Origin: Candidatus Heimdallarchaeota archaeon
GTDB taxonomy: Archaea > Asgardarchaeota > Heimdallarchaeia > Heimdallarchaeales > Heimdallarchaeaceae
Assembly: GCA_023270155.1 (NCBI GenBank)
Contig: JAGLTB010000040.1
Location: forward strand, 5,644 to 69,643
DNA: 64,000 bases
Direction of reading: 5' to 3'
Part shown: positions 1 through 64,000 of the stretch, one piece after another
How positions within the stretch are numbered: position 1 is the first letter of the stretch
Layout: every line of letters starts with the position of its first letter
The notes under the pieces: generated by a model
Databases searched by the model: none
What the model was told of the DNA's origin: nothing
The model's input: the letters and a program-made list of their open reading frames with translations, nothing else
Made by a program: the position numbers and the translations under genes

Positions 1-167
1 TATAGCATCTAGAAGGAGAAGGAGAGAGATTGTGGATACTCTCAGACGTTCCTTTTGAACAAATATAGATTCATCAGAGTCTTGAAACATTCAATAGATT
101 CTTCTTCTAGGAAAGTTATGAAGTTTTCGTTAAAACGACCTAAAGTTCTAATTTAAGTTGAAATTTC

Positions 168-2006
168 TTACTTTTTTTCTTTGTTTAGTACTTTAAACCA
201 TTTAGGAAATGCTGAAACACCTTTTTTTTCCGCATTAAATTCCCAGATTATTAATCCGCCTTCTGTTGAAACTTTGTTAAAATTAGATTCAGTAAAAAGC
301 CTCTCCATAGCTTCATTTCTTTCAGTTTTTTGGTATTTTCCGATAAGGACTTTAACATCTTCTTTCATTGCTTCTTTCATAAGATAAGATAGAAATGTTT
401 CTTCTACAGTTTTACCCATTGCTCTGCAAGAGAAAGTTAAGATCTCCATTGTCCATTTATCAACTTCTTTCTTTACAACTGTAACTCCGATTAATCCGTA
501 TTCTCCATATCTATCATAGAGATTGACTATATAAACTCCAAATTCTGAAGACCTGTGAAATTCTAATAATTCATCTTTTGAATAACGTACTGCTGTTGCA
601 TTCAGTTGATTTGTTCTTTGTATAAGCTCAGTTACTCTTCCAAGATTTTCATCTTTAGCTTCTCGCATCCAAATTTCCAAGCTACACGAAAGAAGGAATC
701 CCTCTTTATCTAAAGCAAACGTCTTTTCATCTACTTCTCTCTTTTTTTGCTCAACATACAATTGTGTTCGTTTTGCACTCTCGTCAGTCAGTTTCCCAAC
801 TGGTTCAAATTCAACTCTGTTTAATGTATGAATTAACTCTGTTTCCGGTAGAACTAAAACATCTGGTAAAAATAAGGCAATTTGATCTCTCTCATAGGGA
901 TTGTCATCAAAGAATGCGACAGAATCAAGACCAATATTTAGCTCTTCAGCTATTTCCATAATACTCTGTGCTTTATCATTCCAATTAATTTTCTTGATTA
1001 CAATAGAATCTGCGATTGGTCCTAATACCTTGTTAACTAACGGTTCTATCGTACTATCGTTTTTGCTTGCAATAGCTAGGATGATTCCTCTTCGAGTCAG
1101 GAATTTAAGTACGGTTAATCGATTTTCATAAACATTGATTCCTTCTACTCCATCATCACGTAATATTCCATCCCACATTGTATTATCTAGATCTAAGACG
1201 ACACATTTTATTTTTCGACCATGAGCTTTGACAACTTTGAGATGATCTACAAGCTCCATTGAGATTGTAACGGCACCTTCTCGAGTAAAGTGTTCATAAA
1301 CACCATCAGCATCATTTTCTCTGATTTGGAGTCCAGTTGCTGCTTTGAGAAAAGTTTCATTAACTGATAGAACATATAAATCCTCATCCTGCTTTGCTAA
1401 ATCATAGAAAGAGGATTCCAATCTATTCAGAAACTCCCTTAGGCTATAACTACGCTCTAAATTTTTATAATCAAATCTTCCGAATGCAGGTCTTATAACA
1501 AGTGGATAAGTCATGATAAAATAGATAGCATTAAGCTTTGTTTTAGCTTTCTCTATACCATTATGAAGACGTTGTTTGACGAATTCCAGTTGGTCATCTT
1601 GTGATTTGAAATCAGATTTGTTATGTTGAATAGAACCTATTTCACTTCTAATAAATTGAACATCACTTAGAACAACAATGTTTGGATTGAAAGCATATAC
1701 ACCACTTTTGAAATCACTTAAAACCAAATTGGGGTCAGGTGATTCATTATGATCAAAGGTTAGATAACATGAAACTCCATTCGCTTCAAAAAACTCTTTC
1801 ATAAATTCTAATTCGCATCCACCAACAAAAGCGATTCTTTGTTGTGTTAAGAAATCCTTGTCTTCTTTTGGAAGTTCAGTTGCTATATTAATAGGTCTAG
1901 CCGCTTGAGTGAGTCTTGTTAGCACTGTATTCCTGAACTTCTTGTCAGTAATCATTCGTTTCATAATAGAAAGAATTCTCTTCAAACTCATTTGTTTTTC
2001 ACCCAA
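168..2006 (-). CDS. FkbH-like HAD-IIIC family protein: N-terminal domain, HAD phosphatase core, GNAT-like C-terminal domain
   Basis: 612 aa ORF. HAD motif I DLDNTMWDG, motif II IASKN and motif IV FFDDNP are present. The C-terminal ~200 aa has an acetyltransferase-like beta-rich pattern. The gene sits 6 nt from the downstream deacetylase-like gene on the same strand. Confidence 0.5.
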   Translation of the reverse strand: MGEKQMSLKRILSIMKRMITDKKFRNTVLTRLTQAARPINIATELPKEDKDFLTQQRIAFVGGCELEFMKEFFEANGVSCYLTFDHNESPDPNLVLSDFKSGVYAFNPNIVVLSDVQFIRSEIGSIQHNKSDFKSQDDQLEFVKQRLHNGIEKAKTKLNAIYFIMTYPLVIRPAFGRFDYKNLERSYSLREFLNRLESSFYDLAKQDEDLYVLSVNETFLKAATGLQIRENDADGVYEHFTREGAVTISMELVDHLKVVKAHGRKIKCVVLDLDNTMWDGILRDDGVEGINVYENRLTVLKFLTRRGIILAIASKNDSTIEPLVNKVLGPIADSIVIKKINWNDKAQSIMEIAEELNIGLDSVAFFDDNPYERDQIALFLPDVLVLPETELIHTLNRVEFEPVGKLTDESAKRTQLYVEQKKREVDEKTFALDKEGFLLSCSLEIWMREAKDENLGRVTELIQRTNQLNATAVRYSKDELLEFHRSSEFGVYIVNLYDRYGEYGLIGVTVVKKEVDKWTMEILTFSCRAMGKTVEETFLSYLMKEAMKEDVKVLIGKYQKTERNEAMERLFTESNFNKVSTEGGLIIWEFNAEKKGVSAFPKWFKVLNKEKK

Positions 2007-2012
2007 GTAACC

Positions 2013-2924
2013 CTAATACCACCAATCCGCATGAATTAGTATTTGAACGACATCTCCTGATTTAGCTTCTTTTAATTTGTCAAAGATATGAAAGCCAGGA
2101 TGTTTAATCATGTTCTTTCCGCCTGTATCAGTTATATAGATATCTTTTTTCATATCGTAAGCTGACCAAACATCAAGCTTTGTTTTGTCTACTAAAGGCC
2201 AGATTTTTTGGTTTGAATATTTGTCTCCATGATGAGATACTACTTTGATTGGTATATACTCTCTTAATTTATTTAATTCCTTTGCAAATAGGTCTAATGC
2301 TTCTTCAGTATTTCCTTTTGTCTGGCTTAATACTTCGTAATGAAAGCCGATTTCAAAACCTTCAGATTGCAAATATTGTATAATGGGAATTGCTTTTTCA
2401 AAAACATATTTCTCAGAATGTAATCTGAAAAATGATGTTGAAATTATATCCTTTTCAATTTCTAATTTTATTATGTTTAAGAGTCTATTAAGGGATAAAT
2501 CAACATCATGTCTAAGAAAAATATGTATTTTGTTTTTATCAAGCTGTGATGTATGATCATATTCGCTGAAACGCTTTACTGAGTATTGTTCTTTTTTCAA
2601 TTCATCTAGAAAACCAGCATATACACTCAATCTATAATAGTTGCTCCATCTTCTGAAAGGATATATCAAGGAAAGATTCAATATTATTCCAATGCTGAGA
2701 ACTAAAGGTGCAATCCATCGAGGTGGTGACCATTCATAAATGTAGAGAATAAGATAACTACTGATAACCACTGACAGTAATGCGAAGAAATTCAATGGTT
2801 GATAAAAAGGAAGCATATCTATGAAAAGAGTAGCATAACGATTTTCTTGAATCAGAGAGAATATTAAGAAAATCCAAGTGAGTAGGGATATACCTAATAG
2901 AATTGCTACAATAATCCACAACAT
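2013..2924 (-). CDS. membrane-anchored putative carbohydrate esterase/polysaccharide-deacetylase-like protein
   Basis: 303 aa with N-terminal TM helices and an RHDVD motif that resembles divergent NodB/CE4-like deacetylases. Probably co-operonic with the FkbH-like gene. Confidence 0.35.
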   Translation of the reverse strand: MLWIIVAILLGISLLTWIFLIFSLIQENRYATLFIDMLPFYQPLNFFALLSVVISSYLILYIYEWSPPRWIAPLVLSIGIILNLSLIYPFRRWSNYYRLSVYAGFLDELKKEQYSVKRFSEYDHTSQLDKNKIHIFLRHDVDLSLNRLLNIIKLEIEKDIISTSFFRLHSEKYVFEKAIPIIQYLQSEGFEIGFHYEVLSQTKGNTEEALDLFAKELNKLREYIPIKVVSHHGDKYSNQKIWPLVDKTKLDVWSAYDMKKDIYITDTGGKNMIKHPGFHIFDKLKEAKSGDVVQILIHADWWY

Positions 2925-3040
2925 CGTTGATTATCTTAAATTCCATTAGTAGAAAAATCTTATGATTTAAATCCTTAAGTCTCTAATTGAACAGTAAGAA
3001 AAAGACTTAAAAGAATGAGGTTAAAGAAATTGATATACGC

Positions 3041-3140
3041 AGCGCCGTGGGGTAGCATGGAAAACCCGTCGGGCTCATAAATTTTAACCGTAAGGTTGAG
3101 AAACCCGAAGATCAATGGTTCAAGTCCATTCGGCGCTACC
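3041..3140 (+). tRNA. tRNA-Met (anticodon CAU), initiator-type, with a ~22-nt intron at the canonical 37/38 position and a genomically encoded 3' CCA
   Basis: Hand-folded cloverleaf. Acceptor stem AGCGCCG/CGGCGCT gives an A1:U72 pair. D-stem GGGT/ACCC. Anticodon stem TCGGG/CCCGA has three G:C pairs at positions 29-31:39-41. Anticodon loop is CTCATA-intron-A. Variable loop AGATC. T-arm AATGG-TTCAAGT-CCATT. Discriminator A is followed by CCA. Intron is approximately 3080-3101 and contains TTGAG able to pair with the CTCA of the anticodon loop, consistent with a bulge-helix-bulge substrate. Confidence 0.8.
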
Positions 3141-3189
3141 ATATTCTTTTTACAAAATCTTTATCAATTTCTGCACAAATTTAAAGAAA

Positions 3190-3606
3190 GTGAATCGCAA
3201 AACTCTCATTATTACGTCAGTGACTATTTCCGCTGCAATTTTAATCTCGCTTTCTCTAGGTCTTCCTCTTTACTTTCACTATAGTAGCATTCGCTATCCC
3301 CCGATTACAATTATCTCATATGAACTCAATCCTACTGCAGGTGAAGAATGGACACTTAATGTTTCTGCCATGACACCTAATGGCTGTTATCGCATGAAAA
3401 CACCTATTGTAGAGATTTCAGAGAAACAAGATTATACCGTTTTTATCACAGTAAAAGCTAAGTTTCAGAGAGGAGTTGTATGTGATCAAATGATCCATCA
3501 TACAAATTATCTTTTTCAAATAGTATATCCTCTATCTGGAAATTGGACAGTTCACTGTAACGAGAAAACAATTATAGTTTATGTTCAAGAGCCATGTTTT
3601 TGCTAA
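3190..3606 (+). CDS. hypothetical small membrane-anchored or secreted protein
   Basis: The ORF continues in frame from 3115 but overlaps the tRNA, so a GTG at 3190 is the more likely start. N-terminal hydrophobic segment followed by a Cys-containing beta-rich domain. No recognisable family. Confidence 0.3.
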   Translation: MNRKTLIITSVTISAAILISLSLGLPLYFHYSSIRYPPITIISYELNPTAGEEWTLNVSAMTPNGCYRMKTPIVEISEKQDYTVFITVKAKFQRGVVCDQMIHHTNYLFQIVYPLSGNWTVHCNEKTIIVYVQEPCFC

Positions 3607-4814
3607 AATGTTACTGTTTCCATTTCTTCTATAATTGCAATGGTTAGTTTATAGGCCTCTTGAAGAAGCTCTTCATCCACATTTTCAACTGTATCTTCTG
3701 TTGAATGCCACAGATCAAAAACATCATGTTTTCCATAACGAGCAATAGTAGCACCTTTGAAACCTCGCTTGGAGAAGCTTCCTGCATCTGTATTGCCATA
3801 ATGTATTTGAATTGCTCGCAATTCCATTTCTAATTTCTTTCCTACTTCTTGGATGAAAACAACCAATTCTTCATCATGTGCTACATTATTATCTCTTTCC
3901 TTGGAAATAACACCTAGGGTTCCGCGTCCCAAAACCTCGTAATTAATATTGATCACGTCATTTAGTTTGCTTAACCGTTTTTTGACATAATAATCACTTC
4001 CTACCAACCCCGGTTCTTCTCCTCCGAACGATATTAATCTTACTTCCAAGTTTTTAGGAGGATTCTCTTTAAGATAATTCCCGATTGCTATCAGCATTGA
4101 AACTGAAGTCAAATTATCGTTTGCTCCTATCAAAGGTGTTTTTGTGACCATATTCGACATGAAATAAAATGCTAGAATTAATCCAAGAAGAGCTGGTATG
4201 AAAATAACATCTGGCAAAACCCACCAGGATATAGAAATCACTCCAATATTATAACTAAAGAGTCCAACTATCCCCGCAGTAGGTAGAAAGAATGCAATTG
4301 ATTTCCATATCCCTGAAACAAGTAGAAACACAATACCCAATATTGCACCGTTTTGAATTAAATCAACCTTCGCAACGTTCTTTTCAAAAAGAGGCATATG
4401 AAATGCGGAATCATGATGCCCTGAGAAAATAAGTAATTTTTTCTTTTTATCAGTTGGAGAGAATTTTGCGATAACATTTTCACTTTCAGACTTCTTCACA
4501 AGCATATTAACTAAATTCTTATCCCGAAACCTAGCAAGATAATAGATTAGCAGCATTAAAATTGATAGAACAATTGCTAGTGGAGGTAGAATAAAGTAAA
4601 AGATTGCAGAGATGAAATAACCCCAAACTAGAAATTGTATCAAATATTGTAAAGACCTGCCTACAACTGAAAAAGATTCTAACTCAACGTCAGAGGAGAA
4701 TGATCTGAATTGCTGCTCAATATATTCAATTGTCTTATGATCTGCTTCTGAACCCGCTATTCGAGGTCCAAAATTATCAGCTATATGTTTTATTGAATCC
4801 AACATAGGTTTCAT
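3603..4814 (-). CDS. M28-family zinc aminopeptidase with inserted transmembrane segments
   Basis: M28 hallmarks are present: HHDS (Zn ligand), GGEEPGLVGS (catalytic Glu-Glu) and a C-terminal HSTEDT. Several hydrophobic TM helices are inserted between the motifs. Confidence 0.55.
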   Translation of the reverse strand: MKPMLDSIKHIADNFGPRIAGSEADHKTIEYIEQQFRSFSSDVELESFSVVGRSLQYLIQFLVWGYFISAIFYFILPPLAIVLSILMLLIYYLARFRDKNLVNMLVKKSESENVIAKFSPTDKKKKLLIFSGHHDSAFHMPLFEKNVAKVDLIQNGAILGIVFLLVSGIWKSIAFFLPTAGIVGLFSYNIGVISISWWVLPDVIFIPALLGLILAFYFMSNMVTKTPLIGANDNLTSVSMLIAIGNYLKENPPKNLEVRLISFGGEEPGLVGSDYYVKKRLSKLNDVININYEVLGRGTLGVISKERDNNVAHDEELVVFIQEVGKKLEMELRAIQIHYGNTDAGSFSKRGFKGATIARYGKHDVFDLWHSTEDTVENVDEELLQEAYKLTIAIIEEMETVTF

Positions 4815-5194
4815 TTCACTGAAATCAAAAAATAGTCTTATTTAAGTGTTAACAGATAAAATTAAGATACACTCTTTTCCTTTACTTTGTTCTCACGGTC
4901 TTTTAATCTAAGACTCACTTCGAATCTAATTTCATTAAGTTTCAAAAGAACAAAATCAACAGCATCCATATCGATTGCAGATGTTTGATCTGTAGGTCGT
5001 TTTAGGTTTTTCAGTAATTCTTCCCTTTCTATTTCGCTCATACAATCGCCTTGTTTCATCTTCTGTATGGATTTAATTGTTTTATCTATGAAAACTTATG
5101 AAACTCCTTTATTAATTCTTTGTAACATTAATCGAATACGGAAAATATTCCAATTAAAAAGTACAAAATATACGATAAAGCTTGTAAGGTGAAA

Positions 5195-5273
5195 GGAGGT
5201 ACAGAAGGGAGCAGATCATTAAAAGAACTGAAATTAATGGACGGACTAATTTTAATATTCCTCTCTGTACCTC
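5195..5273. repeat. inverted repeat: 10-bp perfect stem GAGGTACAGA/TCTGTACCTC flanking a ~58-nt loop, in an intergenic region
   Basis: Seen directly in the sequence at 5195-5205 and 5264-5273, within the 300-nt non-coding gap between the TetR gene and a small ORF. Confidence 0.4.
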
Positions 5274-5358
5274 TTAAGCTAGCGCTTGTTCAGACACTTA
5301 TATATTATGTCATTCTAATTATTAGAATGTAAAAACAAAGTGATGGTAGCATAGTAAA

Positions 5359-6000
5359 TTAACTTTGAACAAAAGCATTTAATTGCTCTTTTAATAATGC
5401 TATAACGAATCTTTGAAAATCTTCTGCTGCTCCAAAATAAGACATTTCTGTACCCGGATGAAAAACAACTGAATGTGAAACATAAGTAGCACCATGAACT
5501 ACTGACCACAGATACAATGCTAATTTTTCTACATCTACTTCTTTCAAAGTTCCAGCTTCATCTGCATTTCGTAAAACTACTACTAGTGTTTCTATAGTTT
5601 TTGGCTCAAATTCAAGCTCAGTAGGACCCACACTTTCAGCTGGAGGAGGGGGAAGTACAAACATCATTTGATATCTCCTGAAATTTTCTCCTGCAAACTT
5701 GAAATAAAAATATCCGAATTTTTCTAGTAATTCGACAAGAGTTCCTTTATGATTTTCAGCCATTCCTTTCAATGCTTCATCAAATTCTTTGAAATCATGT
5801 CGAATAATAGCATACCAGAGCTCCCTCTTGCTTGACCAATAATTGTAAAGATTAGTCTGAGACATTCCTAGACGATTAGCAACAGTTCTCATGCTAAAGC
5901 CCTTAAAGCCGTCAGTGAGGAAAATTTCTCTACTTGTTTCAATTATTTTTTTCATCTTTTCTGCTTTGGCTTCCTCAGATCGAGCTCTTGTCTTTGACAT
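5359..6000 (-). CDS. TetR/AcrR-family transcriptional regulator
   Basis: N-terminal HTH FSMRTVANRLGMSQTNLYNYWSSKRELW is typical of TetR_N. 213 aa. Confidence 0.7.
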   Translation of the reverse strand: MSKTRARSEEAKAEKMKKIIETSREIFLTDGFKGFSMRTVANRLGMSQTNLYNYWSSKRELWYAIIRHDFKEFDEALKGMAENHKGTLVELLEKFGYFYFKFAGENFRRYQMMFVLPPPPAESVGPTELEFEPKTIETLVVVLRNADEAGTLKEVDVEKLALYLWSVVHGATYVSHSVVFHPGTEMSYFGAAEDFQRFVIALLKEQLNAFVQS

Positions 6001-6080
6001 TTATATCCTATTTTTCTAGCATTTCATATTATTAAAGTTTTTTTAATTAACGGTGTTCATTTAAGCAAGGGGATGACGGA

Positions 6081-6422
6081 ATGGACCAATGTTCAACAAG
6101 CATAATTAAAAAACAAGGCATTAAAGACATGACATCATATATTCGAACGAAGATAAGACTACGACAGATAAGCGAGATATATTGTGAGTTGATAAAAATA
6201 AGAGATGAGGAGGTTCAACACACATGTCAAATAAGAAATATGCTTCAAGTTTTTGGAGGAGAAATGAGTCTTCATTGTTCAATAGATATAAGCAAAGAGA
6301 TCAATTCTCTCGCTCGGTTATTAGATGAAGGAATATCGGTCGCTAATTGGGAAGAGACCAATGATGTCATATTACAATTATATGAACATGTTCTTCGAAT
6401 ATGTAGTATAATTTACAAATAA
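6081..6422 (+). CDS. hypothetical protein
   Basis: 113 aa ORF divergent from the TetR gene. No recognisable motif. Confidence 0.3.
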   Translation: MDQCSTSIIKKQGIKDMTSYIRTKIRLRQISEIYCELIKIRDEEVQHTCQIRNMLQVFGGEMSLHCSIDISKEINSLARLLDEGISVANWEETNDVILQLYEHVLRICSIIYK

Positions 6423-6522
6423 CACCATCAGAGGTCTAAAAGTTTGTCTAAGGAAGTAAAATGTTCGCAAAAATATTTCCTTTAATAACTCTTTTCTATC
6501 ACTAATAGTTTGTTCTTTTAAG

Positions 6523-7487
6523 ATGCAGATATTTGAACGTAACTTGACCAAGACTCATGATATTGGAGAGGAGTGGCCATCTTTTTTGGGACATATAGAG
6601 TTAGGTGAAGCATTCATTATAGAAACAATGAATCAAGAATGTGTGCCTAATGGTCCGATTGAGATAGTAGGTGTAAAAAAGGATGATTGCGTTGCAATAC
6701 ACATTGAAAATATAGAAATAGATTCAAACAAAACTTACTATGCACCAAATGGCGGACCATTTTTTGAAGGCATGGGGGATCCAATTCCTATTGAATATCG
6801 AGAAGGATATTTTTATTGGCCTAAACATTTCAAGCTAAAAGCATCACCATCTGTTGGAAACATTGCAATACTGCCTGAGTACAATGAAGAAAATTTACAA
6901 GTGAGTCGTGAGATACTCTATGGCCCATATAAAGGGAAGCGAAATCCTAAAGGGTGGCGTACTATAGTTCGTGCACCTCGGGACAAGCATTCTCATCAAG
7001 ACTGTTGGGCACTAAAACTGGTAGTATTATACACATGAAAGCTCAGGTAGATGGATTGGGATCGTGTGTTGATGATGTTCATGCGTATATTGGACAAGGT
7101 GAAGTTGGTTTTGATGGAATTGGCGTATATGGTAAGATCCAATTAAGAGTTGAACGGTCAACAGACTGGTATGTAGACTGGCCAATTATTGAAACAGATG
7201 ATGAAATCATGGTGTTTAGTTCCTATACTTCTACTTATCCAAATCGGGAAAAACGTAGATACGTTGATGTTGTAAGAAATGCATATTGCGCTCTACGGGA
7301 AGTTGTTGCTCATAAGATTGGTGGAACAATTTCAGATGCAAATACAATAGTGGCTACAGCAACAAACATTCGAAATTGTGTAATATATGGATTGGGAGAT
7401 TATATTCAGAAGGTTGGACCAAGTGATCAACCTGATTATGATATTGCAGTTGTTGCATGTTTATCAAAGGATGTCTTTAGAGCATAA
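6523..7487 (+). pseudogene. formamidase/acetamidase (FmdA_AmdA family) gene split by a +/-1 frameshift between ~6954 and 7038
   Basis: ORF 6523-7038 (frame 1) carries NGPIEIVGVKKDDCVAIHIENIEI, matching the FmdA pattern GPvyVeGAepGDvL. ORF 6954-7487 (frame 3) carries HAYIGQGEVG, matching HAamGDGE. The two ORFs overlap by ~85 nt in different frames. Confidence 0.5.
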
Positions 7488-7646
7488 ACTAATTTATTTG
7501 CAAATTAAATATTAAATATTGGAAAATTTAAATTTTAGATTCAAGAAATAGCTAAATCTGTCTCATAATATTTTTAAGAAACATAACTGAATACAGTATA
7601 TCTTATCTAAAATATTGATGAATCTTAAAACGCGGAATGTTAGAAC

Positions 7647-8540
7647 ATGTCCTTTGTAAATTGGTTGAAAGACCCAGAGAGAATAATTTTAGGTGATGGC
7701 TCTAATGGAACTGAATTAATAAATAGGGGGTTCTCATCAGGGAAACCTCCAGATCTTTTAAACATACAAAATCCTGAAATAGTAAAATCTGTAATCAATT
7801 CTTTCTATTTAGCTGGAGCTGACATGGTTCAAACAATCACACTTAATGCAAGTTATATTCATCTGAAAAAACACAATTTAGAATCGAAATTGAAGGAAAT
7901 CAATAAACAAGCTCTACAGAATATTAAGGAAGTACGTCCTAAAGGAAAACTAATTGTTGGAGAAATTGGTCCATCTGGCGAGTTTCGAGATCCGTTAGGA
8001 TCAGGCACTTTTGAAAAATGGAAAGCCAGTTTCCTAAGACAGGTAGAGATTCTAGGAGGAGAGGAGGAGGAGGGTGTAGATCTTTGGCATGCTATGGGTT
8101 TCATTGATATCGAAGAAATGCATGCAGCGTTAACAGCAATTAAGGAAATCTCATCTAAACCTATCATTGCTTCATTTATTATTAACAAAGGAAAAAAAGG
8201 ATTCTATACTTTAATGGGAAATTCACTTGAGCAATGCATTCATCTTCTTGAAAAGGAAGAAGTTGATGTAATTGGTGCAAATTGCGATCCTGGTTCAACT
8301 TTATTTATTGATTTAGTTAGAGAAGCAAAAGAACTAACTGATTATCCTCTTTCAGTAAAGCCTAATGCTGGTAGGCCTTCTTTAGAAAATTACAAGACAG
8401 TCTATAATCAACCAGTTGAAGAATTTGCTCAAGATATTACAGCAATGATTGATCTAGGAGTAAAGGTTGTTGGAGGTTGTTGTGGGACAACTCCCAATCA
8501 CATTCAATCGGTAAGAAAATGGCTTGATGCTCAATCCTAA
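7647..8540 (+). CDS. homocysteine S-methyltransferase domain protein (Hcy-binding domain of methionine synthase type)
   Basis: 297 aa. Zn-binding GGCCGTTPNHI motif near the C-terminus and an N-terminal GDGSNGTEL, both typical of the Pfam S-methyl_trans family. Confidence 0.6.
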   Translation: MSFVNWLKDPERIILGDGSNGTELINRGFSSGKPPDLLNIQNPEIVKSVINSFYLAGADMVQTITLNASYIHLKKHNLESKLKEINKQALQNIKEVRPKGKLIVGEIGPSGEFRDPLGSGTFEKWKASFLRQVEILGGEEEEGVDLWHAMGFIDIEEMHAALTAIKEISSKPIIASFIINKGKKGFYTLMGNSLEQCIHLLEKEEVDVIGANCDPGSTLFIDLVREAKELTDYPLSVKPNAGRPSLENYKTVYNQPVEEFAQDITAMIDLGVKVVGGCCGTTPNHIQSVRKWLDAQS

Positions 8541-8750
8541 TACGATGTTGAGATTACGGACAATTTGACTATGACCTATCTTATTGTTAGGTATCTTTTT
8601 ATTTGGGTCTCCTTTTTAGAAGAGTTATCGAAATCGTTTTTTACATTTAGAAGAAGTAATTTAGATAGCATTTAAAAAAATGCACAGAAAGAGCAATGTA
8701 GAAGTTTTTTCAATCTACATTTATATTTCATAACATATTTATAGATAAAA

Positions 8751-9452
8751 ATGAATAATCATAAGATGGAGAAGATTAGCAGAAAAATGAAGTCAATAAA
8801 GACAAGAGACGCTCTAATCACATTAATTATGATTGTTTTTCTAACCATTCTTCTTCCGAGTTCTAGAGTTTCTTCTTACTTCAATACTTTTCTAGTTGAA
8901 GCTTATGAATACAAGCATATTATAGTTAACACAGGAGATCAGACATTCAATGTAAAACTTACAGTGGATCCTAAGTATGATTATTATCCAGTAATAATTT
9001 TTATTTTTAATAAAGAGAATTTCAATAATTGGAAAAACGAACGATCTTATAGTTTCATCAATGCTTTCTACAATCCAGATGGGGAGTATTATTTACACTT
9101 GAATGAAAATAGCAAATATTATCTAGTTATTGATAATACAGATAATTTTCTTGATTCAGAGATCAGGATCAGTCTTGGCAGTTACGGATTTTATGGAGGA
9201 GAGGTTTTTGTAAACGAAAATGAGTTGTCGAATCTCCTCTACATTTTATTCTCTCTAGTGCTTATTCCCATAACCTATTTAGCTGTACGTATGTCAAAAA
9301 GAAGAAAATTAGAATCTTCTGTAGATGCACAAGCAACAATAATTCACCCTTCGGATTCTCCCCCAGGATCAACTAAGTTCTGTAATGAGTGTTATTTTGA
9401 AATTGAGTCAGTAGCAAAAGTGTGTCCAAATTGTGGAAATAAATTCAGATAA
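8751..9452 (+). CDS. membrane protein with C-terminal zinc-ribbon
   Basis: N-terminal TM segment, a beta-rich central region, a second TM segment, and a C-terminal CNECYFEIESVAKVCPNCGNKF ribbon. Confidence 0.35.
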   Translation: MNNHKMEKISRKMKSIKTRDALITLIMIVFLTILLPSSRVSSYFNTFLVEAYEYKHIIVNTGDQTFNVKLTVDPKYDYYPVIIFIFNKENFNNWKNERSYSFINAFYNPDGEYYLHLNENSKYYLVIDNTDNFLDSEIRISLGSYGFYGGEVFVNENELSNLLYILFSLVLIPITYLAVRMSKRRKLESSVDAQATIIHPSDSPPGSTKFCNECYFEIESVAKVCPNCGNKFR

Positions 9453-9521
9453 ACAGTTTCTTTTTTCTTCATCTAGTATTTTCTGAATCTTTGTGCTACT
9501 AGACCCCAAATAATTTTAAGA

Positions 9522-10349
9522 TTGAACTCTATCCCTATTCTGACACTGATGAGCATAGTCAAGGACTTAATCAAAAATCTACCAAAGGAACTACAACAAA
9601 TTATAGAAGATTACATGTGGGAGAAGAATACAATGGGGTGGTCAGGAACAAAAGTGTTCAAACTTACTCAAGATAAAGAAATTTTGTATTTAAAAATAAA
9701 TGAACCAACATCTGATTTCAATCTGGAAAAAGAAAAAATAATTCTGGAATGGCTTGCAGGAAAATTACCTGTGCCAGAAGTGATATACTTTGAAAAGAAA
9801 AATAATACAGAGTATCTTCTATTGTCAGAAATAAGAGGAATAGTTTCGCACAAAACTAGCAAAGACGAAGAGAAACGAAAAAACATAACTATTCTAGCTG
9901 AGGGATTGAAAAAGATACATTCGATTAACCCTAGTGAGTGTCCAATTGATAATAATCCAGATAAATTAATTGAACTAGCTAGAGCCAGATTGAAGAAGGG
10001 TAAAATTGATTCCAGTAAGTTTGACAAGAGATGGTCAGATAAGAATCCAGAACAGTTATTTGAAGAACTAGAGAAAATTAAACCGAAAGAATATGATCTT
10101 GTTTTTTCACATGGAGATTACTGTCTTCCCAATGTTCTTGTGAAAAAAAATCAATTAAGCGGAATAATCGATTGGCCCTACAGTGGCATAAATGAAAGAT
10201 ATTTTGATCTTGGAGCTGTAACCTGGAGTATAGGATACAATTATGGTGAAGAATGGGTTAAATTCTTCTTTGAGGATTATGGCATTGAGGATATAGATTG
10301 GGAAAAAATATTCTTCTTCCAAATGTTGAATGAATTTTTCCAACAATAA
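9522..10349 (+). CDS. aminoglycoside/choline-kinase-like phosphotransferase (APH family)
   Basis: Brenner motif HGDYCLPNVLV and DWPYSGINERYFDLG, typical of the APH/ChoK fold. Confidence 0.6.
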   Translation: MNSIPILTLMSIVKDLIKNLPKELQQIIEDYMWEKNTMGWSGTKVFKLTQDKEILYLKINEPTSDFNLEKEKIILEWLAGKLPVPEVIYFEKKNNTEYLLLSEIRGIVSHKTSKDEEKRKNITILAEGLKKIHSINPSECPIDNNPDKLIELARARLKKGKIDSSKFDKRWSDKNPEQLFEELEKIKPKEYDLVFSHGDYCLPNVLVKKNQLSGIIDWPYSGINERYFDLGAVTWSIGYNYGEEWVKFFFEDYGIEDIDWEKIFFFQMLNEFFQQ

Positions 10350-10397
10350 TTTTATGGCAGACCATTAGATTTATTTCTTCAAGTTTTAATTTAGCGT

Positions 10398-12014
10398 ATG
10401 AGTTTGCGATTTAATTCTTATCGATCCCCAATCTATGGAAAAAGAGGGATGGTAGCTTCGAGTCAGCCTTTGGCTTCAGAAGCAGGAATGAGAATTCTTC
10501 AACAGGGAGGAAATGCAGCAGATGCTGCAGTTGCTACTGCTGCGGCCTTGAATGTAACTGAACCTTGTTCTACAGGTATCGGTGGAGATTGTTTCTGTTT
10601 GTTCTTCGATAATAAAACTAAAACAGTTTCTGGTCTCAATGCAAGTGGTCGCGCCCCCGCTGAGCTCAATCTAGAGTTTCTTGCAGAGCAAGGGATAACT
10701 GGTTCTTCTTTACCGCCCTTAAGCATTCATACAATAACAGTTCCAGGAGCTGCTGCTGGGTGGGTTGATACTATAGAAAAATTTGGAACACTTGATCTTA
10801 AGACAATTTTGACCCCAGCTATTGAATTAGCAGAGGGAGGATTTCCAGTTGCACCATTTACTGCTAGAGCTTGGAACAGAAGTACAAGGATATTGAAGAC
10901 AGGTCCTAACGCTGAAGAAATGTTACTGAATGGCGAAGCACCAAAAGTAGGAGAGATTATGAAAAATCCAACACTCGCACAAACTTTCAGAGAACTTGCT
11001 GAACATGGAAAAGCTGGATTTTATGAGGGAAGAATTGCAGAAGCAATTATTGATTTAATTCATTCTAAAGCAGGTGTTATGTCGACAGAGGATTTAAAGA
11101 ATCATCACAGCACATTTGATGATCCTATATCTACAAATTATCGAGGAGTAGAGGTTTATGAAATTCCTCCAAACGGACAAGGAATTACTGCTCTTATTGC
11201 TCTTAACATTCTAGAAGAGTTTGAGATAAGTAAAATGGAGCACTCTTCAGTTGAGTATCTGCACGTTATGATCGAAGCTATGAGAATAGCTTTTGCAGAT
11301 ACACGTTGGTATGTAGCTGATCCAGCAGTCGTAAATGTTCCAATAACGGAATTAATATCAAAACAATACGCAGCTCAGAGAAGGGAGTTAATAGATTTAA
11401 CAAAGGCAACCATTGATGTTCAACGAGGATCACCAACGACTAGTTCAGATACGGTTTACTTTTCTGTAGCTGATGGTGAAGGAAACGCTTGTAGTTTTAT
11501 TAATTCAAATTATATGGGATTTGGTACTGGTTTGATACCCAAGGGATGTGGATTTACATTACAGAATCGTGGAGCAAACTTCACTCTTGAAGAAGGACAT
11601 CCCAATGTTTTAGCACCAAAAAAGAGACCTTATCATACAATTATTCCTGGTATGGCTACAAAAGATGATGAGCTCTATGCGAGTTTTGGTGTAATGGGAG
11701 GCTTCAATCAACCTCAAGGTCACGCTCAGGTTGTAAGTAACATGATTGATTTTGAAATGAATCCACAGGAAGCTCTTAATGCACCAAGATTCAGTATTCG
11801 AGATGGAACAAGTGGAGGGAAAGTAGCTTTGGAAGAAGGCATAAGTTCTGCAACTATGAGCATCTTAAGTAATATGGGGCATGAAATCATTCCAACCTCA
11901 GGTGTATCCAGAATGATTTTTGGAAGAGGTCAAATTATAACTCGCAACCCAAAAAATGGTGTCCTATGTGGTGGTTCAAGCCCTAGAGCAGATGGAATAG
12001 CTATAGGATGGTAA
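10398..12014 (+). CDS. ggt: gamma-glutamyltranspeptidase
   Basis: 538 aa. Autoprocessing nucleophile region SDTVYFSVADGEGNA and an N-terminal RGMVASSQPLASEAG motif are conserved as in GGT. Confidence 0.8.
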   Translation: MSLRFNSYRSPIYGKRGMVASSQPLASEAGMRILQQGGNAADAAVATAAALNVTEPCSTGIGGDCFCLFFDNKTKTVSGLNASGRAPAELNLEFLAEQGITGSSLPPLSIHTITVPGAAAGWVDTIEKFGTLDLKTILTPAIELAEGGFPVAPFTARAWNRSTRILKTGPNAEEMLLNGEAPKVGEIMKNPTLAQTFRELAEHGKAGFYEGRIAEAIIDLIHSKAGVMSTEDLKNHHSTFDDPISTNYRGVEVYEIPPNGQGITALIALNILEEFEISKMEHSSVEYLHVMIEAMRIAFADTRWYVADPAVVNVPITELISKQYAAQRRELIDLTKATIDVQRGSPTTSSDTVYFSVADGEGNACSFINSNYMGFGTGLIPKGCGFTLQNRGANFTLEEGHPNVLAPKKRPYHTIIPGMATKDDELYASFGVMGGFNQPQGHAQVVSNMIDFEMNPQEALNAPRFSIRDGTSGGKVALEEGISSATMSILSNMGHEIIPTSGVSRMIFGRGQIITRNPKNGVLCGGSSPRADGIAIGW

Positions 12015-12019
12015 ACCTG

Positions 12020-13453
12020 CTAGTTTGAAAAAACCAAGGATTTTACAACTACAGGAACTACTTGCCCCCCAGCTTTTGGTACATCAATATCAATAAAGTC
12101 TCCCTCTTCAACCAATATCTCATCTATAGAGATTATATGCTTCGTAGCATTTGTTTCTCTCATCATCACATTTCCAACAGAATTACCTACATCCCTATCG
12201 AAAACCATGATAACGGGTTTCTCTTTTCTTATTGTGTTTTGTAAAGCACTAGCAACGCCCTTGGTGAAAGTAGTTAATCCTGCATAAGATCCACCTATTG
12301 CACCTTTGAATAAGAGAGCTACAATTTCATCTCCTTCTACAACATCAAACAAATCTAGACTCTTTAATATTGCATTTGTGACATTCTTTTCAGTGATTTC
12401 CTTAGTGTTAATTTTTGGTTCAATTACAGGTATGTTATGTAAAGGTAAAACATCTGAATCAGATACATGGGTAGTAACTCCTGACACTTGTAAAGTATAC
12501 TGCCCAGCTCCAATGACTGTCGCGCGGATTAATTCAGTTGGCTCATGAATCTTGATCTTTGTTTCTTTAATTATTCTTTGAATTTCCTCACTAAGATATT
12601 TACCCAAATCCTTGTAATCATAATCATTTTTTTGGTAAATATATTCAGCTACTCCCCCTGAGAACATAAATTCATCTACTTCTCCCTCATAATCTAATGG
12701 ATTAGTCATTAAAAGCTTCTTTGCTGAATCAGAATGAATTTTCTGATTCAAAACTTCAAACAAACTCTCAGCAAGTTTTCTAGCTAGTATTCTTTTTTGA
12801 ACTTCAGAGATTTTTAAGTCATAATCAAACTTTATTCCAATATCGTCTTCAAAAATCCTAATTGGGGATTCTATTCGTACTATCTTGTCCTCTTGATCAA
12901 AAGCTAATAATCTCCCACCAACATTGACACAAGCAGCATCAACTATTTCCCCATCCTTAACAATGGCAATATTGCTTGTTCCTCCACCTATGTCTATGTT
13001 CATAACTGTCTTCATTTCGTTCTTTGAATAATTCACTGCACCAGAGCCCATAGCTGCTATAACTGACTCAAAGTTAGGACCAGCTGCTGCACAAACAAAT
13101 TTTCCTGCCTTGTGTGCTAAAGCTTTAACTAGGTCTTCTGCATTTTCTTTTTTTGCGCTCTCACCTGTTATAATAACAGCACCAGTATCAATATCTTCTA
13201 TTGAGATTTGTGCAGTTTGATATTCTTGTTTCAGGAATTCGACCAATTTCAAATAATCGATAACTTGGCCATCTAGCAATGGGGTCAAAATTATATTTCC
13301 TTTGTAGAGAATCTCTCTTTCCGTTACTTCGAATTTCACTCCTCGAGGAGTAAATACTTTTTCTAACTTAAGTTTCGAGAAAATTAGATGAGAAGTTGTT
13401 GTTCCTACATCAATACCAGCGCTAACTAAGTTTAGAACATGTTCATTATTCAT
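12020..13453 (-). CDS. eutA: EutA-family ASKHA ATPase (ethanolamine ammonia-lyase reactivase-like), orphan
   Basis: Strong motif-level similarity to E. coli EutA: GIDVGTTTSHLIFS, GAVIITGESAK, NIDIGGGTSNIAIV, RATVIGAGQYTL and a C-terminal VVPVVVKSLVF. No eutB or eutC is present in the window. Confidence 0.7.
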   Translation of the reverse strand: MNNEHVLNLVSAGIDVGTTTSHLIFSKLKLEKVFTPRGVKFEVTEREILYKGNIILTPLLDGQVIDYLKLVEFLKQEYQTAQISIEDIDTGAVIITGESAKKENAEDLVKALAHKAGKFVCAAAGPNFESVIAAMGSGAVNYSKNEMKTVMNIDIGGGTSNIAIVKDGEIVDAACVNVGGRLLAFDQEDKIVRIESPIRIFEDDIGIKFDYDLKISEVQKRILARKLAESLFEVLNQKIHSDSAKKLLMTNPLDYEGEVDEFMFSGGVAEYIYQKNDYDYKDLGKYLSEEIQRIIKETKIKIHEPTELIRATVIGAGQYTLQVSGVTTHVSDSDVLPLHNIPVIEPKINTKEITEKNVTNAILKSLDLFDVVEGDEIVALLFKGAIGGSYAGLTTFTKGVASALQNTIRKEKPVIMVFDRDVGNSVGNVMMRETNATKHIISIDEILVEEGDFIDIDVPKAGGQVVPVVVKSLVFSN

Positions 13454-13591
13454 TAGCTCTCCTCAAAGGATTAAATTTTCCACTATAAAAACATCTTAAA
13501 GCATTTTGGTTGAAGCATTTTTTTAAACGTAAATTGATTATTAAGAGAAAAGGTTTAAAATGTTTATTGTTTTATAGACACGTGTATCATT

Positions 13592-14599
13592 ATGGTCTCG
13601 CAAAGTACTGAATCACAAAAGCAAACTGCTCAATCCACAGATATGCGTCCTCGTTCATTTGGGGAAGTGTGGAAAAACTGGTTTTTAGCTACTTTAAAAT
13701 TCATTGGGAATAAAATTCATTCACCATTTGGAATATTTATTCTCGTTACATGGTTAGTAAGTATTTTGACTATGTGTATAACTAATTCGTTGAGAGGGGC
13801 AAGTTTCTTTGAGGGACCAAGGTACTGGACGGAAGTTTTTCTTACTTATGGACTGAATTCTAATCAAAATCCCGCTCAAAGATTTATTGCTAAACCTTTT
13901 GTAATTTGGTTTTTCGCACCCATGGTTGCGCTATTCTTAGGGTTTACACTCTATATGCTTACTGATAGTGGATTCTTCAAAAACGGAGCAGATCCTATTT
14001 CAGAGATTGCTTTTAATCAAAAACATAGATTCTACAATGTACCAGATATTTGGGGTTCAAATGTTCACATAAATGGATCTCCAATTTTACTTAATGATCC
14101 AAGTCCAAAAGGAACACAGACTTACTTCTGGATTGTTTGGATACCGATCTTACTGGGTGCTTTTATAACAGCTGTTTACAATTTCATAGTATTCAAGAAA
14201 ATGAAGAAAACAAAATATCTACCAAAAGCAGGTAAATTCTTGGTTGCAGTTTTTGTGGGATGCATAATTGTAGGAACAGCTTTAGCCCTGATGACTGGTG
14301 ACATCGAATTAAGGTTTACTGAATTATTATATTCTCTATTCGTTGAAAGAGTAACGAATAACTTCTTCGAATATGGTTTTGAATATGGATTGCAGGGGCA
14401 ATACCATCCCACTGGAACTTCTTTCACGATGTGGTTGATGTTTTTGATTCCATTCTTACTTGTTTATGGCTTCTTCATAATAATAGGAAATCTTGATAAT
14501 ATATGGAAGAACATAGATTTCCCAGTTAGAAAGGTCAGAGAGTTTATCGTATCACGACAAGAACCAGAGTTGGTGTTTGAAGAAACCTCTGAAAACTAA
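13592..14599 (+). CDS. polytopic membrane protein, hypothetical
   Basis: 335 aa with about 6-7 hydrophobic helices. Located upstream of the ABC ATPase gene and could be its permease. Confidence 0.4.
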   Translation: MVSQSTESQKQTAQSTDMRPRSFGEVWKNWFLATLKFIGNKIHSPFGIFILVTWLVSILTMCITNSLRGASFFEGPRYWTEVFLTYGLNSNQNPAQRFIAKPFVIWFFAPMVALFLGFTLYMLTDSGFFKNGADPISEIAFNQKHRFYNVPDIWGSNVHINGSPILLNDPSPKGTQTYFWIVWIPILLGAFITAVYNFIVFKKMKKTKYLPKAGKFLVAVFVGCIIVGTALALMTGDIELRFTELLYSLFVERVTNNFFEYGFEYGLQGQYHPTGTSFTMWLMFLIPFLLVYGFFIIIGNLDNIWKNIDFPVRKVREFIVSRQEPELVFEETSEN

Positions 14600-14745
14600 A
14601 AAGATAGTTCGTCAATAGACAAAATATCTATTTTCTTTTCTTTCTATTTCAAATTATTCACCATTAGAACTGTTAGTAAGTCAGGTAATTGATAAATTTT
14701 AACAAGATAAACAATCTTATTAGTGCTTAAAAGGAGATTTTTCTG

Positions 14746-15774
14746 ATGCCTTCAGATATCAATATTCCATCAGGACATGCTACATCAAGTATTGATTTCG
14801 ATTCATTACCCATTTTAGAAGTTGAAGACATCATTAAGATTTATAAGACTGGAAAAATAGAAACCCAAGCATTGAGAGGGATTTCTTTCAAAGTGTTACC
14901 GGGAGAAAAACTATTCTTGATAGGTCCAAGTGGTTCCGGGAAAACAACCTTAGTTTCCATAATAGCAGGGATGGTGAAACCTACATCTGGAAAAGTATTC
15001 TGGAAAGATTTAGCAAAGGATATCACAAGATCATCACTTGAAGAAATTATTAAAGCAAGACGGGATTTTGCAGGTGTAATATTTCAAGACAGCAGACTTC
15101 TACCACACCTGACAGTAGAGGAAAATATTGAATTAGCAGGACATTATGCAAAAGTTCAATCTCACATAATAGAAGAAAGAACTGAATTCCTTCTACAATT
15201 CTTAGGTATATGGGAAAAGAGGGATAAAAAACAAAACACACTTTCTGGTGGAGAGAGAAAACGGGCAGCTATTGCTACAACATTAATCACTAATCCAACA
15301 ATAATAATTGGAGATGAACCTACAGGAGATCTTGATGTAATAACTGCTGAGAGTATTCTCGATTTATTTGATAAAATTAATGAAGAATTAGGAATTGCTA
15401 TATGTATCGTCACACACTCTCAACAAGTTGCTACAAGAGCTAACAGAATTTTGGAACTGAAGGATGGTATTGTCCTAGGAGAACATAGTAATCAAATACA
15501 TTTAAGAAAATTGGACAAGAGTAGATTATTGGCTGTGGACAGACAAAGCAGGTTAGCAATTCCGAAATCAATTTTGCAAGAAATAGATAATCCAAAACAT
15601 TTCTCAATTTCAATTGAAAATAAAAACATTGTACTGAAGCCTATAACAAACACAAATCTCTACAACAATAATAAACCAACTAGAACATGCATGATCTGTG
15701 GAAATTTAGAGAAAACCAAATCAAATTTCTGCTCTAATTGTGGAGCAGTAATCACACAAGATAGTGAAAACTAA
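14746..15774 (+). CDS. ABC transporter ATP-binding protein (LolD/MacB-like) with C-terminal AbrB/SpoVT-like swapped-hairpin domain and zinc ribbon
   Basis: Walker A GPSGSGKTT, signature LSGGERKRAAIA and Walker B IIGDEPTGDLD. C-terminal RLAIPKSILQEI..IVLKP matches the SpoVT_AbrB pattern, followed by CMICGN..CSNCG. Confidence 0.75.
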   Translation: MPSDINIPSGHATSSIDFDSLPILEVEDIIKIYKTGKIETQALRGISFKVLPGEKLFLIGPSGSGKTTLVSIIAGMVKPTSGKVFWKDLAKDITRSSLEEIIKARRDFAGVIFQDSRLLPHLTVEENIELAGHYAKVQSHIIEERTEFLLQFLGIWEKRDKKQNTLSGGERKRAAIATTLITNPTIIIGDEPTGDLDVITAESILDLFDKINEELGIAICIVTHSQQVATRANRILELKDGIVLGEHSNQIHLRKLDKSRLLAVDRQSRLAIPKSILQEIDNPKHFSISIENKNIVLKPITNTNLYNNNKPTRTCMICGNLEKTKSNFCSNCGAVITQDSEN

Positions 15775-16223
15775 TGGATGAACCAGAAAAGAAATGGCAA
15801 AACAAAGAAGTAGACACTATCGAATTCGAAGAGGAGAAGGAGAAAAAGGAAATTCGTGTAAATTGGCCACGAATTGTTTTCCTAGGTTTTATTACCTCTC
15901 TAGTATTTGTGATAATTGATGTGATAGCTGGATTAATTATCCATTTTGGTTTTGGCCAAGACATGTTTTATATTATCTATTTTATGCAATATTTTGCTTT
16001 TGGAGAGGCAGGTTTAGTAGTTTTCCTAGGGGCATGCATGGGGAATTTTGGTCAATCAGTTGCAGTTTCAAATTTAAAGGAAAAAATAGTTGGTTCTGAT
16101 CCGATTAGTAAAAATAGTATTCGCGAAGCCACTTTCAATGCTTTCACCTACTATTCTGCAGGAGCATTATTGCTTCTCTACACTACAATCTTGTGGAGAG
16201 TATGGACACTGATTTATGGTTAA
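15774..16223 (+). CDS. small 4-TM membrane protein, translationally coupled to the ABC ATPase
   Basis: Its ATG overlaps the upstream TAA (TAATG). 149 aa with a Glu/Lys-rich N-terminus followed by hydrophobic helices. Confidence 0.4.
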   Translation: MDEPEKKWQNKEVDTIEFEEEKEKKEIRVNWPRIVFLGFITSLVFVIIDVIAGLIIHFGFGQDMFYIIYFMQYFAFGEAGLVVFLGACMGNFGQSVAVSNLKEKIVGSDPISKNSIREATFNAFTYYSAGALLLLYTTILWRVWTLIYG

Positions 16224-16275
16224 TTTCAGAAAAAACAATAGCAGTCACATTAAATTAAATTTGAATGATTACCCT

Positions 16276-19251
16276 TCAAGAAGAAGGAGACAGTAGAGTT
16301 AATTTCGTTTTGCAATAAGGACATCGTTCTTTTTCTTTAATCCAAGCTTTCAGATGGTTAAAATGAAAAATATGTTCACAAAGAGGACATTCGATACCAT
16401 TTTCATAAACAGGTTCTAGACAGATGAGACATTCATTTGAGGTTTCTTTCTCTTTCAATTTTGCTATGCCAACTTCTTTCGCTTTTTTGTGAATTCTATC
16501 TGCGATTATTATACTTTCTTGCATAGCAGGTTTCTTTGATTCAGCTTTTTGTTTAATAGCTCCTATTATTTTAGCTTTGTTTTGAAGATAGTTTATGTAA
16601 TTGCTTAAAGTTCCTTTACTGATATCTGAATCTCCAACAACTATGAGTTTTTTCTTTGCTCGAGTAATAGCAACGTTTAACCTACGATTATCTGCAAAAC
16701 CTTTGTTACCATGAAATTCAGATTCTGTTAATGAGAGAATTATAACTTCACGATCACTTCCTTGGAACCTATCTACTGTGTCCACTGTAATAGCTGATGG
16801 TAGATTCCTTCTAATCTCACTAACTTGACCTCTGTATGGACATATTATACCAAGTTGTTCTTCTTTCAATCCTAATTTCTGAAGGTTTGGAACAATTTCG
16901 CCTATTATTTTCGCTTCTTCCTTGTTTAATTTTTTATCATGCATAAAAGCACCTTTAGTAGGAAGAAAGATCAACGGATTTTCTGGATTGTAGATCTCAG
17001 CATCTTTGAAAGTTCCAAATGTCTCCTTGAAATTAGTTAAGTTTGATAGAGATTGTGATTTGACTTCTTCATCAAAGGATTCTAATTTTCCATCATAAAA
17101 TTCGTTGTTTGAAAATTCAATTAGTTTTTCATTCATTCTGAATTGTCTCGTTAGAAGATGTATATCTTCAGAATATACTTTTGCTAATCTTTCAAATATT
17201 GAAATCCCTAATCCTTCTTGTAACACCTTCGGGTTTTGAATTACAGGAGGGAGTTGCTTATGATCACCAACAAGAACAAATCTATCTCCTTCAATCAGCG
17301 CAGATAGAACTGTTGTTTCAGTCATTTGACTGGCTTCATCGATAATTACAGTTTGAATACCCATCTTCTCAAACACAGGGTTTGAAATCGAGGAAGTTGT
17401 TGATATTATAATTGGAATATCCTGAAGAATCTTTGTTGTGGATTTATCTACATTCCTTTCCTTATATGCTTTCAGAGTATAGTTGTGAATTTCTGATTGA
17501 ATAGAGTGAGTTCCTCCAAGCCTTACAAAACCACTATAACCATTTTCCAGTAAATATTTACAAATATTATCAACCGCTCTATTTGTGAATGCAGTAAGTA
17601 ATACTTTTTCACCATTGTTTGCAAGAGTAATAGCTGCTTTTGCTATTACATAGGTTTTTCCTGTTCCCGCGGGTCCTTGAATAAGACAGTAATTTTGAGT
17701 CCCCAATATTCTTTCAATTGCTTGATTCTGAATTTGATTATTAGAGATATAATCTCCTTTCACATGTTTAATATCTGGAGGTTTTTCTTCAATTACATAT
17801 TCTTTATACTTGTTTTTTCGAAATACAAGATTAAAAAGGCCTCTTTGTTGTCTTCTGAAACCAACGTCAATAGAATATTGATCCACAACTGTAATTTTTT
17901 CTGACATTGAACGTGTAATAATCTCAATAGAAGTACCACTAATGGAAGACACTACTCCCGTCACTATAGATCCCTTGAGAATATCCCCTTGACTAAGAAC
18001 AACAATATCTCCCTCACGCAATTCAGATTTATTATTGCATGAAAATAGTAAGCGAGTATGTCCTATTTCTTTGGTTTCATTTTCTAAAACTAAATTTTCA
18101 ATCGATTTACCTTTAGCAACTCTTTGTTCGACTTTTAGCTTCCACAAATCAGAGAAATTCCTACGAGATTCGTTTTTCTCCTCCCTTATCCAACGAGTAT
18201 ATCGGTTGAAGTAGTCCTGATGAGATTTCGGTAGTTCTTTTTTTGTACAATATGATTCATGATGACATGTAGAACAGTTACGTTCTTGGTTCAAGCCTGC
18301 ACACACAATCGCACAATAATGTTTCGTGAAGCAATTTCTGCACTTGTTTTTATCTTTGGGAGGAAGAATTTTTGGTTCATATCCCAAATAAGAAACTCTG
18401 TATGCGGTGTTTCTCTGATTCATTGCATATCGTAACAAACCCCAATTTGGTTGAGCTTTCTTCTCCACAACCTTTTTTGTACCTACATAGATTACTGTTC
18501 CCTCATTTGGTTTAGTTTGCTCAGTAAAATTTTCTAGACCATAACGATATGCTGTTACTTGTAGTAAATCTGAAAACCGCAATTCCTTATCTTCTGTTAG
18601 TTTTGCTGTTTTTAATTCAAATATATGGTCATTATGCAGAATATCTATTCTTCCCCTAATCCCATAAAAGGGGGATAAAAATAATATTTCAGGTATAGTC
18701 TGGCCTTTCAAATTCTCAACAAATGGATCAAGACATTCAACCATTTCTCGAACATCCTGATAAACTGCTTCTTTAGTATATCCAATATTCTCATATTGCA
18801 GTGAAAAAGCATCCAGTACAGCAGAAAGTTCCTCAGATGGTTTGGAGTTACTAACAAGGGCAGCATTTAAACAATCATGAACAATTGAACCCCTTATAGC
18901 TACGTAAGGAGAAGGTAATTCACCAATAATTTCATTCAGATAATAACTTCGAGGACAAAAGGAGACATTATTTATTGCAGTTGCATTGATCAAGATATCA
19001 GGATCCACAACAAATATTGATTTTGATCCAACTGAATAGAAGGTAGTATCATCCTTTTCTTTCTTTTCTGTGTTAAAAACTCTAAAAGAAGTGTAGGGTT
19101 GTATATAATCACTTACATCATGCCAAGGTGACCATAGATTTATCACAATATTTTCTTTCTCGATTGCAGCTAAAATTGTTGAACGAGGATTGTCACCGTT
19201 AGAACTTGAAAGAGTTTTGATATATACACCTGTTAAGTCAACCATTGTCAT
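16276..19251 (-). CDS. Dna2-like nuclease-helicase (Cas4/RecB-type Fe-S PD-(D/E)xK nuclease, Upf1-like SF1B helicase) with C-terminal RING/PHD-like zinc finger
   Basis: Nuclease region: CPRSYYL, D..ELK and the Cys cluster CRNCFTKHYC..C. Helicase region: GPAGTGKT, DEASQ, VGDHKQLPP, QFRMN and VDRFQGSDREV. C-terminus: CLIC-x10-CPLCEHIFHFNH-x10-CPYC. Confidence 0.75.
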   Translation of the reverse strand: MTMVDLTGVYIKTLSSSNGDNPRSTILAAIEKENIVINLWSPWHDVSDYIQPYTSFRVFNTEKKEKDDTTFYSVGSKSIFVVDPDILINATAINNVSFCPRSYYLNEIIGELPSPYVAIRGSIVHDCLNAALVSNSKPSEELSAVLDAFSLQYENIGYTKEAVYQDVREMVECLDPFVENLKGQTIPEILFLSPFYGIRGRIDILHNDHIFELKTAKLTEDKELRFSDLLQVTAYRYGLENFTEQTKPNEGTVIYVGTKKVVEKKAQPNWGLLRYAMNQRNTAYRVSYLGYEPKILPPKDKNKCRNCFTKHYCAIVCAGLNQERNCSTCHHESYCTKKELPKSHQDYFNRYTRWIREEKNESRRNFSDLWKLKVEQRVAKGKSIENLVLENETKEIGHTRLLFSCNNKSELREGDIVVLSQGDILKGSIVTGVVSSISGTSIEIITRSMSEKITVVDQYSIDVGFRRQQRGLFNLVFRKNKYKEYVIEEKPPDIKHVKGDYISNNQIQNQAIERILGTQNYCLIQGPAGTGKTYVIAKAAITLANNGEKVLLTAFTNRAVDNICKYLLENGYSGFVRLGGTHSIQSEIHNYTLKAYKERNVDKSTTKILQDIPIIISTTSSISNPVFEKMGIQTVIIDEASQMTETTVLSALIEGDRFVLVGDHKQLPPVIQNPKVLQEGLGISIFERLAKVYSEDIHLLTRQFRMNEKLIEFSNNEFYDGKLESFDEEVKSQSLSNLTNFKETFGTFKDAEIYNPENPLIFLPTKGAFMHDKKLNKEEAKIIGEIVPNLQKLGLKEEQLGIICPYRGQVSEIRRNLPSAITVDTVDRFQGSDREVIILSLTESEFHGNKGFADNRRLNVAITRAKKKLIVVGDSDISKGTLSNYINYLQNKAKIIGAIKQKAESKKPAMQESIIIADRIHKKAKEVGIAKLKEKETSNECLICLEPVYENGIECPLCEHIFHFNHLKAWIKEKERCPYCKTKLTLLSPSS

Positions 19252-19334
19252 TTTACAAACGAGAGTTTAGTAAATAAAGATGTTGCAGCTTTTGATAAGA
19301 GTCAATCCTTATTAGGGTTGAAGAGAAAAATTCA

Positions 19335-19823
19335 TTGGTGAATGTTATGCCTGATGATGTGTTTATTCTGGACAAAAGTGGGATACCATACTATAGTAGG
19401 TGCTTTGGGGGAGAGACATGTAAAATGAGACCAGATCATACTTTACAAACGGGATTTCTAGCAGCATTGTATGCATTTTCAAAGGAATCATATGGACAAC
19501 AGGAGATTAGAACTGTTATCTTCTCTGATTTAAAATTACATTTCAAAGTTAACCAAGAAAAAGATGTAATAATAGTATTTACAGCACCATTAAGTGAAAA
19601 AGATGAAGAAGTAGAAGGACAAATGGATATGACATTGGGTGCTTTCTTGGAGTTGTATGAACAAGACATAGGAAAAGGATATGCTGATACAGAGAAGTTT
19701 GATGGATTTGACCAGACATTACAAGAGTTGAATGTAGTAAAAACAAAACCTATGGGAAGAATAAATTTAAGAGAAAAAGTAAGTAGTTGGAAGAAAATCT
19801 TCAGAAGATACAAACATAAATGA
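19335..19823 (+). CDS. longin/SNARE-like fold protein resembling TRAPP Bet5/sedlin or AP sigma subunits
   Basis: DVFILDKSGIPYYSRCF resembles Bet5 LYLFDRNGVCLHYSEW. LQTGFLAALYAFSKE resembles LMYGMLFSIRSFVSK. TVIFSDLKLHFKVNQEKDVIIVFTAP resembles YKLHYYETPTGIKVVMNTD. Basic C-terminal tail. Confidence 0.45.
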   Translation: MVNVMPDDVFILDKSGIPYYSRCFGGETCKMRPDHTLQTGFLAALYAFSKESYGQQEIRTVIFSDLKLHFKVNQEKDVIIVFTAPLSEKDEEVEGQMDMTLGAFLELYEQDIGKGYADTEKFDGFDQTLQELNVVKTKPMGRINLREKVSSWKKIFRRYKHK

Positions 19824-19862
19824 TACTAGTTAGAATAAAAATAAAAGAAAAAGGAAAACGTC

Positions 19863-20039
19863 TTACTCGAAATCTATACATTCGCTTGGACATTCGTCTA
19901 TGCAAAGACCACAATCAGTACATTCTTCTTTTCTAACTGGCACCGAAACATCATTAACTAGTTCATAAACATTTTCAGGACAGATATCTATGCAAGCTTC
20001 ACAGGCAGTACAACATTCAGCTTTTACAACTGTTGGCAT
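19863..20039 (-). CDS. 2x[4Fe-4S] ferredoxin (58 aa), missed by the ORF track (<60 aa)
   Basis: Reverse-strand translation gives MPTVVKAECCTACEACIDICPENVYELVNDVSVPVRKEECTDCGLCIDECPSECIDFE, with two CxxCxxCxxxCP motifs. Confidence 0.6.
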   Translation of the reverse strand: MPTVVKAECCTACEACIDICPENVYELVNDVSVPVRKEECTDCGLCIDECPSECIDFE

Positions 20040-20151
20040 TTTTTCTAACTCCTTGGTTGATTAATTTGCTTTTCTTTTATTCCCTTTTTAAATTCTTCTA
20101 CATCGCTATGTATTTTAGGTTTATCAGGAAAAAAAAAGAAAAAAAGAGTTA

Positions 20152-22404
20152 TTATTTTACTTGAGTAGATCTTCCTCTTCCAAAATCTGAAATCACTATG
20201 TATGATACCAGTTTTGCGAAATATGTAGATCTGCTAAGAATGCCAACAACTTCATTCGTTGCTTCATCTTGAGCTGCAATCAAAACTTCTTCATTTTCTC
20301 GTTCAACACCAATGAAACGAGGCATTTCAACACCTGTTCCAGAATCTCTTAGCTTTCTTAATTCCACATTTGCCTGGGCATTTGTCATTGTATTTATCCA
20401 ATCTCTATCAGTTTCCTCATCCAGACTCGTGATTATTGTGACTTTAGCTGTGGTTGGAAGCTGCTTTATAGATTCTGTTGGAATATATTCAATCTTAGGT
20501 ACCATAATAGTCACTCCTCTCTTTGTATCTGTCACAATTCTAGACACGTGATCCAAAACAGCATCTAATCCCACAATTGAAGTTGTTTGAACTGGAGGAA
20601 TTTGAGACTCACTTGAAGTGGCTTCTAAGGTTCTGAAATCGTTTTTCAGTTTCATTGTTGCGCTTATTAGATAGTTAGCTGTATCTGTTAATTTTCTTTC
20701 TGAATCTTCAATAAACTTAACAGAAGAGTCAACTTCCTCAGTCAATTTGCCAGAAACTAGCTCCCTACTCTCTCGTATCCCGTTCTTTGAACTGTCAATT
20801 GCTTCTCTCGAAATGTTCAACGCAGATTCTATTGTTTTTTGAAGATGATTGTTTAAGCCAGATACAACCTCTGAAATAGTTGATTGAAACGAACTTTTAG
20901 ATTCATCGTATTTTTCATTAAGCTTTGTTTCAGTTTCCTGAGAAAGAAAATCCAATCTTTGTGATATTGTTTCCCAATTTTCTTTCAAAGATGATGATTC
21001 TGTAGTAAGATCTTGAGCAAGTGTTGTGTTTAGTTGAGTAGATAACTCCTTGAATTTGGTTAATTGAGAACGAATGCTGTTGACAATCTCTTCTGTTGTT
21101 GTATTAATTTGTTCAATTAAACTCTCTTCAAATCCACTGAAACGAGTAGTTGCTAGTTCTTTGACTTCATTTATTTTTTCATTGTATTCGTTAATAGCAG
21201 TAGTATATTGCGCATCTAGTTTTTGAATGAACATATCTCTTTCACTAACTAAATTATTCTTCTGAGTCTGTTCTTTGTTTTCTAAATCAGTGAATTTTAG
21301 ATTCATGCTTTCTCTGATTTGAGAAATTGAGCTTGAAATTGCTTGGTTTTTCTGCTGCATTAGTTCTTCTAATAAACTAACTTTAATTTGTGATACTTTC
21401 TCATTTAAAGCTGAGAGAGATTCCTTAATTTGGAGAGAAAGATCTTCTACTTTGTTGTTCAAAACCATGTCAAGGGAATTATTTAAATCAGTAAGAGAAC
21501 TTGAGACAGTTTCTGAAATTCCTTCGATTGTTTGTTCAGTATCTCTTGTTATTTCAGTGGAATAGCCTACATACTTTTCGGTTTGACCTCTGTTGAATGC
21601 TCTTACATCCATTTTTGTAGTATCTATGTTTTGTTTAATTTGTGCAATTGTTGAATCTATATCATCTAGATACTGTTGATTCATTGCATCAAATTTTGGT
21701 TTTGCTATTTTTGCAATTCCGGATATATTGTCTATAGATGTTTGAGAATTTTCCTCTATTTCTGTAGTGAATACAGTAAGATTCTCTTCATTTTTTGCTT
21801 TAATGTTGGAAACAGAAGATTCAATAGAAACTTTAGATTTATTCAAGCTTTCAATGCTATCCGTAAATACACTCTGCAATGTTGTTTGAACGTTTCTTCT
21901 ATGATTGTCTTGATCTGTGAGTATTTTGGATGAAAAAGCTCCTGTTTTCTCATTAATATCTTCTTTTTGTTGTTGGTTTAAGGTTTGAATTGAAGAAGAT
22001 GTTTGTGTTAATTTCTGATCTAATTCAGCTTCTTTTCTCGATACTGATTCATTTAAACTAATTGATAGATTACCTTTCAATTGATTAAACGTTTCTTTCT
22101 TTTCTTGGAGAAAAGATGTTGTCTGACCCAGAGTGCTTTTAACATTCTCGCTTAGTTGATCGCTTGTAGTTCCCAAGTAGTCCAATGGGATTTTCACGTA
22201 ATATTTTTTTACATATCCTTCCGAAGCACCAACAGCACCTTTATTCAACAGAGAATCTAATGCAACTTTAACCTTTGAAAAATGTAACTTGCTAAACTGT
22301 GTTATTTCAAAAGTAGTCAATTGACCTCCACCTAAAAGAAGTTGGTAAACTTGTTTTTCTTCAGGATTTAGTTGTAATCTTTCAATAAAGGACATTTTTT
22401 TCAC
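20152..22404 (-). CDS. TrmB-like wHTH / ~550-aa S/T/N/Q-rich coiled-coil / conserved C-terminal globular domain protein
   Basis: N-terminal EEKQVYQLLL..GQLTTFEITQFSKLHFSKVKVALDSLLNKGAV matches the TrmB/MarR-type wHTH. The central region is long and helical. The C-terminal ~150 aa is paralogous to the C-terminus of the ORF at 62374-64000. Confidence 0.5.
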   Translation of the reverse strand: MKKMSFIERLQLNPEEKQVYQLLLGGGQLTTFEITQFSKLHFSKVKVALDSLLNKGAVGASEGYVKKYYVKIPLDYLGTTSDQLSENVKSTLGQTTSFLQEKKETFNQLKGNLSISLNESVSRKEAELDQKLTQTSSSIQTLNQQQKEDINEKTGAFSSKILTDQDNHRRNVQTTLQSVFTDSIESLNKSKVSIESSVSNIKAKNEENLTVFTTEIEENSQTSIDNISGIAKIAKPKFDAMNQQYLDDIDSTIAQIKQNIDTTKMDVRAFNRGQTEKYVGYSTEITRDTEQTIEGISETVSSSLTDLNNSLDMVLNNKVEDLSLQIKESLSALNEKVSQIKVSLLEELMQQKNQAISSSISQIRESMNLKFTDLENKEQTQKNNLVSERDMFIQKLDAQYTTAINEYNEKINEVKELATTRFSGFEESLIEQINTTTEEIVNSIRSQLTKFKELSTQLNTTLAQDLTTESSSLKENWETISQRLDFLSQETETKLNEKYDESKSSFQSTISEVVSGLNNHLQKTIESALNISREAIDSSKNGIRESRELVSGKLTEEVDSSVKFIEDSERKLTDTANYLISATMKLKNDFRTLEATSSESQIPPVQTTSIVGLDAVLDHVSRIVTDTKRGVTIMVPKIEYIPTESIKQLPTTAKVTIITSLDEETDRDWINTMTNAQANVELRKLRDSGTGVEMPRFIGVERENEEVLIAAQDEATNEVVGILSRSTYFAKLVSYIVISDFGRGRSTQVK

Positions 22405-22523
22405 CTATTTATTTATTCAAAATTCTAGGATGTTTTCAAATTATTAACCTTTTGTAAATAACAGCTCTTTAGCATCTTTAAGAATCTTTTTAACAATCAA
22501 CAATTAAGTTCCAGTTGTGATTA

Positions 22524-23117
22524 TTGATGGTAGATTATGAAATCGTTTCATGGGATCAGAGTTACCAGATGACGTTTTACTTATTTGAAAAAATCACTGA
22601 TGATGATTTTTTTCCAGACGTAATTGTTGGAATTGCCCGAGGAGGTTGGATACCAGCTAGATTGTTAGCTGATTTTTACGGAAACAGGAGAACAGCGAAC
22701 ATTAAAATCGAATTCTATGATAATACTTCTAGAACATCTGATGACCCAATAATCACTCAAGAAATTTCAGAGAATGTTGAAGGTAAAATAGTACTTGTAG
22801 TAGATGATGTAGCAGATTCAGGAAAAACTCTAATTGCAGCAGTGGAACATGTAAAGAACATGAATCCTAAAGAGATAAGAACAGCAACTTTGTATTATAA
22901 AAAGCATAGTATTCTCAAACCTGATTACTATATCAGGGAAACCCAATCATGGGTAGTTTACCCTTGGGAATATGGGGAATTTGTTGCATACCTGTATAAT
23001 CAAATGCGTGATACTATGAATGTGAAAGAAATTAGTAAAAGACTAAAAGATATAGGAATTCCCCCATCTCTCGTAGAAGCTTATTTTTCTCTGATATTAA
23101 AACATGAAAATAATTAA
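22524..23117 (+). CDS. type I phosphoribosyltransferase domain protein (purine/orotate PRTase-like)
   Basis: PRPP-binding motif KIVLVVDDVADSGKTL. 197 aa. Confidence 0.6.
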   Translation: MMVDYEIVSWDQSYQMTFYLFEKITDDDFFPDVIVGIARGGWIPARLLADFYGNRRTANIKIEFYDNTSRTSDDPIITQEISENVEGKIVLVVDDVADSGKTLIAAVEHVKNMNPKEIRTATLYYKKHSILKPDYYIRETQSWVVYPWEYGEFVAYLYNQMRDTMNVKEISKRLKDIGIPPSLVEAYFSLILKHENN

Positions 23118-23451
23118 GAGGAGATTTTCATTGAACAAAGAAAAACCAGAAACTGACGATGAACTGCCAGATGATGTTATAGATAGAGTGAATATAGGTG
23201 TCGTTGCGGTTTCCTTAAGTTTATACGAAGAAGGTATGAGTTTAGAAGAGCTCATTGAAGTAACTGGAATCAGAGAATCAGATGTCAGAAAAAGCCTTGA
23301 ATATTTAATGATCAACCGTATGGTTCGAAAGAAATTAAATCAAGAATCATATCATGTTTCCAACTTTAAAAAAATGCTTCAATTTCTTTTATCGTCTGGA
23401 ATGATTTTTCCTCTTGGAGAACAGATTACAAAATCAAAAGATGAGAAATAA
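23104..23451 (+). CDS. small winged-helix-like hypothetical protein
   Basis: 115 aa with acidic and Pro residues at the N-terminus and a helix-turn-helix-like core (MSLEELIEVTGIRESDVRKSLEYLMINRMV). Confidence 0.35.
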   Translation: MKIIKRRFSLNKEKPETDDELPDDVIDRVNIGVVAVSLSLYEEGMSLEELIEVTGIRESDVRKSLEYLMINRMVRKKLNQESYHVSNFKKMLQFLLSSGMIFPLGEQITKSKDEK

Positions 23452-23455
23452 TATC

Positions 23456-24991
23456 CTATTTTTCCATAAATTTCTCTAAAGATATCTGAGAGTTTTTCTT
23501 CTTTTTATTCTTGCTGTCTGGGTTTTGACCTTCCTTTACTTCAGTTTCTTTTTTTTCCGATACAACAGATTTCTTTTTTCTGTCTTCTTTCACGGGTGGT
23601 TTCTTACTCTTTACTGCTGGTTTTTTGATTTCACTCTTTTTTATGAAATCAAACACTGTCACTTCTGTTTCCTTAGCTTTTGTCATCCATTGTTCAGCCA
23701 TCTGAACATATGCTACCTCTTTATGTTTCATTATTTCCTTTATTAGCTTGCTTGAATCATTTGTAAGAAAACTTATGTTCTCTTCATCAAATTGAAGAAA
23801 GGCTGCTATCCCTCCAGCCATCTTAGAATCTGAATTGAAGATAATTCTCAGATATGGATAAATTTCTTTAACAAAAATTCTCTGAGAGCAATGTAAATAT
23901 CTAATACTTTTTTGTGCTATAGCATTGATCTTAGCATTCTTACCTCTAAGTCTCCCCATAAGTGCCCAATATCCAGGGAAACCAAATTTTGTATATTTGA
24001 AAGGAGAGCTTTTGACTAAGCCTACAGAGGATATAAATGTAAAGAAGTATTTGAGAAATTTCCAATCTTGTTTTTTATAACAATGAGATAAATACATATC
24101 AGCTTCAGCGATTAACTCGTACATATTGAATAATTCTGTGTTTGTGCTTGCTTGTTTGTAAGCATGCTCGAAAACATACATCAGTAGTTCTCTATAATCA
24201 ACATCAAGACCATCTATAGCTCTCTTTGCAGATTGATAATCATTTGCCTGGAAAATATTGATTAGAGCTGTATCTAAGCTCTTTTCTTGGTTTCGAGAAG
24301 AAAATTTTACTTCTTTGATACCCTCAACAGATACACCCTCCAAATCATTAATAGCAGAACGAGCATCTCCCCCGCTATTCTTTGTTATTGCTAAGAGGAT
24401 ATCTTCACTAACACTCAAATTTTCTTTCTCTTTTATTAGTTTGAGAAGAGTGAGAATTTCTTCATCCTTCAGGCTTTTGAATTCAATTACAAGCATATTT
24501 CGCTTTGCAGCTTTTAATGCTGATGCTGAAGGATCGTTTGCCGTACATATAATTGGAGTTCTTGTCGCTTTTACAGCTCTTCCAAGTGCTTGACCTCCAC
24601 CCCTATCTGCATTTCCAAATAGCCCATCAGCCTCGTCTACAAGAATTAGTTTACGAACTCTTGCACCCTGTAGAACAGTTCCTTCAGTAGATGATTTGCC
24701 TACAAGCATTTCTACTGCTTTTTTATTTCTCTTATCACTCGCATTTACTTCTACAAATTCGTAGTTGTATTTCTTGATAAGGTAGTAAACCACACTTGTT
24801 TTACCTACACCTGCAGGACCAGCTAGCAATACAGCTTTTTTTCTTTGCTGATTCCATGTCTTTAACCAGTTTTCTAGTTTCCTTACTTCTTCCTTATTAC
24901 CTACAAAATCTTTGAAAGTTTCAGGACGGTACTTCTCTACCCATGGAATAGTTTGGGTTTTACTCTGCATTGCCATTACGTTCAAATACAA
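23456..24991 (-). CDS. rfcL: replication factor C large subunit, with Lys-rich C-terminal tail
   Basis: WVEKYRP N-terminus, Walker A LLAGPAGVGKTS, Walker B ILVDEADGL. 511 aa. Confidence 0.8.
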   Translation of the reverse strand: MYLNVMAMQSKTQTIPWVEKYRPETFKDFVGNKEEVRKLENWLKTWNQQRKKAVLLAGPAGVGKTSVVYYLIKKYNYEFVEVNASDKRNKKAVEMLVGKSSTEGTVLQGARVRKLILVDEADGLFGNADRGGGQALGRAVKATRTPIICTANDPSASALKAAKRNMLVIEFKSLKDEEILTLLKLIKEKENLSVSEDILLAITKNSGGDARSAINDLEGVSVEGIKEVKFSSRNQEKSLDTALINIFQANDYQSAKRAIDGLDVDYRELLMYVFEHAYKQASTNTELFNMYELIAEADMYLSHCYKKQDWKFLKYFFTFISSVGLVKSSPFKYTKFGFPGYWALMGRLRGKNAKINAIAQKSIRYLHCSQRIFVKEIYPYLRIIFNSDSKMAGGIAAFLQFDEENISFLTNDSSKLIKEIMKHKEVAYVQMAEQWMTKAKETEVTVFDFIKKSEIKKPAVKSKKPPVKEDRKKKSVVSEKKETEVKEGQNPDSKNKKKKNSQISLEKFMEK

Positions 24992-25038
24992 TTCTTACAT
25001 TTCAATATAAAAAATGTGTGTCTGGAGGAATTTTATGG

Positions 25039-25659
25039 TTACTCTTCTTCTTGAACTTTCGATTTTTTCTCTTTTCTGAAGAGCATTTTACCAAGAATTC
25101 CACCCGTAATTCCTCCAACTAATCCTATTATTGGTATGAAAACAAATGAGCCTAGAACTAATGTTGTAAGAAATGTAACAATGAAGAGTGTAAATCCACT
25201 TAAACCTAAAAAGGACAAACCCATTGATGCTGTCATTGTTGCGAATATAAAATCTAGGAATAGGAAGGACAACATAGCGGACCAAGCACCTGATCTAAGA
25301 CCACCTCGAGAAGCTAATCCTCCAGCAAAAGAACCGATCAGCCAGATGAAGATTATTAGAATATACATTCTTGGATTACCAAATTGATTATCAATGCTGT
25401 ATGAAGACAAAATTTCGGGTAAGGGAATACCGATTTTCAAGAACATATTTACTACCAGCAGCATGAGTAAAATAACCCAGAAATGACCCCCTGTTCCATG
25501 ATCTGCTTTCATATTATCATTCAAACCTATTAATTCTACCATATCTATAGTAGGCCAAATAATGTAAAGTAACAGAACAACAACAACAGTACATGTTATA
25601 AAACCAATAATCGATTTATAGATTCTCTTTAGGAACATGTAATCAAATAATTTTGTCAA
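25039..25659 (-). CDS. polytopic membrane protein, hypothetical
   Basis: 206 aa with 5-6 hydrophobic helices, Gly-rich. Confidence 0.4.
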   Translation of the reverse strand: MTKLFDYMFLKRIYKSIIGFITCTVVVVLLLYIIWPTIDMVELIGLNDNMKADHGTGGHFWVILLMLLVVNMFLKIGIPLPEILSSYSIDNQFGNPRMYILIIFIWLIGSFAGGLASRGGLRSGAWSAMLSFLFLDFIFATMTASMGLSFLGLSGFTLFIVTFLTTLVLGSFVFIPIIGLVGGITGGILGKMLFRKEKKSKVQEEE

Positions 25660-25711
25660 TGAAACTATTTAGATTTTTGCATTCACATTTTGACTTTTGA
25701 AGTATTATTAT

Positions 25712-26470
25712 TTAGAAAATGATAGATAAACAGGTTAATGATGCTTGGCATTTCTCGAATTCACTCATATTAAGTAGAATTACATCATAACCTGCGGATC
25801 TCACTATTTCATGAGTATTAGAGAATCTATTGGACATGACTACAGTATCTCCAATAGCTAGACAATTAACTGAATAATATTCCTCTTTTGGTACAGTAAG
25901 CAGATTCAAATCTTTAAGGAGGGGATGTTTTAGATAATCTTCTGTTACAATCATTGTTTCCTTACCAAGATATTTCATGTAGCTTTTCAGATGAACTATA
26001 TCAGGATTCGAAATTGTATCAACTTTAACATCCAACCATTCCATCATCTGGTTAGCACCATGACTATTTGTTCGTTGAGTAATTCCACAGATTAATCTGT
26101 CAGGTAAATGAATTATATCTCCCCCTTCAATTGTAGCAGGAGCAACAGCTCTTTTCACTTTGAGATATTGCTGTAATTCCTCCTCCACATCTACTTCTTC
26201 TCCCCTTCTACTTTCTTCTCCCATTCGAGTAATTAATGCTTTACTTTTATGGACAATAGCGTTATCTTCTACAAAACATGAATCTGGAAATTCATTTTGT
26301 ATTGGAAGTTCTATTATATCTAGACCTAATTCCGATAATATCTCACAATATCTTTTATGTTGTTCTCTAGCTTTATCTACATCTACTGTGTAATGTAAAG
26401 GGTGAGAAGATACGCATTTTTTGTAAGTATCACTAGGTTTTCTTACTAAAACTTTGGTTGGATGTTTCAT
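25712..26470 (-). CDS. DDAH/amidinotransferase-superfamily enzyme (dimethylarginine dimethylaminohydrolase-like)
   Basis: C-terminal catalytic-Cys region LTCLSII and an N-terminal KVLVRKPSD..VDV pattern typical of DDAH-like enzymes. Confidence 0.5.
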   Translation of the reverse strand: MKHPTKVLVRKPSDTYKKCVSSHPLHYTVDVDKAREQHKRYCEILSELGLDIIELPIQNEFPDSCFVEDNAIVHKSKALITRMGEESRRGEEVDVEEELQQYLKVKRAVAPATIEGGDIIHLPDRLICGITQRTNSHGANQMMEWLDVKVDTISNPDIVHLKSYMKYLGKETMIVTEDYLKHPLLKDLNLLTVPKEEYYSVNCLAIGDTVVMSNRFSNTHEIVRSAGYDVILLNMSEFEKCQASLTCLSIIF

Positions 26471-26528
26471 TATTATTCATGTAATTCTATGGGATTGGTT
26501 TATATATTTCTCTTTATCAACAAAAAAC

Positions 26529-27356
26529 ATGGTGCTTATTGGTCAGACAGTACAAGCATATAAAGGGCTGGGATGTGAGTATTTAGTTCGTTTTGCCAAT
26601 CTTTTAGGTATAGAATCATGTGAGATTAATCCAAAAGGAACTAGTTCCAAGAACATTGAAGAAATAATCAAAGCATTAGGGAAGATGAAAACAACTTATC
26701 ATTTACCTGTAGTAGGTATTGAAGGATATGATTTTTCTTATCCAGACGAAGAGAAAGAGATAGGAGATATAATAAAATTGATCAATAAACATTCTGATGA
26801 CCTTCATCTCATTCTTGGGATTTTTCATCCTGTAGAGGAAAAGGGGAATTTTGAAACCTTAGTTGAGAATCTAAAACAATTGAACATAAAACTAGTTGTT
26901 GAGAACATTCGAAATTATTCTGATGAAGAGTTTGAAAATCTTTATGTGCAATTTAAAGACGAACTTGGGGATCAATTAAAAGGATGGCTCTTTGATGTTG
27001 CCCACTCTTATTTGAGGAATGGTCCAAAGGATTATATGAACCTACTTGATAAAATGCCTTTTGATGAGCTTGAAGAAATACATCTATCTGATTGTACAAA
27101 AAATGAAGATTCCCATTATTCTTTTGGAGCTGGTATTATGCCAATTGAAGATATCCTACAAGAAATCAAGCGTAGAAATTTCGATAAAATAATAGTGAAT
27201 GAGATTGATGCCTATCCTAGTGTATGGAGTACTATTGATTCATATAGAAAAGTAGCTAAACATTTCAAGAAACCACTTTATATGAAAGTTTCAACTAGAA
27301 AACTGCTCATTAAACCTGTGATACAAAGACGACTAAAGAAAGCCAACATTGTTTGA
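26529..27356 (+). CDS. xylose-isomerase-like TIM-barrel protein (sugar phosphate isomerase/epimerase or AP-endonuclease-2 family)
   Basis: VVENIRN, FDVAHSY and IHLSD match the AP_endonuc_2 metal-ligand pattern. The ATG at 26529 is preferred over the ORF-track start at 26454, which overlaps the upstream gene. Confidence 0.4.
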   Translation: MVLIGQTVQAYKGLGCEYLVRFANLLGIESCEINPKGTSSKNIEEIIKALGKMKTTYHLPVVGIEGYDFSYPDEEKEIGDIIKLINKHSDDLHLILGIFHPVEEKGNFETLVENLKQLNIKLVVENIRNYSDEEFENLYVQFKDELGDQLKGWLFDVAHSYLRNGPKDYMNLLDKMPFDELEEIHLSDCTKNEDSHYSFGAGIMPIEDILQEIKRRNFDKIIVNEIDAYPSVWSTIDSYRKVAKHFKKPLYMKVSTRKLLIKPVIQRRLKKANIV

Positions 27357-27384
27357 TTTGAGAAAGAAATAATATTTCAAAATT

Positions 27385-27666
27385 TTAATCTGTTTCAATT
27401 TGATTAATCAGTTGAATTGAAAGACTAATCCATTTTAGATATGAATTTATGGCTGCTCTTGCAGAAATTGAATCCATAGCATCAATTTTTAACTTTAAAA
27501 CGTTCTTGTGAACTTCTAAACTAGTTTTTGCTCTGTCATTAGGATTATAATTAGATTCTAATTTCAAAGTCTCATAAAGTAAACTGCTCATTTTTTCATT
27601 TTCCATCTCGAATTCAAAATCAATCTCAAGTTTCTTTATTATAGAATTCGTCATCCTCGTCCGCAC
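27385..27666 (-). CDS. pcc1: KEOPS subunit Pcc1-like protein
   Basis: 93 aa with ISARAAINSYLKWISLSIQLI, matching the Pcc1 LRASLNSYLRWI core. Last gene of the exosome superoperon. Confidence 0.5.
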   Translation of the reverse strand: MRTRMTNSIIKKLEIDFEFEMENEKMSSLLYETLKLESNYNPNDRAKTSLEVHKNVLKLKIDAMDSISARAAINSYLKWISLSIQLINQIETD

Positions 27667-27676
27667 TTCTTTACAG

Positions 27677-28237
27677 TTAATTTAACAGATCTTCAGGTTC
27701 TCTTGGTATTACTCTTATTTTCAATCTTGGACCCACTTGTTTATTGAGACTATTGAGAAATTCAATAAAAATAATTTTTTGCTTTTCATCAATATAATCT
27801 GCGTACACAGTTACATACTCTTTTCCTTTGAATTTCTCAACATTCTCCTGAGTAATCCCTAATATTCTTCTAATTATATTCTCTTCCTCAGGATTCTTTA
27901 AAGAAGAGATTAGCACTGCAAAAGCTGGCTTCTTATTTCTTTGTTTTTGTTGATATTCTCTTGATAAAGTAGTTCCCCTGATTTTAACAGCATAAGGAAT
28001 TTCTTGTGGTTCTGTTTTCAAATCAAATATCCTCATGAAATTTGGATTCCCTTTAACAGAATGAATGATAACAGCTGTTTCAAATCCCCTGTTCTTCATC
28101 CCAGTGATACACATGAGAAGTTTAGAAGATCCTCTCACAACCCTCTGAGATTGAGGAACAACGCCTATAATATCATGTACGAATGAACGAGTCTTATTAG
28201 CTGGTGAACGTGAAGTAGTAAATCCAATTCTACTCAT
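27677..28237 (-). CDS. Brix-domain (Imp4-like) ribosome biogenesis protein
   Basis: 186 aa, of the size and pattern of archaeal Brix proteins, in the conserved position within the exosome superoperon. Confidence 0.6.
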   Translation of the reverse strand: MSRIGFTTSRSPANKTRSFVHDIIGVVPQSQRVVRGSSKLLMCITGMKNRGFETAVIIHSVKGNPNFMRIFDLKTEPQEIPYAVKIRGTTLSREYQQKQRNKKPAFAVLISSLKNPEEENIIRRILGITQENVEKFKGKEYVTVYADYIDEKQKIIFIEFLNSLNKQVGPRLKIRVIPREPEDLLN

Positions 28238-28314
28238 ATAATCAACAAAAATTAATCACAATTAAATGTAGAGATTGTAAACCATTTTAAAATAATAAAA
28301 GAAAAGGAGTGTTA

Positions 28315-28593
28315 TTATTCCTCCTTTAACCCTTCAGCAATACGTGTAACTCTTCGTGTAATACTTCTTCCTGCACTAGTATTGGGTTCCCAAGCTCCCC
28401 CAGTAAGTTTTTCTCCACATTTTGAGCACTCCCAAATACCAAGACCAGATCGTTTCAAGGTTCGCATGTAGCAAACTGGGCACTTGTAAATTGCTTTACT
28501 TTTATCCTCTATTTCTCTGACTCTTTTTCTTATCGTACTACCATAGCGAGCACCAAATCGACCGGTGGAACCAACTTTCTTTGTTTTGCCCAT
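28315..28593 (-). CDS. rpl37ae: ribosomal protein L37Ae (L43e)
   Basis: MGKTKKVGSTGRFGARYGS start, and a CPVC...CSKCG zinc ribbon. Confidence 0.85.
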   Translation of the reverse strand: MGKTKKVGSTGRFGARYGSTIRKRVREIEDKSKAIYKCPVCYMRTLKRSGLGIWECSKCGEKLTGGAWEPNTSAGRSITRRVTRIAEGLKEE

Positions 28594-28612
28594 TATTCTC
28601 TCACCTTTTTTC

Positions 28613-29419
28613 TTACGAAATCGCTTTCATCAGCTCTTTCCTTAAAGTTTTCGATACATTCAAAGATTCTTTAACAATAGATATGAGTTCATCAGTCTTA
28701 TAGACTCCTGCTGCACCTTTTTGTAAAGATACAATTCGGTCTTCTTCATCAAACCCTACAGTTACTCTTGCTTCACTAACTCTTTCTTCTTTTAAATTGG
28801 CATCAATTATATTGTTCTCTCCAATTTTGTATGAAGTTACAGAAATAGGATAATGATCAATTTTCAAAGGTTCTACTTCTTCAAGAATTTCCACTTCATC
28901 AGCTTCAAGTATTTTTACTTTGGGAATCTTTGTGGTTGCAAGAGCAGCTACAGCACCAATTACAGCAGCATCGAATAAATTACCATCATGATTGAGAATG
29001 TAGAAATCTATGAATAGAATCCACACTGATTTCTTTGGTATGATACATAATTTAGATAAATCCAGACAATGAGATTCTCTAATAGCTCTATCTGTTACGC
29101 GTGCTAGTTCAATAGCTTTTTCACTTGGGGGGCCACTCTCAAAATAGGGAGAAGCTAATGGTGATAATTCCGCGCTTGTTGTGATAACTCCAGTATTTGG
29201 TGTATCAGGGAATGGAGTACCTAATTGTGCTTTTATACCTACTATTAATTTAGATCCTCCTAAGTTTACAATTGCAGAACCTTCTGCCTTTTGAACAAGG
29301 TTAAGTTCGAGTTTAACTTCTCGAGCTTGATTGAATTCTCTTCCATCTATTCTTTTCTTTTGTTCTAGTAAGGATTTAATGTGATGTTTTTCAATTTCAC
29401 TTATTACAAAATCGCCCAT
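28613..29419 (-). CDS. rrp42: exosome complex subunit Rrp42
   Basis: RNase PH-like fold pattern (DGREFNQAR, GSAIV). Directly abuts the rrp41 gene. Confidence 0.8.
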   Translation of the reverse strand: MGDFVISEIEKHHIKSLLEQKKRIDGREFNQAREVKLELNLVQKAEGSAIVNLGGSKLIVGIKAQLGTPFPDTPNTGVITTSAELSPLASPYFESGPPSEKAIELARVTDRAIRESHCLDLSKLCIIPKKSVWILFIDFYILNHDGNLFDAAVIGAVAALATTKIPKVKILEADEVEILEEVEPLKIDHYPISVTSYKIGENNIIDANLKEERVSEARVTVGFDEEDRIVSLQKGAAGVYKTDELISIVKESLNVSKTLRKELMKAIS

Positions 29420-30355
29420 TTATTTAACCTCCTCTTTGTCTTTAACCTCAGGTTTGGGTTCTTCCTTGACTTCAGCTTTAGGTTCCTCTTTAGGTTTAGC
29501 TTTGATTTCTGGTTTGGGAGCCACTTTAACCGGTTCCTTTGGTTTTTCCTTGACTTCAGCCTTAGGTTCCTCTTTGGGTTTAACTTTTTTTTCTGTTTCC
29601 TTTACGTCTACAGATACCTCAGCTCGTATTGCTGCGTATTTGTCTTGTAGTGCTTTCTTTTGAATATCGTAAATTTCAGTAGCACCTTTGATTGAGAGAT
29701 TTAAACATTCTTCAAATTGCTCTAATGTAAATACACCATCCAATTGGACTAGTGATATCTCATCTAAAACTGGGCAATAACCAACTGGTAAATCTCCAGA
29801 ACCCTTTTGATCTTCTATATCATAAAGATCAAGTACAACCTTATCATTAACTAAGCCACCAGCTACGGATGCAATCAATCCCCTCATCGGGATCCCGGCA
29901 TCAGCAAGTGCTACAGATGCAGCAGTTAAACTTGCACACCTGGTACCACCATCTGCTTGCAACACTTGTAGGTAGACATCAATTGTTGTTCTGGGATATT
30001 TTTCTGTAAACACTACGGAAGTGAGTGCATTACTAATAACCATTGATATTTCTTTTTCTCTTCTAGATGGAGCAGGGCTTTTTCTATCATTAACAGAGAA
30101 AGTTGACATCCTATAAAAACACTGAATTAATGCTCTATCAGGGAGAGTACGGTGTTTGGGATGAAGTTCCCTTGGTCCATAAACTGCAGCGATAATAATA
30201 TTCTTTCCCATGCGGATTTCTGCAGAACCATCCGCATTTTCTAATACTCCTATTTTGATACTTATTGGTCTTAGTTCATCGAAATTTCGACCATCAAGTC
30301 TTTTTCCTTTTTCATCTATTAGTTGAACAGTTCCATCTCCTGCCATAAATTTCAC
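29420..30355 (-). CDS. rrp41: exosome complex exonuclease Rrp41 with ~60-aa KPE-rich repetitive C-terminal extension
   Basis: RNase PH catalytic pattern (DGRNFDELRP, GSAEIRMG, DGGTR). C-terminal KPKEEPKAEVKEKPKEPVKVAPKPEIKA, repeated once. Confidence 0.8.
   Translation of the reverse strand: MKFMAGDGTVQLIDEKGKRLDGRNFDELRPISIKIGVLENADGSAEIRMGKNIIIAAVYGPRELHPKHRTLPDRALIQCFYRMSTFSVNDRKSPAPSRREKEISMVISNALTSVVFTEKYPRTTIDVYLQVLQADGGTRCASLTAASVALADAGIPMRGLIASVAGGLVNDKVVLDLYDIEDQKGSGDLPVGYCPVLDEISLVQLDGVFTLEQFEECLNLSIKGATEIYDIQKKALQDKYAAIRAEVSVDVKETEKKVKPKEEPKAEVKEKPKEPVKVAPKPEIKAKPKEEPKAEVKEEPKPEVKDKEEVK
29445..29590. repeat. tandem direct repeat (~90-nt period, 2 copies) encoding the KPE-rich Rrp41 tail
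   Basis: ggtttgggttcttccttgacttcagctttaggttcctcttt appears at ~29451 and again at ~29541. It is coding, not a CRISPR array. Confidence 0.6.
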
Positions 30356-31053
30356 CTAGTTTCATTGTTATTATTTTCCGATAACATGTCTCGAATTCTA
30401 TCGGTTAACCCTCGTGTGTGGGCTTCTAATTCTATTTTCTTTATTGATTCTATTGCTTTCAGTTCGTCTTCTTTTTTCTTACCTTGAATCCAGATTCTCC
30501 CATTTTGACCGGTTATAATCTGTGTTCTAGTTAATCTCTTGACCATGTTGATCATTGTACCTTTCTTTCCAATCACACGAGGTATATGTGCAGCTTCAAT
30601 TTCTATAATTCTGCCACCTCTCAGTTTTCCAAGTCCTCTTTCATTTGTGATAACTTGTGGATCTCTAGTTCTATCAAAACTGACTATTTTGGTAAGTATT
30701 ATATCACCAATACTGAAGATCTTTCTTGCATCATCTTTTACTGGATCAAATTTCTTTTCAGTAGCGTTATTTGCTAGTAGTACAGCAAAATAAGGAGAAC
30801 CAATATCAATTAACCAATTTGTTAATCCAACTTCAATTATTTTTCCAATTACTAAATCTCCGGGTCTAGGGAAATATTTTCCTTTCAAGGATTTTACTTG
30901 AATAAAATCTCCTTTATCTTGAAAAAGACCGACAACTGTTGAATAATAGAAGTTTCCTCTCTTTATAACACCCTCGCCACATCGTATAGTTCCCTCTGCT
31001 AATAAATCACCAGGGATAACTATTGCATGGTTTTCTAATGCTAACTTGGACAT
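30352..31053 (-). CDS. rrp4: exosome RNA-binding subunit Rrp4 (S1 + KH)
   Basis: S1 domain pattern followed by a KH motif IGKKGTMINMV. Overlaps the rrp41 start by 4 nt. Confidence 0.8.
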   Translation of the reverse strand: MSKLALENHAIVIPGDLLAEGTIRCGEGVIKRGNFYYSTVVGLFQDKGDFIQVKSLKGKYFPRPGDLVIGKIIEVGLTNWLIDIGSPYFAVLLANNATEKKFDPVKDDARKIFSIGDIILTKIVSFDRTRDPQVITNERGLGKLRGGRIIEIEAAHIPRVIGKKGTMINMVKRLTRTQIITGQNGRIWIQGKKKEDELKAIESIKKIELEAHTRGLTDRIRDMLSENNNNETR

Positions 31054-31072
31054 TTTTCTCGACCTTTAATGT

Positions 31073-31828
31073 TTATTCTGACAATCTTTCTAACACTTTA
31101 ACTTGTGCTTTACCTTTTGTACGAGAAGTTATTTGTTCCAAAAAATCTGCTTGTGTTCCCGAAGGTATTTGAACCAAAACAGCCAAACTACCATCAGATA
31201 ACCATTCTTCTTGAACTAAATTTCCGGATGAAAGAACGTAACCATATAATGATCCTGTAAAACTTGGAGGAATTTTCACAGCTAATTTTACTGATTCAAG
31301 CCTGATAGGCATAATTGGTTTAAGCAAATCAATAATTTCTAAAGCTTGTATTTTAATTTCTTCTTTATAATCAATATTAACTCCCAAATCCATTATTGCA
31401 TTATCAATCCTATCTTTAGGTATAGGAGTATTTTCTCTGGGATTAATACAGTGAATATGAATAAAATTAACAATCTCTGCTCGTTTTTCCTTCAATATTT
31501 CATTTCTTTGCTCAGCTGTTAATTGAAGCTTACCATCTTTTAAGATACGCAAAGCAACATCTCGTTCACTTACTTCTTCCCCGAATACAGCTAAAATATC
31601 ATCTTCAGAAGCTTTGTGACCACGAGAAACATTTTCATAAACTTGAAATGTATCAAAAATATCATCGGGGTCTATTTCTTCTCCCTGCAAAAATAACCAA
31701 GCTGATTCTGGATTAACCAGCAATTCAAATCTTCTTCCATGCGCTTGGTATCGGACAAGAGACTTTCCTTTTAAATCAATTCTTTTGTCTCCGGTAATAG
31801 CGCCATGATCTCGTACCATAGCAATCAC
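31073..31828 (-). CDS. sdo1: ribosome maturation protein Sdo1/SBDS
   Basis: N-terminal FYSH-domain pattern (VRYQAHGRRFELLVNPE). 251 aa. In the conserved position upstream of rrp4. Confidence 0.75.
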   Translation of the reverse strand: MIAMVRDHGAITGDKRIDLKGKSLVRYQAHGRRFELLVNPESAWLFLQGEEIDPDDIFDTFQVYENVSRGHKASEDDILAVFGEEVSERDVALRILKDGKLQLTAEQRNEILKEKRAEIVNFIHIHCINPRENTPIPKDRIDNAIMDLGVNIDYKEEIKIQALEIIDLLKPIMPIRLESVKLAVKIPPSFTGSLYGYVLSSGNLVQEEWLSDGSLAVLVQIPSGTQADFLEQITSRTKGKAQVKVLERLSE

Positions 31829-31951
31829 ACTTTTGTAACTTAGTAAATATTGTTCAGTTTCATTGATAGTTAAAGTGCCAGATTTATAAGACTTTTTAAG
31901 TTTGAGATATAGAAATTCTATAGAGAATCACAACACTGACGTGGTTAACAA

Positions 31952-32479
31952 ATGAACAATATTCTAATTACTGGTTTACCAGGGGTTGGAAAAACTACTC
32001 TCGTAATTCAAATCTTAAAGGAACTCAATGTGAGTGCTATTGGATTTGTTACAAAAGAGTTACGAAAGGAGGGGAATCGATTTGGATTTAATGTTGAAAC
32101 TTTATCTGGTACAAGCAAGCTATTGGCATCAAAAAAAGAAAAATACTGTAAATATAGAGTGGGGAAATATTGTGTTTTTGTGGAAAATGTTGATTTTATA
32201 GTTAAGATGTTGGAAGAAGAGATCGGAAAGAAATCTCATAGCATGATTGTTATAGATGAAATTGGTAAAATGGAGTTGTTTTCACCCAATTTTAAGAAGT
32301 TTCTATTAAATAGCTTAGATGAGCAAAAAGTACTTGGAACAATCATGATGAGAGATAATTCTTTTTCAAAGGAAATTAAAAACAGGCAAGATGTAAAACT
32401 TTACAACATTGATAGAACAAATCGCAATAGGGTAAAACAAATAATTTTGAAGAAGATTAAGGATAATCAGGGACTATGA
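31952..32479 (+). CDS. THEP1/NTPCR-like small P-loop NTPase
   Basis: ILITGLPGVGKTT P-loop and IVIDEIGKME Walker B. 175 aa. Confidence 0.55.
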   Translation: MNNILITGLPGVGKTTLVIQILKELNVSAIGFVTKELRKEGNRFGFNVETLSGTSKLLASKKEKYCKYRVGKYCVFVENVDFIVKMLEEEIGKKSHSMIVIDEIGKMELFSPNFKKFLLNSLDEQKVLGTIMMRDNSFSKEIKNRQDVKLYNIDRTNRNRVKQIILKKIKDNQGL

Positions 32480-32548
32480 GAAATCACTTTATAGCCTTTA
32501 GCAATGATTTTATATGTAATTAATATAATAGTAAGTTGTAGATTCAAG

Positions 32549-33406
32549 ATGTCAAAGAAAGATGAATTCAAATCACTTGTTGGTTCCATTAACATGGTAA
32601 AGAACATGGTTGAAAGCATTGTTTCAGCAGTTCAAGATCGTTTCAAAGATTATGATAATGTTGTAGTATCATTAAAGGAAAGATTAGACAAACTAGAAGC
32701 TCAAGAGGGACAAAGTACATCTACTCAAGCAGTACCAGCAGATGCTACAGGTTTCATTAACAGAATAGAGCAATTAACAAAAAGAATGGATAGTTTAAAT
32801 GAACGAATCCTGCTTATAGAAGCAACAAAAAGTGTTCATGATGAAACTGTAGTGGAACCCACAGATGTTCAAGCAATAAAAGAAATAGCAGCAGAAGTTC
32901 CATCTGCTATACCAGCACCTATTCCAACACCAGTACCTGAAGAAGCTGAAGCAATTGCTGAATTTGAAATTCCAACAGAAGCTCCTGAGAAGGAATTAAC
33001 ATCAATCCCAGCACCACCTACACCTGAATCTATTCCAGTTCCAGGTGCGGAAATTCCTTCGGCACCACCAATACAGAAAATTGATGAAGTAGAATTTCCA
33101 AAGGTTGCACCTATTGCTCCCTCCGCAGAAATTCCAGCACCACCAGCTCCTAAACCTGCTACACAAGTTACAGAAGATGTTGAAAGAGACGTAAGTCCCA
33201 TTTCTAAACAGGTAAGTGGAAGCATACCTATGCCTCCTAAAAAAGAAGGAGTTGCGGATGCAACAGAAATTCAACCTTCAGTCCTTAAAACTGAAGAAGA
33301 TGCAACAGTACCTGAAGAAGGAAAATCAGCAGAGATTTTTGGTGAAGCAGTCAGCGGAGATAAAGCAGAACTTCTTAAAGCTTTGAAGAAATTAGAAGAT
33401 CTTTAA
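32549..33406 (+). CDS. coiled-coil protein with long Pro/Ala/Glu-rich low-complexity region
   Basis: An N-terminal ~120-aa helical region is followed by PAPIPTPVPEE / IPAPPTPESIPVP / IPAPPAPKPAT-type repeats. The ATG at 32549 is preferred over the ORF-track start. Confidence 0.4.
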   Translation: MSKKDEFKSLVGSINMVKNMVESIVSAVQDRFKDYDNVVVSLKERLDKLEAQEGQSTSTQAVPADATGFINRIEQLTKRMDSLNERILLIEATKSVHDETVVEPTDVQAIKEIAAEVPSAIPAPIPTPVPEEAEAIAEFEIPTEAPEKELTSIPAPPTPESIPVPGAEIPSAPPIQKIDEVEFPKVAPIAPSAEIPAPPAPKPATQVTEDVERDVSPISKQVSGSIPMPPKKEGVADATEIQPSVLKTEEDATVPEEGKSAEIFGEAVSGDKAELLKALKKLEDL

Positions 33407-33454
33407 AGTTCCAGCAATCGGAAATTTCAAATATAGTTCTCAAAGATTTGCTTA

Positions 33455-34483
33455 ATGGTTATTTCAATTCCTCCTATTGTGATATATATTATTACATTTT
33501 TTATGCCTTTGATTCTCACATTCATTGGATTACCTTTTCACATACGATTTATGCTCAAGAAAGGAATTTTTGGAGTTGATGTTCATAAGGAGAGTAAACC
33601 GAAAGTTGCAGAAATGGGTGGAGTGATAATTCTCTTATCTATAATTCTTACATCCATAGTAGGGATTTTGCTAGTTGATAATAACGTTGATAGACTCAAA
33701 ATAGGATTATTCTGCATAACAGTATTGATAGCAGGAATCATAGGGCTTATTGATGATATAATTAGACTTAGTGCATTACTAAAACCTTTGTTGCTCCTAA
33801 TAGCGTCAGTGCCAATTATTGCATCAGGAATGTTTTCACCAGAACCAGTCCTACCATTTGTAGGAAAAACAAGATTAACAATAGTTTATTATGTATTGTT
33901 ACCTTTTATCATTGCAGTTCCCTCGAATGCAGTAAACATGTTAGATGTCTTCAATGGATCAATGGCATTAACTACTATTTTGGTACTAGTAGCAGTATTT
34001 TTTGCCAATATGATAATTTTTCGAGGAGGAATCCAGAATCTTGATTTGACTTATGTGTTTATCTTGATGATGATAGCAACGCTAATTGCATTCTGGTTTT
34101 TCAACCGTTATCCAGCTAAAGTTTTTGCTGGCGATACAGGGAGTTTAGCTATTGGTGCATCATTAGGGGCAATAGCAGTACTTGGACAGCTTGAAGTAGT
34201 TGTGATTATTGCTATGATACCTTTTATTATGAATTCTTTTGGCATAATTAGTAGTGTTAGAGGGTTGATGGAAAGAAGAGAAATGGCAAGACCTACGAAA
34301 ATGACTGATGATTGGAAAATACAAGCAACTGGAGATTCGAAAGCCCCTATCACGCTTGTTGGATTAGTAATTCAGAAAGAACCTCTACATGAGAAAGATG
34401 TTGTTAAAAGTTTCAGTATTCTCACCTTCATAAGTGGAATATTCGCTTTGATAACAGCAGTTTTGATATGGTTGGTGATATAA
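33455..34483 (+). CDS. aglH: polyprenyl-phosphate GlcNAc-1-phosphate transferase (MraY/WecA/AglH GT4-like family)
   Basis: NAVNMLDVFNG and DTGSLAIGASLG motifs, with about 10 TM helices. Confidence 0.7.
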   Translation: MVISIPPIVIYIITFFMPLILTFIGLPFHIRFMLKKGIFGVDVHKESKPKVAEMGGVIILLSIILTSIVGILLVDNNVDRLKIGLFCITVLIAGIIGLIDDIIRLSALLKPLLLLIASVPIIASGMFSPEPVLPFVGKTRLTIVYYVLLPFIIAVPSNAVNMLDVFNGSMALTTILVLVAVFFANMIIFRGGIQNLDLTYVFILMMIATLIAFWFFNRYPAKVFAGDTGSLAIGASLGAIAVLGQLEVVVIIAMIPFIMNSFGIISSVRGLMERREMARPTKMTDDWKIQATGDSKAPITLVGLVIQKEPLHEKDVVKSFSILTFISGIFALITAVLIWLVI

Positions 34484-34761
34484 TGAAATATTATAAAATA
34501 GCAAATAGAATATCAAAAATCATTGGACTTGAAGCATTTGTGTTTGCTTCATTTATAGGCATCTGTTTTCTAATTAATGCATTAATTGTTTATATTCCTG
34601 AAGTTCCTACCAAACCAGGTATAAATTTCTTACTTGCTGCCGTTAAAGTAGGGTTGGGGTTGTTGTTTGTGGGAATCTGGTTAATTATTTGGTATATTAT
34701 TACTAAGAGACTAATGAAAACAGAAAAGAAAACAAAAAGCGAAAAAAGCAGTGCTTCATGA
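34468..34761 (+). CDS. small 2-TM membrane protein
   Basis: 97 aa with two hydrophobic helices and a Lys-rich C-terminus. Confidence 0.3.
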   Translation: MVGDIMKYYKIANRISKIIGLEAFVFASFIGICFLINALIVYIPEVPTKPGINFLLAAVKVGLGLLFVGIWLIIWYIITKRLMKTEKKTKSEKSSAS

Positions 34762-34767
34762 ATCGAA

Positions 34768-35424
34768 CTATGCTTGAGCTTCTAAAAGGAATAATCTTTT
34801 CTTTAGAATATAGAATTTCTTAGCAAACTCAATGCTCGAAATTTCATAATCTTCAAATTGTTGTTCTATCGCAAAGATTTCACTTTCTACATTTAATATT
34901 TCGTCTTCAATGTGCTTTTGTTTCTCTTGTTGTAATGTTTTGTTGCTTACTTGGCTTGGTTTCTTTGCTGATATTTCATTTAATTCCCTCTTTTTTTCTT
35001 CGAGAATAATTGTCAATTGTTCCTTTTGTTTTGTCAAGGGTGTAAGTTGATTCTGAGGATCTATTGCTTCTGCTTCAGCTTTAATCATTCTTGCAGGAAC
35101 TTTAGAAAACAACCTGATTGTTTCCACAATCACTTGAAAAATATGATAACTTGATCTCCATCTAGCAAGCATTCTCATTTCTAGAAAATTGTCATGAGTT
35201 AAATTTGGATGTGTTATAGGAGTTATAATTTTCACTTGTGGTGGAGTTTCTGGAAAAGAATCTGTAAGATAGATTTCAACTTCTACTAATAATTCACCTT
35301 CATCTGAAATAGCGGGAACAAAACCCCTCCATTTAGTCAAATCCCCTGCGATTGGTTCAAATGCATAAGCTCTTTCCATCACAAGACTATATTCTTTTGC
35401 TAAGACGCTATCTGGAACTGTCAT
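34768..35424 (-). CDS. ESCRT-I Vps23/TSG101-like protein: UEV (catalytically inactive E2) domain, coiled coil, steadiness-box-like C-terminus
   Basis: UBC-fold pattern LAKEYSLV..IAGDLTKWRGFVP..FPETPPQVKIITPITHPNL..LARW with no Cys after HPN. C-terminal EFAKKFYILKKRLFLLEAQA resembles TSG101 VFLKHVRLLSRKQFQLRALMQKA. Confidence 0.55.
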   Translation of the reverse strand: MTVPDSVLAKEYSLVMERAYAFEPIAGDLTKWRGFVPAISDEGELLVEVEIYLTDSFPETPPQVKIITPITHPNLTHDNFLEMRMLARWRSSYHIFQVIVETIRLFSKVPARMIKAEAEAIDPQNQLTPLTKQKEQLTIILEEKKRELNEISAKKPSQVSNKTLQQEKQKHIEDEILNVESEIFAIEQQFEDYEISSIEFAKKFYILKKRLFLLEAQA

Positions 35425-35533
35425 AATATCCTAACACCTTTCTTGTAAGTATTTCACAGCGTTATATTTATAGATTCTCTTTTCTATTAAAACAAAATTC
35501 AACATCTCTAGATTTTTATATTAACATTTTTCC

Positions 35534-37396
35534 ATGGATTTAATGACTAGAGTTGCAGTGATAAATCAAGAGAAATGCAGACCTGATAAATGTGGAAAAT
35601 TATGTTATAAGGTATGTCCCACTGTCAGAGCTGGTAGAGAAACAATATCATTTGATCCTCCTAGTAATAAAGCTGTTATCCATGAACCTCTCTGCGAAGG
35701 CGTTGGAATTTGTGTTAAGAAATGCCCTTTTCATTGTATAACTGTAGTCAACTTACCTGAAGAGTTAGATAAAGAAGTAACTCATAGGTATAGCATTAAT
35801 GGTTTTAAACTTCATAGATTACCAATGCCAAAATTAGGACAGGTTACAGGATTAGTTGGACAAAATGGTTCTGGAAAAACAACCACCTTGAATATCTTAC
35901 AAGGGAATTTCTCACCTAATTTGGGGAAGTATGAACAACCCCCAGAATGGGAAGAAATATTAGAGCATTTCAGAGGAAAGGAAATTCAAAACTACTTTGA
36001 GAAATTAGCAAACAAAGAATTAAGGATCATACTAAAACCGCAAAATGTTGATAAACTACCAAAAGTTATCAAAGGGAACGTTTCAGATCTTATCAATAAA
36101 GTGGATGAAAAAAATCTAAAGAATGAGGTAAAGGAAATTTTTTCCTTGGAAAAGGTATGGGATAGAGATATTTCGAAACTAAGTGGGGGAGAGTTGCAAA
36201 GGCTAGCAATTGCAGCAACCATTGTTCGTGATGCAGATGTATATTTGTTTGATGAACCTACATCTTACTTAGATGTGCAAGAGAGGGTGAAAATTTCACA
36301 ATATCTTAACGATATGAAATCACCGAATCACACATTAATTGTAGTTGAACATGATCTTGCAATGCTTGATTATCTGAGTAATCAGATATTCATCTACTAT
36401 GGAGTAGCAGGTGTTTATGGTATCGTTAGCCATCCACATGCTGTAAGAGAAGGAATCAATGTTTTTCTTGATGGTTATATTCCTTCAGAAAATATGCGAT
36501 TTAGACCACAGCCAATTATTTTCAAAAAAACTAGCATGGAAGATAAAGCAATATCCCATAGACTAGCTCTGCGATATGGTGAAATGACAAAAAAGTTCAA
36601 TGGTTTTGAATTGTCTACTAAGGGAGGAGAGCTCTATAAAGGAGAAGTAATAGGCATTATTGGACCAAATGGAATTGGAAAAACAACTTTTGTAAAGATG
36701 CTTGCTGGTGTTCTTGAACCTACAACAATTTCGGAACCTGTAGAACTTTTGGTAGAGATAGCTACAAAGAAGGAAAAAGACTCTGAAGAACGAGAAAAAG
36801 GAGAGACACTTGAATCTTTCAGAGTTAGTCACAAACCCCAATATCTATACACTGAATCAGAGCAAACAGTAGAGGAATATCTTAGAGAAATAAATCCCGT
36901 AATGCTATCCAGTGGTTGGCATAAAACAGAGATAGTTGAACCACTTAAGTTTTCCAAGCTACTTGATTCACAATTAGGAGATCTTTCAGGGGGGGAACTT
37001 CAGAAAGTATCCATAGCTGCATGCTTGGGCAGAAGGGCTCATCTTTATCTTCTGGATGAACCTTCAGCATACATATCAGCTGAAGATAGAGTGAATGTTG
37101 CGAAAGTAATTAAGAGAGTAGTTTCCCACTATGAAATGCCTGCTTTAGTTGTAGAGCATGATGTTATGATGCTCAATTTCACTTCAGACAGACTAATTAT
37201 TTTTGATGGACAACCAAGTGTTAAGGGTCGTAGTAGTTCAATAGGATCAATGCAACATGGAATGAATACTTTTCTTAGAAAAATGGATATAACTTTCAGA
37301 CAAGATCCACGAACACTCAGACCCAGAGTTAACAAAAAAGACTCTCAATTGGATAAAAAACAAAAAGCAGAAGGAAAATATTTCGTTCCTGCTTAA
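35534..37396 (+). CDS. abcE1: ABCE1/RNase L inhibitor (ribosome recycling factor)
   Basis: N-terminal di-cluster ferredoxin domain (CGKLCYKVCP, CVKKCP) and twin ABC cassettes (GQNGSGKTT, LSGGELQR; GPNGIGKTT, LSGGELQK). Confidence 0.85.
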   Translation: MDLMTRVAVINQEKCRPDKCGKLCYKVCPTVRAGRETISFDPPSNKAVIHEPLCEGVGICVKKCPFHCITVVNLPEELDKEVTHRYSINGFKLHRLPMPKLGQVTGLVGQNGSGKTTTLNILQGNFSPNLGKYEQPPEWEEILEHFRGKEIQNYFEKLANKELRIILKPQNVDKLPKVIKGNVSDLINKVDEKNLKNEVKEIFSLEKVWDRDISKLSGGELQRLAIAATIVRDADVYLFDEPTSYLDVQERVKISQYLNDMKSPNHTLIVVEHDLAMLDYLSNQIFIYYGVAGVYGIVSHPHAVREGINVFLDGYIPSENMRFRPQPIIFKKTSMEDKAISHRLALRYGEMTKKFNGFELSTKGGELYKGEVIGIIGPNGIGKTTFVKMLAGVLEPTTISEPVELLVEIATKKEKDSEEREKGETLESFRVSHKPQYLYTESEQTVEEYLREINPVMLSSGWHKTEIVEPLKFSKLLDSQLGDLSGGELQKVSIAACLGRRAHLYLLDEPSAYISAEDRVNVAKVIKRVVSHYEMPALVVEHDVMMLNFTSDRLIIFDGQPSVKGRSSSIGSMQHGMNTFLRKMDITFRQDPRTLRPRVNKKDSQLDKKQKAEGKYFVPA

Positions 37397-37489
37397 AATG
37401 CTCTAGTTTGGTTTTGATCTAGGAATTTTTCAATAAAGATAATATTAAAAGTAAAAAATAAAAGAAGTGAAAAATTGAGATTATCATGT

Positions 37490-37924
37490 TTAGTCTTTCA
37501 GATGATTAAACCATTCGGGAAGTCTTAATTCTTCAACTTTTGCTGTGTCTCCGGGTAAATATGGTTTAATATCAACTACGGGGGTTCCATCAATTGCATC
37601 AATTCTATCAATGTAAAGTCGGTTATTTTCTACTTTAATTAGTCTAACTTTTGTCAAACCTATAGGATTTGGCCTAGCGGGACTCCTACATGAAAATACT
37701 CCTGTTTCTGTTTCGTTTTCTAATTTTGGAGGATATGCTAATAACTGTGATCTATCTTGAGGATTATCTCTCATAGAAATCCACCATAAAACAAAGATGT
37801 GACTAAAATTCTCAATATGTCTTAAACCAGAAAGATAAGATTGATGAATCTCTATATAACAAGCTTCTTGTTCAATTTTTACAGTTCCAATTTGATTTAT
37901 ACCAAAAGATGCCATAGTAACCAA
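37490..37924 (-). CDS. TsaA/TrmO-like (YaeB/UPF0066) tRNA methyltransferase-fold protein
   Basis: RSPARPNPIGL and DGTPVVDIKPY motifs. Confidence 0.6.
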   Translation of the reverse strand: MVTMASFGINQIGTVKIEQEACYIEIHQSYLSGLRHIENFSHIFVLWWISMRDNPQDRSQLLAYPPKLENETETGVFSCRSPARPNPIGLTKVRLIKVENNRLYIDRIDAIDGTPVVDIKPYLPGDTAKVEELRLPEWFNHLKD

Positions 37925-37971
37925 AAATTAGTCCGTACAATGGCTTTTGAAGTTTTCTTTCTGACTTATAA

Positions 37972-38673
37972 TCATTTTACTATAGCATTCTTTTTGAAAA
38001 AATTGTCAAGTGTCCTTGTCTCTTCAGGTTTTTCCAAAACATCTTCATAGAATTTCTTCTCAATATTCATATTAGCTTTCTTCATAACATACTTTGGAAT
38101 GAAACGATGGAACAATCGTTTATTCAATCTCTGCTCCAAAAACTGTGTTTCATAGTATTGTTCCCATAGAAAATCACCATCCTCAAGTAAAAACTCTACA
38201 GGTAATCGTTCAGTTAGAATTTTATCTGCAAATTCACGTATTTGATGAATTAGGATTTTTTCATCTTGCTCTTTGAATTCAGGTATGATTAAGATATCTG
38301 TTCTTTCTGTAGCAAGATAATTATCATTTGGAGTAATAACTAGGATGATGAAATTACCAAATCTCTTTGCTAGAGATTTAGCTATTAAATGCCCTGTTTT
38401 ATGATCAGGGTGACATTTTCCTACAAGAAGCATTTCAGGTAATGGTTTTAATCTGATATAAGCTGACAGTTGATGGATTTCACGTAGAACTGCGTTTGCT
38501 CTTCTTTTTATCAACTTGCCTAATATGGTGCATCCAGTTGTTATCTCATGTGGACTTGATTGATATAACTCATTAGCTTTGAGGACAAAATCTTCTGTGG
38601 TTTTTATGTGTAAGCATGCTGCTTGGAAATATTCTCTTGCTGAGCGATCACATATAAATGACGTTTTTTTCAC
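37972..38673 (-). CDS. UDG-like DNA-metabolism protein partner of the radical SAM DNA repair protein (TIGR03915-like), tentative
   Basis: 4-nt overlap with the upstream radical SAM gene. Size (233 aa) and genomic context fit the partner family. A CHPDH motif is present. Confidence 0.35.
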   Translation of the reverse strand: MKKTSFICDRSAREYFQAACLHIKTTEDFVLKANELYQSSPHEITTGCTILGKLIKRRANAVLREIHQLSAYIRLKPLPEMLLVGKCHPDHKTGHLIAKSLAKRFGNFIILVITPNDNYLATERTDILIIPEFKEQDEKILIHQIREFADKILTERLPVEFLLEDGDFLWEQYYETQFLEQRLNKRLFHRFIPKYVMKKANMNIEKKFYEDVLEKPEETRTLDNFFKKNAIVK

Positions 38674-39842
38674 TTCCCTTTAGTTTTCGTAAAATTATCT
38701 AATGTTAGCTGAGTTTTTTCTCCTATTGTAAGAAATGGAAGAGCTCTCTTGAGAACAACTCCAATTGACTTCAATTGTTGAGTTTTTGTGATTTTAACTC
38801 CTTGATTCTGTAATTTGATAATTCTATTTGCTGAAAGTTGTCCAATTCCTGGAACCCTCATTAAATCCATATATTTACAATCATTGATATCTATTGGAAA
38901 AAAATCGTGATTTCTTCTTGCTAGAGTAATTTTTGGATCTTCCTTCAGTGGAATGAATCCTTCGTCATTAACTATTGTCATGAGTTCTTTTGAAGTAAAT
39001 TTATAGATTCTTCGTAACCAATCTATCTGGTAAAGTCTATGTTCTCTTTGAAAGAATGAACGAGGAAGAGATTTCTGCCTACTATCTATTGGAAGACAAG
39101 TAGAATAGTATTGTCTTTTGAAGTTCCAGTTTGTTGTATAAAAATCAAAGATACTCTCAAGTATCTCTTTGTCAGTTTCAGATGCAGCTCCTATTACATA
39201 TTGAGTAGTATATCCTGCAGGAATATGCCCTCGAGATTGGAGATCAGGAAGCCATTTTGTTACTCTGAGTATATCATTCTGATAATCTTTGGTTGAACAT
39301 GTTTCTGCAAATCGGATTTTATTTGGAAGTTCAACATTTATACTCACTCTGTCAGCTAGCTCTGCTATGCGTTTGAGATTATCTAAGTTTATTCCAGGTA
39401 AAACTTTAGCATGTATATAGCCATCAAATCCATATTTTAGCCGGAGGAGTTCTAGTGTTTCATGCATAATCTCTGCTTGACATTCAGCACTTTTTCCTAC
39501 TCCAGAACTAATAAACAGTCCTTCAATATAATTTCTTAAATAAAATCCAATAGTTAATTGTGCTAATTCCTCTGGTTCGAAAGAAGTAGAAACTCTCTTC
39601 TTTCCCTTTATGTTTGAAGTTGAATTTACACAGTAAGCACAATCGTGTATACATTGATTTGTAATCAAAATCTTGAGTAGACTAATGCATCTACCATCTG
39701 GAAGAAACGAATGACAAACTCCGCTTGCAGCTGCACGACCTAATAAACCAGGAGTATGAGCCCTTGGAGAAGCCGTTGATGCGCACAAGTCGTATTTAGC
39801 TGCTTCTCCTAATATGCGAAGTTTTTCTAGTATACTAGGCAC
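38670..39842 (-). CDS. putative DNA modification/repair radical SAM protein with C-terminal HhH domain
   Basis: CIHDCAYC (CxxxCxxC) radical SAM motif. C-terminal MDLMRVPGIGQLSANRII is a helix-hairpin-helix. Confidence 0.55.
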   Translation of the reverse strand: MPSILEKLRILGEAAKYDLCASTASPRAHTPGLLGRAAASGVCHSFLPDGRCISLLKILITNQCIHDCAYCVNSTSNIKGKKRVSTSFEPEELAQLTIGFYLRNYIEGLFISSGVGKSAECQAEIMHETLELLRLKYGFDGYIHAKVLPGINLDNLKRIAELADRVSINVELPNKIRFAETCSTKDYQNDILRVTKWLPDLQSRGHIPAGYTTQYVIGAASETDKEILESIFDFYTTNWNFKRQYYSTCLPIDSRQKSLPRSFFQREHRLYQIDWLRRIYKFTSKELMTIVNDEGFIPLKEDPKITLARRNHDFFPIDINDCKYMDLMRVPGIGQLSANRIIKLQNQGVKITKTQQLKSIGVVLKRALPFLTIGEKTQLTLDNFTKTKGK

Positions 39843-40005
39843 TTAAACTCACTAATAATAGTGTTCTTGATATAAAAACCAATCAAAAAACTCTCAGAAG
39901 AATTTTCAATATGTCTTCTTCCTTGAAAAACAACAAAATAGGAAATTTTAAAACTAATACTTTGTTTGAGAGATTAACCAACGAGATGTCGAAAGGAATC
40001 GTTAG

Positions 40006-40644
40006 GTGATTAAGATGACAAAAAGTATGTATAGATATATTGGAGAGTTTTGGAGGAATCGCAATTCTCCTGAGTTTAAAGCTTTGATGAGAGAGAGAAT
40101 CATTCAGTGGAGAAGAGAGGGAGCTATTGAACGAGTTGAGAGACCCACACGACTTGATAGAGCTCGAGCCCTTGGATACAGAGCTAAACAAGGTTATGTA
40201 GTTGTTCGTGCACGTGTCCGAAGAGGCGGAAGGAGAAAACAAAGACCAGTAAGAGGAAGAAAATCTAGAAATCTTGGTGTGAGAAAAATAACTCCTAAGA
40301 AGAGCATTAAGTTGATTGCAGAGGAAAGAGCTGCTCGTAAGTATAGTAACTTGGAAGTTTTGAATTCTTATTGGGTAGGTCAAGATGGAAGAAGTAAATT
40401 TTTCGAAATTATACTAATAGATCCACAGCATCCAGTTATCGCAAATGATCCTAGAACAAGCTGGGTTTCCATTAAAGAGTATAGAGGGGACGAAGTTTTC
40501 TATATGAAAAATCCTATTCATAGAGGTAGAGTACATAGAGGTTTAACAAGTTCAGGTAGAAAAGGAAGAGGTCTCCATAACAGAGGGTTTGGAGCAGAGA
40601 AAAACAGACCTTCACTAAGAAGACACAAACGTAGAGGAAACTAG
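40006..40644 (+). CDS. rpl15e: ribosomal protein L15e
   Basis: Near-collinear with archaeal L15e: [33 protein letters not shown]...[21 protein letters not shown]. Confidence 0.85.
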
Positions 40645-40680
40645 TTTTTCTTCTTTTTTCTATTCTAAAGAGGTTGCAGT

Positions 40681-41133
40681 ATGGATATTACAATTACCAA
40701 GCTTGTGATTACTTTTTCTGTACATGCTACTGAAGATTTGGAAAAAAACATGGAATCATTAAGTAATATTATTCCAGATGGAATCTTAGAACAAATGGAA
40801 GTTAACATTGATGAGCTTGAAGGAGGGTATCAGAATCCAATTGATTTTGTTAGTATCTCTTTCACAAAAACTAACACGATTGAAAAAATCCTTAGAAATT
40901 TCTCATCCATCATTCCCAATGAAGAAAAATCAAAGCTAGGGATTGAATTTGATGAAAGATTTGACCAGAAGAATAACATGTTCTATATTAGGTTAGATAA
41001 AGAAGAGCTTTTTCATGGTAAGGTTTCAATAACATCGTCAGCAAATATTGTAAAATTAGCAATGAAGATGAGAGCTTTTACTAAAGATGTCAATTTCCGG
41101 GAATTCCTAATTGAAAAAAATTTACTAAATTAG
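40681..41133 (+). CDS. UPF0201/COG1931-like predicted RNA-binding protein, tentative
   Basis: 150 aa, N-terminal VHATEDLEK pattern. Located beside rpl15e, as the family is in exosome-superoperon neighbourhoods. Confidence 0.35.
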   Translation: MDITITKLVITFSVHATEDLEKNMESLSNIIPDGILEQMEVNIDELEGGYQNPIDFVSISFTKTNTIEKILRNFSSIIPNEEKSKLGIEFDERFDQKNNMFYIRLDKEELFHGKVSITSSANIVKLAMKMRAFTKDVNFREFLIEKNLLN

Positions 41134-41309
41134 AACCACAACGCTTCCACTATCTTATGACAGAAAGTTTTTAAGTTGGGAAAGGGAAAAAAGATTAGTT
41201 ACAGAGGAATAAGGATGGATCGCGAAATTCGCTAATAAAGAGACTCTTTTAAAATACCATCATAGCGTGCCTCATCAATTCAGTAACAAAGATTTTGGAG
41301 TAGATTATT

Positions 41310-44300
41310 TTGGAAAATAAGAATCAGATATTTGAATCTGTTAAGGCATTACCTGTTTTTACAGAAGAAGAAGAAAAAATATTAGAGTTCTGGGAAAAGA
41401 AGAAGATCTTTGATAAAGCTCGAAAATTACGACACGAAGGACCTCTTTTCAGATGGCTGGAAGGTCCCCCTACTGCAAATGGTCTTCCTCATATTGGTCA
41501 CGCTTTGACAAGAGCTATCAAAGATGTATTTTTGCGACACAAATCAATGCATGGATATAACATTGTTCCTTGGATAGCGGGATGGGATTGTCATGGACTT
41601 CCTGTTGAACTTGAAGTCGAAAAAGAGCTAGGATTCACTGATAAATCTCAGATTGAAGAATTTGGTTTAAGTAAATTCAATGAAGCTTGCAGAAAATCTG
41701 TATTCAAATATGTCAAAGAATGGCATGATATGTCCAAGAGAATAGGTTTCTGGCTTGATCTTGACAATCCATATGTAACTATGGAAGAGAATTACGTAGA
41801 AAGCGTATGGTGGTCTTTGAAAGAGATATACAATAAAGGATTAATGTATAAGGGACATAAGGTTGTTCCATATTGTCCAAGATGCGGAACACCATTATCA
41901 CAAGCAGAAGTTGGACAAGGAATGATGGAAACAACAGATCCTTCAGTGCATGTGAAATTTAAGTCATTGGAATTCGAAGATACATATTATTTAGCCTGGA
42001 CAACTACACCATGGACTTTGATATCAAATGTTTGTTTAACTTTACATCCAGATGTAGAGTATGTTCAAGTTGAATTTAATGGAGAGAAACTCATCTTAGC
42101 TGAAGCTATAGCTGAAGAATTATTAGTTGACTATACCGTACTTCAGAGATTTAAAGGAAAAGATCTTGAATACAATAAGTACGAACAACTTTTCCCCTTT
42201 ATTGTCCCTGAGGAGGAGGCTTTTTACGTAACTCTAGCAAACTATGTTACCACAGAAGAAGGAACAGGTGTAGTTCATTCAGCTCCTGCTTTTGGAGAAG
42301 ATGATGCAGAAATAGGAAAGAAATACGGACTTCCTGTTATGAACCCAGTTCTAGAAGATGGAACTTTCTCTGAAGATATAACAGATTTTTCAGGCTTGTT
42401 CGTTAAGAAAGCAGATCCTAAAATTATGAAGAATCTAGAAGAAAGAGGACTATTATTCAAGAAAGGTACATACAAGCATACTTACCCCTTCTGCTATCGG
42501 TGTGATGGTCCTTTACTTTACTATTCAACTGAATCCTGGTTTATTGAAATGTCCAAAATGAGAAAGCAATTGGTAGCGAATAATAACAAGATACGCTGGC
42601 AACCTGTCCATCTTAAGGAAGGAAGATTTGGTAACTTCATAAAAGAAGCAAGAGATTGGGCTCTCTCAAGAAACAGATTCTGGGGAACCCCCCTACCTAT
42701 CTGGATTTGTAGTAATGATCATAGAACAGTGATAGGAAGTTTAGAAGAACTCAAAACTTTGTACGGAAAACCACTGCATGATGACTTCAGCTTACATAGA
42801 CCATGGGTAGATGAAATAACTTTCAAGTGCCCAGAATGTGATGATATATGTGAGCGAGTACCGTATGTAGTTGATCCTTGGTATGATTCTGGAAGTGCTC
42901 CTTTTGCTCAATATCATTATCCATTTGAGAATAAGGAGTTGTATAATGAGCATTTTCCCTATGATTTCATCACAGAAGCTATTGACCAAACACGTGGTTG
43001 GTTCTATACTTTGCTTGCTATAAGTACTATCTTATTCGATAAACCAGCTTTCATGAGCTGTTTAACGATGGGACATACACTAGACGAGAAAGGTAAAAAA
43101 ATGAGTAAAAGTAAGGGGAATGTTATTTTTACTGAAGATGTAATCTCAAAGTATGGAGCTGATGCGGTAAGATGGTTCTTATTTTCATATCCCACATGGA
43201 ATAGTATACGAGTAGATGAGAAACAGATATATGAAACAATGAAGAAATTCATACTTACTCTTTGGAATAGTTATAGTTTCTTTGTATCTAACTCAAATGT
43301 GGATCAGTTTGATAAAGAAGCATTCTTTGTACCTCTAAAAGAGAGACCAGAGCTTGATAAATGGCTGATAAGTGAAGTCAATTATCTAATAGAAGCAGTA
43401 AATAAGGCACTTGAAAATATGACAGTGCATATAGCTGTTGAAGCTTTTGAGAAGTTTGTAATAGATAAATTCAGCAATTGGTACCTTCGTCAATCTCGTC
43501 GTCGATTTTGGAAAGATGAACTAGATTTAGATAAAAAATCTGCTTACATAACAACCTATGAGGTTTTAGCAACAATGTCTAAAATACTTGCACCATTTAT
43601 ACCATTCATATCTGAGCAATTATTCCAAAATCTTGTAAAAAGATTGAATCCAGATGAACCTGAAAGCATTCATTTGTGTATGTATCCTACCTTTAACAAA
43701 AAACAAACTGATTCAGAATTATCCAAAGACATGAATGCTGTGCTTTCACTTGTAACTACTGGAAGAAGTATCAGATCATCCGCGAATATAAAACTTAGAC
43801 AACCGTTGTCAGAGTTAGTTATAATAGCTCCAATTGGTAAAGAGAAATTGATAGAGAAATATAACAACGTGCTCAAAGAAGAACTTAATGTCAAAAAAGT
43901 TACTTTGCAAGAAACTTCAGATGAACTTGTCAATTATCAAATAACTCCAAATTTCAAAGTCTTAGCACCAAAAGTAAAATCAGAAATTAATAACATTGGA
44001 AAACATTTGAGCCAATTGGATCCACAGATAGCAAGTGATTATGTTAAGCTGTTATCTGAAGGCAAAGATTTCACTTTGAAAATTGATGATAAGAAATATA
44101 CGATGACATCAGAAGATGTTAAATATAAAATAGAAGTTCTTGAAGGATTTACTGGAGAAGAATCAGAAGGATATCTCCTTCTATTTAATACAACAATAAC
44201 TGAAGAACTAAAACGGGAAGGTTATGTGAGAGATGTTATTCGACGTATTCAAACAATGAGAAAAGAGTTGGATCTCGAATACACACAAAACATACAATTA

Positions 44301-44468
44301 ACAATCAAAGCTGATGAATTCGGATCTGATGCAATTGAAGAGTTCAGAGATTTCATAATGAGTGAAACACTAAGTAGTGAGCTTAGAGAAAAACAACCGA
44401 CTGAAGGTCATGTTAAAGAATGGGAATTTGATGGATATAAAGTTTCAATAGGCATTGTGCCTATATAG
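41310..44468 (+). CDS. ileS: isoleucyl-tRNA synthetase
   Basis: HIGH motif PHIGHALT and KMSKS motif KMSKSKGN. 1052 aa with an editing-domain-sized insertion. Confidence 0.9.
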   Translation: MENKNQIFESVKALPVFTEEEEKILEFWEKKKIFDKARKLRHEGPLFRWLEGPPTANGLPHIGHALTRAIKDVFLRHKSMHGYNIVPWIAGWDCHGLPVELEVEKELGFTDKSQIEEFGLSKFNEACRKSVFKYVKEWHDMSKRIGFWLDLDNPYVTMEENYVESVWWSLKEIYNKGLMYKGHKVVPYCPRCGTPLSQAEVGQGMMETTDPSVHVKFKSLEFEDTYYLAWTTTPWTLISNVCLTLHPDVEYVQVEFNGEKLILAEAIAEELLVDYTVLQRFKGKDLEYNKYEQLFPFIVPEEEAFYVTLANYVTTEEGTGVVHSAPAFGEDDAEIGKKYGLPVMNPVLEDGTFSEDITDFSGLFVKKADPKIMKNLEERGLLFKKGTYKHTYPFCYRCDGPLLYYSTESWFIEMSKMRKQLVANNNKIRWQPVHLKEGRFGNFIKEARDWALSRNRFWGTPLPIWICSNDHRTVIGSLEELKTLYGKPLHDDFSLHRPWVDEITFKCPECDDICERVPYVVDPWYDSGSAPFAQYHYPFENKELYNEHFPYDFITEAIDQTRGWFYTLLAISTILFDKPAFMSCLTMGHTLDEKGKKMSKSKGNVIFTEDVISKYGADAVRWFLFSYPTWNSIRVDEKQIYETMKKFILTLWNSYSFFVSNSNVDQFDKEAFFVPLKERPELDKWLISEVNYLIEAVNKALENMTVHIAVEAFEKFVIDKFSNWYLRQSRRRFWKDELDLDKKSAYITTYEVLATMSKILAPFIPFISEQLFQNLVKRLNPDEPESIHLCMYPTFNKKQTDSELSKDMNAVLSLVTTGRSIRSSANIKLRQPLSELVIIAPIGKEKLIEKYNNVLKEELNVKKVTLQETSDELVNYQITPNFKVLAPKVKSEINNIGKHLSQLDPQIASDYVKLLSEGKDFTLKIDDKKYTMTSEDVKYKIEVLEGFTGEESEGYLLLFNTTITEELKREGYVRDVIRRIQTMRKELDLEYTQNIQLTIKADEFGSDAIEEFRDFIMSETLSSELREKQPTEGHVKEWEFDGYKVSIGIVPI

Positions 44469-44540
44469 CTTTTTCTCTGAGACGGATACTCACAACTCCT
44501 AAAAGGTAACAGATAAAAACTGAAAACATTCAATACTAAA

Positions 44541-44599
44541 TGGCGATGATTTAACCGTCCCAGACTGACATTGTGATGTTCTCACGACTAAATGAGCCA
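44541..44599 (+). ncRNA. candidate C/D box sRNA (imperfect boxes)
   Basis: Terminal stem TGGC/GCCA. C box gcGATGA (one mismatch). 15-nt spacer. D' CTGA. 3-nt linker. C' GTGATGt. 12-nt spacer. D box aTGA (one mismatch). Confidence 0.3.
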
Positions 44600-44696
44600 A
44601 AATTTTTACGAAAAACTCAGAAGATCATTGAATTTTATTTTCTATTTTGTACACTTTGATGTAAAATCTTAATTACTAACTGGTTCAATCAATATT

Positions 44697-46262
44697 GTGA
44701 GCATTAGAGAAACTGAACACATTGAAGTCCTATATCATCAACCTGGACATCTTAAAGGTGTTACTAGAATAGAAGAGATAGAAGACTACATTTTTACGGG
44801 TGGGGAAGATGGGAGAATTTGTATTTGGGATTCGAATCTCAATGATGAAATAGGATGTTTATACGCTCACAAATTCTCAATTAATGACATTCAGAAACTA
44901 AATGATGAAGAAATCCTAGTCACTGCTTCGAATGACTTAGAATTAAAACTCTGGTCTCTAAAGGATTTCTCGTTGATTCTCTCTAAAAAGGCTCATTCTT
45001 CAGCAATCATAGGAGGAAAACCTTGGAGGAATTACGTAATTAGCGCAAGTAGAGATCATATGATTAAGAAATGGAAATTCAAGGATGGTAAATTAATAGA
45101 AGAGAATCGAACAAAATTCCCAGGTATGGAGAAATTCTTTCTTTGTGGAGATTTGATTGTAATTACCGATCAAAATGGATTAATGTCCATTCTTAACGCT
45201 GAAGATTTTTCTAAGTTCAGATATAATGCAATAGATAAGAAGAAACTGATTAGAGCTATTAAGAAGGCTGGAAAATACATAAAGGATTTTGAGAACCAAG
45301 ATTCCCACACTATCCTCTTTAATATGGTTAGAAGATATGGGATTCCTTCAACAGTTTGTACCACAACTGAAGATCTCTTCATCTTAGGTCATCAATTTGG
45401 TTTAGTATCTTTCTGGAAAAGGGATAATGGTAAATTATTCGAAACTCTTTTCCTTCATAGCAAACACATTACAGGCATTGGATTTCTGGGAAGCAAATTA
45501 ATCACAATTTCCTTAGATTCTACTGTTGTAATTTCCGACATAGATACTGCTACACCTATTAAATCAGTAAAACTCCCATCACGTCCTTTGTCTTTAAAGA
45601 AATCAACAAATGGATTAATAATTATTGGCTTGGAATCAGGGGAGATTGCAGTTCTTAACCATCAATTAGAGATTACCAGAACACTACCTAAAATAGTTCC
45701 AATCTCAAGCTCTTGCATAACACCAGATTTCCTTGCTTTAGCTTTCAGTAATGGTGAGATTCAATTATTGAATAATACTAATCTGAAGAGTGTCATCAAG
45801 AAGAAGATTCATAACAAAACACCCCTTTCAATTAGCTATTATAAGAATCGTTTGATAACTGTAGGTGAGGATAAACAAATCTATTTTCTAGATAAAGAAT
45901 TATATGTAACAAAAACAATTCAACTAACGGTGAATCCTACTCAACCAAAACAAGCAAAACACTATATAGCCATAAATTCAAACCATGTTTTGGATTTGAA
46001 CAAAGATGAAATAATAAAGGGGGAAATATCCAGAGAAACGGAGAGGGAATTAGAAGATGAATTCTTTCCTAAATATAAATATCAAAACGGTGATCTTTCA
46101 ATTTTAATCTATAAACAGAGTTTGGAAGAAACAGAAAATAATAAAATATCGGAATTTTATGAAGAAGAAGTTTTAGAGTCTTTTGGAAAACTAGTTAAAT
46201 CAAGTGGAAATAGAAAATACATCAAAACAACGGATTTAACAGTATTACGTTTGAAAAACTGA
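44697..46262 (+). CDS. WD40-repeat beta-propeller protein (two propellers likely)
   Basis: Repeated GH..WD-like units (GGEDGRICIWD, ASNDLELKLWS, ASRDHMIKKWK ...) across 521 aa. GTG start. Confidence 0.65.
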   Translation: MSIRETEHIEVLYHQPGHLKGVTRIEEIEDYIFTGGEDGRICIWDSNLNDEIGCLYAHKFSINDIQKLNDEEILVTASNDLELKLWSLKDFSLILSKKAHSSAIIGGKPWRNYVISASRDHMIKKWKFKDGKLIEENRTKFPGMEKFFLCGDLIVITDQNGLMSILNAEDFSKFRYNAIDKKKLIRAIKKAGKYIKDFENQDSHTILFNMVRRYGIPSTVCTTTEDLFILGHQFGLVSFWKRDNGKLFETLFLHSKHITGIGFLGSKLITISLDSTVVISDIDTATPIKSVKLPSRPLSLKKSTNGLIIIGLESGEIAVLNHQLEITRTLPKIVPISSSCITPDFLALAFSNGEIQLLNNTNLKSVIKKKIHNKTPLSISYYKNRLITVGEDKQIYFLDKELYVTKTIQLTVNPTQPKQAKHYIAINSNHVLDLNKDEIIKGEISRETERELEDEFFPKYKYQNGDLSILIYKQSLEETENNKISEFYEEEVLESFGKLVKSSGNRKYIKTTDLTVLRLKN

Positions 46263-46304
46263 GAGATTTTTATAAAAATCAAAAAAATCTAGTCTTGATT
46301 TTAA

Positions 46305-46796
46305 CTATGGTTTCTCCTTAAGATATTTGTCAAATTTCACATCAGGTGTTTCCAACCAACCTGAACGCAAAATTGGATCAGTATAATCTTCTACAAAAAC
46401 TACTCTTTTTATTCCTACATTTATGATAGCCATTGTACAACTACTGCATGGTCTTGTTGTTGTATAAAGGGTGGTTCCTTCAGGGCTAAAACTAGCTGTA
46501 GCTGCCTGTAAAATTGCATTTAATTCCGCATGCACTGCAGGGCACAACTCATTTTTTTCACCAGATTCCTCATAGAGTTTTGTACAGTTTGCTTTTGTAC
46601 AATGTTTTATGCTTCTTGGAACTCCATTATAGCCTGTTGAAACAATCTGTCTCTTATCATTAACTAAAACCGCTCCAACTTGCCTTCTTATACAAGTTGA
46701 TCTTGTTTTTACAATCTCTGCAATTTGAATGAAATAGCTATCCCAAGAAGGTCTTTTTGTATCAATAATATTTTGAGAATCTTCTTTTTTTATCAT
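46305..46796 (-). CDS. dCMP/cytidine deaminase
   Basis: Zinc-binding motifs HAELNAI and PCSSC. Confidence 0.7.
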   Translation of the reverse strand: MIKKEDSQNIIDTKRPSWDSYFIQIAEIVKTRSTCIRRQVGAVLVNDKRQIVSTGYNGVPRSIKHCTKANCTKLYEESGEKNELCPAVHAELNAILQAATASFSPEGTTLYTTTRPCSSCTMAIINVGIKRVVFVEDYTDPILRSGWLETPDVKFDKYLKEKP

Positions 46797-46820
46797 TCTA
46801 AAAGAAAAAACAGTTATTAT

Positions 46821-47171
46821 TTAATCAACATTATGGTTAGGACTAACTAATGCAGATGCATATTTTTTGGCCTTATTGATTAAACCTGTTACGAATAAGG
46901 GAAGGATCAAGATTTCTGTTCCATCAACTTCTGTAATCATTGCTATAGATATCATCAGATAAGACAGAGACTTGCTGCTACAACGAACTAGACCTATGCT
47001 TTTCTCATCATTATAATCTTCAAAGAATAATCCTGCGTCAGTTGTACCTTCTAGACCATACAATCTTTGATACATTGACCAGATATTTCTTTTCAAATCC
47101 ACAATTTCGGTTTTTGTGTCGTCGGGAAGAATCTTAAAGACCACATATCTATCTCTTTCAATTGTAACCAT
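46821..47171 (-). CDS. rnp2: RNase P protein subunit Pop5 (Rnp2)
   Basis: 116 aa with an RYVVFKILPDD start typical of the Pop5 family. Adjacent to an Rpp30-like gene. Confidence 0.5.
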   Translation of the reverse strand: MVTIERDRYVVFKILPDDTKTEIVDLKRNIWSMYQRLYGLEGTTDAGLFFEDYNDEKSIGLVRCSSKSLSYLMISIAMITEVDGTEILILPLFVTGLINKAKKYASALVSPNHNVD

Positions 47172-48019
47172 TATCCAGAAACCTCCTTAACTCCTTCAAA
47201 GACGTAATTTTCGTGTAGCTTGATTGTATTATCTACTAAAGAGGATAATTGATAGTCAAACACGGCAAATTTAGATTTATTAAAAGGCACCCCCAATAAT
47301 TCACCAATATATCTAAGTTGTTTACCTGTTCTCATTTGTAAGGGAGTCTGAGGACACATAGTAAAGATGAATGGTGCGTTGTAAGATAATATTAATTTCA
47401 TAATTTTCTTTCCAGTTCTAACTATTCTACTAAAGTCCTTATTAGTATCAGAAAAAAGTAGGGGGGATAGAATAATTTCAAAACATTTACCATTTTGTTT
47501 TACCAGAGAGCATAGAGCATTATCTATGATAGAAGGTTTACCTCGTAAATCTATACTTATGTAATCTAGCCTTCTATCATGAGCAACCCATTTCAATAAA
47601 TCTTTATTATCACTATTAACTGAAATAATCTCATACTGCTTTCTATTCTTAGTAATAGCATGCATCAATTTATCTTTTGTTGATTCAGATAACGTTTTTC
47701 TAGTAGCTATAATTATAGATTTACTTTCTTCTGTTATCAGAAATTTGTTGAATCCCTCTTTGATTTTCTCATTGCTAATTTGTTTATTTTTCAGTTGCTC
47801 ATAGACAAAACTTGGAGAAAAAACATTGTACGGATGACCTTCAATATTTTTTATCAGGGTATTTCTTTCACTAATTGTTACATTTTCGAAACACAAAAGT
47901 AGCACTGACAACTGATTAGCTATTTCACAGAAGTTTTCTATTGAACTTGTTTGATCTAAGGAGATAAAATTCTCACTAGAAGAAGAAATACTAAAAGAAA
48001 AATCTTTGTCCTTCTGCAT
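47171..48019 (-). CDS. rnp3: RNase P protein subunit Rpp30 (Rnp3)-like, with N-terminal extension
   Basis: TIM-barrel-like pattern, including ILSYNAPFIFTMCPQTPLQMRTGKQLRYIGELLGV. Conserved pairing with Pop5. Confidence 0.45.
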   Translation of the reverse strand: MQKDKDFSFSISSSSENFISLDQTSSIENFCEIANQLSVLLLCFENVTISERNTLIKNIEGHPYNVFSPSFVYEQLKNKQISNEKIKEGFNKFLITEESKSIIIATRKTLSESTKDKLMHAITKNRKQYEIISVNSDNKDLLKWVAHDRRLDYISIDLRGKPSIIDNALCSLVKQNGKCFEIILSPLLFSDTNKDFSRIVRTGKKIMKLILSYNAPFIFTMCPQTPLQMRTGKQLRYIGELLGVPFNKSKFAVFDYQLSSLVDNTIKLHENYVFEGVKEVSG

Positions 48020-48244
48020 GTTTTCTCCTCTTTAAACAACAAAATTGTTTATTCCACTCTTCAAAAACTTTCTCTCTTTGTAGTCTTTCACATTAGAATC
48101 ATATTTAACAAAAAACATTAAATATGTTGTTTCCGACCTTGCATAAAATCCAAAAGCCAAAAATTAATAAACTGCTTGACAAACACTCCTTCGTCACTGT
48201 GTAAACGTGGAAAAGAAGTAAAATTACCTCGGAGAAGAAAAACA

Positions 48245-48730
48245 ATGAGCTTATATGAGACAATTTGGAAAGATGAAAGGAATCGAACAATTCTAATCAC
48301 ATCAATATTATCGATAACGTGTTTGATTTTTGCAATTTTATTTGCAAGTATAGATCAAACAAGTGCTCCAGAATGGATTAAAGGATTTTATCCTGACTTA
48401 AATAGTGTAGATTTACCTTATAAAGCAGGATTGACAATTATTGAGTTTCTTCTAATGTCTGGTTTTTATTTCTTCTTCCTTATAGCGATAGCAACTTATA
48501 GCGAACTCAGAGCCAAACTTCCTTCTTGGGGAATAATAGTAATCAGTGCAGTTATTTCCTTGTTAATAACATGGTTCATAACCTCGATACATCCCGCAGG
48601 TCCAGCTTTACCTACAAATTTTACTACAGGAATGCAATGGACTGTATTTGGTGTGTTGTTAGCTGTAATCATTCTTTCAGTAGTGTATATCTTCTTTACT
48701 GAAGCACCAGATGAAGAAAAAAGCAATTAA
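48245..48730 (+). CDS. 4-TM membrane protein, hypothetical
   Basis: Hydrophobic helices. The ATG at 48245 is preferred over the ORF-track start. Confidence 0.35.
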   Translation: MSLYETIWKDERNRTILITSILSITCLIFAILFASIDQTSAPEWIKGFYPDLNSVDLPYKAGLTIIEFLLMSGFYFFFLIAIATYSELRAKLPSWGIIVISAVISLLITWFITSIHPAGPALPTNFTTGMQWTVFGVLLAVIILSVVYIFFTEAPDEEKSN

Positions 48731-48756
48731 GTAAAACTTAGTTTTCAAAAAAATAA

Positions 48757-49179
48757 CTATGAAGAAGCAACCTCAGTTATCAATTCTTCAAGAGATTTGC
48801 TTCCATCTTTTGCAACTTTCATATTGATTTGATAGGATACTTCTGAGATTATATTTCCTCTAACTGATTTCTTAACTCGTCTTCCCTTTCTTGGAACGCG
48901 ATACCCAGTTCCACCTTTGAGGAGGTACTTTCTTCTACCTGAACCTTCGATGCTTGCTCTGTGGGGAAAACCATCCGTATCACTTCCACCTGTAATGATT
49001 AGCTCATAATTTGGTAATCCTATAAGATTTCCATCAACCTTTGCTCCGATTTGTAAACCAATCAAAGAATTTGCTTGAGCTTCTCTAACTATTTTTGTGT
49101 GACACTTTCCGTTTTTGTCTCCAATATTAAGTTTAAATTCTAGTTGTCTTGAATCTTTTGACATTTTGATATTCCTCAA
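48757..49179 (-). CDS. rps6e: ribosomal protein S6e
   Basis: LIGLQIGAKVDGNLIGLPNYELIITGGSDTDGFPHR and KKSVRGNIIS are collinear with archaeal S6e. Confidence 0.8.
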   Translation of the reverse strand: MRNIKMSKDSRQLEFKLNIGDKNGKCHTKIVREAQANSLIGLQIGAKVDGNLIGLPNYELIITGGSDTDGFPHRASIEGSGRRKYLLKGGTGYRVPRKGRRVKKSVRGNIISEVSYQINMKVAKDGSKSLEELITEVASS

Positions 49180-49356
49180 TGACTTGCTTTATACTACAAG
49201 TTATAGTATTGAATAATAATTAGCCAAATATTATGCTTTTAACGGTTTTTATCTTTAACAAATTATTTTCAAGAGAAACTAGCACAAAAATACCAAAAAA
49301 AATCACTTTTGTGTTATAATTTAACCCGGATTTTGCATTTCGAATATTCAGCCAAG

Positions 49357-49364
49357 TTTAAATA
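49357..49364 (+). promoter_or_regulatory. candidate TATA box (TTTAAATA) upstream of tfb
   Basis: Archaeal TATA-box consensus about 42-49 nt upstream of the tfb ATG, with a purine-rich stretch just upstream (possible BRE). Confidence 0.3.
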
Positions 49365-49405
49365 TGTGATAGTTAAAATATAGTCCAGACTGATTCGGTG
49401 TATGT

Positions 49406-50353
49406 ATGACTCCTGAGCCAATTAATGTTACTAGTAGTTTAGAACCATCGCTTCCTCGATGCCCCGATTGCAATTCTACAAAACTGACTTTTGATTCCTC
49501 TAGAGGAGAAATAAGTTGTGGAAGTTGCGGGTTAGTTGTAGAGGATTCTTATATTGATCAAACTGCTGAATGGAGAGCATATTCAAAGGAACAACATATC
49601 AAAAGAGCAAGGACAGGAACACCAAAAAACCTTCTTAGTTACGATCATTATGGTACTCTTATTGATTATTCAAACAAAGATATCTATGGCAACTCTCTCT
49701 CACCAGAGAAAGCCAGTCAAATGTTTCGATTGAGAACACTACAAAGAAGAGCAGTGCTTCAGTATGGAACAGAAAGAAATCTATTAAGAGCTTTGAATGA
49801 GATTAAGCGAATTAGTAGCCAATTAAATTTAACAGTGAAGGTTAGAGAAACAGCAGCAATGATTTATCGTAAGATTTTGAAAACTGGACTAGTTAGAGGA
49901 AGATCAACTGAAGCATTGGTTTCTGCAGCACTTTATTTATCATGTAGGCTACATAAACATCCAGCAAGTCTTGACGATGTTGCAGATAAAACTCGTTTAA
50001 CCAAAAAGAAATTAGCAAAAAATTTCAGGTTGCTCTTAAAACACTTGGATTTGAAAATGCCATTAGCAAGTCCAGAAAGCAGTATTGCTAAATTTGCTTC
50101 AGCATTGAATTTTTCACCAAAAGTTCTTTCAGATGCTCAGAATATTTTAGCTCAAGCAAAAGCAGCAAAAATAACAGTTGGAAAAAATCCTAACTCACTT
50201 GCTGCAGCAGCTTTGTATATTTCAGCCTTACAAAACAAAATTAAATGCCCACAAAATGAGATAGCTAAAACTTGTCAAATCACTGAAGTCACTCTACGAA
50301 ATCGATACAAAGAATTCATACGAGTTCTAAAACTAAAAGTAAATATTTTGTAG
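49406..50353 (+). CDS. tfb: transcription initiation factor TFB (TFIIB)
   Basis: N-terminal zinc ribbon CPDCNS..CGSCG, then two cyclin-fold repeats. 315 aa. Confidence 0.85.
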   Translation: MTPEPINVTSSLEPSLPRCPDCNSTKLTFDSSRGEISCGSCGLVVEDSYIDQTAEWRAYSKEQHIKRARTGTPKNLLSYDHYGTLIDYSNKDIYGNSLSPEKASQMFRLRTLQRRAVLQYGTERNLLRALNEIKRISSQLNLTVKVRETAAMIYRKILKTGLVRGRSTEALVSAALYLSCRLHKHPASLDDVADKTRLTKKKLAKNFRLLLKHLDLKMPLASPESSIAKFASALNFSPKVLSDAQNILAQAKAAKITVGKNPNSLAAAALYISALQNKIKCPQNEIAKTCQITEVTLRNRYKEFIRVLKLKVNIL

Positions 50354-50764
50354 TTAATGATTGAGAACTTTTATTATAGTCACATCTTTTACTTCAGCAA
50401 TAGATTGTAAGATATCATTTATATCTTCAATTTCCTTAGTCAAATCCTTTTCTTGTAGAAAGCCTTCCCAAAAACACCTATTCTCAACTAAGCATAGACC
50501 TGTACTGTATATAACCTTAGCAGCGAATTCAGAAATTTTTGTCATAATTTTTGCAACTATTTCAGGAGTTAAAGGATATATTTGAATACTAAGTTTGTAA
50601 ACATCGGAAATTACAGGAAAGAAGTATACAGCTCGAGCATTCATCGAATATATACTTAGTATGCTGTTTGATTTAGTTATTTCAGAGAGAGCAGCAATGA
50701 CAGTATCAGAAATTTTAACATCATCTGCATTTTTGTATATTGAAGAATGGGTCAGTTCTTCCAT
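50354..50764 (-). CDS. hypothetical protein (possible roadblock/ACT-like small alpha/beta domain)
   Basis: 136 aa. Alternating hydrophobic pattern but no clear motif. Confidence 0.25.
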   Translation of the reverse strand: MEELTHSSIYKNADDVKISDTVIAALSEITKSNSILSIYSMNARAVYFFPVISDVYKLSIQIYPLTPEIVAKIMTKISEFAAKVIYSTGLCLVENRCFWEGFLQEKDLTKEIEDINDILQSIAEVKDVTIIKVLNH

Positions 50765-50917
50765 AATATATTCACCTAATTAGGTTTTACAATTGAGTAA
50801 TATTGCTATTAATCACTTACATTTGAATATATTGTTTTAACATTTAACTCTTTCCTCAATTGAAATCAATAGGAAAATCGAAAGGGTCTAATAATGAGAA
50901 GTACAACCAATAATAGA

Positions 50918-51505
50918 ATGGAATTATTTTTTGTAACACATAATGAGGTAAAATACAAAGAGGCAAAACAAATTGGCCTAGAGTATAATCTAAAGATAGA
51001 TTGGATCAATCTGGAATATGAAGAAAACCAGGAGGATGATATTGAAAAGATTGCACTATTTAGTTGCAACAACTTAATCAAAACAAATCCTGAAATAAAG
51101 GCAAAAAATTTCTTTCTTGAGGATGCAGGATTATTTATAGAAGCGTTTAATGGATTTCCAGGCCCCTATTCTTCTTATGTTTTCCAAAAAATTGGTAATA
51201 AAGGAATATTAACCTTGATGAAGAATAGAGAAAATAGAAAAGCAAGATTCAAATCTGTTGCTGCATTATATTATGAAGGAGAGATTTCACTCCATTATGG
51301 AGTTACTGAAGGAGAGATAATATATAAAGAGAAGGGGGAGGAAGGATTTGGATTTGATCCTATTTTCCAGCCCATTTCAAGCCATCTAACCTTTGCGGAG
51401 ATGTCTCTCAAAACCAAGAATTTATATTCCCATCGTCAAAAGTCACTTCGAGAGTTATTCATCTCAAAAACCACCTTCTCTAAAAAATCAAACACGGTGA
51501 AATAG
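50918..51505 (+). CDS. non-canonical purine NTP pyrophosphatase (Ham1/ITPase)
   Basis: FGFDPIFQP and TFAEMSLKTKNLYSHRQKSL motifs. An internal ATG at 50918 is preferred as the start. Confidence 0.7.
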   Translation: MELFFVTHNEVKYKEAKQIGLEYNLKIDWINLEYEENQEDDIEKIALFSCNNLIKTNPEIKAKNFFLEDAGLFIEAFNGFPGPYSSYVFQKIGNKGILTLMKNRENRKARFKSVAALYYEGEISLHYGVTEGEIIYKEKGEEGFGFDPIFQPISSHLTFAEMSLKTKNLYSHRQKSLRELFISKTTFSKKSNTVK

Positions 51506-51958
51506 ATGGCAAGGATGCACGCAAGGAAAAGAGGACAAGCTAGTTCAACAAGACCCTATAGAAACCAAGCACCCGAATGGTTATCCCATGATAAGAAGTT
51601 CATTAGTAAGAAGGTAGAAGAATTACGAAGGCAAGGGCAATCAACTGCCATGATAGGAGTAATTCTTCGAGACCAATACGGAGTACCTAATGTAAAAGAA
51701 GCTTTAGGAACTAAAATGGCTACACTAGTTGATGAGCTCAATTTGAGTCCAAAGTATCCTGAAGACTTAGTAAATCTTGTAAAACAAGCTAGCAATGTTA
51801 GAAGACATCTTGAAGATAATAGGAAGGATTTACACAGCAAAAGAGGATTACAACTCATTGAGTCAAAAATACGAAGATTGGTCAAATATTATAAGAAGAA
51901 AGGTATTTTTGCACCTGACTGGAAGTATGACCCACAAAAAGCAGGCTTATTACTCTAA
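51506..51958 (+). CDS. rps15p: ribosomal protein S15P/S13e
   Basis: MARMHARKRG start and a conserved S13e core. Confidence 0.85.
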   Translation: MARMHARKRGQASSTRPYRNQAPEWLSHDKKFISKKVEELRRQGQSTAMIGVILRDQYGVPNVKEALGTKMATLVDELNLSPKYPEDLVNLVKQASNVRRHLEDNRKDLHSKRGLQLIESKIRRLVKYYKKKGIFAPDWKYDPQKAGLLL

Positions 51959-52013
51959 GATGCGATATTTTTTTATCCTTCATACCCTATTTTATTTGAA
52001 ATTGTGAAAACTA

Positions 52014-53522
52014 ATGCCGCCTATAGATATCCCTTTTGAGAAATATCAATCATTAAAAGATAAAGCGAAAGAAATTGCAGATATTTTACAAAATCTAAAT
52101 AGAAATGTCGCTGTTATAGCAAGGGTAACTCCAGATGATTTATGTGCAACAGGTATTTTGCTAAAGTGTCTGCGCAATTTGGATATTGGAGCTCATTCTT
52201 TATTTGTCGATGAGACAACTAATCTAGAAAGAAAGATTAAAAATTTTGATTATTCAGCTTATATCTTCATAGGCTACAAGATTGAAGATATTCCAGAATT
52301 AGTTATAAAAGAAGAAAAAAACATCATTATTATTGTAAATCAAGAACTTACTTTTTCAAAAGAAATGGAAAGAAGAAAAGAAGATGTAAGTTATTTAAAT
52401 TTAGAAGAATTAGAAATTCCATTGGGATCGGTTTCAAATGCAGGACTTGTTTATTTTATTTCAGCAAACATAGATGATAATTATCCAAAATATGCAGGAT
52501 TAGCAATTATTGGTGGATTATCTAAGAAGCAAGTCAACCCAAAAAATCAGGAATTAATAGGTTTGAATAAGATAATCCTAGAAGAAGGAAGGGAGAAACA
52601 ATACCTGGACATATCTAAAGGAACTAGAATCGCGGGTAGAGAGAGTCAACCGATCCATTTAGCGCTTAAGTATTCAATAAATCCTTATTTCCCAGGACTC
52701 ACTGGTAATGAAAGTGCATGTACATCCTTTGTTTCACGATTAGGAATACCAATGAGAGATCAAGAGGATAATTGGAGAGCAATTGCATCTCTCTCCTCAA
52801 AGGAAACAAAGAAACTCAACGATGGTTTGATATCTTTGCTCATGGAAAATGACAATCATCCTCTTTCCGATATTCATAAACTCATTGGACCAATCTATAC
52901 ACTAACTCAAGAAACAAAGAAGAATCAAACAAGAAATGCAGAAGAATTCTTATGGCTCTTGGAAGGTGCATGTAATCTCAAATTATATGGTTTGGCTATG
53001 GGAGTTGTATTAGGGGACCGAACTAAATTATTTGATAAATTAATTAGGAAACTAAGCGATTATCATGGCAAAGCTACTCAAGCAATTGAAATAATTGCGA
53101 AAGAACCAGAAAAAATCGAAGAAAGAAAGAATTATCGGTTTCTTGATGGAAGCACTGTTTTCGAAAATAATACAGCAAGGCAGGTTATTGATGCCTTGGT
53201 TGAAAGCGGAATAATGCCAATAGATAAACCAATAATTGTTCACTTGAAAGCGGGAAAGAAGATTCATCTACATGTTAGAGAATCACCAATTAACATCCAA
53301 AAAGGTCATCTTATTTATCATGCATTTGAGAAGTTAAAACAAGAAGATATTTTATTAGATCACAAAGGAGAAGTAGAAGCATTTGAAGTTGTTTTGGATG
53401 AAAATGAATTAAGCTCAGTATTTGAGAGTATTGTAAAATCTCTTGAGTATTATGAGAAAGGTGAAACAAAGGACTCAGAAGAAGAAAATGAAAAGAATAA
53501 AGAAAAAGAGAAAACGAAGTAG
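52014..53522 (+). CDS. RecJ/GAN/Cdc45-like DHH-family protein with degenerate catalytic motifs, tentative
   Basis: Sits in the conserved rps15-recJ-like position. VIARVTPDDLCATG sits where DHH motif I (HxDxDG) would be but lacks the His. 502 aa with a Lys/Glu-rich tail. Confidence 0.4.
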   Translation: MPPIDIPFEKYQSLKDKAKEIADILQNLNRNVAVIARVTPDDLCATGILLKCLRNLDIGAHSLFVDETTNLERKIKNFDYSAYIFIGYKIEDIPELVIKEEKNIIIIVNQELTFSKEMERRKEDVSYLNLEELEIPLGSVSNAGLVYFISANIDDNYPKYAGLAIIGGLSKKQVNPKNQELIGLNKIILEEGREKQYLDISKGTRIAGRESQPIHLALKYSINPYFPGLTGNESACTSFVSRLGIPMRDQEDNWRAIASLSSKETKKLNDGLISLLMENDNHPLSDIHKLIGPIYTLTQETKKNQTRNAEEFLWLLEGACNLKLYGLAMGVVLGDRTKLFDKLIRKLSDYHGKATQAIEIIAKEPEKIEERKNYRFLDGSTVFENNTARQVIDALVESGIMPIDKPIIVHLKAGKKIHLHVRESPINIQKGHLIYHAFEKLKQEDILLDHKGEVEAFEVVLDENELSSVFESIVKSLEYYEKGETKDSEEENEKNKEKEKTK

Positions 53523-53528
53523 TATATT

Positions 53529-53786
53529 ATGACATTTCTATCAAAAAAAATCAAATTTGTGATTGAGTGCCTTGATAATGAGCTAGCTCGAATTATTAAA
53601 GAAACTCTCGAACCTGAAAACAAATTATTAGGAGAAAAAACAAAGATAAAAACAGTCACAGATAACAATAGTGTCATAATCGAAATTCAATCATCAGCAA
53701 GCATATCTTCACTTAGACACACAATTGATGATATTGTACTCACAATAGCTACAATAGAGGGAGTATATAAATCAGTAAACAACTAA
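53529..53786 (+). CDS. second Pcc1-like protein (candidate Pcc2 paralogue of KEOPS)
   Basis: 85 aa with KIKFVIECLDNELARIIKETLEPE..NSVIIEIQSSASISSLRHTIDDIVLTI, the Pcc1 fold pattern. Confidence 0.45.
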   Translation: MTFLSKKIKFVIECLDNELARIIKETLEPENKLLGEKTKIKTVTDNNSVIIEIQSSASISSLRHTIDDIVLTIATIEGVYKSVNN

Positions 53787-53859
53787 AAATTAACATATTA
53801 ATCATAATGTTTAAAATCAAAAGAAATGAGAAGAGAACAACATCATAGAGGTTATATCA

Positions 53860-54489
53860 TTGTCATCTCGAAGACCAAGTCGAAAAACAAAAGGAAAAGT
53901 TGTTGACAAATGGAAAGAAAAATCATGGTATGAAGTAATTGCCCCTAGCTACATTACAGATAAACCACTTGGAGAAACACCTGCTAGTGAACCGGAAAAA
54001 TTATTCGGAAGAGTTATTGAAATGGCTAAAATGGGCGTAGTAGAAGATTTGTATCATGATATCAATCTAAAAGTTAGATTCAAAATTACTAAAGTCGAAG
54101 GTAATGTTTGTAGAACTGAGTTTGTTGGGCATGAAGTAGCTAAAGAACAGATCAGGTCACAAATAAGAAGAAATAGATCAAAGATTGAAGCAATTCAAAA
54201 TGTCGTTACAAAAGATAAAGCAAGATTAAGAGTTTCATCCATTGTAATCACCCCCCTGAGATGTGGTGCAAGCACTCAAAAAGACGTCAGAAAAACCATA
54301 GAAGACATTGTTAGAGGAATCGCAAAAGAGCAAATATTCGTGGATTTCGCTAAGAATATGATAAGCGGTTCTATTTCTTCAGAGCTTAAGAAAGCAGTAG
54401 GCAAAATTTATCCTATAGTTTTAGTAGAAGTTAGAAAAAGCAAAGTATTAGTTTTACCTGATACAAAAGGAGCTACAGCAGCTTCTTAA
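53860..54489 (+). CDS. rps3ae: ribosomal protein S3Ae (S1e)
   Basis: KVVDKWKEKSWYEVIAP and a conserved core. 209 aa. Confidence 0.85.
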   Translation: MSSRRPSRKTKGKVVDKWKEKSWYEVIAPSYITDKPLGETPASEPEKLFGRVIEMAKMGVVEDLYHDINLKVRFKITKVEGNVCRTEFVGHEVAKEQIRSQIRRNRSKIEAIQNVVTKDKARLRVSSIVITPLRCGASTQKDVRKTIEDIVRGIAKEQIFVDFAKNMISGSISSELKKAVGKIYPIVLVEVRKSKVLVLPDTKGATAAS

Positions 54490-54525
54490 CTTTCTTTTAA
54501 TAAAACCAGTTATTGTTTTTGCATG

Positions 54526-55725
54526 CTATTTTACAGCTGCTACAATTCTAATTACATCGTTATTTTGTACTTCATAATCTGCGCCTATTCTTCTCCCTGA
54601 AGGAGCAAGTTGACCATGAATGAAATTATTCGCAAAATCTGTGTGGATTTTTGCAGCTAACTCGATAGCAGTCGTTCCTTTAGGAACAAGAAAAGCATCA
54701 GGCAGAATATTTCCTGACTTATCTGTGAATTTAGTTATATCCTCAACAGGATAAACAACAATCATATCGAGTAGATTGAAGACCACATGGGATAATACTG
54801 CTTGAACACCAGTAGAGCCATATTTAACAAGTAAATCTGTCTTAATCTTTTGAATTAAAATCTCTTTTTTATCTCCTAATTTTTCTCTATCTAGTATCTT
54901 GAATTCTGAATCTCCTGGAGAATAAGAAATGGCTTTATTTTCTTGTTCGTTTCTCAGAAATACCTCAACAAGTGCAGAAATTGGAAAGACACCTGATGGT
55001 ATCTTCTCTTTCATTTTTAAGTAATTTTTATGAGAATCCGGTTGGTCAATCTTATTTGCAACAATAATAATTGGTTTGGATTTTTTCCGAATATTAGTAA
55101 CTAACTCTGTTAATTTTTCATCCCATGTTGAAGCATCATCATCGACCATTCCTACTTCTCTAATTGATTCCTCAATATAGTATTTCTTTATAGCTAATCC
55201 TGTTAGCTTATCGTATAGGAGATTTGAAAATCTTTGCTTTTCAGCTGAAGCTTTCTTTTTCATAGTTTCATAATCTCTCTTTATAATTGCTAAAATCCAA
55301 GCATCAATTTCCTCTTCTAAGAATTTCACATCGTCTAGTGGATCCCAAGAACCCTTATCAACAGCATTTCCTTCAGCGTCTAATGAACCACTTGCGTCAA
55401 CTACGTGGATAAGAACATCTGCTTGTCGAAGCTCATCCAGGAATTTATTGCCTAATCCTCTCCCTTCAGAAGCTCCAGGCACTAGTCCCGCGACATCTAA
55501 GAATTGAATAGGTAGGAATCTTATACCATCTTCGCACAACGAGTTTTTGGGATTGTCTTTAACACCAAGATCCTTACATACACATGGACTACGAACATAA
55601 GCTGTACCTCGATTTGGTTCAATTGTTGTAAACGGATAATCTCCTACTTTTGCATTAACCATAGTAAGAGCATTAAGAAAAGTGCTTTTACCACAACTAG
55701 GTTTACCTACAATTCCAATTAACAT
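54526..55725 (-). CDS. ychF: YchF/OLA1-family Obg-like ATPase with C-terminal TGS domain
   Basis: G1 GIVGKPSCGKST, LDVAGLVPGASEGRGLGNKFL (YchF-type G3) and a C-terminal AAKIHTDFANNFI. Confidence 0.7.
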   Translation of the reverse strand: MLIGIVGKPSCGKSTFLNALTMVNAKVGDYPFTTIEPNRGTAYVRSPCVCKDLGVKDNPKNSLCEDGIRFLPIQFLDVAGLVPGASEGRGLGNKFLDELRQADVLIHVVDASGSLDAEGNAVDKGSWDPLDDVKFLEEEIDAWILAIIKRDYETMKKKASAEKQRFSNLLYDKLTGLAIKKYYIEESIREVGMVDDDASTWDEKLTELVTNIRKKSKPIIIVANKIDQPDSHKNYLKMKEKIPSGVFPISALVEVFLRNEQENKAISYSPGDSEFKILDREKLGDKKEILIQKIKTDLLVKYGSTGVQAVLSHVVFNLLDMIVVYPVEDITKFTDKSGNILPDAFLVPKGTTAIELAAKIHTDFANNFIHGQLAPSGRRIGADYEVQNNDVIRIVAAVK

Positions 55726-55833
55726 TATTTTTCTTCTGGATTAAGGAAATAAAGGTTTTTTGTATAATCTGCTTTTTTAGGAGAATATTTACTAGAACTC
55801 AATCTTTTTTAGTTGCTATTCTTCAGTTGAATT

Positions 55834-56190
55834 ATGGAAGAAAAAAAGAAAGAATCGAGAGAATCTGAAATAAAGGAAGAAGAATTCGAAGATCATTTTC
55901 CAGTTCTTTCTAGAGAGATTAAGGAAGGAGAAAATAATATCTCAGAGAGTGAGATGCGCACAGTTTCCGGTTCCAAAAAAGATAGAAAATTTCAAGGTTA
56001 TACTCCAGGTGTTGTAGATTTCTTATGCCGATGTGAAACTGAAGATGAAGCAATGGAAATTATAGAGTATATGCTAAAGAAGGGAGATTTAACAGAAGAA
56101 TATGCAAATATGCTAAGAAATCAATTAAAAGAAAAAGGGTTGGAATTCTTTGGAGAGCACAGAAATCCAGGTCACTATGAAAGAGTGTGA
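55834..56190 (+). CDS. hypothetical acidic small protein
   Basis: 118 aa with a Glu/Lys-rich N-terminus and a Cys pair CRC. Confidence 0.3.
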   Translation: MEEKKKESRESEIKEEEFEDHFPVLSREIKEGENNISESEMRTVSGSKKDRKFQGYTPGVVDFLCRCETEDEAMEIIEYMLKKGDLTEEYANMLRNQLKEKGLEFFGEHRNPGHYERV

Positions 56191-56216
56191 TTTATTTAGC
56201 TAAACACAATCCCAAA

Positions 56217-57440
56217 TTAATTATCTTTTTCTGCCATTTTATAAGCAATTTCACCATTTATGAACGCTATTTTGTTTTCTGCATAGAAGTTTTCAATTGG
56301 GTGATTTGTCCAAATTACTATGTCAGCATCCTTTCCAGCTTCAAGACTGCCTAACCTATCGTCTACACCTATCATCTCAGCAGCATTAATGGTAATTGCT
56401 TTTAGAGCTTCATTGATTGGTAAACCCTCTTTAACAGCCATACATGGAAGTATTTGAAAATGACGTAATCGAGTAAAAGAATCGCTTTGAATTGAGATTT
56501 TTACGCCAGCTTTCCATAGTTTAAATGGGGTTTCAAAGCTTATGTTTCTTAATTCAACTTTTTCCATTCCAACTAAGGACGGTCCAAGAGAACAAGGAAT
56601 ACCTTTTTTTGAAATGTAATCAGCAATTTTATGACCTTCAGTAGCATGAACTAACATAAGATCATAACCAAATTCTTCTTTAAAACGAATAGCAGTGACT
56701 ATATCATTAGCTTGGTGGCAATGCATATTTAGAGGAATTTCATTATTCAAAACTTTCAGAATTACTTCTTTTTTTAAATCTCTATCAGGTTCTGCTGGAA
56801 TCTTATCGATTTCACCTGTTTCTTCAGCTTGCTTCTTCTTCTTTTCATACTCAACCCATTTTTTAGCATAATTTTGTGCATCAATGAAAGCTTGACGGAA
56901 CACAGCACCAGTACCCATTCTTGTAGAAGGCATTTTCTTTTCTGTACCATAGGCTCTTTTTGGATTTTCTCCAAGAGCGGATTTAAGAGATGAAGGTTCT
57001 TTGACAATTAAATCATCTATAATTTTGCTTTTACACCAAGTTTTGATAATGACATTAGTTCCTCCAATGACATTTCCTGATCCAGGACCAGTTTGAATTG
57101 TAGTAACACCACCAATCTTAGCTTCTTCAAGAGCAGGGGTTTCAGGATTTATAGCATCTATGCTCCTCACTTGTGCAGTATTCGGATCAGTCATCTCGTT
57201 TCCATCATAACCAGCCCAACCAACAGTTCCATCCCATAGCCCTTGGTGAGTATGAGTATCTATAAAACCAGGTAAAACGTAATTATTACTAACATCTATT
57301 ATTTCATAACCTTCAGGAGTTTCCTTTCCTTCCAAAACAGCTTCAATTTTACCGTTATTAATTAGGATAGTCCCTTCTTCAATAACTTTCTCTTCTTTAT
57401 TTACGGTATAAATTTTACCGCCTATAACTGCGAATTTCAT
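56217..57440 (-). CDS. metal-dependent amidohydrolase-superfamily enzyme
   Basis: FIDTHTHQG metal-binding motif. 407 aa TIM-barrel amidohydrolase pattern. Confidence 0.6.
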   Translation of the reverse strand: MKFAVIGGKIYTVNKEEKVIEEGTILINNGKIEAVLEGKETPEGYEIIDVSNNYVLPGFIDTHTHQGLWDGTVGWAGYDGNEMTDPNTAQVRSIDAINPETPALEEAKIGGVTTIQTGPGSGNVIGGTNVIIKTWCKSKIIDDLIVKEPSSLKSALGENPKRAYGTEKKMPSTRMGTGAVFRQAFIDAQNYAKKWVEYEKKKKQAEETGEIDKIPAEPDRDLKKEVILKVLNNEIPLNMHCHQANDIVTAIRFKEEFGYDLMLVHATEGHKIADYISKKGIPCSLGPSLVGMEKVELRNISFETPFKLWKAGVKISIQSDSFTRLRHFQILPCMAVKEGLPINEALKAITINAAEMIGVDDRLGSLEAGKDADIVIWTNHPIENFYAENKIAFINGEIAYKMAEKDN

Positions 57441-57577
57441 CTTAATTTAGCTCCTTCAAGCAATTTTTAAACTGATTCCTCTGGACGTGTATTCAGAATA
57501 TTTACTGTAAATCTACTAATCCTCTTTAAGAGTAGAGTTTAAAAGTCAAATTATCTGTAAACTTTCAGTGAATAATT

Positions 57578-57910
57578 ATGAGTACTAACCTAGTTGAAAG
57601 GCTAAAGAAATATGGTAAAGACATGAGTGATTGGGAAAGGATGCGAACGAGCGTTACAGGTGTTTCCATTGTTAAACTTCCATCAAAAGGTGAAGATCTA
57701 ACTTTCGGTCTTGAGCTTTTACCTGTTAAGGAAGATGGAATTCCAGTTAAGAAGAAAGGTCTATTTATTACATCCACAGACCAGTGGGACGCTTTTAAGG
57801 AATTATTCAATAGTCCTAAAGCTTTTGATCTTATAGCAACTATAACAGAATTGAAGAAAGAAAAAGCAGTTGAACCCACCGAAGAATCAGAAGAAGTTTT
57901 TGAGATATAA
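57578..57910 (+). CDS. hypothetical protein
   Basis: 110 aa. No motif. Confidence 0.3.
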   Translation: MSTNLVERLKKYGKDMSDWERMRTSVTGVSIVKLPSKGEDLTFGLELLPVKEDGIPVKKKGLFITSTDQWDAFKELFNSPKAFDLIATITELKKEKAVEPTEESEEVFEI

Positions 57911-57928
57911 AGTTAAGGGGGATAAACA

Positions 57929-59230
57929 GTGAAGGCAATTCTCCTTGCAGCTGGTGAAGGATTAAGGTTAAGACCATTAACTGAAACCATCCCAAAACCA
58001 TTACTTAAGGTGTTAGGAGAACCTATTCTGAAAAGATCTATTGATGGACTGAATAAGTATGGTATTGAGGATTTTATCATAATAACCAATTACCTAGAAG
58101 ACCAAATAAAAGACTACATTGGGAAGGAATTCCCAAACCTAAATATCGAATTTATTCATCAGGTAGAGATCAAGGGAACTGCAAATGCACTATTACTTGC
58201 TAAGAGCAAAATCGAAGAGGAGTTCTTATTAGCCGTAAATGGAGATTGTATTTATTCAGATTCTTTAATTCAGAAAACTGTTGATGCCGCACAAAAAGGA
58301 ATTATCTCAGTTGGCGGTAAGTTTACAAAAGAAATTGCAAAATATGGTGCAATATTAACAGATGATAATTATGTACCCGTGAAAATGATTGAAAAACCTT
58401 CAAAAGAAGAAATTAAGGAAGGTTATGCTAACATAGGAATTTACTCACTAAGTAATGAAATTTTTAGTATTATTGAACAGATGGAAGAAAACAATTCTGT
58501 ATCATCGAGAGGTGAATACGAAATACCAGATGCTGTTAATGCTCTTTTTGAGATGAATAAATATAATTCACAGCTTGTACAGCTTCAGGAAAATGATTAC
58601 TGGTTTGATATCGGACGTCCTTGGAATTTACTAGATGCAAATGAGACCTTATTATCATTTTGTAAAGATGAAAGAGAGGGTACGATAGAAGACGGAGTTA
58701 CTTTGAAAGGCACTGTAATAATCAAAAAAGATACTATCATTAGGAGCGGAGTATACATTGAAGGTCCTGTTTTTATTGATGAAGGTGCAGACATCGGTCC
58801 CAATTGCTATATTCGTAAATTTTCATATTTAGGTAAAAAATCCAGAATAGGAAATGGTTGTGAAATCAAAAACTCCATTATTGAAGATAATACTCATACT
58901 GCCCATCTATCTTATATTGGTGACTCTATCATTGGTTCCAATTGTAATTTTGGTGCAGGTACAATTACAGCTAATCTTCGATTGGATAAAAAGACCATTC
59001 CTGTAAAAATTAAGGGAAACAAAGAAGATAGCCAGAGAAGAAAATTGGGAGTTATTGTAGGAGAAAGAGTAGAAATTGGAATTGGAGCATTATTAATGCC
59101 AGGAATTAAAATTGGAAGTGATTCTTGGATTGGTGCAGGGACAATAGTTGATGAAGACATTCCATCGGAATCGATATATTTTGGCTCACAGAATTATACT
59201 CTAAGAAGGAAAAGAAAAAATGTTAATTAA
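57929..59230 (+). CDS. bifunctional sugar-1-phosphate nucleotidylyltransferase / left-handed beta-helix acyltransferase (GlmU/ST0452-like)
   Basis: N-terminal LLAAGEGLRLRPLTETIPKPLL (NTP_transferase) and C-terminal hexapeptide repeats. GTG start. Confidence 0.7.
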   Translation: MKAILLAAGEGLRLRPLTETIPKPLLKVLGEPILKRSIDGLNKYGIEDFIIITNYLEDQIKDYIGKEFPNLNIEFIHQVEIKGTANALLLAKSKIEEEFLLAVNGDCIYSDSLIQKTVDAAQKGIISVGGKFTKEIAKYGAILTDDNYVPVKMIEKPSKEEIKEGYANIGIYSLSNEIFSIIEQMEENNSVSSRGEYEIPDAVNALFEMNKYNSQLVQLQENDYWFDIGRPWNLLDANETLLSFCKDEREGTIEDGVTLKGTVIIKKDTIIRSGVYIEGPVFIDEGADIGPNCYIRKFSYLGKKSRIGNGCEIKNSIIEDNTHTAHLSYIGDSIIGSNCNFGAGTITANLRLDKKTIPVKIKGNKEDSQRRKLGVIVGERVEIGIGALLMPGIKIGSDSWIGAGTIVDEDIPSESIYFGSQNYTLRRKRKNVN

Positions 59231-60839
59231 GGAACAGAATGCTATTAAAAAAGACTGGTCTCCAGACAAAATCAAAATTGGGTTAATCTATCCAAACACA
59301 TACAGAGTAGCTATGACCAGTTTAGGTGTTCAATTACTGTATTTCTTATTTAACAAGCATGACAACTTTTTGTGTGAACGTATCTTCAAACCTTTAGATC
59401 GTAAAATCCCACCTTATTCACTAGAGAGTCAAAGAGATATTTCTGATTTTGATATCTTAGCAATTTCATGTCAATTTGAGCATGATTATCTATCAGCAAT
59501 AGAACTCCTACATAGAGGAGGAATCAATGCAGATGTCAGGAAGAGAACTGAAAACAATCCATTGATTATAATGGGAGGACCGTCGCCTACTGCAAATCCG
59601 TTTCCGGTTTTATTTTTACCAGATATTTTCTTTCTTGGTGATATTGAACCCGTTTATGCAGAATTATTCCAAGCTTTTGAGAATAAATCAAAAAAGAAAA
59701 TACTTGAAGCGATTGTATCAGTAAACGGTATTATGGGATTTGAATCTCATTATAACGAAGAAGGAGAATGGATTGGTGAAAAAATCGAAAGTGTAAAACT
59801 CAAAAACATTTCAGACTCATCTTACCCAATAAAACAGATAATTCCAGAAAATGTCAAAGGGACCAAGAATGAACCAATCTTTGGAAAAGCATTTTATCTT
59901 GAAACAGACAGAGGTTGTTCAGAAAGATGTTTATTTTGTTTTACTGGTCATTGTCGTTTCCCACGAGCTGCTAGAAATTTTGAATCACTTACTAATATTA
60001 TAGATCAATCTGAAGAAGTAAACAATTTTGAGAAAGTAGTTATTTATGGGAGTGCAGTTGCTCAATCGGGTAAATTGGATGAGCTAATTGAATACATAGT
60101 TTCCAAAGGTTACGAGGTATCTTGTTCTTCCATTCGTGCTGATTATTTAACAGAAGAATTGATTACTGCTCTTCAGAAAGGAAAACAGAGAACTATAGCT
60201 TTAGCTCCTGAAACGGGTGATGAAAACCTTCGTTTTGCACTCAATAAGAAAATGTCAGATGAAACTATTTTTTCTGCTGCAAAATTAGCCTGGGATAAAG
60301 GATTCAGACGGTTGAAAATGTACATGATATATGGTTTCCCATGTGAAAATGAAGAAGTTAAGCAAAAAACATACAACTTTGTGAAATCATTAAGAGAACA
60401 ATACTTTCCTACTGGCAAGATATCTTTGTCCATGAATCAGTTTATTACAAAAGCTCATACTCCTTTACAATTTTCGAGAATGGACAGTATAAACGAATCA
60501 AAAGATAAACAGAAGTGGTATAGAAATAATATCTATCAACTAAAGAATGTCGAATTGTCTTTATATGATCCCAACTGGTCAATAGTTCAACGTATTTTAT
60601 CAATGCGTAACCAAACTTATTTCTCTATTATACATAAGATTGGACAGATAGGAAATACTATAGGAAACTGGAAGAAAGCACTAAAAAGTGAAAACAAATC
60701 TTTTGTAGATGAGGCTATTTGGCGCTTTAAAGTAGATGAGAATCTACCATGGGATAAAATAATCCACAAGCTGGATAAAAGATTTTTAATAACAGCCTAT
60801 GAAAAATACTGCGATGCTATGAATTGTCAGGAAGGCTAA
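59220..60839 (+). CDS. B12-binding-domain radical SAM protein
   Basis: N-terminal Rossmann-like B12-binding region, then DRGCSERCLFCFTGH (CxxxCxxC). 539 aa. Overlaps the upstream gene by 11 nt. Confidence 0.65.
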   Translation: MLIKEQNAIKKDWSPDKIKIGLIYPNTYRVAMTSLGVQLLYFLFNKHDNFLCERIFKPLDRKIPPYSLESQRDISDFDILAISCQFEHDYLSAIELLHRGGINADVRKRTENNPLIIMGGPSPTANPFPVLFLPDIFFLGDIEPVYAELFQAFENKSKKKILEAIVSVNGIMGFESHYNEEGEWIGEKIESVKLKNISDSSYPIKQIIPENVKGTKNEPIFGKAFYLETDRGCSERCLFCFTGHCRFPRAARNFESLTNIIDQSEEVNNFEKVVIYGSAVAQSGKLDELIEYIVSKGYEVSCSSIRADYLTEELITALQKGKQRTIALAPETGDENLRFALNKKMSDETIFSAAKLAWDKGFRRLKMYMIYGFPCENEEVKQKTYNFVKSLREQYFPTGKISLSMNQFITKAHTPLQFSRMDSINESKDKQKWYRNNIYQLKNVELSLYDPNWSIVQRILSMRNQTYFSIIHKIGQIGNTIGNWKKALKSENKSFVDEAIWRFKVDENLPWDKIIHKLDKRFLITAYEKYCDAMNCQEG

Positions 60840-60900
60840 AAAATAGAGAGCAAATCTTTTATGATTTCATATCCTAATTTTGTTTGAAGAGAGAATCTAT

Positions 60901-61557
60901 ATGAAAGCTGATTTCCCTGAAGACTTATCTGATGCTAGAGAATTTCAGAAAAGGATAGCTGAAAAAGCAGTAATTAAAGATAGTTTGAAGAAAATCTCAA
61001 AAGTTGGAGCATTAGATGTTGCTTATAAGGGAAAACAAGGTTATGTTGCAGGTATTATTTTTGATGTAGAAAAGAAAGAAGTAATCGAAAAAAGAACACT
61101 AAAAGATGATACAACTTTTCCATATATCCCAACGTTCTTGTTTCTAAGGGAGGTTCCATTCTTTCTTAAAATCTTACCGAAATTTGGAAATATGCCAGAT
61201 TTGTTCTTGATAGATGGTCACGGAATTGCCCACCCTTACTTTGCTGGATCTGCAACCATATTTGGTGTTCTTGCTGATAAACCAACAATTGGAGTAGCTA
61301 AGAAACCGTTAAGATATTTCAGTTATATTCCATCTGAAAATGAAAACATAAAATACATTAAGGTTAAGGAAAGGGATGTTGGAATTCAATATAGACTAAA
61401 TGAAAAATGGAAGCCAATCTACATCTCACCAGGAAACAAAATATCTATTCCATCTTCTTTCAGAATAGTAAAGCAAATGATGTCTACCAAATTAAAATTA
61501 CCAATTCCTTTACATCTAGCACATTTAGCAGCAGCGGAATCAAAATCTCTACTATGA
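60901..61557 (+). CDS. nfi: endonuclease V
   Basis: GALDVAYKG, FLFLREVPF, IDGHGIAHPY and PTIGVAKKPL motifs. Confidence 0.7.
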   Translation: MKADFPEDLSDAREFQKRIAEKAVIKDSLKKISKVGALDVAYKGKQGYVAGIIFDVEKKEVIEKRTLKDDTTFPYIPTFLFLREVPFFLKILPKFGNMPDLFLIDGHGIAHPYFAGSATIFGVLADKPTIGVAKKPLRYFSYIPSENENIKYIKVKERDVGIQYRLNEKWKPIYISPGNKISIPSSFRIVKQMMSTKLKLPIPLHLAHLAAAESKSLL

Positions 61558-62046
61558 AATCTATCTGCTTTTTAACAGATTATGCTCTGTTAATACATAA
61601 TTCTACACTAACAAATAATAACCGCAAAAAAATAAAAGCGATACATTTTTATCAAATTTCAGTTTTTTAAGGATTTGAGATTCTATTATTTTGAATCTTT
61701 ATTCACTTTTAGATACACAGATTACATCTTTACAGCTATATTTAGTCCTTGAAATAATTTATCAACATGTTAAATACTATTCATAAAATATGTTTTCCGT
61801 TTAAATTCTCCAAAATTAAGTAATTACTATGAGCTTTAATAATGCTGTAATCTCTTATTTCAGCAAATATGTGCAATTTTTTAAAAAGTAACAAAATAAT
61901 CATTTTCTATTTTGTATATTATGCTTGTGACTTAAAATTGTGATAGATATAACCAATAAAACAATATATGAGTTATTTTTTTCTGAGTAGATTTCAAATA
62001 GATTTAAAAAGAGAAAGTTTTGATTTTTTAACAACCTTTAAGGAAT

Positions 62047-62300
62047 TGATGAATGTGGCAGTAGCACTTGAAAATCCAAAATTAAAACAAGAGCTTTTAT
62101 CTGATTTACCTCCAAGCGCAATTACAATTTACAAAATTGTTATTGGAAATGGTCCAATCACTAGCAGAGAAATTGTCGAGATGTGCAGTTTAGCACCAAG
62201 AACAGTTCGTCATGGATTAAAACTTTTAGTAAGGGCTGGTTTAATTCTAAAACTTCCACATCTTCTAGATATGAGATCGTGTAAATTCTACGTTGATTAA
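62047..62300 (+). CDS. small winged-helix transcriptional-regulator-like protein
   Basis: ITSREIVEMCSLAPRTVRHGLKLLVRAGLI is an HTH. Start is ambiguous (61968 or 62047). Confidence 0.35.
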
Positions 62301-62373
62301 TCTATAGGAAAAACTTTTTTCTAACTAGTTTCTATTGTTTTTATTAAAAAAATGAGTAAAGAAGTGAGTAGAT

Positions 62374-64000
62374 TTATACTTCCACATCACTGGAATGAAA
62401 TAGAACATCTCTATTTATAGCAGCTTTGAACAATTGCAAAAGAAGATCATTTGTTGTTCTAACAGCAATTGGAACTTCATCAGTAGAAAGAAATGCGAAA
62501 ATAGCTTCTTGATTACCATCAAGAATTCCACAGAAAACATCTTTCTTTTCATAGTGTTTTAACTTCAAACCGGTGAATCTTTCTGATAAAGGTCTAAGCA
62601 GTGTTTGGTGTTTACTTTTATCAAACGATGAGACTAAAGTTATTCGTTGAGCTTTTGTATATTGCATCATTTCTTTTAATAACTCTTCATCAACATCGGG
62701 AGTAACCAAAAGCAACTCAAATTTAGAACGCATTGCAATATCTGTTACACTCGCCTTAATAGCCTCTTCTCCAACAATTATTGATGTGTTATGCTGACCA
62801 TCGAAGGAATAAGTAGAAGCTGATTTATCTATTTGTTTAAGCTCATCTTCTCTAGTATTAATGACTTGGTAAAAGGTCATTGCTTTTTCCATTAAAGAAT
62901 CGAGTTGAGATACTAAAATTTCATCTACATCTTTGATTACAGCAGCTACTTGTGACACAAGAGTATTAATCTGAATGTCTTCCCCTTCAGTAACTTGCTT
63001 GACAATTTGATCTTTATGCTCTTCCTTGTAATCCTTCAAGTTCTGTTTTGTATTTGTTAGCTCTTGCGCAAAGGCTTCTTTTTTCGTATTCACTTGCTCA
63101 TTGAAACTAGTAACAGAAGATTGTAGCTTTTCTTTTAAATCCAAAGCCATCTTTTCAGAATCTTGTTTTGATCTGCTTAGTTCCTTTATGACATTTGATT
63201 GCAGCTTTTCTATCACTTGAAATTGATCATTTGCATAGATCTTAACTTCCTTTGTTGCTTGTTCTTTCATTGCTGTTAATTGCTCATCTGTCGTCTGTTT
63301 CAGTTCTTGAGTTACTTGTGAGCATGAATCATAAGAAGATCTAGCATATGTTTCAGTTTGGTTTTGAAGTAAATCTAGTAAATCGCTTGGAAGTAAGTCA
63401 ATTTTTTCCAATGTAGCATCAATAAGCAGATTCTTCTTTGTTCTTATTGTAGTTTCACCATCAAGTTGGAAATGATCGAGCTGTGATCTGATTTCATCCC
63501 TGACTTCATTTAGTGCTAGAACATGTTGATCGATTAATTGTAAACCGCTTTCATTGAGATCATTTGCTAAATTTCTTACGGTATCTCTTGCATCTATCAA
63601 GGGTGACTCAATTTGTTTTCTTGCTTTTCCTAATTTTAGAACAGCTGAAGAGTCTATGCTATTAATAGCCTCAGCAATCTTCGAGGACAAGAAGTTTGTT
63701 TGTCTGTCTATCTGCTCAACACTCCTACGTAGTTCTTGGGTTTGTTTTATTTGCTCAGAGAACAGATTATTCACGTCTTGTGATAATGCATCTACAATCT
63801 TCTTTGATTCATTAATCCAACCCGAATAGGCTTCTTGCCAAACTTTGTTGTAGTTATCAGAAAAAGATTCTTGAATCTCCGAAATTTTACCGACTAACTC
63901 TTTAAGTTCCACATCTATTTCCGGTGCAAGTTTTTCTAAGAACTCATGGTGATTATCAGTATGAGCATCAAGCCCGTTACTAACAATTTTTTTCAGATTG
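62374..64000 (-). CDS. long coiled-coil protein paralogous to 20152-22404 (N-terminus beyond window end)
   Basis: The reading frame stays open to the window edge. An S/T/N/Q/E/K-rich helical region is followed by a C-terminal domain whose TSIIVG..KAQRITLVSSFD.. pattern parallels TSIVGL..AKVTIITSLD of the other copy. Confidence 0.45.
   Translation of the reverse strand, partial: NLKKIVSNGLDAHTDNHHEFLEKLAPEIDVELKELVGKISEIQESFSDNYNKVWQEAYSGWINESKKIVDALSQDVNNLFSEQIKQTQELRRSVEQIDRQTNFLSSKIAEAINSIDSSAVLKLGKARKQIESPLIDARDTVRNLANDLNESGLQLIDQHVLALNEVRDEIRSQLDHFQLDGETTIRTKKNLLIDATLEKIDLLPSDLLDLLQNQTETYARSSYDSCSQVTQELKQTTDEQLTAMKEQATKEVKIYANDQFQVIEKLQSNVIKELSRSKQDSEKMALDLKEKLQSSVTSFNEQVNTKKEAFAQELTNTKQNLKDYKEEHKDQIVKQVTEGEDIQINTLVSQVAAVIKDVDEILVSQLDSLMEKAMTFYQVINTREDELKQIDKSASTYSFDGQHNTSIIVGEEAIKASVTDIAMRSKFELLLVTPDVDEELLKEMMQYTKAQRITLVSSFDKSKHQTLLRPLSERFTGLKLKHYEKKDVFCGILDGNQEAIFAFLSTDEVPIAVRTTNDLLLQLFKAAINRDVLFHSSDVEV

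What the first reader, a model, noticed from the sequence alone, without database searches (positions are those of the whole stretch)
19335..19823. Longin/SNARE-like fold protein resembling TRAPP Bet5/sedlin or AP sigma
Sequence segments align well with TRAPP Bet5/sybindin. DVFILDKSGIPYYSRCF matches LYLFDRNGVCLHYSEW. LQTGFLAALYAFSKE matches LMYGMLFSIRSFVSK. IRTVIFSDLKLHFKVNQEKDVIIVFTAP matches YKLHYYETPTGIKVVMNTD. Longin and TRAPP-like building blocks belong to the eukaryotic membrane-trafficking toolkit, and Asgard archaea are known to carry relatives. This copy has a basic C-terminal tail. It lies convergent to the ferredoxin and coiled-coil-protein operon.
Basis: partly seen in the sequence, partly recalled or inferred. 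Interest (0 to 1): 0.6.

Follow-up and report, generated by a model that had tools for sequence, protein, structure and literature searches.

The report
MON1-like longin protein of Heimdallarchaeota
This is a real, conserved small gene of a Heimdall-group Asgard archaeon that encodes a stand-alone longin-fold protein; it is closest to the catalytic longin domain of the eukaryotic Rab activator MON1, not to TRAPP or adaptor subunits, and it carries an unexplained invariant Asp-Cys-Cys-His cluster and a basic tail, so it is an expected kind of Asgard protein with one unusual feature.

Summary
The ORF at 19335..19823 (+) is real. Its likely start is the ATG at 19347, giving 158 aa. Heimdallarchaeota orthologues turned up at 19 loci, two of them split-contig fragments, and dN/dS is 0.09-0.16.

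The specific TRAPP Bet5/sedlin/AP-sigma call does not hold. Profile comparison gives MON1 first longin domains E = 1.9e-6 (fly), 1.8e-4 (human) and 9e-4 (fungus). TRAPPC1 gives 0.13, sedlin 0.43 and AP2 sigma 0.12. 19 of 59 family members hit Pfam Fuz_longin_1 and none hit the TRAPP, adaptor-sigma or roadblock models. The top three Foldseek hits are MON1 chains.

Conserved G16, G40 and A44 align with Mon1 residues whose mutation abolishes Rab7 exchange activity. Distant relatives are fused to Arf/Ras-like GTPases.

My best reading is a membrane-tethered longin platform that binds a small GTPase. This is inferred, not shown.

One feature is unexplained. D8, C23, C29 and H35 are invariant, and the Cys-Cys-His part sits in a 5-residue loop insertion absent from MON1. 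Relatives that lack this loop carry TRASH metal-binding domains or extra tail cysteines, which suggests a metal site. No gene neighbour is conserved beyond close relatives. I rate it a new member of a known kind, of moderate interest.

The parts
19347..19823 (+). Most likely coding sequence, 158 aa plus stop. The mechanical ORF starts at TTG 19335. Residue numbers in this report use the 162-aa ORF.
   Evidence: ORF. The identical NCBI protein P0001 starts at MPDD, and orthologues start MADD or MVDD. dN/dS is 0.09-0.16.
19337..19341 (+). GGTGA, a Shine-Dalgarno-like motif 5 nt upstream of the ATG at 19347.
   Evidence: Read directly from the sequence. Its role as a ribosome-binding site is inferred.
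19356..19403 (+). Beta1-turn-beta2 hairpin, residues 8-23. It contains D8, the invariant G16 and P18 (an S-G-x-P turn matching A-G-K-P of MON1).
   Evidence: Strands. Conservation: D8 57/59, G16 59/59, P18 54/59. G16 aligns with Chaetomium Mon1 G232.
19401..19439 (+). Beta2-alpha1 loop with the C23-x5-C29-x5-H35 signature. It is a 5-residue insertion relative to MON1 and a candidate metal or catalytic site together with D8.
   Evidence: C23 59/59, C29 58/59, H35 59/59. D8 co-occurs with the Cys-Cys-His loop in 72/72 members, against 8/32 without it. Insertion seen. This loop has the lowest pLDDT of the domain.
19440..19490 (+). Helix alpha1, residues 36-52, with conserved L37, G40, F41, A44, F48 and E51. 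In longin GEFs this helix is the GTPase-facing and dimerisation helix.
   Evidence: G40 and A44 align with Mon1 G250 and T254. The role of those residues is described in PMC5216073.
19512..19589 (+). Strands beta3-beta4-beta5, residues 60-85.
   Evidence: AlphaFold2 models.
19602..19727 (+). Helices alpha2 and alpha3, residues 90-131. These are the two C-terminal helices that define longin topology as opposed to roadblock.
   Evidence: The topology definition comes from PMC10933270.
19752..19820 (+). Basic tail, residues 140-162, with an amphipathic helix around 145-160 (LREKVSSWKKIFRRYKHK). Proposed membrane- or partner-binding element.
   Evidence: Hydrophobic moment 0.69 and charge +5 for residues 145-158. 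Tail +9 against body -11. Family median tail charge +4, body -8. Helix predicted at low confidence (pLDDT 51-68).

Best explanation
The gene encodes a stand-alone longin-domain protein. It belongs to an Asgard-wide family whose nearest characterised relative is the first longin domain of MON1/FUZ/HPS1, the catalytic domain of the eukaryotic tri-longin Rab exchange factors.

The most likely mechanism is as follows. The domain pairs with another longin domain through the edge of its beta-sheet and through helix alpha1. The alpha1 face, with its conserved small residues G40 and A44, together with the S-G-x-P turn, then serves as a docking platform for an Arf-, Rag- or Rab-like small GTPase encoded elsewhere in the genome. 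Binding would shift the GTPase's nucleotide state or its location. The basic amphipathic C-terminal helix would hold the complex on the membrane. The invariant D8/C23/C29/H35 cluster at the start of alpha1 probably binds a metal ion that stabilises or gates this surface.

Shown here: the gene is real and under purifying selection, the predicted fold is a longin, the sequence is closest to MON1 LD1, the conservation pattern is as described, and relatives are fused to GTPases. Inferred only: dimerisation, GTPase binding, direction of regulation (GEF or otherwise), membrane binding and metal binding.
For: Fold. The top Foldseek PDB hits are MON1 chains 8c7g_C, 9l0d_A and 9lol_B (E = 4e-6 to 8e-6), followed by TRAPPC1, AP mu/sigma, FUZ and LAMTOR.

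Sequence. hhalign of the family profile gives 1.9e-6 (fly Mon1 LD1), 1.8e-4 (human MON1A) and 9e-4 (Chaetomium Mon1). All eight other longin or roadblock references give 0.05 or worse. 19 of 59 members hit Pfam Fuz_longin_1. Relatives P0107, P0139 and P0113 pass its curated cut-off.

Interface. G16, G40 and A44 align with Chaetomium Mon1 G232, G250 and T254. The double mutants G232P/K233D and G250W/T254K abolish exchange activity on Ypt7 (PMC5216073).

GTPase link. Relatives found by the family profile are fused to Arf/Ras-like GTPase domains: P0120, P0139 and P0140 (longin then GTPase), plus P0124 and P0150. This matches published Asgard longin-GTPase architectures.

Tail. The basic amphipathic C-terminus is a conserved property of the family.

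Selection and spread. dN/dS is 0.09-0.16. 19 matching Heimdallarchaeota loci were found, two of which are fragments of one gene split across contigs. The exhaustive search returned 179 representatives, 74 of them at E <= 1e-10.
Against: No small Ras-like GTPase and no second longin or roadblock gene lies in the 64-kb window. No neighbour is conserved beyond close relatives.

The protein itself scores below Pfam's cut-off for Fuz_longin_1 (13.9 against 26.1 bits).

The MON1-specific additions needed for its exchange activity were not found. The alpha2-alpha3 linker is about 7 residues, with no SxDxR elbow-loop motif, and there is no N-terminal alpha0 helix.

Conserved glycines can be purely structural. 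Dimerisation could not be modelled with the tools available. The tail helix has low model confidence, and its amphipathicity is only marginally above shuffled sequence (6% of shuffles reach it). The invariant Asp-Cys-Cys-His cluster is not a feature of any characterised GTPase-regulating longin and may point to a different function.
Confidence: 0.55

Rival explanations
1. It is a TRAPP-core (Bet5/TRAPPC1, sedlin) or adaptor sigma-type subunit homologue and works inside a TRAPP-like or coat-like multi-subunit complex.
For: TRAPPC1 (2j3t_C) is the fourth-best Foldseek hit (E = 1.2e-5), and AP sigma/mu chains follow.
Against: hhalign E-values are 0.13 (TRAPPC1), 0.43 (sedlin) and 0.12 (AP2 sigma), against 1.9e-6 to 9e-4 for MON1. 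The Sybindin, Sedlin_N and Clat_adaptor_s models are absent from the 25 families listed for the 59 members. None of the neighbouring genes scanned against Pfam, here or at homologue loci, matched a Bet3/TRAPPC3-type or adaptin family.
Confidence: 0.05
2. It is a roadblock/LC7 (MglB- or LAMTOR-like) protein rather than a longin.
For: LAMTOR and MglB chains appear among the Foldseek hits at E around 5e-5 to 7e-4. The two folds share a common core.
Against: The model starts directly with a beta-strand and has no N-terminal helix. It ends with two helices, alpha2 and alpha3. Roadblock alignments cover only about 108 columns, against 136-150 for longins. hhalign against LAMTOR2 gives E = 0.086. No Robl_LC7 model appears among the families listed.
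Confidence: 0.02
3. The longin fold is used here mainly as a metal-binding or redox-sensing module, for example a Zn, Cu or Fe-S sensor or carrier, with no small-GTPase partner. The Asp-Cys-Cys-His site is then the functional centre and the basic tail targets the protein to the membrane or to nucleic acid.
For: D8, C23, C29 and H35 are the most conserved residues of the family. Asp8 co-occurs with the Cys-Cys-His loop (72/72 against 8/32). Relatives without the loop carry two to three extra tail cysteines or C-terminal TRASH metal-binding domains (P0091 and P0158). One distant member sits among YHS/TRASH, DUF411 and P-type ATPase genes. FLCN/Lst7 provide a eukaryotic precedent of putative zinc-binding Cys/His next to a longin domain.
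Against: The GTPase-interface positions G16, G40 and A44 are conserved both with and without the loop. GTPase fusions occur among the relatives. The site geometry could not be checked. The metal-gene neighbourhood is a single case. A structural zinc site is also compatible with the main explanation.
Confidence: 0.2
4. It is an enzyme that uses a Cys-His-Asp catalytic triad (thiol hydrolase or transferase) built on a longin scaffold.
For: One Asp, one His and two Cys are invariant and lie close together in the secondary-structure map. D8 sits opposite C23 in the hairpin.
Against: None of the longin or roadblock proteins returned by the fold searches or mentioned in the papers read here is described as an enzyme of this type. 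Foldseek returns only GTPase-platform, coat and SNARE longins. No Pfam or NCBIfam enzyme family is hit.
Confidence: 0.05

Closest known systems
[quoted passage not shown]
   Same: Same fold and the best match by both sequence and structure. Both share the (S/A)-G-x-P beta1-beta2 turn and the G-x3-(A/T)-x3-F pattern on alpha1, including positions whose mutation abolishes Mon1-Ccz1 activity.
   Different: This protein has one longin domain of 158 aa instead of three within a protein of more than 400 aa. No Ccz1-type partner was identified. It lacks the alpha0 helix and the 15-residue SxDxR elbow loop. It has a 5-residue Cys-Cys-His insertion before alpha1 and a basic C-terminal helix. It scores below Pfam's cut-off.
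Asgard longin-domain proteins and longin-Arf/Rag-like GTPase fusions (Liu et al. 2020 preprint 10.1101/2020.10.19.343400; Tran et al. 2024, PMC10933270)
   Same: Same lineage and superfamily. The profile search links this family to longin-GTPase fusions P0120 and P0139. As reported for the Lokiarchaeon MK-D1, the gene is not in an operon with a GTPase.
   Different: The Asp-Cys-Cys-His signature and the specific affinity to MON1 LD1 are not mentioned in the papers read. No member of this subfamily has been studied, and all named members are annotated as hypothetical proteins.
TRAPPC1/Bet5 and TRAPPC4/Trs23 (sybindin family) longin pair of the TRAPP RabGEF
   Same: Longin fold. TRAPPC1 is the fourth-best structural hit. 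The platform logic is the same as in Mon1-Ccz1.
   Different: No significant sequence relationship (E = 0.13). No Sybindin or Sedlin Pfam hits in the family. No Bet3-like partner was seen nearby.
FLCN/Lst7, NPRL2 and SMCR8 GAP-type longins (GP motif plus arginine finger; putative zinc-binding Cys/His in FLCN/Lst7)
   Same: A conserved Gly and Pro lie just before beta2, in the same place as the GP motif. Cys/His residues are associated with a longin domain.
   Different: The motif here is G-x-P, not GP. No conserved arginine is present: R22 in 12/59 and R32 in 7/59. hhalign E-values are 0.35 and 0.39, using reference sequences recalled from memory and not verified. The Cys/His residues occupy different positions.
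Roadblock/LC7 platforms (MglB, LAMTOR2/3)
   Same: Shared five-stranded core and the general role of a dimeric platform for small GTPases.
   Different: Different topology: no N-terminal helix and an extra C-terminal helix. Weaker and shorter matches.

Membership tests
Longin-domain superfamily (fold level) | Secondary-structure order beta-beta-alpha-beta-beta-beta-alpha-alpha, with no N-terminal helix | tested here: met
   AlphaFold2 models (pLDDT 75 and 88.5). The definition comes from PMC10933270.
Longin-domain superfamily (fold level) | Best structural neighbours are solved longin domains | tested here: met
MON1/FUZ/HPS1 LD1 (Pfam PF19036 Fuz_longin_1) | Score at or above Pfam's gathering threshold (26.1 bits) | tested here: not met
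   This protein scores 13.8-13.9 bits, E = 0.07. Within the family 19/59 members hit at E <= 0.1, with a best of 2.4e-5. Relatives P0107 (30.1), P0139 (34.9) and P0113 (28.9) pass the threshold.
MON1/FUZ/HPS1 LD1 (Pfam PF19036 Fuz_longin_1) | Profile-level sequence relationship to MON1 LD1 that exceeds that to other longins | tested here: met
   hhalign gives 1.9e-6, 1.8e-4 and 9e-4 for three MON1 LD1 sequences, against 0.05 or worse for TRAPPC1, sedlin, AP2S1, Sec22b, LAMTOR2, FLCN and NPRL2.
Tri-longin-domain RabGEF subunit (MON1, CCZ1, FUZ, INTU, HPS1, HPS4) | Three tandem longin domains in one chain | tested here: not met
   The protein has 158 aa and a single domain followed by a short tail.
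Tri-longin-domain RabGEF subunit (MON1, CCZ1, FUZ, INTU, HPS1, HPS4) | Mon1-specific alpha0 helix and alpha2-alpha3 elbow loop with the SxDxR motif needed for exchange activity | tested here: not met
   The model starts with beta1. The alpha2-alpha3 linker is about 7 residues (IGKGYAD) and has no SxDxR.
Tri-longin-domain RabGEF subunit (MON1, CCZ1, FUZ, INTU, HPS1, HPS4) | Heterodimer with a CCZ1-type partner and exchange activity on a Rab | not testable with these tools
   Multimer prediction and biochemistry were not available. Only 2/59 members weakly hit Intu_longin_1.
TRAPP core longins (Sybindin PF04099, Sedlin_N PF04628) | Sequence match to the sybindin or sedlin families | tested here: not met
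   Neither model is among the 25 families listed for the 59 members. hhalign E = 0.13 for TRAPPC1, whose sequence was verified against 2j3t_C, and 0.43 for sedlin.
Adaptor/coatomer small chains (Clat_adaptor_s PF01217) | Sequence match to the sigma/zeta family | tested here: not met
   The model is not among the 25 families listed for the 59 members. hhalign against AP2S1 gives E = 0.12. One distant GTPase-fused relative, P0120, has a sub-threshold hit of 20.0 bits against a cut-off of 22.5.
Longin SNAREs (Sec22b, Ykt6, VAMP7) | Longin domain followed by a SNARE motif of about 60 residues and a membrane anchor | tested here: not met
   Only about 30 residues follow the domain. There is no heptad-repeat motif of SNARE length, no transmembrane segment and no CaaX box. 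1/59 members weakly hits Pfam Longin.
Roadblock/LC7 (Robl_LC7 PF03259) | alpha-beta-beta-alpha-beta-beta-beta(-alpha) order with an N-terminal helix | tested here: not met
   No N-terminal helix and two C-terminal helices. No Robl_LC7 model appears among the families listed.
GAP-type longins (FLCN, NPRL2, SMCR8) | GP dipeptide at the start of beta2 plus a conserved catalytic arginine finger | tested here: not met
   The motif is G16-x-P18. No arginine is conserved in the hairpin or loop: R22 12/59 and R32 7/59.

The most novel reading that the evidence does not exclude
An Asgard-wide family of stand-alone longins is the closest prokaryotic relative of the catalytic MON1/FUZ/HPS1 domain of eukaryotic Rab exchange factors. 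It carries an invariant Asp-Cys-Cys-His metal or redox centre at the entrance of the GTPase-binding helix. Under this reading, small-GTPase regulation in these archaea is gated by a metal ion or by redox state, an input that none of the longin regulators met in this work is reported to use. Relatives with TRASH domains or tail cysteines would be variants of the same design.
Probability: 0.2. Interest if true: 0.7.

Novelty: new member of a known kind. Interest (0 to 1): 0.4.

Why it matters
Asgard archaea are already known to encode many longin and roadblock proteins, so finding one more does not change the picture. Three points are useful.

- This family is specifically closest to the catalytic longin domain of Mon1-type Rab activators, including residues at the Rab-binding surface. 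That offers a simple, single-domain, testable candidate for the prokaryotic precursor of the tri-longin RabGEFs. No paper I found addresses their origin in archaea.
- The invariant Asp-Cys-Cys-His cluster, together with the TRASH or cysteine-tail variants among relatives, hints at a link between metal binding and a GTPase-platform fold. That link can be checked with a purified 18-kDa protein.
- Several database gene calls for this family are truncated at the N-terminus and lose the beta1-beta2 hairpin. This hides the domain from annotation pipelines.

Tried and rejected
- **Single-sequence PDB search.** phmmer of the protein against PDB sequences gave only a chance hit to thymine dioxygenase. 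The family profile against PDB sequences gave nothing significant; MON1 and SRX appeared at E around 1.
- **NCBIfam.** No hit.
- **Paralogue or GTPase in the window.** A family HMM and an HMM built from fused GTPase domains were run against all six-frame ORFs. Only an Obg/YchF-type GTPase (54526..55725) and ABC ATPases scored.
- **Gene-neighbourhood analysis.** Covered 17 orthologue loci and 7 loci of other members. Synteny with the Dna2-RING, ferredoxin, TrmB coiled-coil, phosphoribosyltransferase and RFC genes is limited to about 9 close genomes. More distant loci have unrelated neighbours. Upstream small ORFs in L001 and L005 are unrelated membrane proteins.
- **Broad-alignment locus search.** The search for related loci failed with the broad alignment because no conserved stretch was long enough. 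The close alignment was used instead.
- **Naming and taxonomy.** Cluster look-up of 10 distant members returned no names. A single-protein search with P0025 found only itself.
- **Spurious hit.** P0082 (1036 aa, 11 matched stretches) is a low-complexity repeat protein and a chance match, so I discarded it.
- **Literature.** Searches for a zinc or cysteine motif in longins, or for tri-longin proteins in archaea, found no description of this family.
- **Bridging Fe-S cluster.** I considered a cluster shared between two subunits and rejected it. From my own recollection of how roadblock and longin dimers are built (strand order 2-1-5-4-3, pairing through beta3 and alpha1; only the pairing elements are described), the two beta2-alpha1 loops would lie at the outer edges of the dimer. 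This is reasoning, not a computation.
Full report
**The observation**

An ORF runs from 19335 to 19823 on the + strand and encodes 162 aa from a TTG. A public protein from a 'Candidatus Heimdallarchaeota archaeon' genome bin is 100% identical. It starts four codons later at MPDD, which is the ATG at 19347. Orthologues start MADD or MVDD. GGTGA lies 5 nt upstream of that ATG. I therefore take 19347..19823 as the gene (158 aa). Residue numbers below follow the 162-aa ORF.

19 matching loci in Heimdallarchaeota genomes, including the two closed Heimdallarchaeum chromosomes, encode it at 60-83% identity; two further loci at 95-98% are fragments of one gene split across contigs. Pairwise dN/dS against the window is 0.09-0.16, so this is a functional gene.

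The basic tail is real. The last 25 residues carry net charge +9, against -11 for the rest. The most amphipathic 14-residue window of the protein is residues 145-158. The convergent ferredoxin and the TrmB-HTH coiled-coil gene are as described.

**The fold**

An AlphaFold2 model built on 11 close homologues had pLDDT 75. A second model built on 59 family members reached pLDDT 88.5 and pTM 0.82. Both give these elements:

- beta1: 8-13
- beta2: 18-23
- a short helix: 27-31
- alpha1: about 36-52
- beta3 to beta5: 60-85
- alpha2: 90-111
- alpha3: 119-131
- a low-confidence terminal helix

This order (beta-beta-alpha-beta-beta-beta-alpha-alpha, no N-terminal helix) is the longin arrangement as opposed to roadblock, following the definitions summarised in PMC10933270. 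Foldseek against the PDB returns only longin and roadblock platform proteins. The longin hits align over 130-150 columns and the roadblock hits over about 108.

**Which longin**

The score is at chance level, however (E = 0.13, probability 0.45%). The TRAPPC1 sequence I used was verified against 2j3t_C.

| Reference | hhalign E-value against the family profile |
|---|---|
| Fly Mon1 LD1 | 1.9e-6 |
| Human MON1A LD1 | 1.8e-4 |
| Chaetomium Mon1 LD1 | 9e-4 |
| Sec22b | 0.05 |
| LAMTOR2 | 0.086 |
| AP2 sigma | 0.12 |
| TRAPPC1 | 0.13 |
| FLCN | 0.35 |
| NPRL2 | 0.39 |
| Sedlin | 0.43 |

The MON1 sequences were checked against PDB entries. The sedlin, AP2 sigma, Sec22b, LAMTOR2, FLCN and NPRL2 sequences are from my memory and were not verified.

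Pfam agrees. The protein's only hit is Fuz_longin_1 (first longin domain of FUZ, MON1 and HPS1), below threshold at 13.8 bits. 19 of 59 family members hit the same model, 2 hit Intu_longin_1 and 1 hits Longin; the Sybindin, Sedlin_N, Clat_adaptor_s and Robl_LC7 models are absent from the 25 families listed. With the better model, the top three structural hits are MON1 chains at 17-20% identity, and TRAPPC1 is fourth.

**The family**

An exhaustive profile search of 1.84 billion representatives found 179 proteins at E <= 1e-3 and 74 at E <= 1e-10. Most are 150-190 aa. Named members are Heimdallarchaeota or 'Promethearchaeota', and all are annotated as hypothetical.

More distant members are fused to other modules:

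- Arf/Ras-like GTPase domains: P0120, P0139, P0140, P0124, P0150
- TPR or LRR arrays
- long coiled coils
- TRASH metal-binding domains: P0091, P0158

The GTPase fusions match architectures already reported for Asgard archaea.

**Conservation pattern**

In 59 aligned members the invariant or nearly invariant positions are:

| Position | Conservation |
|---|---|
| D8 | 57/59 |
| G16 | 59/59 |
| P18 | 54/59 |
| C23 | 59/59 |
| C29 | 58/59 |
| H35 | 59/59 |
| L37, G40, F41, A44, F48, E51 | conserved on alpha1 |

They form two groups.

The first group is shared with MON1. S-G-x-P corresponds to A-G-K-P of MON1, and G40-x3-A44-x3-F48 corresponds to G-x3-(A/T)-x3-F. The Chaetomium Mon1 sequence in 5ldd_A has G, K, G and T at chain positions 43, 44, 61 and 65. 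Adding an offset of 189 gives G232, K233, G250 and T254. These are exactly the residues whose double mutation abolished exchange activity on Ypt7 (PMC5216073). G16, G40 and A44 align to G232, G250 and T254. They stay conserved in relatives that lack the cysteine loop.

The second group is specific to this subfamily. The C-x5-C-x5-H loop is a 5-residue insertion relative to MON1. It has the lowest confidence of the domain. Asp at position 8 lies opposite C23 in the hairpin. It is present in 72/72 loop-bearing members but in only 8/32 relatives without the loop. Sister groups instead have C-x4-C plus about two tail cysteines, or 'FGECHS' plus about three tail cysteines, or a TRASH domain.

I read this second group as a probable metal site of the Cys2-His-Asp type. 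I could not test its geometry because model coordinates are not exposed. The only precedent I found is the putative zinc-binding Cys/His of the FLCN/Lst7 longin region (PMC4703059).

**Genomic context**

The window is an ordinary chromosomal stretch. It encodes IleRS, ABCE1, an Obg-like GTPase, the RFC large subunit, gamma-glutamyltranspeptidase and an EutA-like protein. It contains no second member of the family and no Ras-like GTPase.

The order Dna2-RING (-), longin (+), ferredoxin (-), TrmB coiled-coil (-), phosphoribosyltransferase, RFC is kept in about nine close genomes. It is lost in Heimdallarchaeum endolithica, H. aukensis and others. Distant members have unrelated neighbours. This agrees with the published remark that Asgard GTPase and longin genes are generally not operonic. 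It also means the partner cannot be read from the genome layout.

**Mechanism**

The best-supported reading is a small longin platform that dimerises, binds an Arf-, Rag- or Rab-like GTPase on its alpha1 face and sits on the membrane through its basic amphipathic tail. A metal site would stabilise or gate the entrance of alpha1.

There is no conserved arginine (R22 12/59, R32 7/59) and the turn is G-x-P rather than GP. An arginine-finger GAP of the FLCN/NPRL2/SMCR8 type is therefore unlikely. The protein also lacks Mon1's alpha0 helix and elbow loop, so MON1-like exchange activity cannot be assumed either.

The fold, the affinity to MON1 LD1, the conservation pattern and the existence of fusions are shown here. 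Binding, dimerisation, membrane association and metal binding are inferred.

**Novelty and score**

Asgard longins are well documented. One census lists 130 roadblock/longin-superfamily orthologous groups. This is therefore a new, unannotated member of a known kind.

I did not find two things in the literature: the specific MON1-LD1 affinity with shared interface residues, and the invariant Asp-Cys-Cys-His signature with metal-domain variants among relatives. These make it a reasonable biochemical target but not a surprise. I score interest at 0.4.

Noticed in passing
window 16276..19251 (-): A 991-aa Dna2-like protein combines a PD-(D/E)XK nuclease and an SF1 helicase (AAA_11/AAA_12) with a C-terminal RING-H2 finger (zf-RING_2, E = 7.7e-7, residues 939-981). 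It is transcribed divergently from the longin gene, and homologues of similar full length (about 990 aa aligned at 58-64% identity) occur in 9 Heimdallarchaeota loci. A RING domain on a Dna2-type helicase looks unusual.
   Followed up: partly
window 20152..22404 (-): A 750-aa protein has an N-terminal TrmB-type HTH (residues 9-70), about 550 residues of coiled coil (weak Apolipoprotein hit) and a C-terminal globular part. It is conserved in 8 related loci.
   Followed up: partly
window 44697..46262 (+): A 521-aa WD40 beta-propeller protein has sub-threshold hits to eukaryotic-type propellers such as Prp19, THOC3 and the VPS11 N-terminus.
   Followed up: no
window 168..2006 (-) and 62374..63912 (-): Two large ORFs of 612 and 512 aa have no Pfam hit at E <= 1e-5.
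   Followed up: no
L003/L010 3692..4759 (JAAFKJ010000180.1): In one orthologous locus an IS605 OrfB/TnpB (Cas12f-like) gene is inserted between the Dna2-RING gene and the longin gene.
   Followed up: no
L001 5851..6390 (Heimdallarchaeum endolithica CP084167.1); also P0006, P0007, P0010: Several database gene calls of the orthologues are truncated to 129-132 aa and start at 'MRPDH'. The conserved beta1-beta2 part is encoded in frame upstream without an ATG ('KIIPDDIFILDKSG'). This implies either a non-ATG start or a mis-annotation that removes a third of the domain.
   Followed up: partly
L029 301..1838 and 8629..10558 (around distant family member P0033): One distant member with the Cys-Cys-His loop lies among metal-handling genes: DUF411, YHS/TRASH, DUF302 and a P-type ATPase. 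This is a single case, noted because of the putative metal site.
   Followed up: no
L026, L027, L028 (around P0168, P0043, P0030): Three loci of the 'AGCTxxxYC' branch of the family have M20/M28 peptidase genes, and two also have TPR-protein genes, within a few kb. This may simply reflect synteny among related genomes.
   Followed up: no
window 19436..19813 (-): A 125-aa antisense ORF overlaps the longin gene. It shows only partial conservation, which tracks the sense gene, so it is probably not a gene.
   Followed up: partly

What the first reader, a model, noticed from the sequence alone, without database searches (positions are those of the whole stretch)
20152..22404. Uncharacterised family: TrmB-type wHTH, ~550-aa S/T/N/Q-rich coiled coil, conserved C-terminal domain, with a paralogue at 62374-end
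Two large proteins share a long, low-complexity but strongly helical region rich in S/T/N/Q/E/K. They also share a C-terminal ~150-aa globular domain with parallel motifs: TSIVGLDAV..AKVTIITSLD..EVLIAAQDE..VVGILS in the first and TSIIVGEEAI..AQRITLVSSFD..EAIFAFLSTDE..FCGILD in the second. The first begins with a TrmB/MarR-like winged helix. Its gene is followed on the same strand by an unannotated ferredoxin gene and faces a longin-like gene. The second paralogue faces a small wHTH gene. I cannot assign the architecture, a DNA-binding head on a very long coiled-coil stalk with a conserved tail, to a characterised family. It could be a structural or tethering protein (a cytoskeleton- or chromatin-anchoring element) or a signal-responsive regulator.
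Basis: seen in the sequence. Interest (0 to 1): 0.65.

Follow-up and report, generated by a model that had tools for sequence, protein, structure and literature searches.

The report
Giant rod-shaped TrmB-like proteins of Asgard archaea
Two genes in this Heimdallarchaeota window encode TrmB/TrmBL2-type proteins whose short dimerising helix has grown into a helix of about 520 residues with a strict 11-residue repeat, and they belong to an undescribed family found across Asgard archaea whose function is unknown.

Summary
Gene 1 (20152-22395, minus strand, 747 aa; the true start is ATG 22395, not GTG 22404) and the truncated gene 2 (62374 to the window end) are distant paralogues with the same architecture.

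The architecture can be assigned to a known family. The N-terminus is a TrmB-type winged helix; its best solved relatives are TrmBL2 (E 1e-14) and TrmB. The C-terminal domain is predicted to be the catalytically dead phospholipase-D-like domain of TrmBL2/TrmB (Foldseek E 5e-8, TM 0.63-0.68).

The middle is not low-complexity. It is about 47 consecutive hendecads with 11/3 hydrophobic periodicity (power 416-455 against at most 119 in shuffles; no heptad signal). The register is unbroken and there are almost no indels down to 50% identity.

A profile search finds 659 clusters. Named members come from Heimdall-, Hod-, Kari-, Baldr-, Odin- and Lokiarchaeia, with rods of 44-152 hendecads. I found no paper describing the architecture.

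My best reading is a TrmBL2 derivative that forms a roughly 75 nm two-stranded rod with an architectural role, perhaps spacing or bridging DNA. Pairing geometry, DNA binding and function are inferred, and the TrmB DNA-contact tyrosine is absent.

Verdict: a new variant of a known kind, moderately high interest.

The parts
20152..22395 (-). Gene 1 ('family 1'): 747-aa TrmB-like rod protein plus stop codon. True start is ATG 22395.
   Evidence: ORF. The 47 homologues start MSFIERL, nearly all 744-763 aa. A GGTGA motif lies 5 nt upstream of the ATG.
22186..22395 (-). N-terminal TrmB-type winged helix-turn-helix (aa 1-70).
   Evidence: Pfam PF01978 at 29.2-33.6 bits, above the cut-off of 25.6. The superfamily N-terminal profile hits TrmBL2 at E 1e-14 and TrmB at 1.6e-11 in the PDB. 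AlphaFold2 places helices at 3-51.
20629..22185 (-). Hendecad rod (aa 71-589, about 47 repeats of 11 residues): one continuous amphipathic helix with 11/3 periodicity.
   Evidence: AlphaFold2 helices. Fourier power 416-428 at 3.67 against 0-0.1 at 3.5, with shuffle maximum 119. Near-constant phase along the whole region. Core positions are 56-60% L/I/V/F/M. No indels in the rod among 23 aligned homologues.
21196..21630 (-). Conserved central segment of the rod (aa 256-400), flanked by two variable arms (76-255 and 401-570).
   Evidence: Column entropy is 0.66-1.15 bits here against 1.3-2.1 in the arms. The conservation profile is mirror-symmetric about residue 324 (r 0.67). AlphaFold2 confidence is low here.
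20155..20586 (-). C-terminal phospholipase-D-like domain of TrmB/TrmBL2 type (aa 604-747), without the catalytic HKD motif.
   Evidence: Domain model has pLDDT 80 and pTM 0.76. Foldseek gives TrmBL2 5bqt at E 5.5e-8 and TM 0.63, and TrmB 2f5t at TM 0.68 and rmsd 3.2 A, followed by phospholipase-D-fold enzymes. No HxK(x)4D motif.
22401..22405 (-). Shine-Dalgarno-like GGTGA that contains the spurious GTG start.
   Evidence: Read directly from the sequence.
20129..20147 (-). T-rich tract immediately after the gene 1 stop codon; probably an archaeal oligo-T terminator.
   Evidence: Read directly from the sequence. The terminator role is inferred.
62374..64000 (-). Gene 2 ('family 2'), 3' part: last 541 aa plus stop codon of a roughly 766-aa paralogue. 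The first 225 aa or so, including the winged helix, lie beyond the window.
   Evidence: The reading frame is open to the window end. P0048 is 94% identical and 766 aa; homologues are 762-767 aa with Pfam TrmB.
62791..63999 (-). Visible part of the family 2 hendecad rod.
   Evidence: The family 2 alignment has power 384 at 3.67 against 13.5 at 3.5 over residues 90-620, with smooth phase. On a single sequence the power is 455 against a shuffle maximum of 115.
62377..62790 (-). Family 2 C-terminal phospholipase-D-like domain.
   Evidence: Co-aligns over its full length with the family 1 domain. A domain HMM scores E 1e-64. Profile-profile comparison with family 1 gives E 1.4e-5.
19863..20039 (-). 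Conserved neighbour: 58-aa 2x[4Fe-4S] ferredoxin, probably a separate transcript.
   Evidence: Pfam Fer4 families. It follows family 1 in 28 of 28 species genomes and is inverted in 2 of them. It has its own TTTAAAAA and AAGGAG signals downstream of the T-tract.
61968..62300 (+). Conserved neighbour of gene 2: small stand-alone winged-helix protein, convergent with gene 2 and 73 bp away.
   Evidence: HTH_24 at E 5e-5. Weak match to the family 1 N-terminal HMM, E 8.8e-4. Same position in another Heimdall genome (L002).

Best explanation
Shown. Both genes encode members of an uncharacterised branch of the TrmB family found across Asgard archaea. They have the domain composition of TrmBL2: a TrmB winged helix, an amphipathic helix, and a catalytically dead phospholipase-D-like domain with no sugar-binding subdomain. 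The short dimerising helix of TrmB/TrmBL2 has been expanded into a helix of about 520 residues. That helix is built from about 47 hendecads, and its hydrophobic seam (positions a, d, e, h) keeps one register from end to end.

Inferred. A narrow straight seam of this kind must be buried against at least one other helix. The protein would therefore be a stiff two-stranded rod about 75 nm long. The partner could be a second copy of the same protein, or possibly the other paralogue. In TrmB the equivalent helix pairs antiparallel. If that holds here, each end of the rod carries a winged helix of one chain next to the phospholipase-D-like domain of the other, giving two TrmBL2-like heads held a fixed distance apart.

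The most likely role is architectural: a spacer or bridge of fixed length between two DNA segments, or between DNA and a partner bound at the conserved rod centre. This would extend the chromatin-protein role of TrmBL2 rather than act as an effector-sensing transcription switch. Strict length conservation within lineages, together with very different lengths between lineages (rods of 44-152 hendecads), fits a molecular ruler.
For: N-terminus:
- Pfam TrmB scores above its cut-off.
- The superfamily profile hits TrmBL2 at E 1e-14 and TrmB at 1.6e-11, far ahead of any other winged helix.

C-terminus:
- Foldseek's top hits are TrmBL2 and TrmB, with probability 1.00 and TM 0.63-0.68.
- There is no HKD motif.
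- The protein ends after this domain, as TrmBL2 does.

Rod:
- Periodicity is 11/3, about 30 SD above shuffles, with no heptad signal.
- The core pattern is a/d/e/h.
- Among 88 representatives less than 50% identical to each other, the median phase change between adjacent 66-residue windows is 17 degrees, and 56 of 88 have no register jump anywhere.
- There is no Gly/Pro break at the family 1 centre.

Length constraint and distribution:
- 747 aa is kept down to 50% identity, and 746 aa at 33%.
- Family 2 is 762-767 aa.
- Length classes across the superfamily are sharp.
- 659 clusters were found. Every named member is from an Asgard lineage.
- All 16 long members that have the end domains show the same periodicity.

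Precedents from the literature:
- The TrmB helix pairs antiparallel, F81/I91' and F84/L88' (PMC4158304).
- TrmBL2 is a nucleoid protein that forms stiff filaments on DNA (PMC11840125).

Co-occurrence:
- Both paralogues occur in the same genomes, 42-49 kb apart.
Against: - No oligomeric state, pairing orientation, DNA binding or localisation has been tested.
- The column aligned to the TrmB DNA-contact Tyr50 holds no tyrosine in any of 18 members, and it is often acidic.
- The N-terminal domain carries a net charge of -5 to +1, and the whole protein is acidic, with rod charge -24 to -115.
- The AlphaFold2 monomer model breaks the helix at 275-280 and 361-374 and resembles Rad50/SMC hairpins in Foldseek, though confidence is low there.
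- The C-terminal link to TrmB rests on a predicted structure only. Sequence and profile searches of the PDB and Pfam find nothing.
- Genomic context gives no functional clue. Neighbours are housekeeping genes in conserved synteny, and the ferredoxin looks separately transcribed.
Confidence: 0.55

Rival explanations
1. Intramolecular hairpin in the style of SMC/Rad50/MukB. The rod folds back at its conserved centre. The two variable arms pair antiparallel within one chain. The winged helix and the phospholipase-D-like domain meet to rebuild a compact TrmBL2-like head at the base of a stalk about 35 nm long. The conserved apex is then the dimerisation or partner-binding site.
For: - AlphaFold2 gives two long helices of similar length (71-274 and 375-589) around a low-confidence middle.
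- Foldseek aligns the whole model to Rad50 and Smc5/6 chains at probability 0.82-0.89.
- Conservation is mirror-symmetric about the rod midpoint, r 0.67 for family 1 and 0.79 for family 2.
- Absence of indels fits arms that must match each other.
- Some long relatives carry a proline cluster at exactly 0.45-0.55 of the rod, for example P0103, P0146 and P0145. Central prolines number 59 against 33 expected.
Against: - The hendecad register runs straight through the centre with no jump, and it has its highest amplitude at residues 281-335.
- Family 1 has no conserved Gly/Pro at the midpoint. Its only invariant proline is at residue 233.
- 56 of 88 relatives have no register break anywhere.
- The number of proteins with a central proline, 27 of 88, is not above chance, which predicts 25.
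- Monomer AlphaFold2 runs commonly fold long dimeric helices back on themselves. TM-scores to Rad50/SMC are only 0.12-0.18.
- The symmetry argument fits an antiparallel dimer equally well.
Confidence: 0.25
2. Giant lipid-surface-binding amphipathic helix of the apolipoprotein, perilipin or LEA type. In this reading the 11/3 helix lies flat on a membrane or lipid-droplet surface, and the TrmB-like ends tether DNA or partners to it.
For: - Pfam Apolipoprotein A1/A4/E is the strongest hit in the middle region, at E 7e-9, and apolipoprotein A-IV is the only PDB sequence hit.
- One database source even names a relative 'apolipoprotein A-IV repeat region-like'.
- By my own knowledge, 11/3 periodicity and an S/T-rich polar face are hallmarks of such helices.
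Against: - The Apolipoprotein score is 36 bits against a curated cut-off of 90.
- The hydrophobic stripe is narrow. Two positions are 56-60% L/I/V/F/M and two are about 35%, which is the a/d/e/h core of a two-stranded coiled coil rather than a broad lipid face.
- There are no proline-punctuated 22-mers; the rod contains one proline.
- The rods carry a strong net negative charge, -24 to -115, which disfavours anionic membranes.
- Both flanking domains are those of a soluble DNA-binding protein family.
Confidence: 0.08
3. Filament-forming cytoskeletal element, like crescentin, FilP or Scy. Rods would polymerise head to tail through contacts between the winged helix and the phospholipase-D-like domain, giving an intermediate-filament-like scaffold unrelated to DNA.
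For: - The rod is long, with globular ends and non-heptad periodicity, as in Scy and FilP (my own knowledge).
- In TrmB the DNA-binding domain of one chain packs on the effector domain of the other (PMC4158304), which could support head-to-tail assembly.
- The DNA-contact tyrosine is absent.
Against: There is no direct evidence. Length-quantised rods with conserved centres are not typical of intermediate-filament-like proteins. The closest relatives of both end domains are DNA-binding proteins.
Confidence: 0.08
4. Ordinary effector-responsive TrmB transcription factor, as the database labels ('sugar-specific transcriptional regulator TrmB') suggest.
For: The Pfam TrmB domain is present, and some sources give this name.
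Against: - There is no sugar-binding subdomain. The protein ends after the phospholipase-D-like domain, and PF11495 does not hit.
- The recognition-helix tyrosine is absent, and recognition-helix residues vary among orthologues.
- A 520-residue rod has no role in such a switch.
- No sugar-metabolism genes are conserved nearby.
Confidence: 0.04

Closest known systems
TrmBL2 (TK0471/PF0496; PDB 5BPD, 5BPI, 5BQT), chromatin protein of Thermococcales
   Same: It is the best solved relative of both ends. The N-terminal profile hits it at E 1e-14, and the alignment runs into the start of the helix. The C-terminal domain model hits it at Foldseek E 5.5e-8 and TM 0.63. The domain order is the same: winged helix, amphipathic helix, phospholipase-D-like domain, and no sugar-binding subdomain.
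   Different: TrmBL2 is 264 aa with a linker helix of a few turns; here the helix is about 520 residues (480-1667 in relatives). C-terminal sequence identity is only 7-12%, undetectable by sequence. The DNA-contact Tyr50 is not conserved. DNA binding and filament formation are untested here.
TrmB (P. furiosus / T. litoralis; PDB 3QPH, 2F5T), sugar-sensing transcription regulator
   Same: It shares the Pfam PF01978 winged helix. The phospholipase-D-like first subdomain of its effector-binding domain matches at TM 0.68 and rmsd 3.2 A. The amphipathic helix after the winged helix dimerises as an antiparallel coiled coil (PMC4158304).
   Different: The sugar-binding subdomain is absent, and so are the Tyr50/Asp51 recognition residues. 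The protein is 2-5 times longer.
E-G peripheral stalk of A/V-type rotary ATPases, and other hendecad (11/3) right-handed coiled coils such as tetrabrachion
   Same: Hydrophobic periodicity of 11/3 with an a/d/e/h core, giving a nearly straight, stiff rod. The hendecad stalk literature was located; the comparison itself is from my own knowledge.
   Different: Those stalks span about 10 hendecads. Here there are 47 in this window and up to about 150 in relatives. There is no sequence relationship, and the end domains differ.
SMC / Rad50 / MukB long coiled-coil chromosome proteins
   Same: Very long helical arms, a conserved centre between variable arms, strong length conservation, and a possible role in DNA architecture. 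Foldseek gives weak whole-model matches to Rad50 and Smc5/6.
   Different: There is no ABC ATPase head and no Walker A motif. There is no hinge or zinc hook; family 1 has no cysteine at all. The register is a continuous hendecad rather than interrupted heptads, and an intramolecular hairpin has not been shown.
Apolipoprotein A-I/A-IV/E (PF01442) and the perilipin-4 giant amphipathic helix
   Same: Amphipathic helical repeats based on 11 residues, which explains the sub-threshold Pfam and PDB hits.
   Different: The score is far below the family cut-off (36 against 90 bits). The stripe is narrow and coiled-coil-like. There is no proline punctuation, the rod is acidic, and it is flanked by TrmB domains.
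Sso10a (Sulfolobus), winged helix plus antiparallel coiled coil, DNA-bridging chromatin protein
   Same: A winged helix attached to an antiparallel coiled-coil dimer that places two DNA-binding domains at opposite ends. This is the same design principle on a small scale (PMC4941522 listed; details from my own knowledge).
   Different: Sso10a is about 95 aa with a short heptad coil. It has no phospholipase-D-like domain and is not of the TrmB family.

Membership tests
TrmB family (Pfam PF01978; TrmB/TrmBL2 structures) | N-terminal TrmB-type winged helix-turn-helix | tested here: met
   PF01978 scores 29.2 bits (full protein) and 33.6 bits (isolated domain) against a cut-off of 25.6. All 18 superfamily members tested hit it. 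The PDB profile search ranks TrmBL2 (1e-14) and TrmB (1.6e-11) first.
TrmB family (Pfam PF01978; TrmB/TrmBL2 structures) | Amphipathic helix directly after the winged helix that dimerises as a coiled coil | tested here: inconclusive
   An amphipathic helix starts right after the winged helix, but it is about 520 residues long instead of about 30. Dimerisation cannot be tested with these tools.
TrmB family (Pfam PF01978; TrmB/TrmBL2 structures) | Phospholipase-D-like alpha/beta domain following the helix, catalytically inactive | tested here: met
   Met at the level of predicted structure only. Foldseek's top hits are TrmBL2 and TrmB (E 5.5e-8 to 3.4e-7, TM 0.63-0.68). No HKD motif. No sequence-level hit in the PDB or Pfam.
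TrmB family (Pfam PF01978; TrmB/TrmBL2 structures) | DNA-recognition Tyr50/Asp51 in the recognition helix (PMC4158304) | tested here: not met
   The aligned column holds K/T/Q/E/I/V/D/P and no tyrosine in any of 18 members. The next column is also variable.
TrmB sensu stricto (sugar-sensing regulators) | C-terminal sugar-binding subdomain (effector-binding domain, PF11495) | tested here: not met
   The protein ends 8-10 residues after the phospholipase-D-like domain. PF11495 does not hit even at E up to 10. TrmBL2 is the same in this respect.
Hendecad (11/3) coiled coil | Hydrophobic periodicity of 3.67 with an a/d/e/h core, sustained in register | tested here: met
   Power is 416-455 at 3.67 against a shuffle maximum of 115-119, and 0.1-22 at 3.5. 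Frame positions 3 and 10 are 56-60% L/I/V/F/M; positions 6 and 7 are 35-38%.
Hendecad (11/3) coiled coil | Two or more helices actually paired; strand number and orientation | not testable with these tools
   Only a monomer AlphaFold2 model was available. The reverse-complementarity test on hydropathy did not discriminate.
SMC / Rad50-like | ABC-type ATPase head (Walker A/B, signature motif) | tested here: not met
   No Walker A motif. No SMC, AAA or ABC hits in Pfam or NCBIfam.
SMC / Rad50-like | Intramolecular antiparallel coiled coil with a hinge or hook at the apex | tested here: inconclusive
   In favour: the shape of the AlphaFold2 monomer and mirror-symmetric conservation. Against: the register is unbroken through the centre and family 1 has no Gly/Pro or Cys there.
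Apolipoprotein A1/A4/E (PF01442) | Score at or above the curated cut-off; tandem 22-mers punctuated by proline | tested here: not met
   36.1 bits for family 1 and 17.8 bits for family 2, against a cut-off of 90. The family 1 rod contains a single proline.
Methyl-accepting chemotaxis protein-like | MCP signalling domain or HAMP domain | tested here: not met
   No such Pfam or NCBIfam hit at E up to 1.

The most novel reading that the evidence does not exclude
These are fixed-length molecular struts specific to Asgard archaea. Each would be a continuous two-stranded right-handed hendecad coiled coil of 75 nm here and up to about 250 nm in Lokiarchaeia. TrmBL2-like heads at both ends, or a family 1/family 2 heterodimer, would bridge or space chromosomal DNA segments, or link the nucleoid to another structure bound at the conserved rod centre. 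That would make them a previously unrecognised class of nucleoid scaffold in the closest prokaryotic relatives of eukaryotes, and possibly abundant. A 'TrmB family transcriptional regulator' is among the ten top-scoring proteins of the Prometheoarchaeum syntrophicum proteome (PMC11284389), but I could not verify that it belongs to this family.
Probability: 0.2. Interest if true: 0.85.

Novelty: new variant of a known kind. Interest (0 to 1): 0.62.

Why it matters
[quoted passage not shown] This family appears in every major Asgard lineage sampled, and in Heimdallarchaeaceae it comes as two ancient paralogues.

The family combines the end domains of a known archaeal chromatin protein (TrmBL2) with the longest register-perfect hendecad helices I am aware of: 44-152 repeats, with sharply fixed lengths within lineages. 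If these are rigid rulers or bridges for DNA, they would be a new kind of prokaryotic chromosome-architecture protein. They would also be a natural model for right-handed two-stranded coiled coils.

Current annotations call these proteins 'hypothetical', 'sugar-specific TrmB regulator' or 'apolipoprotein-like'. Two of these labels are misleading.

Tried and rejected
- Sequence-level identification of the C-terminal domain failed. I tried phmmer and profile searches of the PDB with the whole protein, with the two-family profile and with a 22-member superfamily profile, plus Pfam and NCBIfam. All gave only chance-level hits. Only the predicted fold gave an answer.
- The third word-indexed homologue search, using the C-terminal superfamily profile, returned only fragments.
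- To separate hairpin or antiparallel pairing from parallel pairing, I correlated the hydropathy profile with its reverse. No unique register stood out, and forward shifts scored as well.
- Midpoint proline enrichment across 88 relatives is driven by a subset. The number of proteins with a central proline is at chance, 27 against 25 expected.
- No single higher-order sequence repeat dominates the rod; autocorrelation peaks at 11, 22, 33, 37 and 88. The rod is a periodic pattern, not a recent tandem duplication.
- I could not verify whether DSAG12_03376 of P. syntrophicum belongs to this family, because no supplement or sequence was available.
- A functional link to the ferredoxin gene is rejected as unsupported. 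A T-tract terminator and separate promoter-like signals lie between the genes, and the ferredoxin is inverted in 2 of 28 genomes.
- The 'longin-like' neighbour is not supported.


Full report
**Observation**

The ORF at 20152-22404 on the minus strand exists. All 47 database homologues begin MSFIERL. The GTG chosen by the ORF finder lies inside a GGTGA ribosome-binding motif 5 nt upstream of ATG 22395. The gene is therefore 20152-22395 and encodes 747 aa.

The second ORF (62374 upward, minus strand) is open to the window end, with 541 aa visible. Its closest homologue is 94% identical and 766 aa long. Homologues are 762-767 aa, and most carry a precomputed Pfam TrmB hit. About 225 N-terminal residues, including the winged helix, therefore lie outside the window.

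Source names place both proteins in Candidatus Heimdallarchaeota/Heimdallarchaeaceae.

**Are the two related?**

BLASTP of the two window proteins aligns the C-terminal domains at 21% identity, E 5e-4. Profile-profile comparison of the two family alignments gives 96.5% probability (E 8e-10) over the N-terminus and first arm. Taken separately, the N-terminal domain gives E 8e-6, the C-terminal domain E 1.4e-5 and the middle E 7e-5.

The C-terminal domains co-align over their whole length with the same predicted order of strands and helices. No other ORF in the window carries the domain or the periodicity. I accept them as ancient paralogues.

Both occur together in at least five genomes, 42-49 kb apart where the distance is known (this window).

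**The ends**

The N-terminus passes the Pfam TrmB cut-off, with 29.2 and 33.6 bits against 25.6. A profile of 18 N-termini from the wider family hits TrmBL2 (E 1e-14) and TrmB (1.6e-11) in the PDB. The next hit is at 5e-6, and the alignment runs into the start of the following helix.

The C-terminal domain has no sequence-level match anywhere. AlphaFold2 models were made of the whole protein (pLDDT 71.6; about 80 in this domain) and of the domain alone (pLDDT 80, pTM 0.76). With Foldseek, both give TrmBL2 as top hit (E 1.5e-7 and 5.5e-8, TM 0.63). The TrmB effector-domain structure 2F5T follows (TM 0.68, rmsd 3.2 A), then full-length TrmB, then phospholipase-D-fold enzymes.

There is no HxK(x)4D motif in either window protein. 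Only 1 of 184 relatives has one. The domain is therefore a catalytically dead phospholipase-D-like module, as in TrmB.

The protein ends just after this domain, so the sugar-binding subdomain of TrmB is absent. That is the TrmBL2 arrangement (PMC4158304).

**The middle**

It is not low-complexity. Mean 12-residue entropy is 2.89 bits. Across 23 homologues down to 33% identity the rod has no indels.

Its hydropathy has a single sharp periodicity at 3.66-3.68 residues, which is 11/3. For the alignment profile over residues 76-590, power is 428 at 3.67 against 0.0 at 3.5. On the single sequence it is 416, while 1000 shuffles give a maximum over all periods of 43 on average (SD 12, highest 119). 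Family 2 behaves the same way, with 384-455.

The phase is nearly constant over the whole region, drifting by less than one residue. Written in rows of 11, two positions are 56-60% L/I/V/F/M and two more are about 35%. This is the a/d/e/h core of hendecad coiled coils. The other positions are S/T/N/Q/E/K.

The region therefore consists of about 47 hendecads in one register. As a single helix it would be about 75 nm long.

Conservation is high at both ends and in a central block (aa 256-400) and low in two arms of similar length (76-255 and 401-570). The profile is mirror-symmetric about residue 324 (r 0.67). For family 2 the centre is residue 347 (r 0.79).

**Breadth**

An exhaustive profile search finds 659 clusters at 50% identity with E at most 1e-3, and 171 with E at most 1e-10.

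Of the representatives read, 88 carry both end domains. Their rods range from 480 to 1667 residues, or 44-152 hendecads. All 16 examined in detail peak at 3.65-3.68. Across the 88, the median phase change between adjacent 66-residue windows is 17 degrees, and 56 have no register jump at all.

Lengths fall into sharp classes: about 750, 805, 910, 1090-1120, 1305, 1410 and 1450-1480 aa.

Every member that carries a source name is from an Asgard lineage: Heimdallarchaeota, Kariarchaeaceae, Hodarchaeota, Baldrarchaeia, Odinarchaeota or Promethearchaeota. The labels are 'hypothetical', 'HTH domain-containing', 'sugar-specific TrmB' or 'apolipoprotein A-IV repeat-like'.

Family 1 itself is present in 28 species-level genomes, 27 of them labelled Heimdallarchaeota or unclassified archaeal MAGs and one labelled Thorarchaeota. 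These include Ca. Heimdallarchaeum aukensis and endolithica at 31-34% identity and about 750 aa.

Five full-text literature searches found no description of this architecture.

**Context**

The gene order RFC large subunit, small ORF, phosphoribosyltransferase, family 1, ferredoxin, Dna2-like helicase is kept across the 28 genomes. The ferredoxin follows in all 28 and is inverted in two. The putative longin-like gene is present in only 10.

A T-rich tract follows the family 1 stop codon. The ferredoxin has its own TATA-like and ribosome-binding signals. I read this as conserved synteny among housekeeping genes, not an operon.

Family 2 keeps its convergent small winged-helix neighbour, endonuclease V, a radical-SAM gene and an NTP-transferase in another genome.

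**Mechanism**

*Shown.* This is TrmBL2-type domain composition with a vastly expanded hendecad helix that is continuous in register. Length is strictly conserved within lineages. The family is found across Asgard lineages.

*Inferred.* A narrow straight hydrophobic seam must be buried against another helix, so the protein is most likely a two-stranded rod.

In TrmB the equivalent helix pairs antiparallel (F81/I91', F84/L88'; PMC4158304). An antiparallel homodimer would put a winged helix next to the partner's phospholipase-D-like domain at each end. That gives two TrmBL2-like heads about 75 nm apart, and it explains the mirror-symmetric conservation, because the centre would pair with itself.

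TrmBL2 is a nucleoid protein that forms stiff filaments on DNA and stalls SMC (PMC11840125). A fixed-length DNA spacer or bridge is therefore the most economical functional guess.

The near-equal rod lengths of the two co-resident paralogues also allow a heterodimer.

**Caveats**

- DNA binding is not established. The column aligned to the TrmB DNA-contact tyrosine has no tyrosine in 18 of 18 members. Recognition-helix residues vary among orthologues. The N-terminal domain is neutral to acidic.
- The AlphaFold2 monomer folds the helix back on itself, with low confidence at residues 272-378. It weakly resembles Rad50/SMC.
- A hairpin with a conserved apex remains a serious rival. Some long relatives have proline clusters exactly at the rod midpoint, but across the family the number of proteins with a central proline is at chance, and family 1 has none.
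- A lipid-binding amphipathic helix, suggested by sub-threshold apolipoprotein hits, is disfavoured. The stripe is narrow, the rod is strongly acidic and the flanking domains belong to a DNA-binding family.

**Verdict**

- the start codon;
- the 'low-complexity' label;
- the repeat type (hendecad, not heptad);
- the C-terminal fold (phospholipase-D-like);
- the unsupported 'longin-like' label for the neighbouring gene.

The family is not unassignable. It is a new architectural variant of the TrmB/TrmBL2 family, and its function is open.

Noticed in passing
window 16276-19251 (-): 991-aa Dna2-type nuclease-helicase (Pfam Dna2, PDDEXK_1, AAA_11, AAA_12) with a C-terminal RING finger (zf-RING_2, 29.7 bits against a cut-off of 27.3, residues 939-981). 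A Dna2-RING fusion is unusual. The helicase is conserved next to family 1 in most Heimdall loci.
   Followed up: partly
window 22393-22405 (-): The mechanical ORF start GTG 22404 lies inside the Shine-Dalgarno-like GGTGA. The real start is ATG 22395, as all homologues show.
   Followed up: yes
The only support is a sub-threshold Fuz_longin_1 hit (E 0.071), with no PDB sequence hit. It is present beside family 1 in 10 of 28 genomes, so it is a variable insertion in otherwise fixed synteny.
   Followed up: partly
window 61968-62300 (+); L002 10349-10594: Small stand-alone winged-helix protein convergent with family 2, conserved in a second genome. It weakly matches the family 1 N-terminal HMM (E 8.8e-4). 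It may be a TrmB-like winged helix that works with, or derives from, the rod proteins.
   Followed up: partly
L002 3565-6344 (other Heimdall genome, upstream of family 2): Roadblock/LC7 and Arf-like small GTPase genes lie a few kb upstream of family 2. These are eukaryote-signature genes in the same conserved neighbourhood.
   Followed up: no
Superfamily representatives P0071-P0219: Total lengths fall into sharp classes (about 750, 805, 910, 1090-1120, 1305, 1410 and 1450-1480 aa) even among representatives less than 50% identical. The profile matches arm-like segments at several offsets in long members, which suggests growth by internal duplication in the middle of the rod.
   Followed up: partly
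window 20152-22395 (-), residue 233: A single invariant proline (the KPK motif, at 0.30 of the rod) interrupts an otherwise proline-free 520-residue helix in all family 1 members. The 910-aa class has an analogous proline at 0.20. This may be a conserved kink.
   Followed up: no
PMC11284389 (P. syntrophicum proteome): [quoted passage not shown] It may be a member of this family. I could not verify this.
   Followed up: partly

What the first reader, a model, noticed from the sequence alone, without database searches (positions are those of the whole stretch)
34768..35424. Compact ESCRT-I Vps23/TSG101-like protein (UEV domain, coiled coil, steadiness-box-like tail) in an orphan location
The N-terminal 130 aa follow the UBC/E2 fold closely (FPETPPQVKIITPITHPNL...LARW). 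The catalytic Cys after HPN is missing, which defines an inactive E2 variant (UEV) as in Vps23/TSG101. A short coiled coil follows. The C-terminus, EFAKKFYILKKRLFLLEAQA, resembles the TSG101 steadiness box. At 218 aa the protein is compact. It is not flanked by ESCRT-II/III, Vps4 or ubiquitin genes; its neighbours are ABCE1 and a GlcNAc-1-P transferase.
Basis: partly seen in the sequence, partly recalled or inferred. Interest (0 to 1): 0.7.

Follow-up and report, generated by a model that had tools for sequence, protein, structure and literature searches.

The report
Free-standing Vps23-like ubiquitin E2 variant

Summary
The ORF at 34768-35424 (- strand, 218 aa) is real and under purifying selection (dN/dS about 0.09-0.10). 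Residues 1-113 form a UBC/E2 fold (Pfam UQ_con E=3.4e-10). The HPN motif is kept, Glu82 sits at the catalytic-Cys position, and the protein has no Cys at all. A stalk helix (123-153) and a helical hairpin (161-217) follow.

It aligns end to end with two experimentally studied Asgard ESCRT-I proteins: the HeimAB125_14070 UEV-Vps23-Vps28 fusion (BLASTP 4e-31) and Odin Vps23 (hhalign 99.7%). The tail alone matches their stalk plus steadiness-box region (E about 3e-6; reversed controls P about 0.016).

A direct match to metazoan TSG101, to Pfam Vps23_core, or to Mod_r is not significant.

It is the ortholog of HeimAB125_11700 (As_001-p_01107, asCOG cog.005825, "E2 fused to Vps23 core domain"). So it is a known, uncharacterised family.

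The same genomes carry the fusion inside the ubiquitin-ESCRT cluster. This gene is therefore a second, free-standing paralog, held between ABCE1 and a GlcNAc-1-P transferase operon.

Its likely role is non-catalytic ubiquitin binding plus hairpin-mediated assembly, possibly as a partner of the fusion. That role is inferred, not shown.

The parts
34768..35424 (-). Complete gene, 218 codons plus stop: free-standing UEV - stalk - hairpin protein, ortholog of HeimAB125_11700 / As_001-p_01107
   Evidence: ORF; 36 homolog clusters; dN/dS about 0.09-0.10; L007 ortholog identified
35086..35424 (-). UBC-fold (E2 variant, UEV) domain, residues 1-113
   Evidence: Pfam UQ_con E=3.4e-10; PF05743 UEV above cut-off in some members; AF2 model; Foldseek top hits are E2 and Mms2; 39% identical to the ubiquitin-binding UEV of HeimAB125_14070
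35203..35211 (-). HPN motif (His72-Pro73-Asn74) retained from active E2s
   Evidence: invariant in alignment A1, but NPN in AB_125 and lost in more distant members
35179..35181 (-). Glu82 at the position of the E2 catalytic cysteine
   Evidence: Alignment to E2 chains; codon checked; column holds E/D/S/A/T and never C in the family; no Cys in the whole protein
34966..35058 (-). Stalk helix, residues 123-153
   Evidence: AF2 models; aligns to the stalk of the fusion and of Odin Vps23
34852..34944 (-). Hairpin helix 1, residues 161-191, acidic (EDEILNVESEIFAIEQQFE)
   Evidence: AF2, pLDDT above 90; aligns to fusion residues about 208-230, within its Pfam Vps23_core match
34774..34836 (-).
   Evidence: AF2; hhalign to the fusion and to Odin Vps23; same ungapped register as the TSG101 steadiness box, but P=0.19
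35425..35533 (.). 109-bp AT-rich intergenic region shared with the divergently transcribed ABCE1 gene; presumed promoter region (inferred)
   Evidence: the divergent ABCE1 neighbour is kept wherever upstream flank exists

Best explanation
The gene encodes a free-standing paralog of the Asgard ESCRT-I subunit Vps23.

Shown here:
- It has a UBC-fold domain that cannot form a thioester, because Glu replaces the catalytic Cys and the protein has no Cys.
- A coiled-coil stalk helix and a C-terminal acidic/basic helical hairpin follow.
- The whole chain is colinearly homologous to Odin Vps23 and to the Vps23 part of the Heimdallarchaeaceae UEV-Vps23-Vps28 fusion.
- It is the ortholog of HeimAB125_11700 (asCOG cog.005825).
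- It coexists with the fusion in the same genomes.

Inferred:
- The UEV domain binds ubiquitin or ubiquitylated cargo non-covalently, as its 39%-identical paralog does.
- The stalk and hairpin mediate assembly, either as a homo-oligomer or by supplying the extra hairpin and stalk helix to the fusion. The fusion carries a Vps23-type and a Vps28-type hairpin in cis.
- That assembly would mirror the 2 Vps23 : 1 Vps28 complex of Odinarchaeota and the Vps23/Vps37 pair of eukaryotes.
For: Fold and dead active site.

Full-length homology to bona fide Asgard Vps23:
- BLASTP against HeimAB125_14070: query 1-217 to subject 4-254, E=4e-31. The tail also matches the second, Vps28-type hairpin (E=0.002).
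- BLASTP against Odin Vps23: E=1e-14.
- hhalign of the family against Odin Vps23: probability 99.7%, 208 columns.

Tail alone:
- Against the Odin Vps23 C-terminus: probability 87.6%, E=3.5e-6, 93 columns.
- Against a 24-sequence fusion profile: tail 4-92 to fusion 162-249, E=3.2e-6. A second hit falls at 269-312, E=6.6e-5.
- Reversed-sequence controls give P=0.015-0.018.
- Pfam Vps23_core maps to fusion residues 208-249.

Orthology and annotation: the L007 translation matches the HeimAB125_11700 snippet. Makarova 2024 labels that ORF (contig 66, 5423..6079) cog.005825, 'E2 fused to Vps23 core domain'.

Coexistence with the fusion in single MAGs: AB_125; YT1_048, loci L019 and L042; GOP50 locus tags.

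The fusion lies in a ubiquitin-E1-fusion-Vps22-Vps25-Vps4-Snf7x2 cluster.

Ubiquitin binding by the paralogous UEV and by Odin Vps23, and the 2:1 Vps23:Vps28 complex, are from Hatano 2022 (PMC9192718) and Lu 2023.

A divergent family member lies 1-3.5 kb from two ThiF genes and a ubiquitin gene.
Against: - There are no ESCRT or ubiquitin genes in the 64-kb window. The conserved neighbours are housekeeping genes in divergent or convergent orientation. Other lineages place the gene next to RNA polymerase A''. Context therefore gives no functional link in most lineages.
- No family member hits Pfam Vps23_core. The Mod_r (Vps37) and GvpG hits are no better than hits of reversed sequences.
- Profiles of the tail find no ESCRT-I chain in the PDB.
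- Comparison with a metazoan TSG101 C-terminal profile is not significant.
- The UBC domain scores higher with UQ_con than with TSG101-type UEV.
- Ubiquitin binding and any partner are untested for this family.
- According to Lu et al., Kari- and Gerdarchaeia hold a similar short UEV protein alongside an unfused UEV-Vps23. The protein is therefore not tied to the fusion.
Confidence: 0.6

Rival explanations
1. Mms2/Uev1-type cofactor. The dead E2 domain pairs with one of the active Heimdall E2s and positions an acceptor ubiquitin for chain building. The coiled-coil tail only localises or oligomerises it.
For: HPN is retained. Pfam UQ_con scores above UEV in every member. Mms2/UEV2 chains are among the best PDB sequence and fold matches. 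Heimdall AB_125 has two bona fide E2s.
Against: Known Mms2/Uev1 proteins are single-domain and about 140 aa (established knowledge). This protein is colinear with Vps23 through stalk and hairpin. No E2 gene is nearby. HPN is lost in the wider family while the tail is kept.
Confidence: 0.12
2. Regulator or decoy. As a free Vps23-like protein lacking the Vps28 module, it competes with the fusion for ubiquitylated cargo or for hairpin partners, and so tunes ESCRT-I output rather than being a structural subunit.
For: It has the same UEV-stalk-hairpin architecture but no Vps28 domain. It has a separate locus and presumably a separate promoter. Its tail matches both hairpin types of the fusion.
Against: There is no expression or interaction data. 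The gene shows strong purifying selection and is present across all 26 representative-genome loci recovered from Heimdallarchaeaceae and relatives. That fits a core subunit equally well.
Confidence: 0.1
3. Ubiquitin-independent scaffold. The UBC/RWD-like domain plus coiled coil acts in a housekeeping process such as translation or transcription, as suggested by its fixed position beside ABCE1, or beside RNA polymerase A'' in other lineages.
For: The ABCE1 / UEV / TM97 / GPT arrangement is conserved in all 26 loci where flank exists. Adjacency to rpoA'' occurs in three further lineages. Weak RWD hits appear in 5-7 members.
Against: The neighbours differ between lineages and are divergent or convergent, not co-transcribed. 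RWD scores are below cut-off and far below UQ_con. Homology to ubiquitin-binding Vps23 proteins is strong. One member sits next to ubiquitin and E1 genes.
Confidence: 0.08
4. A bona fide, active E2 ubiquitin-conjugating enzyme, as some database records name it.
For: The UQ_con Pfam match and the HPN motif. Some NCBI and JGI records call homologs 'ubiquitin-conjugating enzyme E2' or 'ubiquitin-protein ligase'.
Against: Glu sits at the catalytic position, the 218 residues contain no cysteine, and no family member has Cys in that column.
Confidence: 0.01

Closest known systems
[quoted passage not shown] 2022, PMC9192718; Makarova et al. 2024, PMC10936438)
   Same: Ortholog: 68% identity, the same 218-aa length, and the same ABCE1 / membrane protein / AglH neighbourhood. 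Hatano lists it as an E2-like protein without the catalytic Cys.
   Different: Nothing of substance. AB_125 has NPN instead of HPN. It is uncharacterised experimentally; Hatano discarded residues 91 to the C-terminus of its model for low confidence.
HeimAB125_14070, the Heimdallarchaeaceae UEV-Vps23-Vps28 fusion (469 aa)
   Same: Colinear UEV, stalk and first hairpin (E=4e-31). The UEV domains are 39% identical. Same asCOG. Its UEV binds Heimdall ubiquitin (Hatano 2022; Lu 2023).
   Different: The fusion continues into a Vps28-type hairpin and the Vps28 C-terminal domain. It hits Pfam Vps23_core and VPS28. It sits in the ubiquitin-E1-ESCRT-II-Vps4-ESCRT-III cluster. The window protein stops after one hairpin and lies elsewhere.
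Odinarchaeota Vps23 (OdinLCB4_14270)
   Same: Same three-part architecture and similar size (about 250 aa). hhalign probability is 99.7% over 208 columns; the tail alone gives E=3.5e-6. Like the window protein, it has no Pfam Vps23_core hit.
   Different: 24% identity. The Odin gene is in the ubiquitin/ESCRT cluster, and its protein was shown to bind ubiquitin and Vps28 as a 2:1 complex. None of this has been tested for the window family.
Eukaryotic TSG101 / Vps23
   Same: Domain order: UEV without the catalytic Cys, coiled-coil stalk, C-terminal helical hairpin. The best ungapped register of the hairpin matches the TSG101 steadiness box.
   Different: The similarity is not significant (P=0.19). 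There is no Pro-rich linker and the protein is about half the length. HPN is retained. The UBC domain is closer to E2/Mms2 than to the TSG101 UEV.
'UEV_X' group of Lu et al. 2023 (bioRxiv 10.1101/2023.07.25.550441)
   Same: A UEV followed by a helical region at about residues 170-210 with a weak GvpG (PF05120) resemblance. Found in Heimdall-, Kari- and Gerdarchaeia. The family here has the same geometry, weak GvpG hits in 4 of 23 members, and Heimdall and Kari members.
   Different: Identity of the two groups could not be verified, because accession OLS29001.1 is not retrievable here. The GvpG resemblance is at noise level in my control, whereas homology of the tail to the Vps23 stalk plus hairpin is supported.

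Membership tests
UBC / E2 superfamily (Pfam PF00179) | UBC fold recognised by the family profile above its curated cut-off | tested here: met
   E=3.4e-10, 40.1 bits against 27; 21 of 21 close members; Foldseek top hits are E2s at TM about 0.6 on the target
Active E2 ubiquitin-conjugating enzyme | Catalytic cysteine about 10 residues after the His of HPN | tested here: not met
   Glu82 at that position; no Cys in the protein; no Cys in that column in 23 diverse members
UEV (E2 variant) | UBC fold lacking the catalytic Cys | tested here: met
UEV (E2 variant) | Match to the TSG101/Vps23-type UEV profile (PF05743) above its cut-off | tested here: inconclusive
   The window protein scores 13.8 bits against 27. 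Some members exceed the cut-off (41.5, 37.3, 31.6, 27.7 bits), but UQ_con is always higher
UEV (E2 variant) | Non-covalent ubiquitin binding | not testable with these tools
   Inferred only from 39% identity to the ubiquitin-binding UEV of HeimAB125_14070
ESCRT-I Vps23 / TSG101 | Architecture: N-terminal UEV, coiled-coil stalk, C-terminal helical hairpin | tested here: met
   AF2 models; full-length colinear alignments to two Asgard Vps23 proteins
ESCRT-I Vps23 / TSG101 | Steadiness box / Vps23 core (Pfam PF09454) | tested here: inconclusive
   No PF09454 hit among the families listed for the window protein or for the 23 members scanned, and no significant match to a metazoan TSG101 profile. 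However, the tail matches the Asgard Vps23 stalk plus hairpin (E about 3e-6, controls about 0.016), and that region carries PF09454 in the fusion. Validated Odin Vps23 also lacks a PF09454 hit
ESCRT-I Vps23 / TSG101 | Assembly with Vps28 (and Vps37 or a second Vps23) into ESCRT-I | not testable with these tools
   No multimer prediction or experiment was available
ESCRT-I Vps23 / TSG101 | Genomic linkage to ubiquitin / ESCRT genes, as is typical of Asgard Vps23 | tested here: not met
   None in the 64-kb window. A paralogous fusion occupies the cluster. One divergent member lies near ubiquitin and E1 genes
asCOG cog.005825 ('E2 fused to Vps23 core domain') | Orthology to a listed member (As_001-p_01107, AB_125 contig 66, 5423..6079) | tested here: met
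   L007 5423-6079 is 68% identical, has the same length and the same neighbours
Vps37 (Pfam Mod_r PF07200) | Profile match above cut-off or above noise | tested here: not met
   Best score 23.3 bits against 30.1. 9 of 23 members hit at E up to 10, with a best E of 3.1e-5. Reversed sequences give comparable coiled-coil hits: 10 of 23 members for one family, and a best single E of 6.7e-5
Mms2 / Uev1 | Single-domain UEV of about 140 aa that pairs with Ubc13 | tested here: not met
   A 105-aa stalk-plus-hairpin extension is conserved in the whole family. Pairing with an E2 is not testable here
RWD domain (PF05773) | Profile match above cut-off | tested here: not met
   Best score 18.1 bits against 22.8, in a minority of members

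The most novel reading that the evidence does not exclude
The 218-aa protein is the missing third subunit of Heimdallarchaeaceae ESCRT-I. Its stalk helix and hairpin would pack against the Vps23-type and Vps28-type hairpins of the UEV-Vps23-Vps28 fusion. The result would be a three-hairpin headpiece carrying two UEV domains. The protein would then occupy the position that Vps37 holds in eukaryotes and would represent a Vps23-derived precursor of the Vps23/Vps37 split. A conserved neighbour gene that carries P(S/T)AP motifs could be one of its ligands.
Probability: 0.25. Interest if true: 0.65.

Novelty: already known. Interest (0 to 1): 0.3.

Why it matters
Asgard ESCRT-I is the best available window on how the eukaryotic ubiquitin-dependent sorting machinery arose. 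Hatano et al. found no clear Asgard Vps37 and proposed that a second Vps23 copy fills that place.

Heimdallarchaeaceae fuse Vps23 and Vps28 into one chain and also keep this separate Vps23-like gene. Whether the two proteins assemble would show how a heteromeric ESCRT-I evolved.

For the scan itself, the result is mainly a confirmation. However, the family is already annotated ('E2 fused to Vps23 core domain') and listed among Heimdall UEV proteins, so little here is new. What this analysis adds is a quantified link from the tail to the stalk-plus-hairpin region, and evidence that the GvpG and Mod_r resemblances are noise.

Tried and rejected
- **PDB sequence searches with tail profiles (A2, A4).** Only generic coiled-coil hits appeared (uL29, lamin, prefoldin). 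No ESCRT-I chain was found.
- **hhalign of the tail against single TSG101 and VPS37B sequences.** No signal.
- **hhalign against a 20-sequence metazoan TSG101 C-terminal profile.** Not significant. Restricted to the hairpins, it finds the expected ungapped register, but at P=0.19.
- **Pfam Mod_r (Vps37) and GvpG leads.** Rejected after a reversed-sequence control gave equally good coiled-coil hits.
- **HMMER search of the tail profile against 1.84 billion representatives.** Only 24 hits, nearly all 205-227-aa proteins of the same architecture (one of 268 aa, several shorter fragments). No eukaryotic ESCRT-I protein was found.
- **Gene context of more distant members.** Mostly housekeeping neighbours (RNA polymerase A'', S12, MFS). 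Only one lies near ubiquitin and E1 genes.
- **The 84-aa ORF next to the fusion as an alternative third hairpin.** It shows no similarity to the tail. Makarova labels the corresponding gene 'Vps28 C-terminal region'.
- **Lu et al.'s 'Heimdall UEV-Vps23' SPR construct (JAEOTK010000223.1_89).** I could not establish whether it belongs to this family.
- **Lu et al.'s UEV_X example OLS29001.1.** I could not establish whether it is a member.

Full report
**Observation.** The window holds an ATG-to-stop ORF of 218 codons at 34768-35424 on the minus strand.

Pfam UQ_con matches above its curated cut-off (E=3.4e-10, 40.1 bits against 27). phmmer against PDB returns E2 enzymes and Mms2/UEV chains at 5e-5 to 1e-3.

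In the E2 register (HPN, seven residues, Cys), the catalytic position is Glu82 (FLEMRML against SICLDIL). The protein has no cysteine anywhere.

An AlphaFold2 model built on 21 homologs (mean pLDDT 82) shows a UBC core at residues 1-113. It has a long beta-hairpin (28-40 and 43-52) and lacks the two C-terminal helices of E2s. Helices follow at 123-153, 161-191 and 197-217.

The gene is real. There are 36 clusters of homologs of about 218 aa. dN/dS is 0.09-0.10 against close orthologs. The exact sequence occurs on 17 public contigs.

The neighbours are as stated: ABCE1 divergent upstream, and a GT4/GlcNAc-1-P transferase operon convergent downstream. I found no ubiquitin, E1, E2 or ESCRT gene in the 64 kb.

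**Organism and family.** Homologs come from Candidatus Heimdallarchaeaceae (Asgard archaea).

A profile of the tail alone, searched against 1.84 billion representative proteins, found only 24 proteins. Nearly all are 205-227 aa with the same architecture. The named ones include Kariarchaeaceae and other Heimdallarchaeota.

Across this wider family the Cys column never holds Cys. HPN is not conserved. The tail motif L-E-x-E-L-F-A-L-E-x-Q-F-x-x-x-E-I-x-x-x-E-F-A-K-K-F is conserved.

**Is the tail a steadiness box? Direct tests against eukaryotic references failed.**
- No family member hits Pfam Vps23_core.
- Tail profiles find no ESCRT-I chain in PDB.
- hhalign against a metazoan TSG101 C-terminal profile is not significant.
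- Sub-threshold Mod_r (Vps37) hits occur in 9 of 23 members and weak GvpG hits in 4 of 23. These looked suggestive, but reversed sequences give coiled-coil hits of the same strength. I discard both.

**Comparison with Asgard ESCRT-I proteins succeeded.** I took the sequences from Hatano et al. 2022 Supplementary Data 1.
- BLASTP of the window protein against HeimAB125_14070, the UEV-Vps23-Vps28 fusion, gives one colinear alignment: query 1-217 to subject 4-254, E=4e-31. The tail also matches the fusion's second, Vps28-type hairpin (E=0.002).
- Against Odin Vps23, the alignment is again end to end (E=1e-14).
- hhalign of the family against Odin Vps23 gives 99.7% probability over 208 columns.
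- With the UEV domain removed, the tail profile still matches the Odin Vps23 C-terminus (87.6%, E=3.5e-6, 93 columns).
- The tail profile also matches a 24-sequence fusion profile: tail 4-92 to fusion 162-249, E=3.2e-6. A second hit falls at 269-312, E=6.6e-5. Reversed controls give P=0.015-0.018.
- Pfam Vps23_core maps to fusion residues 208-249, at 23.6-30.2 bits against a cut-off of 26.8. That is inside the segment that aligns with the window hairpin.
- Odin Vps23, which has been shown to assemble with Vps28, also lacks a Vps23_core hit. The absence of that hit in the window family is therefore uninformative.

I conclude that the tail is homologous to the Asgard Vps23 stalk plus steadiness-box hairpin. 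Homology to the eukaryotic box follows only transitively.

**What is already known.** The AB_125 ortholog (L007 5423-6079, 68% identity) contains the peptide shown for HeimAB125_11700 in Hatano's Supplementary Fig. 7B. That paper lists it as one of two AB_125 E2-like proteins lacking the catalytic Cys, and leaves it uncharacterised.

Makarova et al. [quoted passage not shown] That is the same asCOG as the fusion As_001-p_01333. A 210-aa LC_2 protein next to RNA polymerase A'' carries the same label under cog.005829. This matches the context of the more distant members I recovered.

Lu et al. 2023 describe a 'UEV_X' group: a UEV plus a weak GvpG-like region at residues 170-210, in Heimdall-, Kari- and Gerdarchaeia. 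It fits this family in geometry and distribution, but I could not verify that they are the same.

**Relation to the canonical ESCRT-I gene.** The fusion family has 46 clusters of mostly about 470 aa, most with precomputed Pfam VPS28 and UQ_con hits and many also with Vps23_core. It sits in a cluster of ubiquitin, E1, fusion, small Vps28-CTD protein, Vps22, Vps25, Vps4 and two Snf7 genes.

Both genes occur in the same genomes:
- AB_125 (11700 and 14070).
- MAG YT1_048 (L019 and L042).
- The GOP50 MAG.

The window gene is therefore a second, free-standing Vps23 paralog. Its position, ABCE1 then UEV then TM protein then GPT, is kept in all 26 genome loci where flanking DNA exists. The orientations are divergent and convergent, so the context carries no functional message. 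One divergent member lies 1-3.5 kb from two ThiF genes and a ubiquitin gene.

**Mechanism.**

Shown: the protein is a catalytically dead UBC domain, followed by a stalk and a hairpin homologous to Asgard Vps23.

Inferred:
- The UEV binds ubiquitin. Its domain is 39% identical to that of the fusion, whose isolated UEV binds Heimdall ubiquitin through the hydrophobic patch (Hatano 2022; Lu 2023 reports Kd 4e-6 M).
- The hairpin and stalk mediate assembly. In Odinarchaeota, ESCRT-I is 2 Vps23: 1 Vps28. In eukaryotes the headpiece is built from three hairpins. The Heimdall fusion carries two hairpins in cis. The free paralog is thus a natural candidate for the third.

This last step is a hypothesis. 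Rival readings are a Mms2-like E2 cofactor, a decoy or regulator, and a ubiquitin-independent scaffold. Each is listed in the rival section with the result that would refute it. An active E2 is excluded by the sequence.

**Verdict.** The thing is ordinary in the sense that the family is already catalogued and annotated with the same label. This analysis adds three points:
1. A quantified, controlled link between the tail and the Vps23 stalk plus hairpin.
2. Evidence that the GvpG and Mod_r resemblances are noise.
3. Explicit evidence that the gene coexists with the fusion at a fixed, separate locus.

Interest is modest.

Noticed in passing
window 32504-33406 (+): A 300-aa protein lies two genes from the UEV gene, in the convergent operon NTPase_1 / this gene / AglH-type GPT / 97-aa membrane protein. 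It has an N-terminal coiled coil, a Pro-rich linker with PSAP at residue 185, and an invariant C-terminal helix GDKAELLKALKKLEDL (hydrophobic spacing L-x3-L-x2-L). It has no Pfam family. P[ST]AP occurs in 13 of 22 syntenic orthologs, against 2.7 expected from shuffles of the Pro-rich segment, and at six or more different positions. TSG101-type UEV domains bind P(T/S)AP, so this may be a ligand. The orthologs are related, so the enrichment is not a clean statistic.
   Followed up: partly
window 16276-19251 (-): A 991-aa Dna2-like protein combines a PD-(D/E)XK nuclease and an SF1 helicase (AAA_11/AAA_12) with a C-terminal RING finger (zf-RING_2, E=7.7e-7, residues 939-981). It is the only other ubiquitin-system-type domain seen in the window.
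   Followed up: no
L030 4937-10214: The most divergent family member (P0064, 217 aa) lies in a neighbourhood with two ThiF/E1-like genes, a 78-aa ubiquitin, a Roadblock/LC7 gene, and two unannotated proteins of 286 and 292 aa.
   Followed up: partly
window 32609-32704 against residues 179-217 of the target protein: The N-terminal coiled coil of the 300-aa neighbour (VESIVSAVQDRFKDYDNVVVSLKERLDKLEAQE) weakly resembles the target's hairpin (38% over 39 aa, E=0.1). This is probably chance.
   Followed up: no
L027-L029, L032-L033; Makarova 2024 supplementary file 9 (LC_2 contig): In at least three non-Heimdallarchaeaceae lineages, the roughly 207-210-aa family member lies directly next to RNA polymerase subunit A''. 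Its orientation varies between lineages.
   Followed up: no
window 44697-46262 (+); 20152-22404 (-); 168-2006 (-), 2013-2924 (-), 62374-63912 (-): A 521-aa WD40 beta-propeller protein. A 750-aa protein with a TrmB HTH and long apolipoprotein-like helical repeats. Three large ORFs (612, 303 and 512 aa) with no Pfam match at E up to 1e-5.
   Followed up: no
L034 3441-3977; L041 438-968: A small Arf/Ras-family GTPase gene lies about 4-5 kb upstream of the ubiquitin-ESCRT cluster in two Heimdallarchaeaceae contigs.
   Followed up: no
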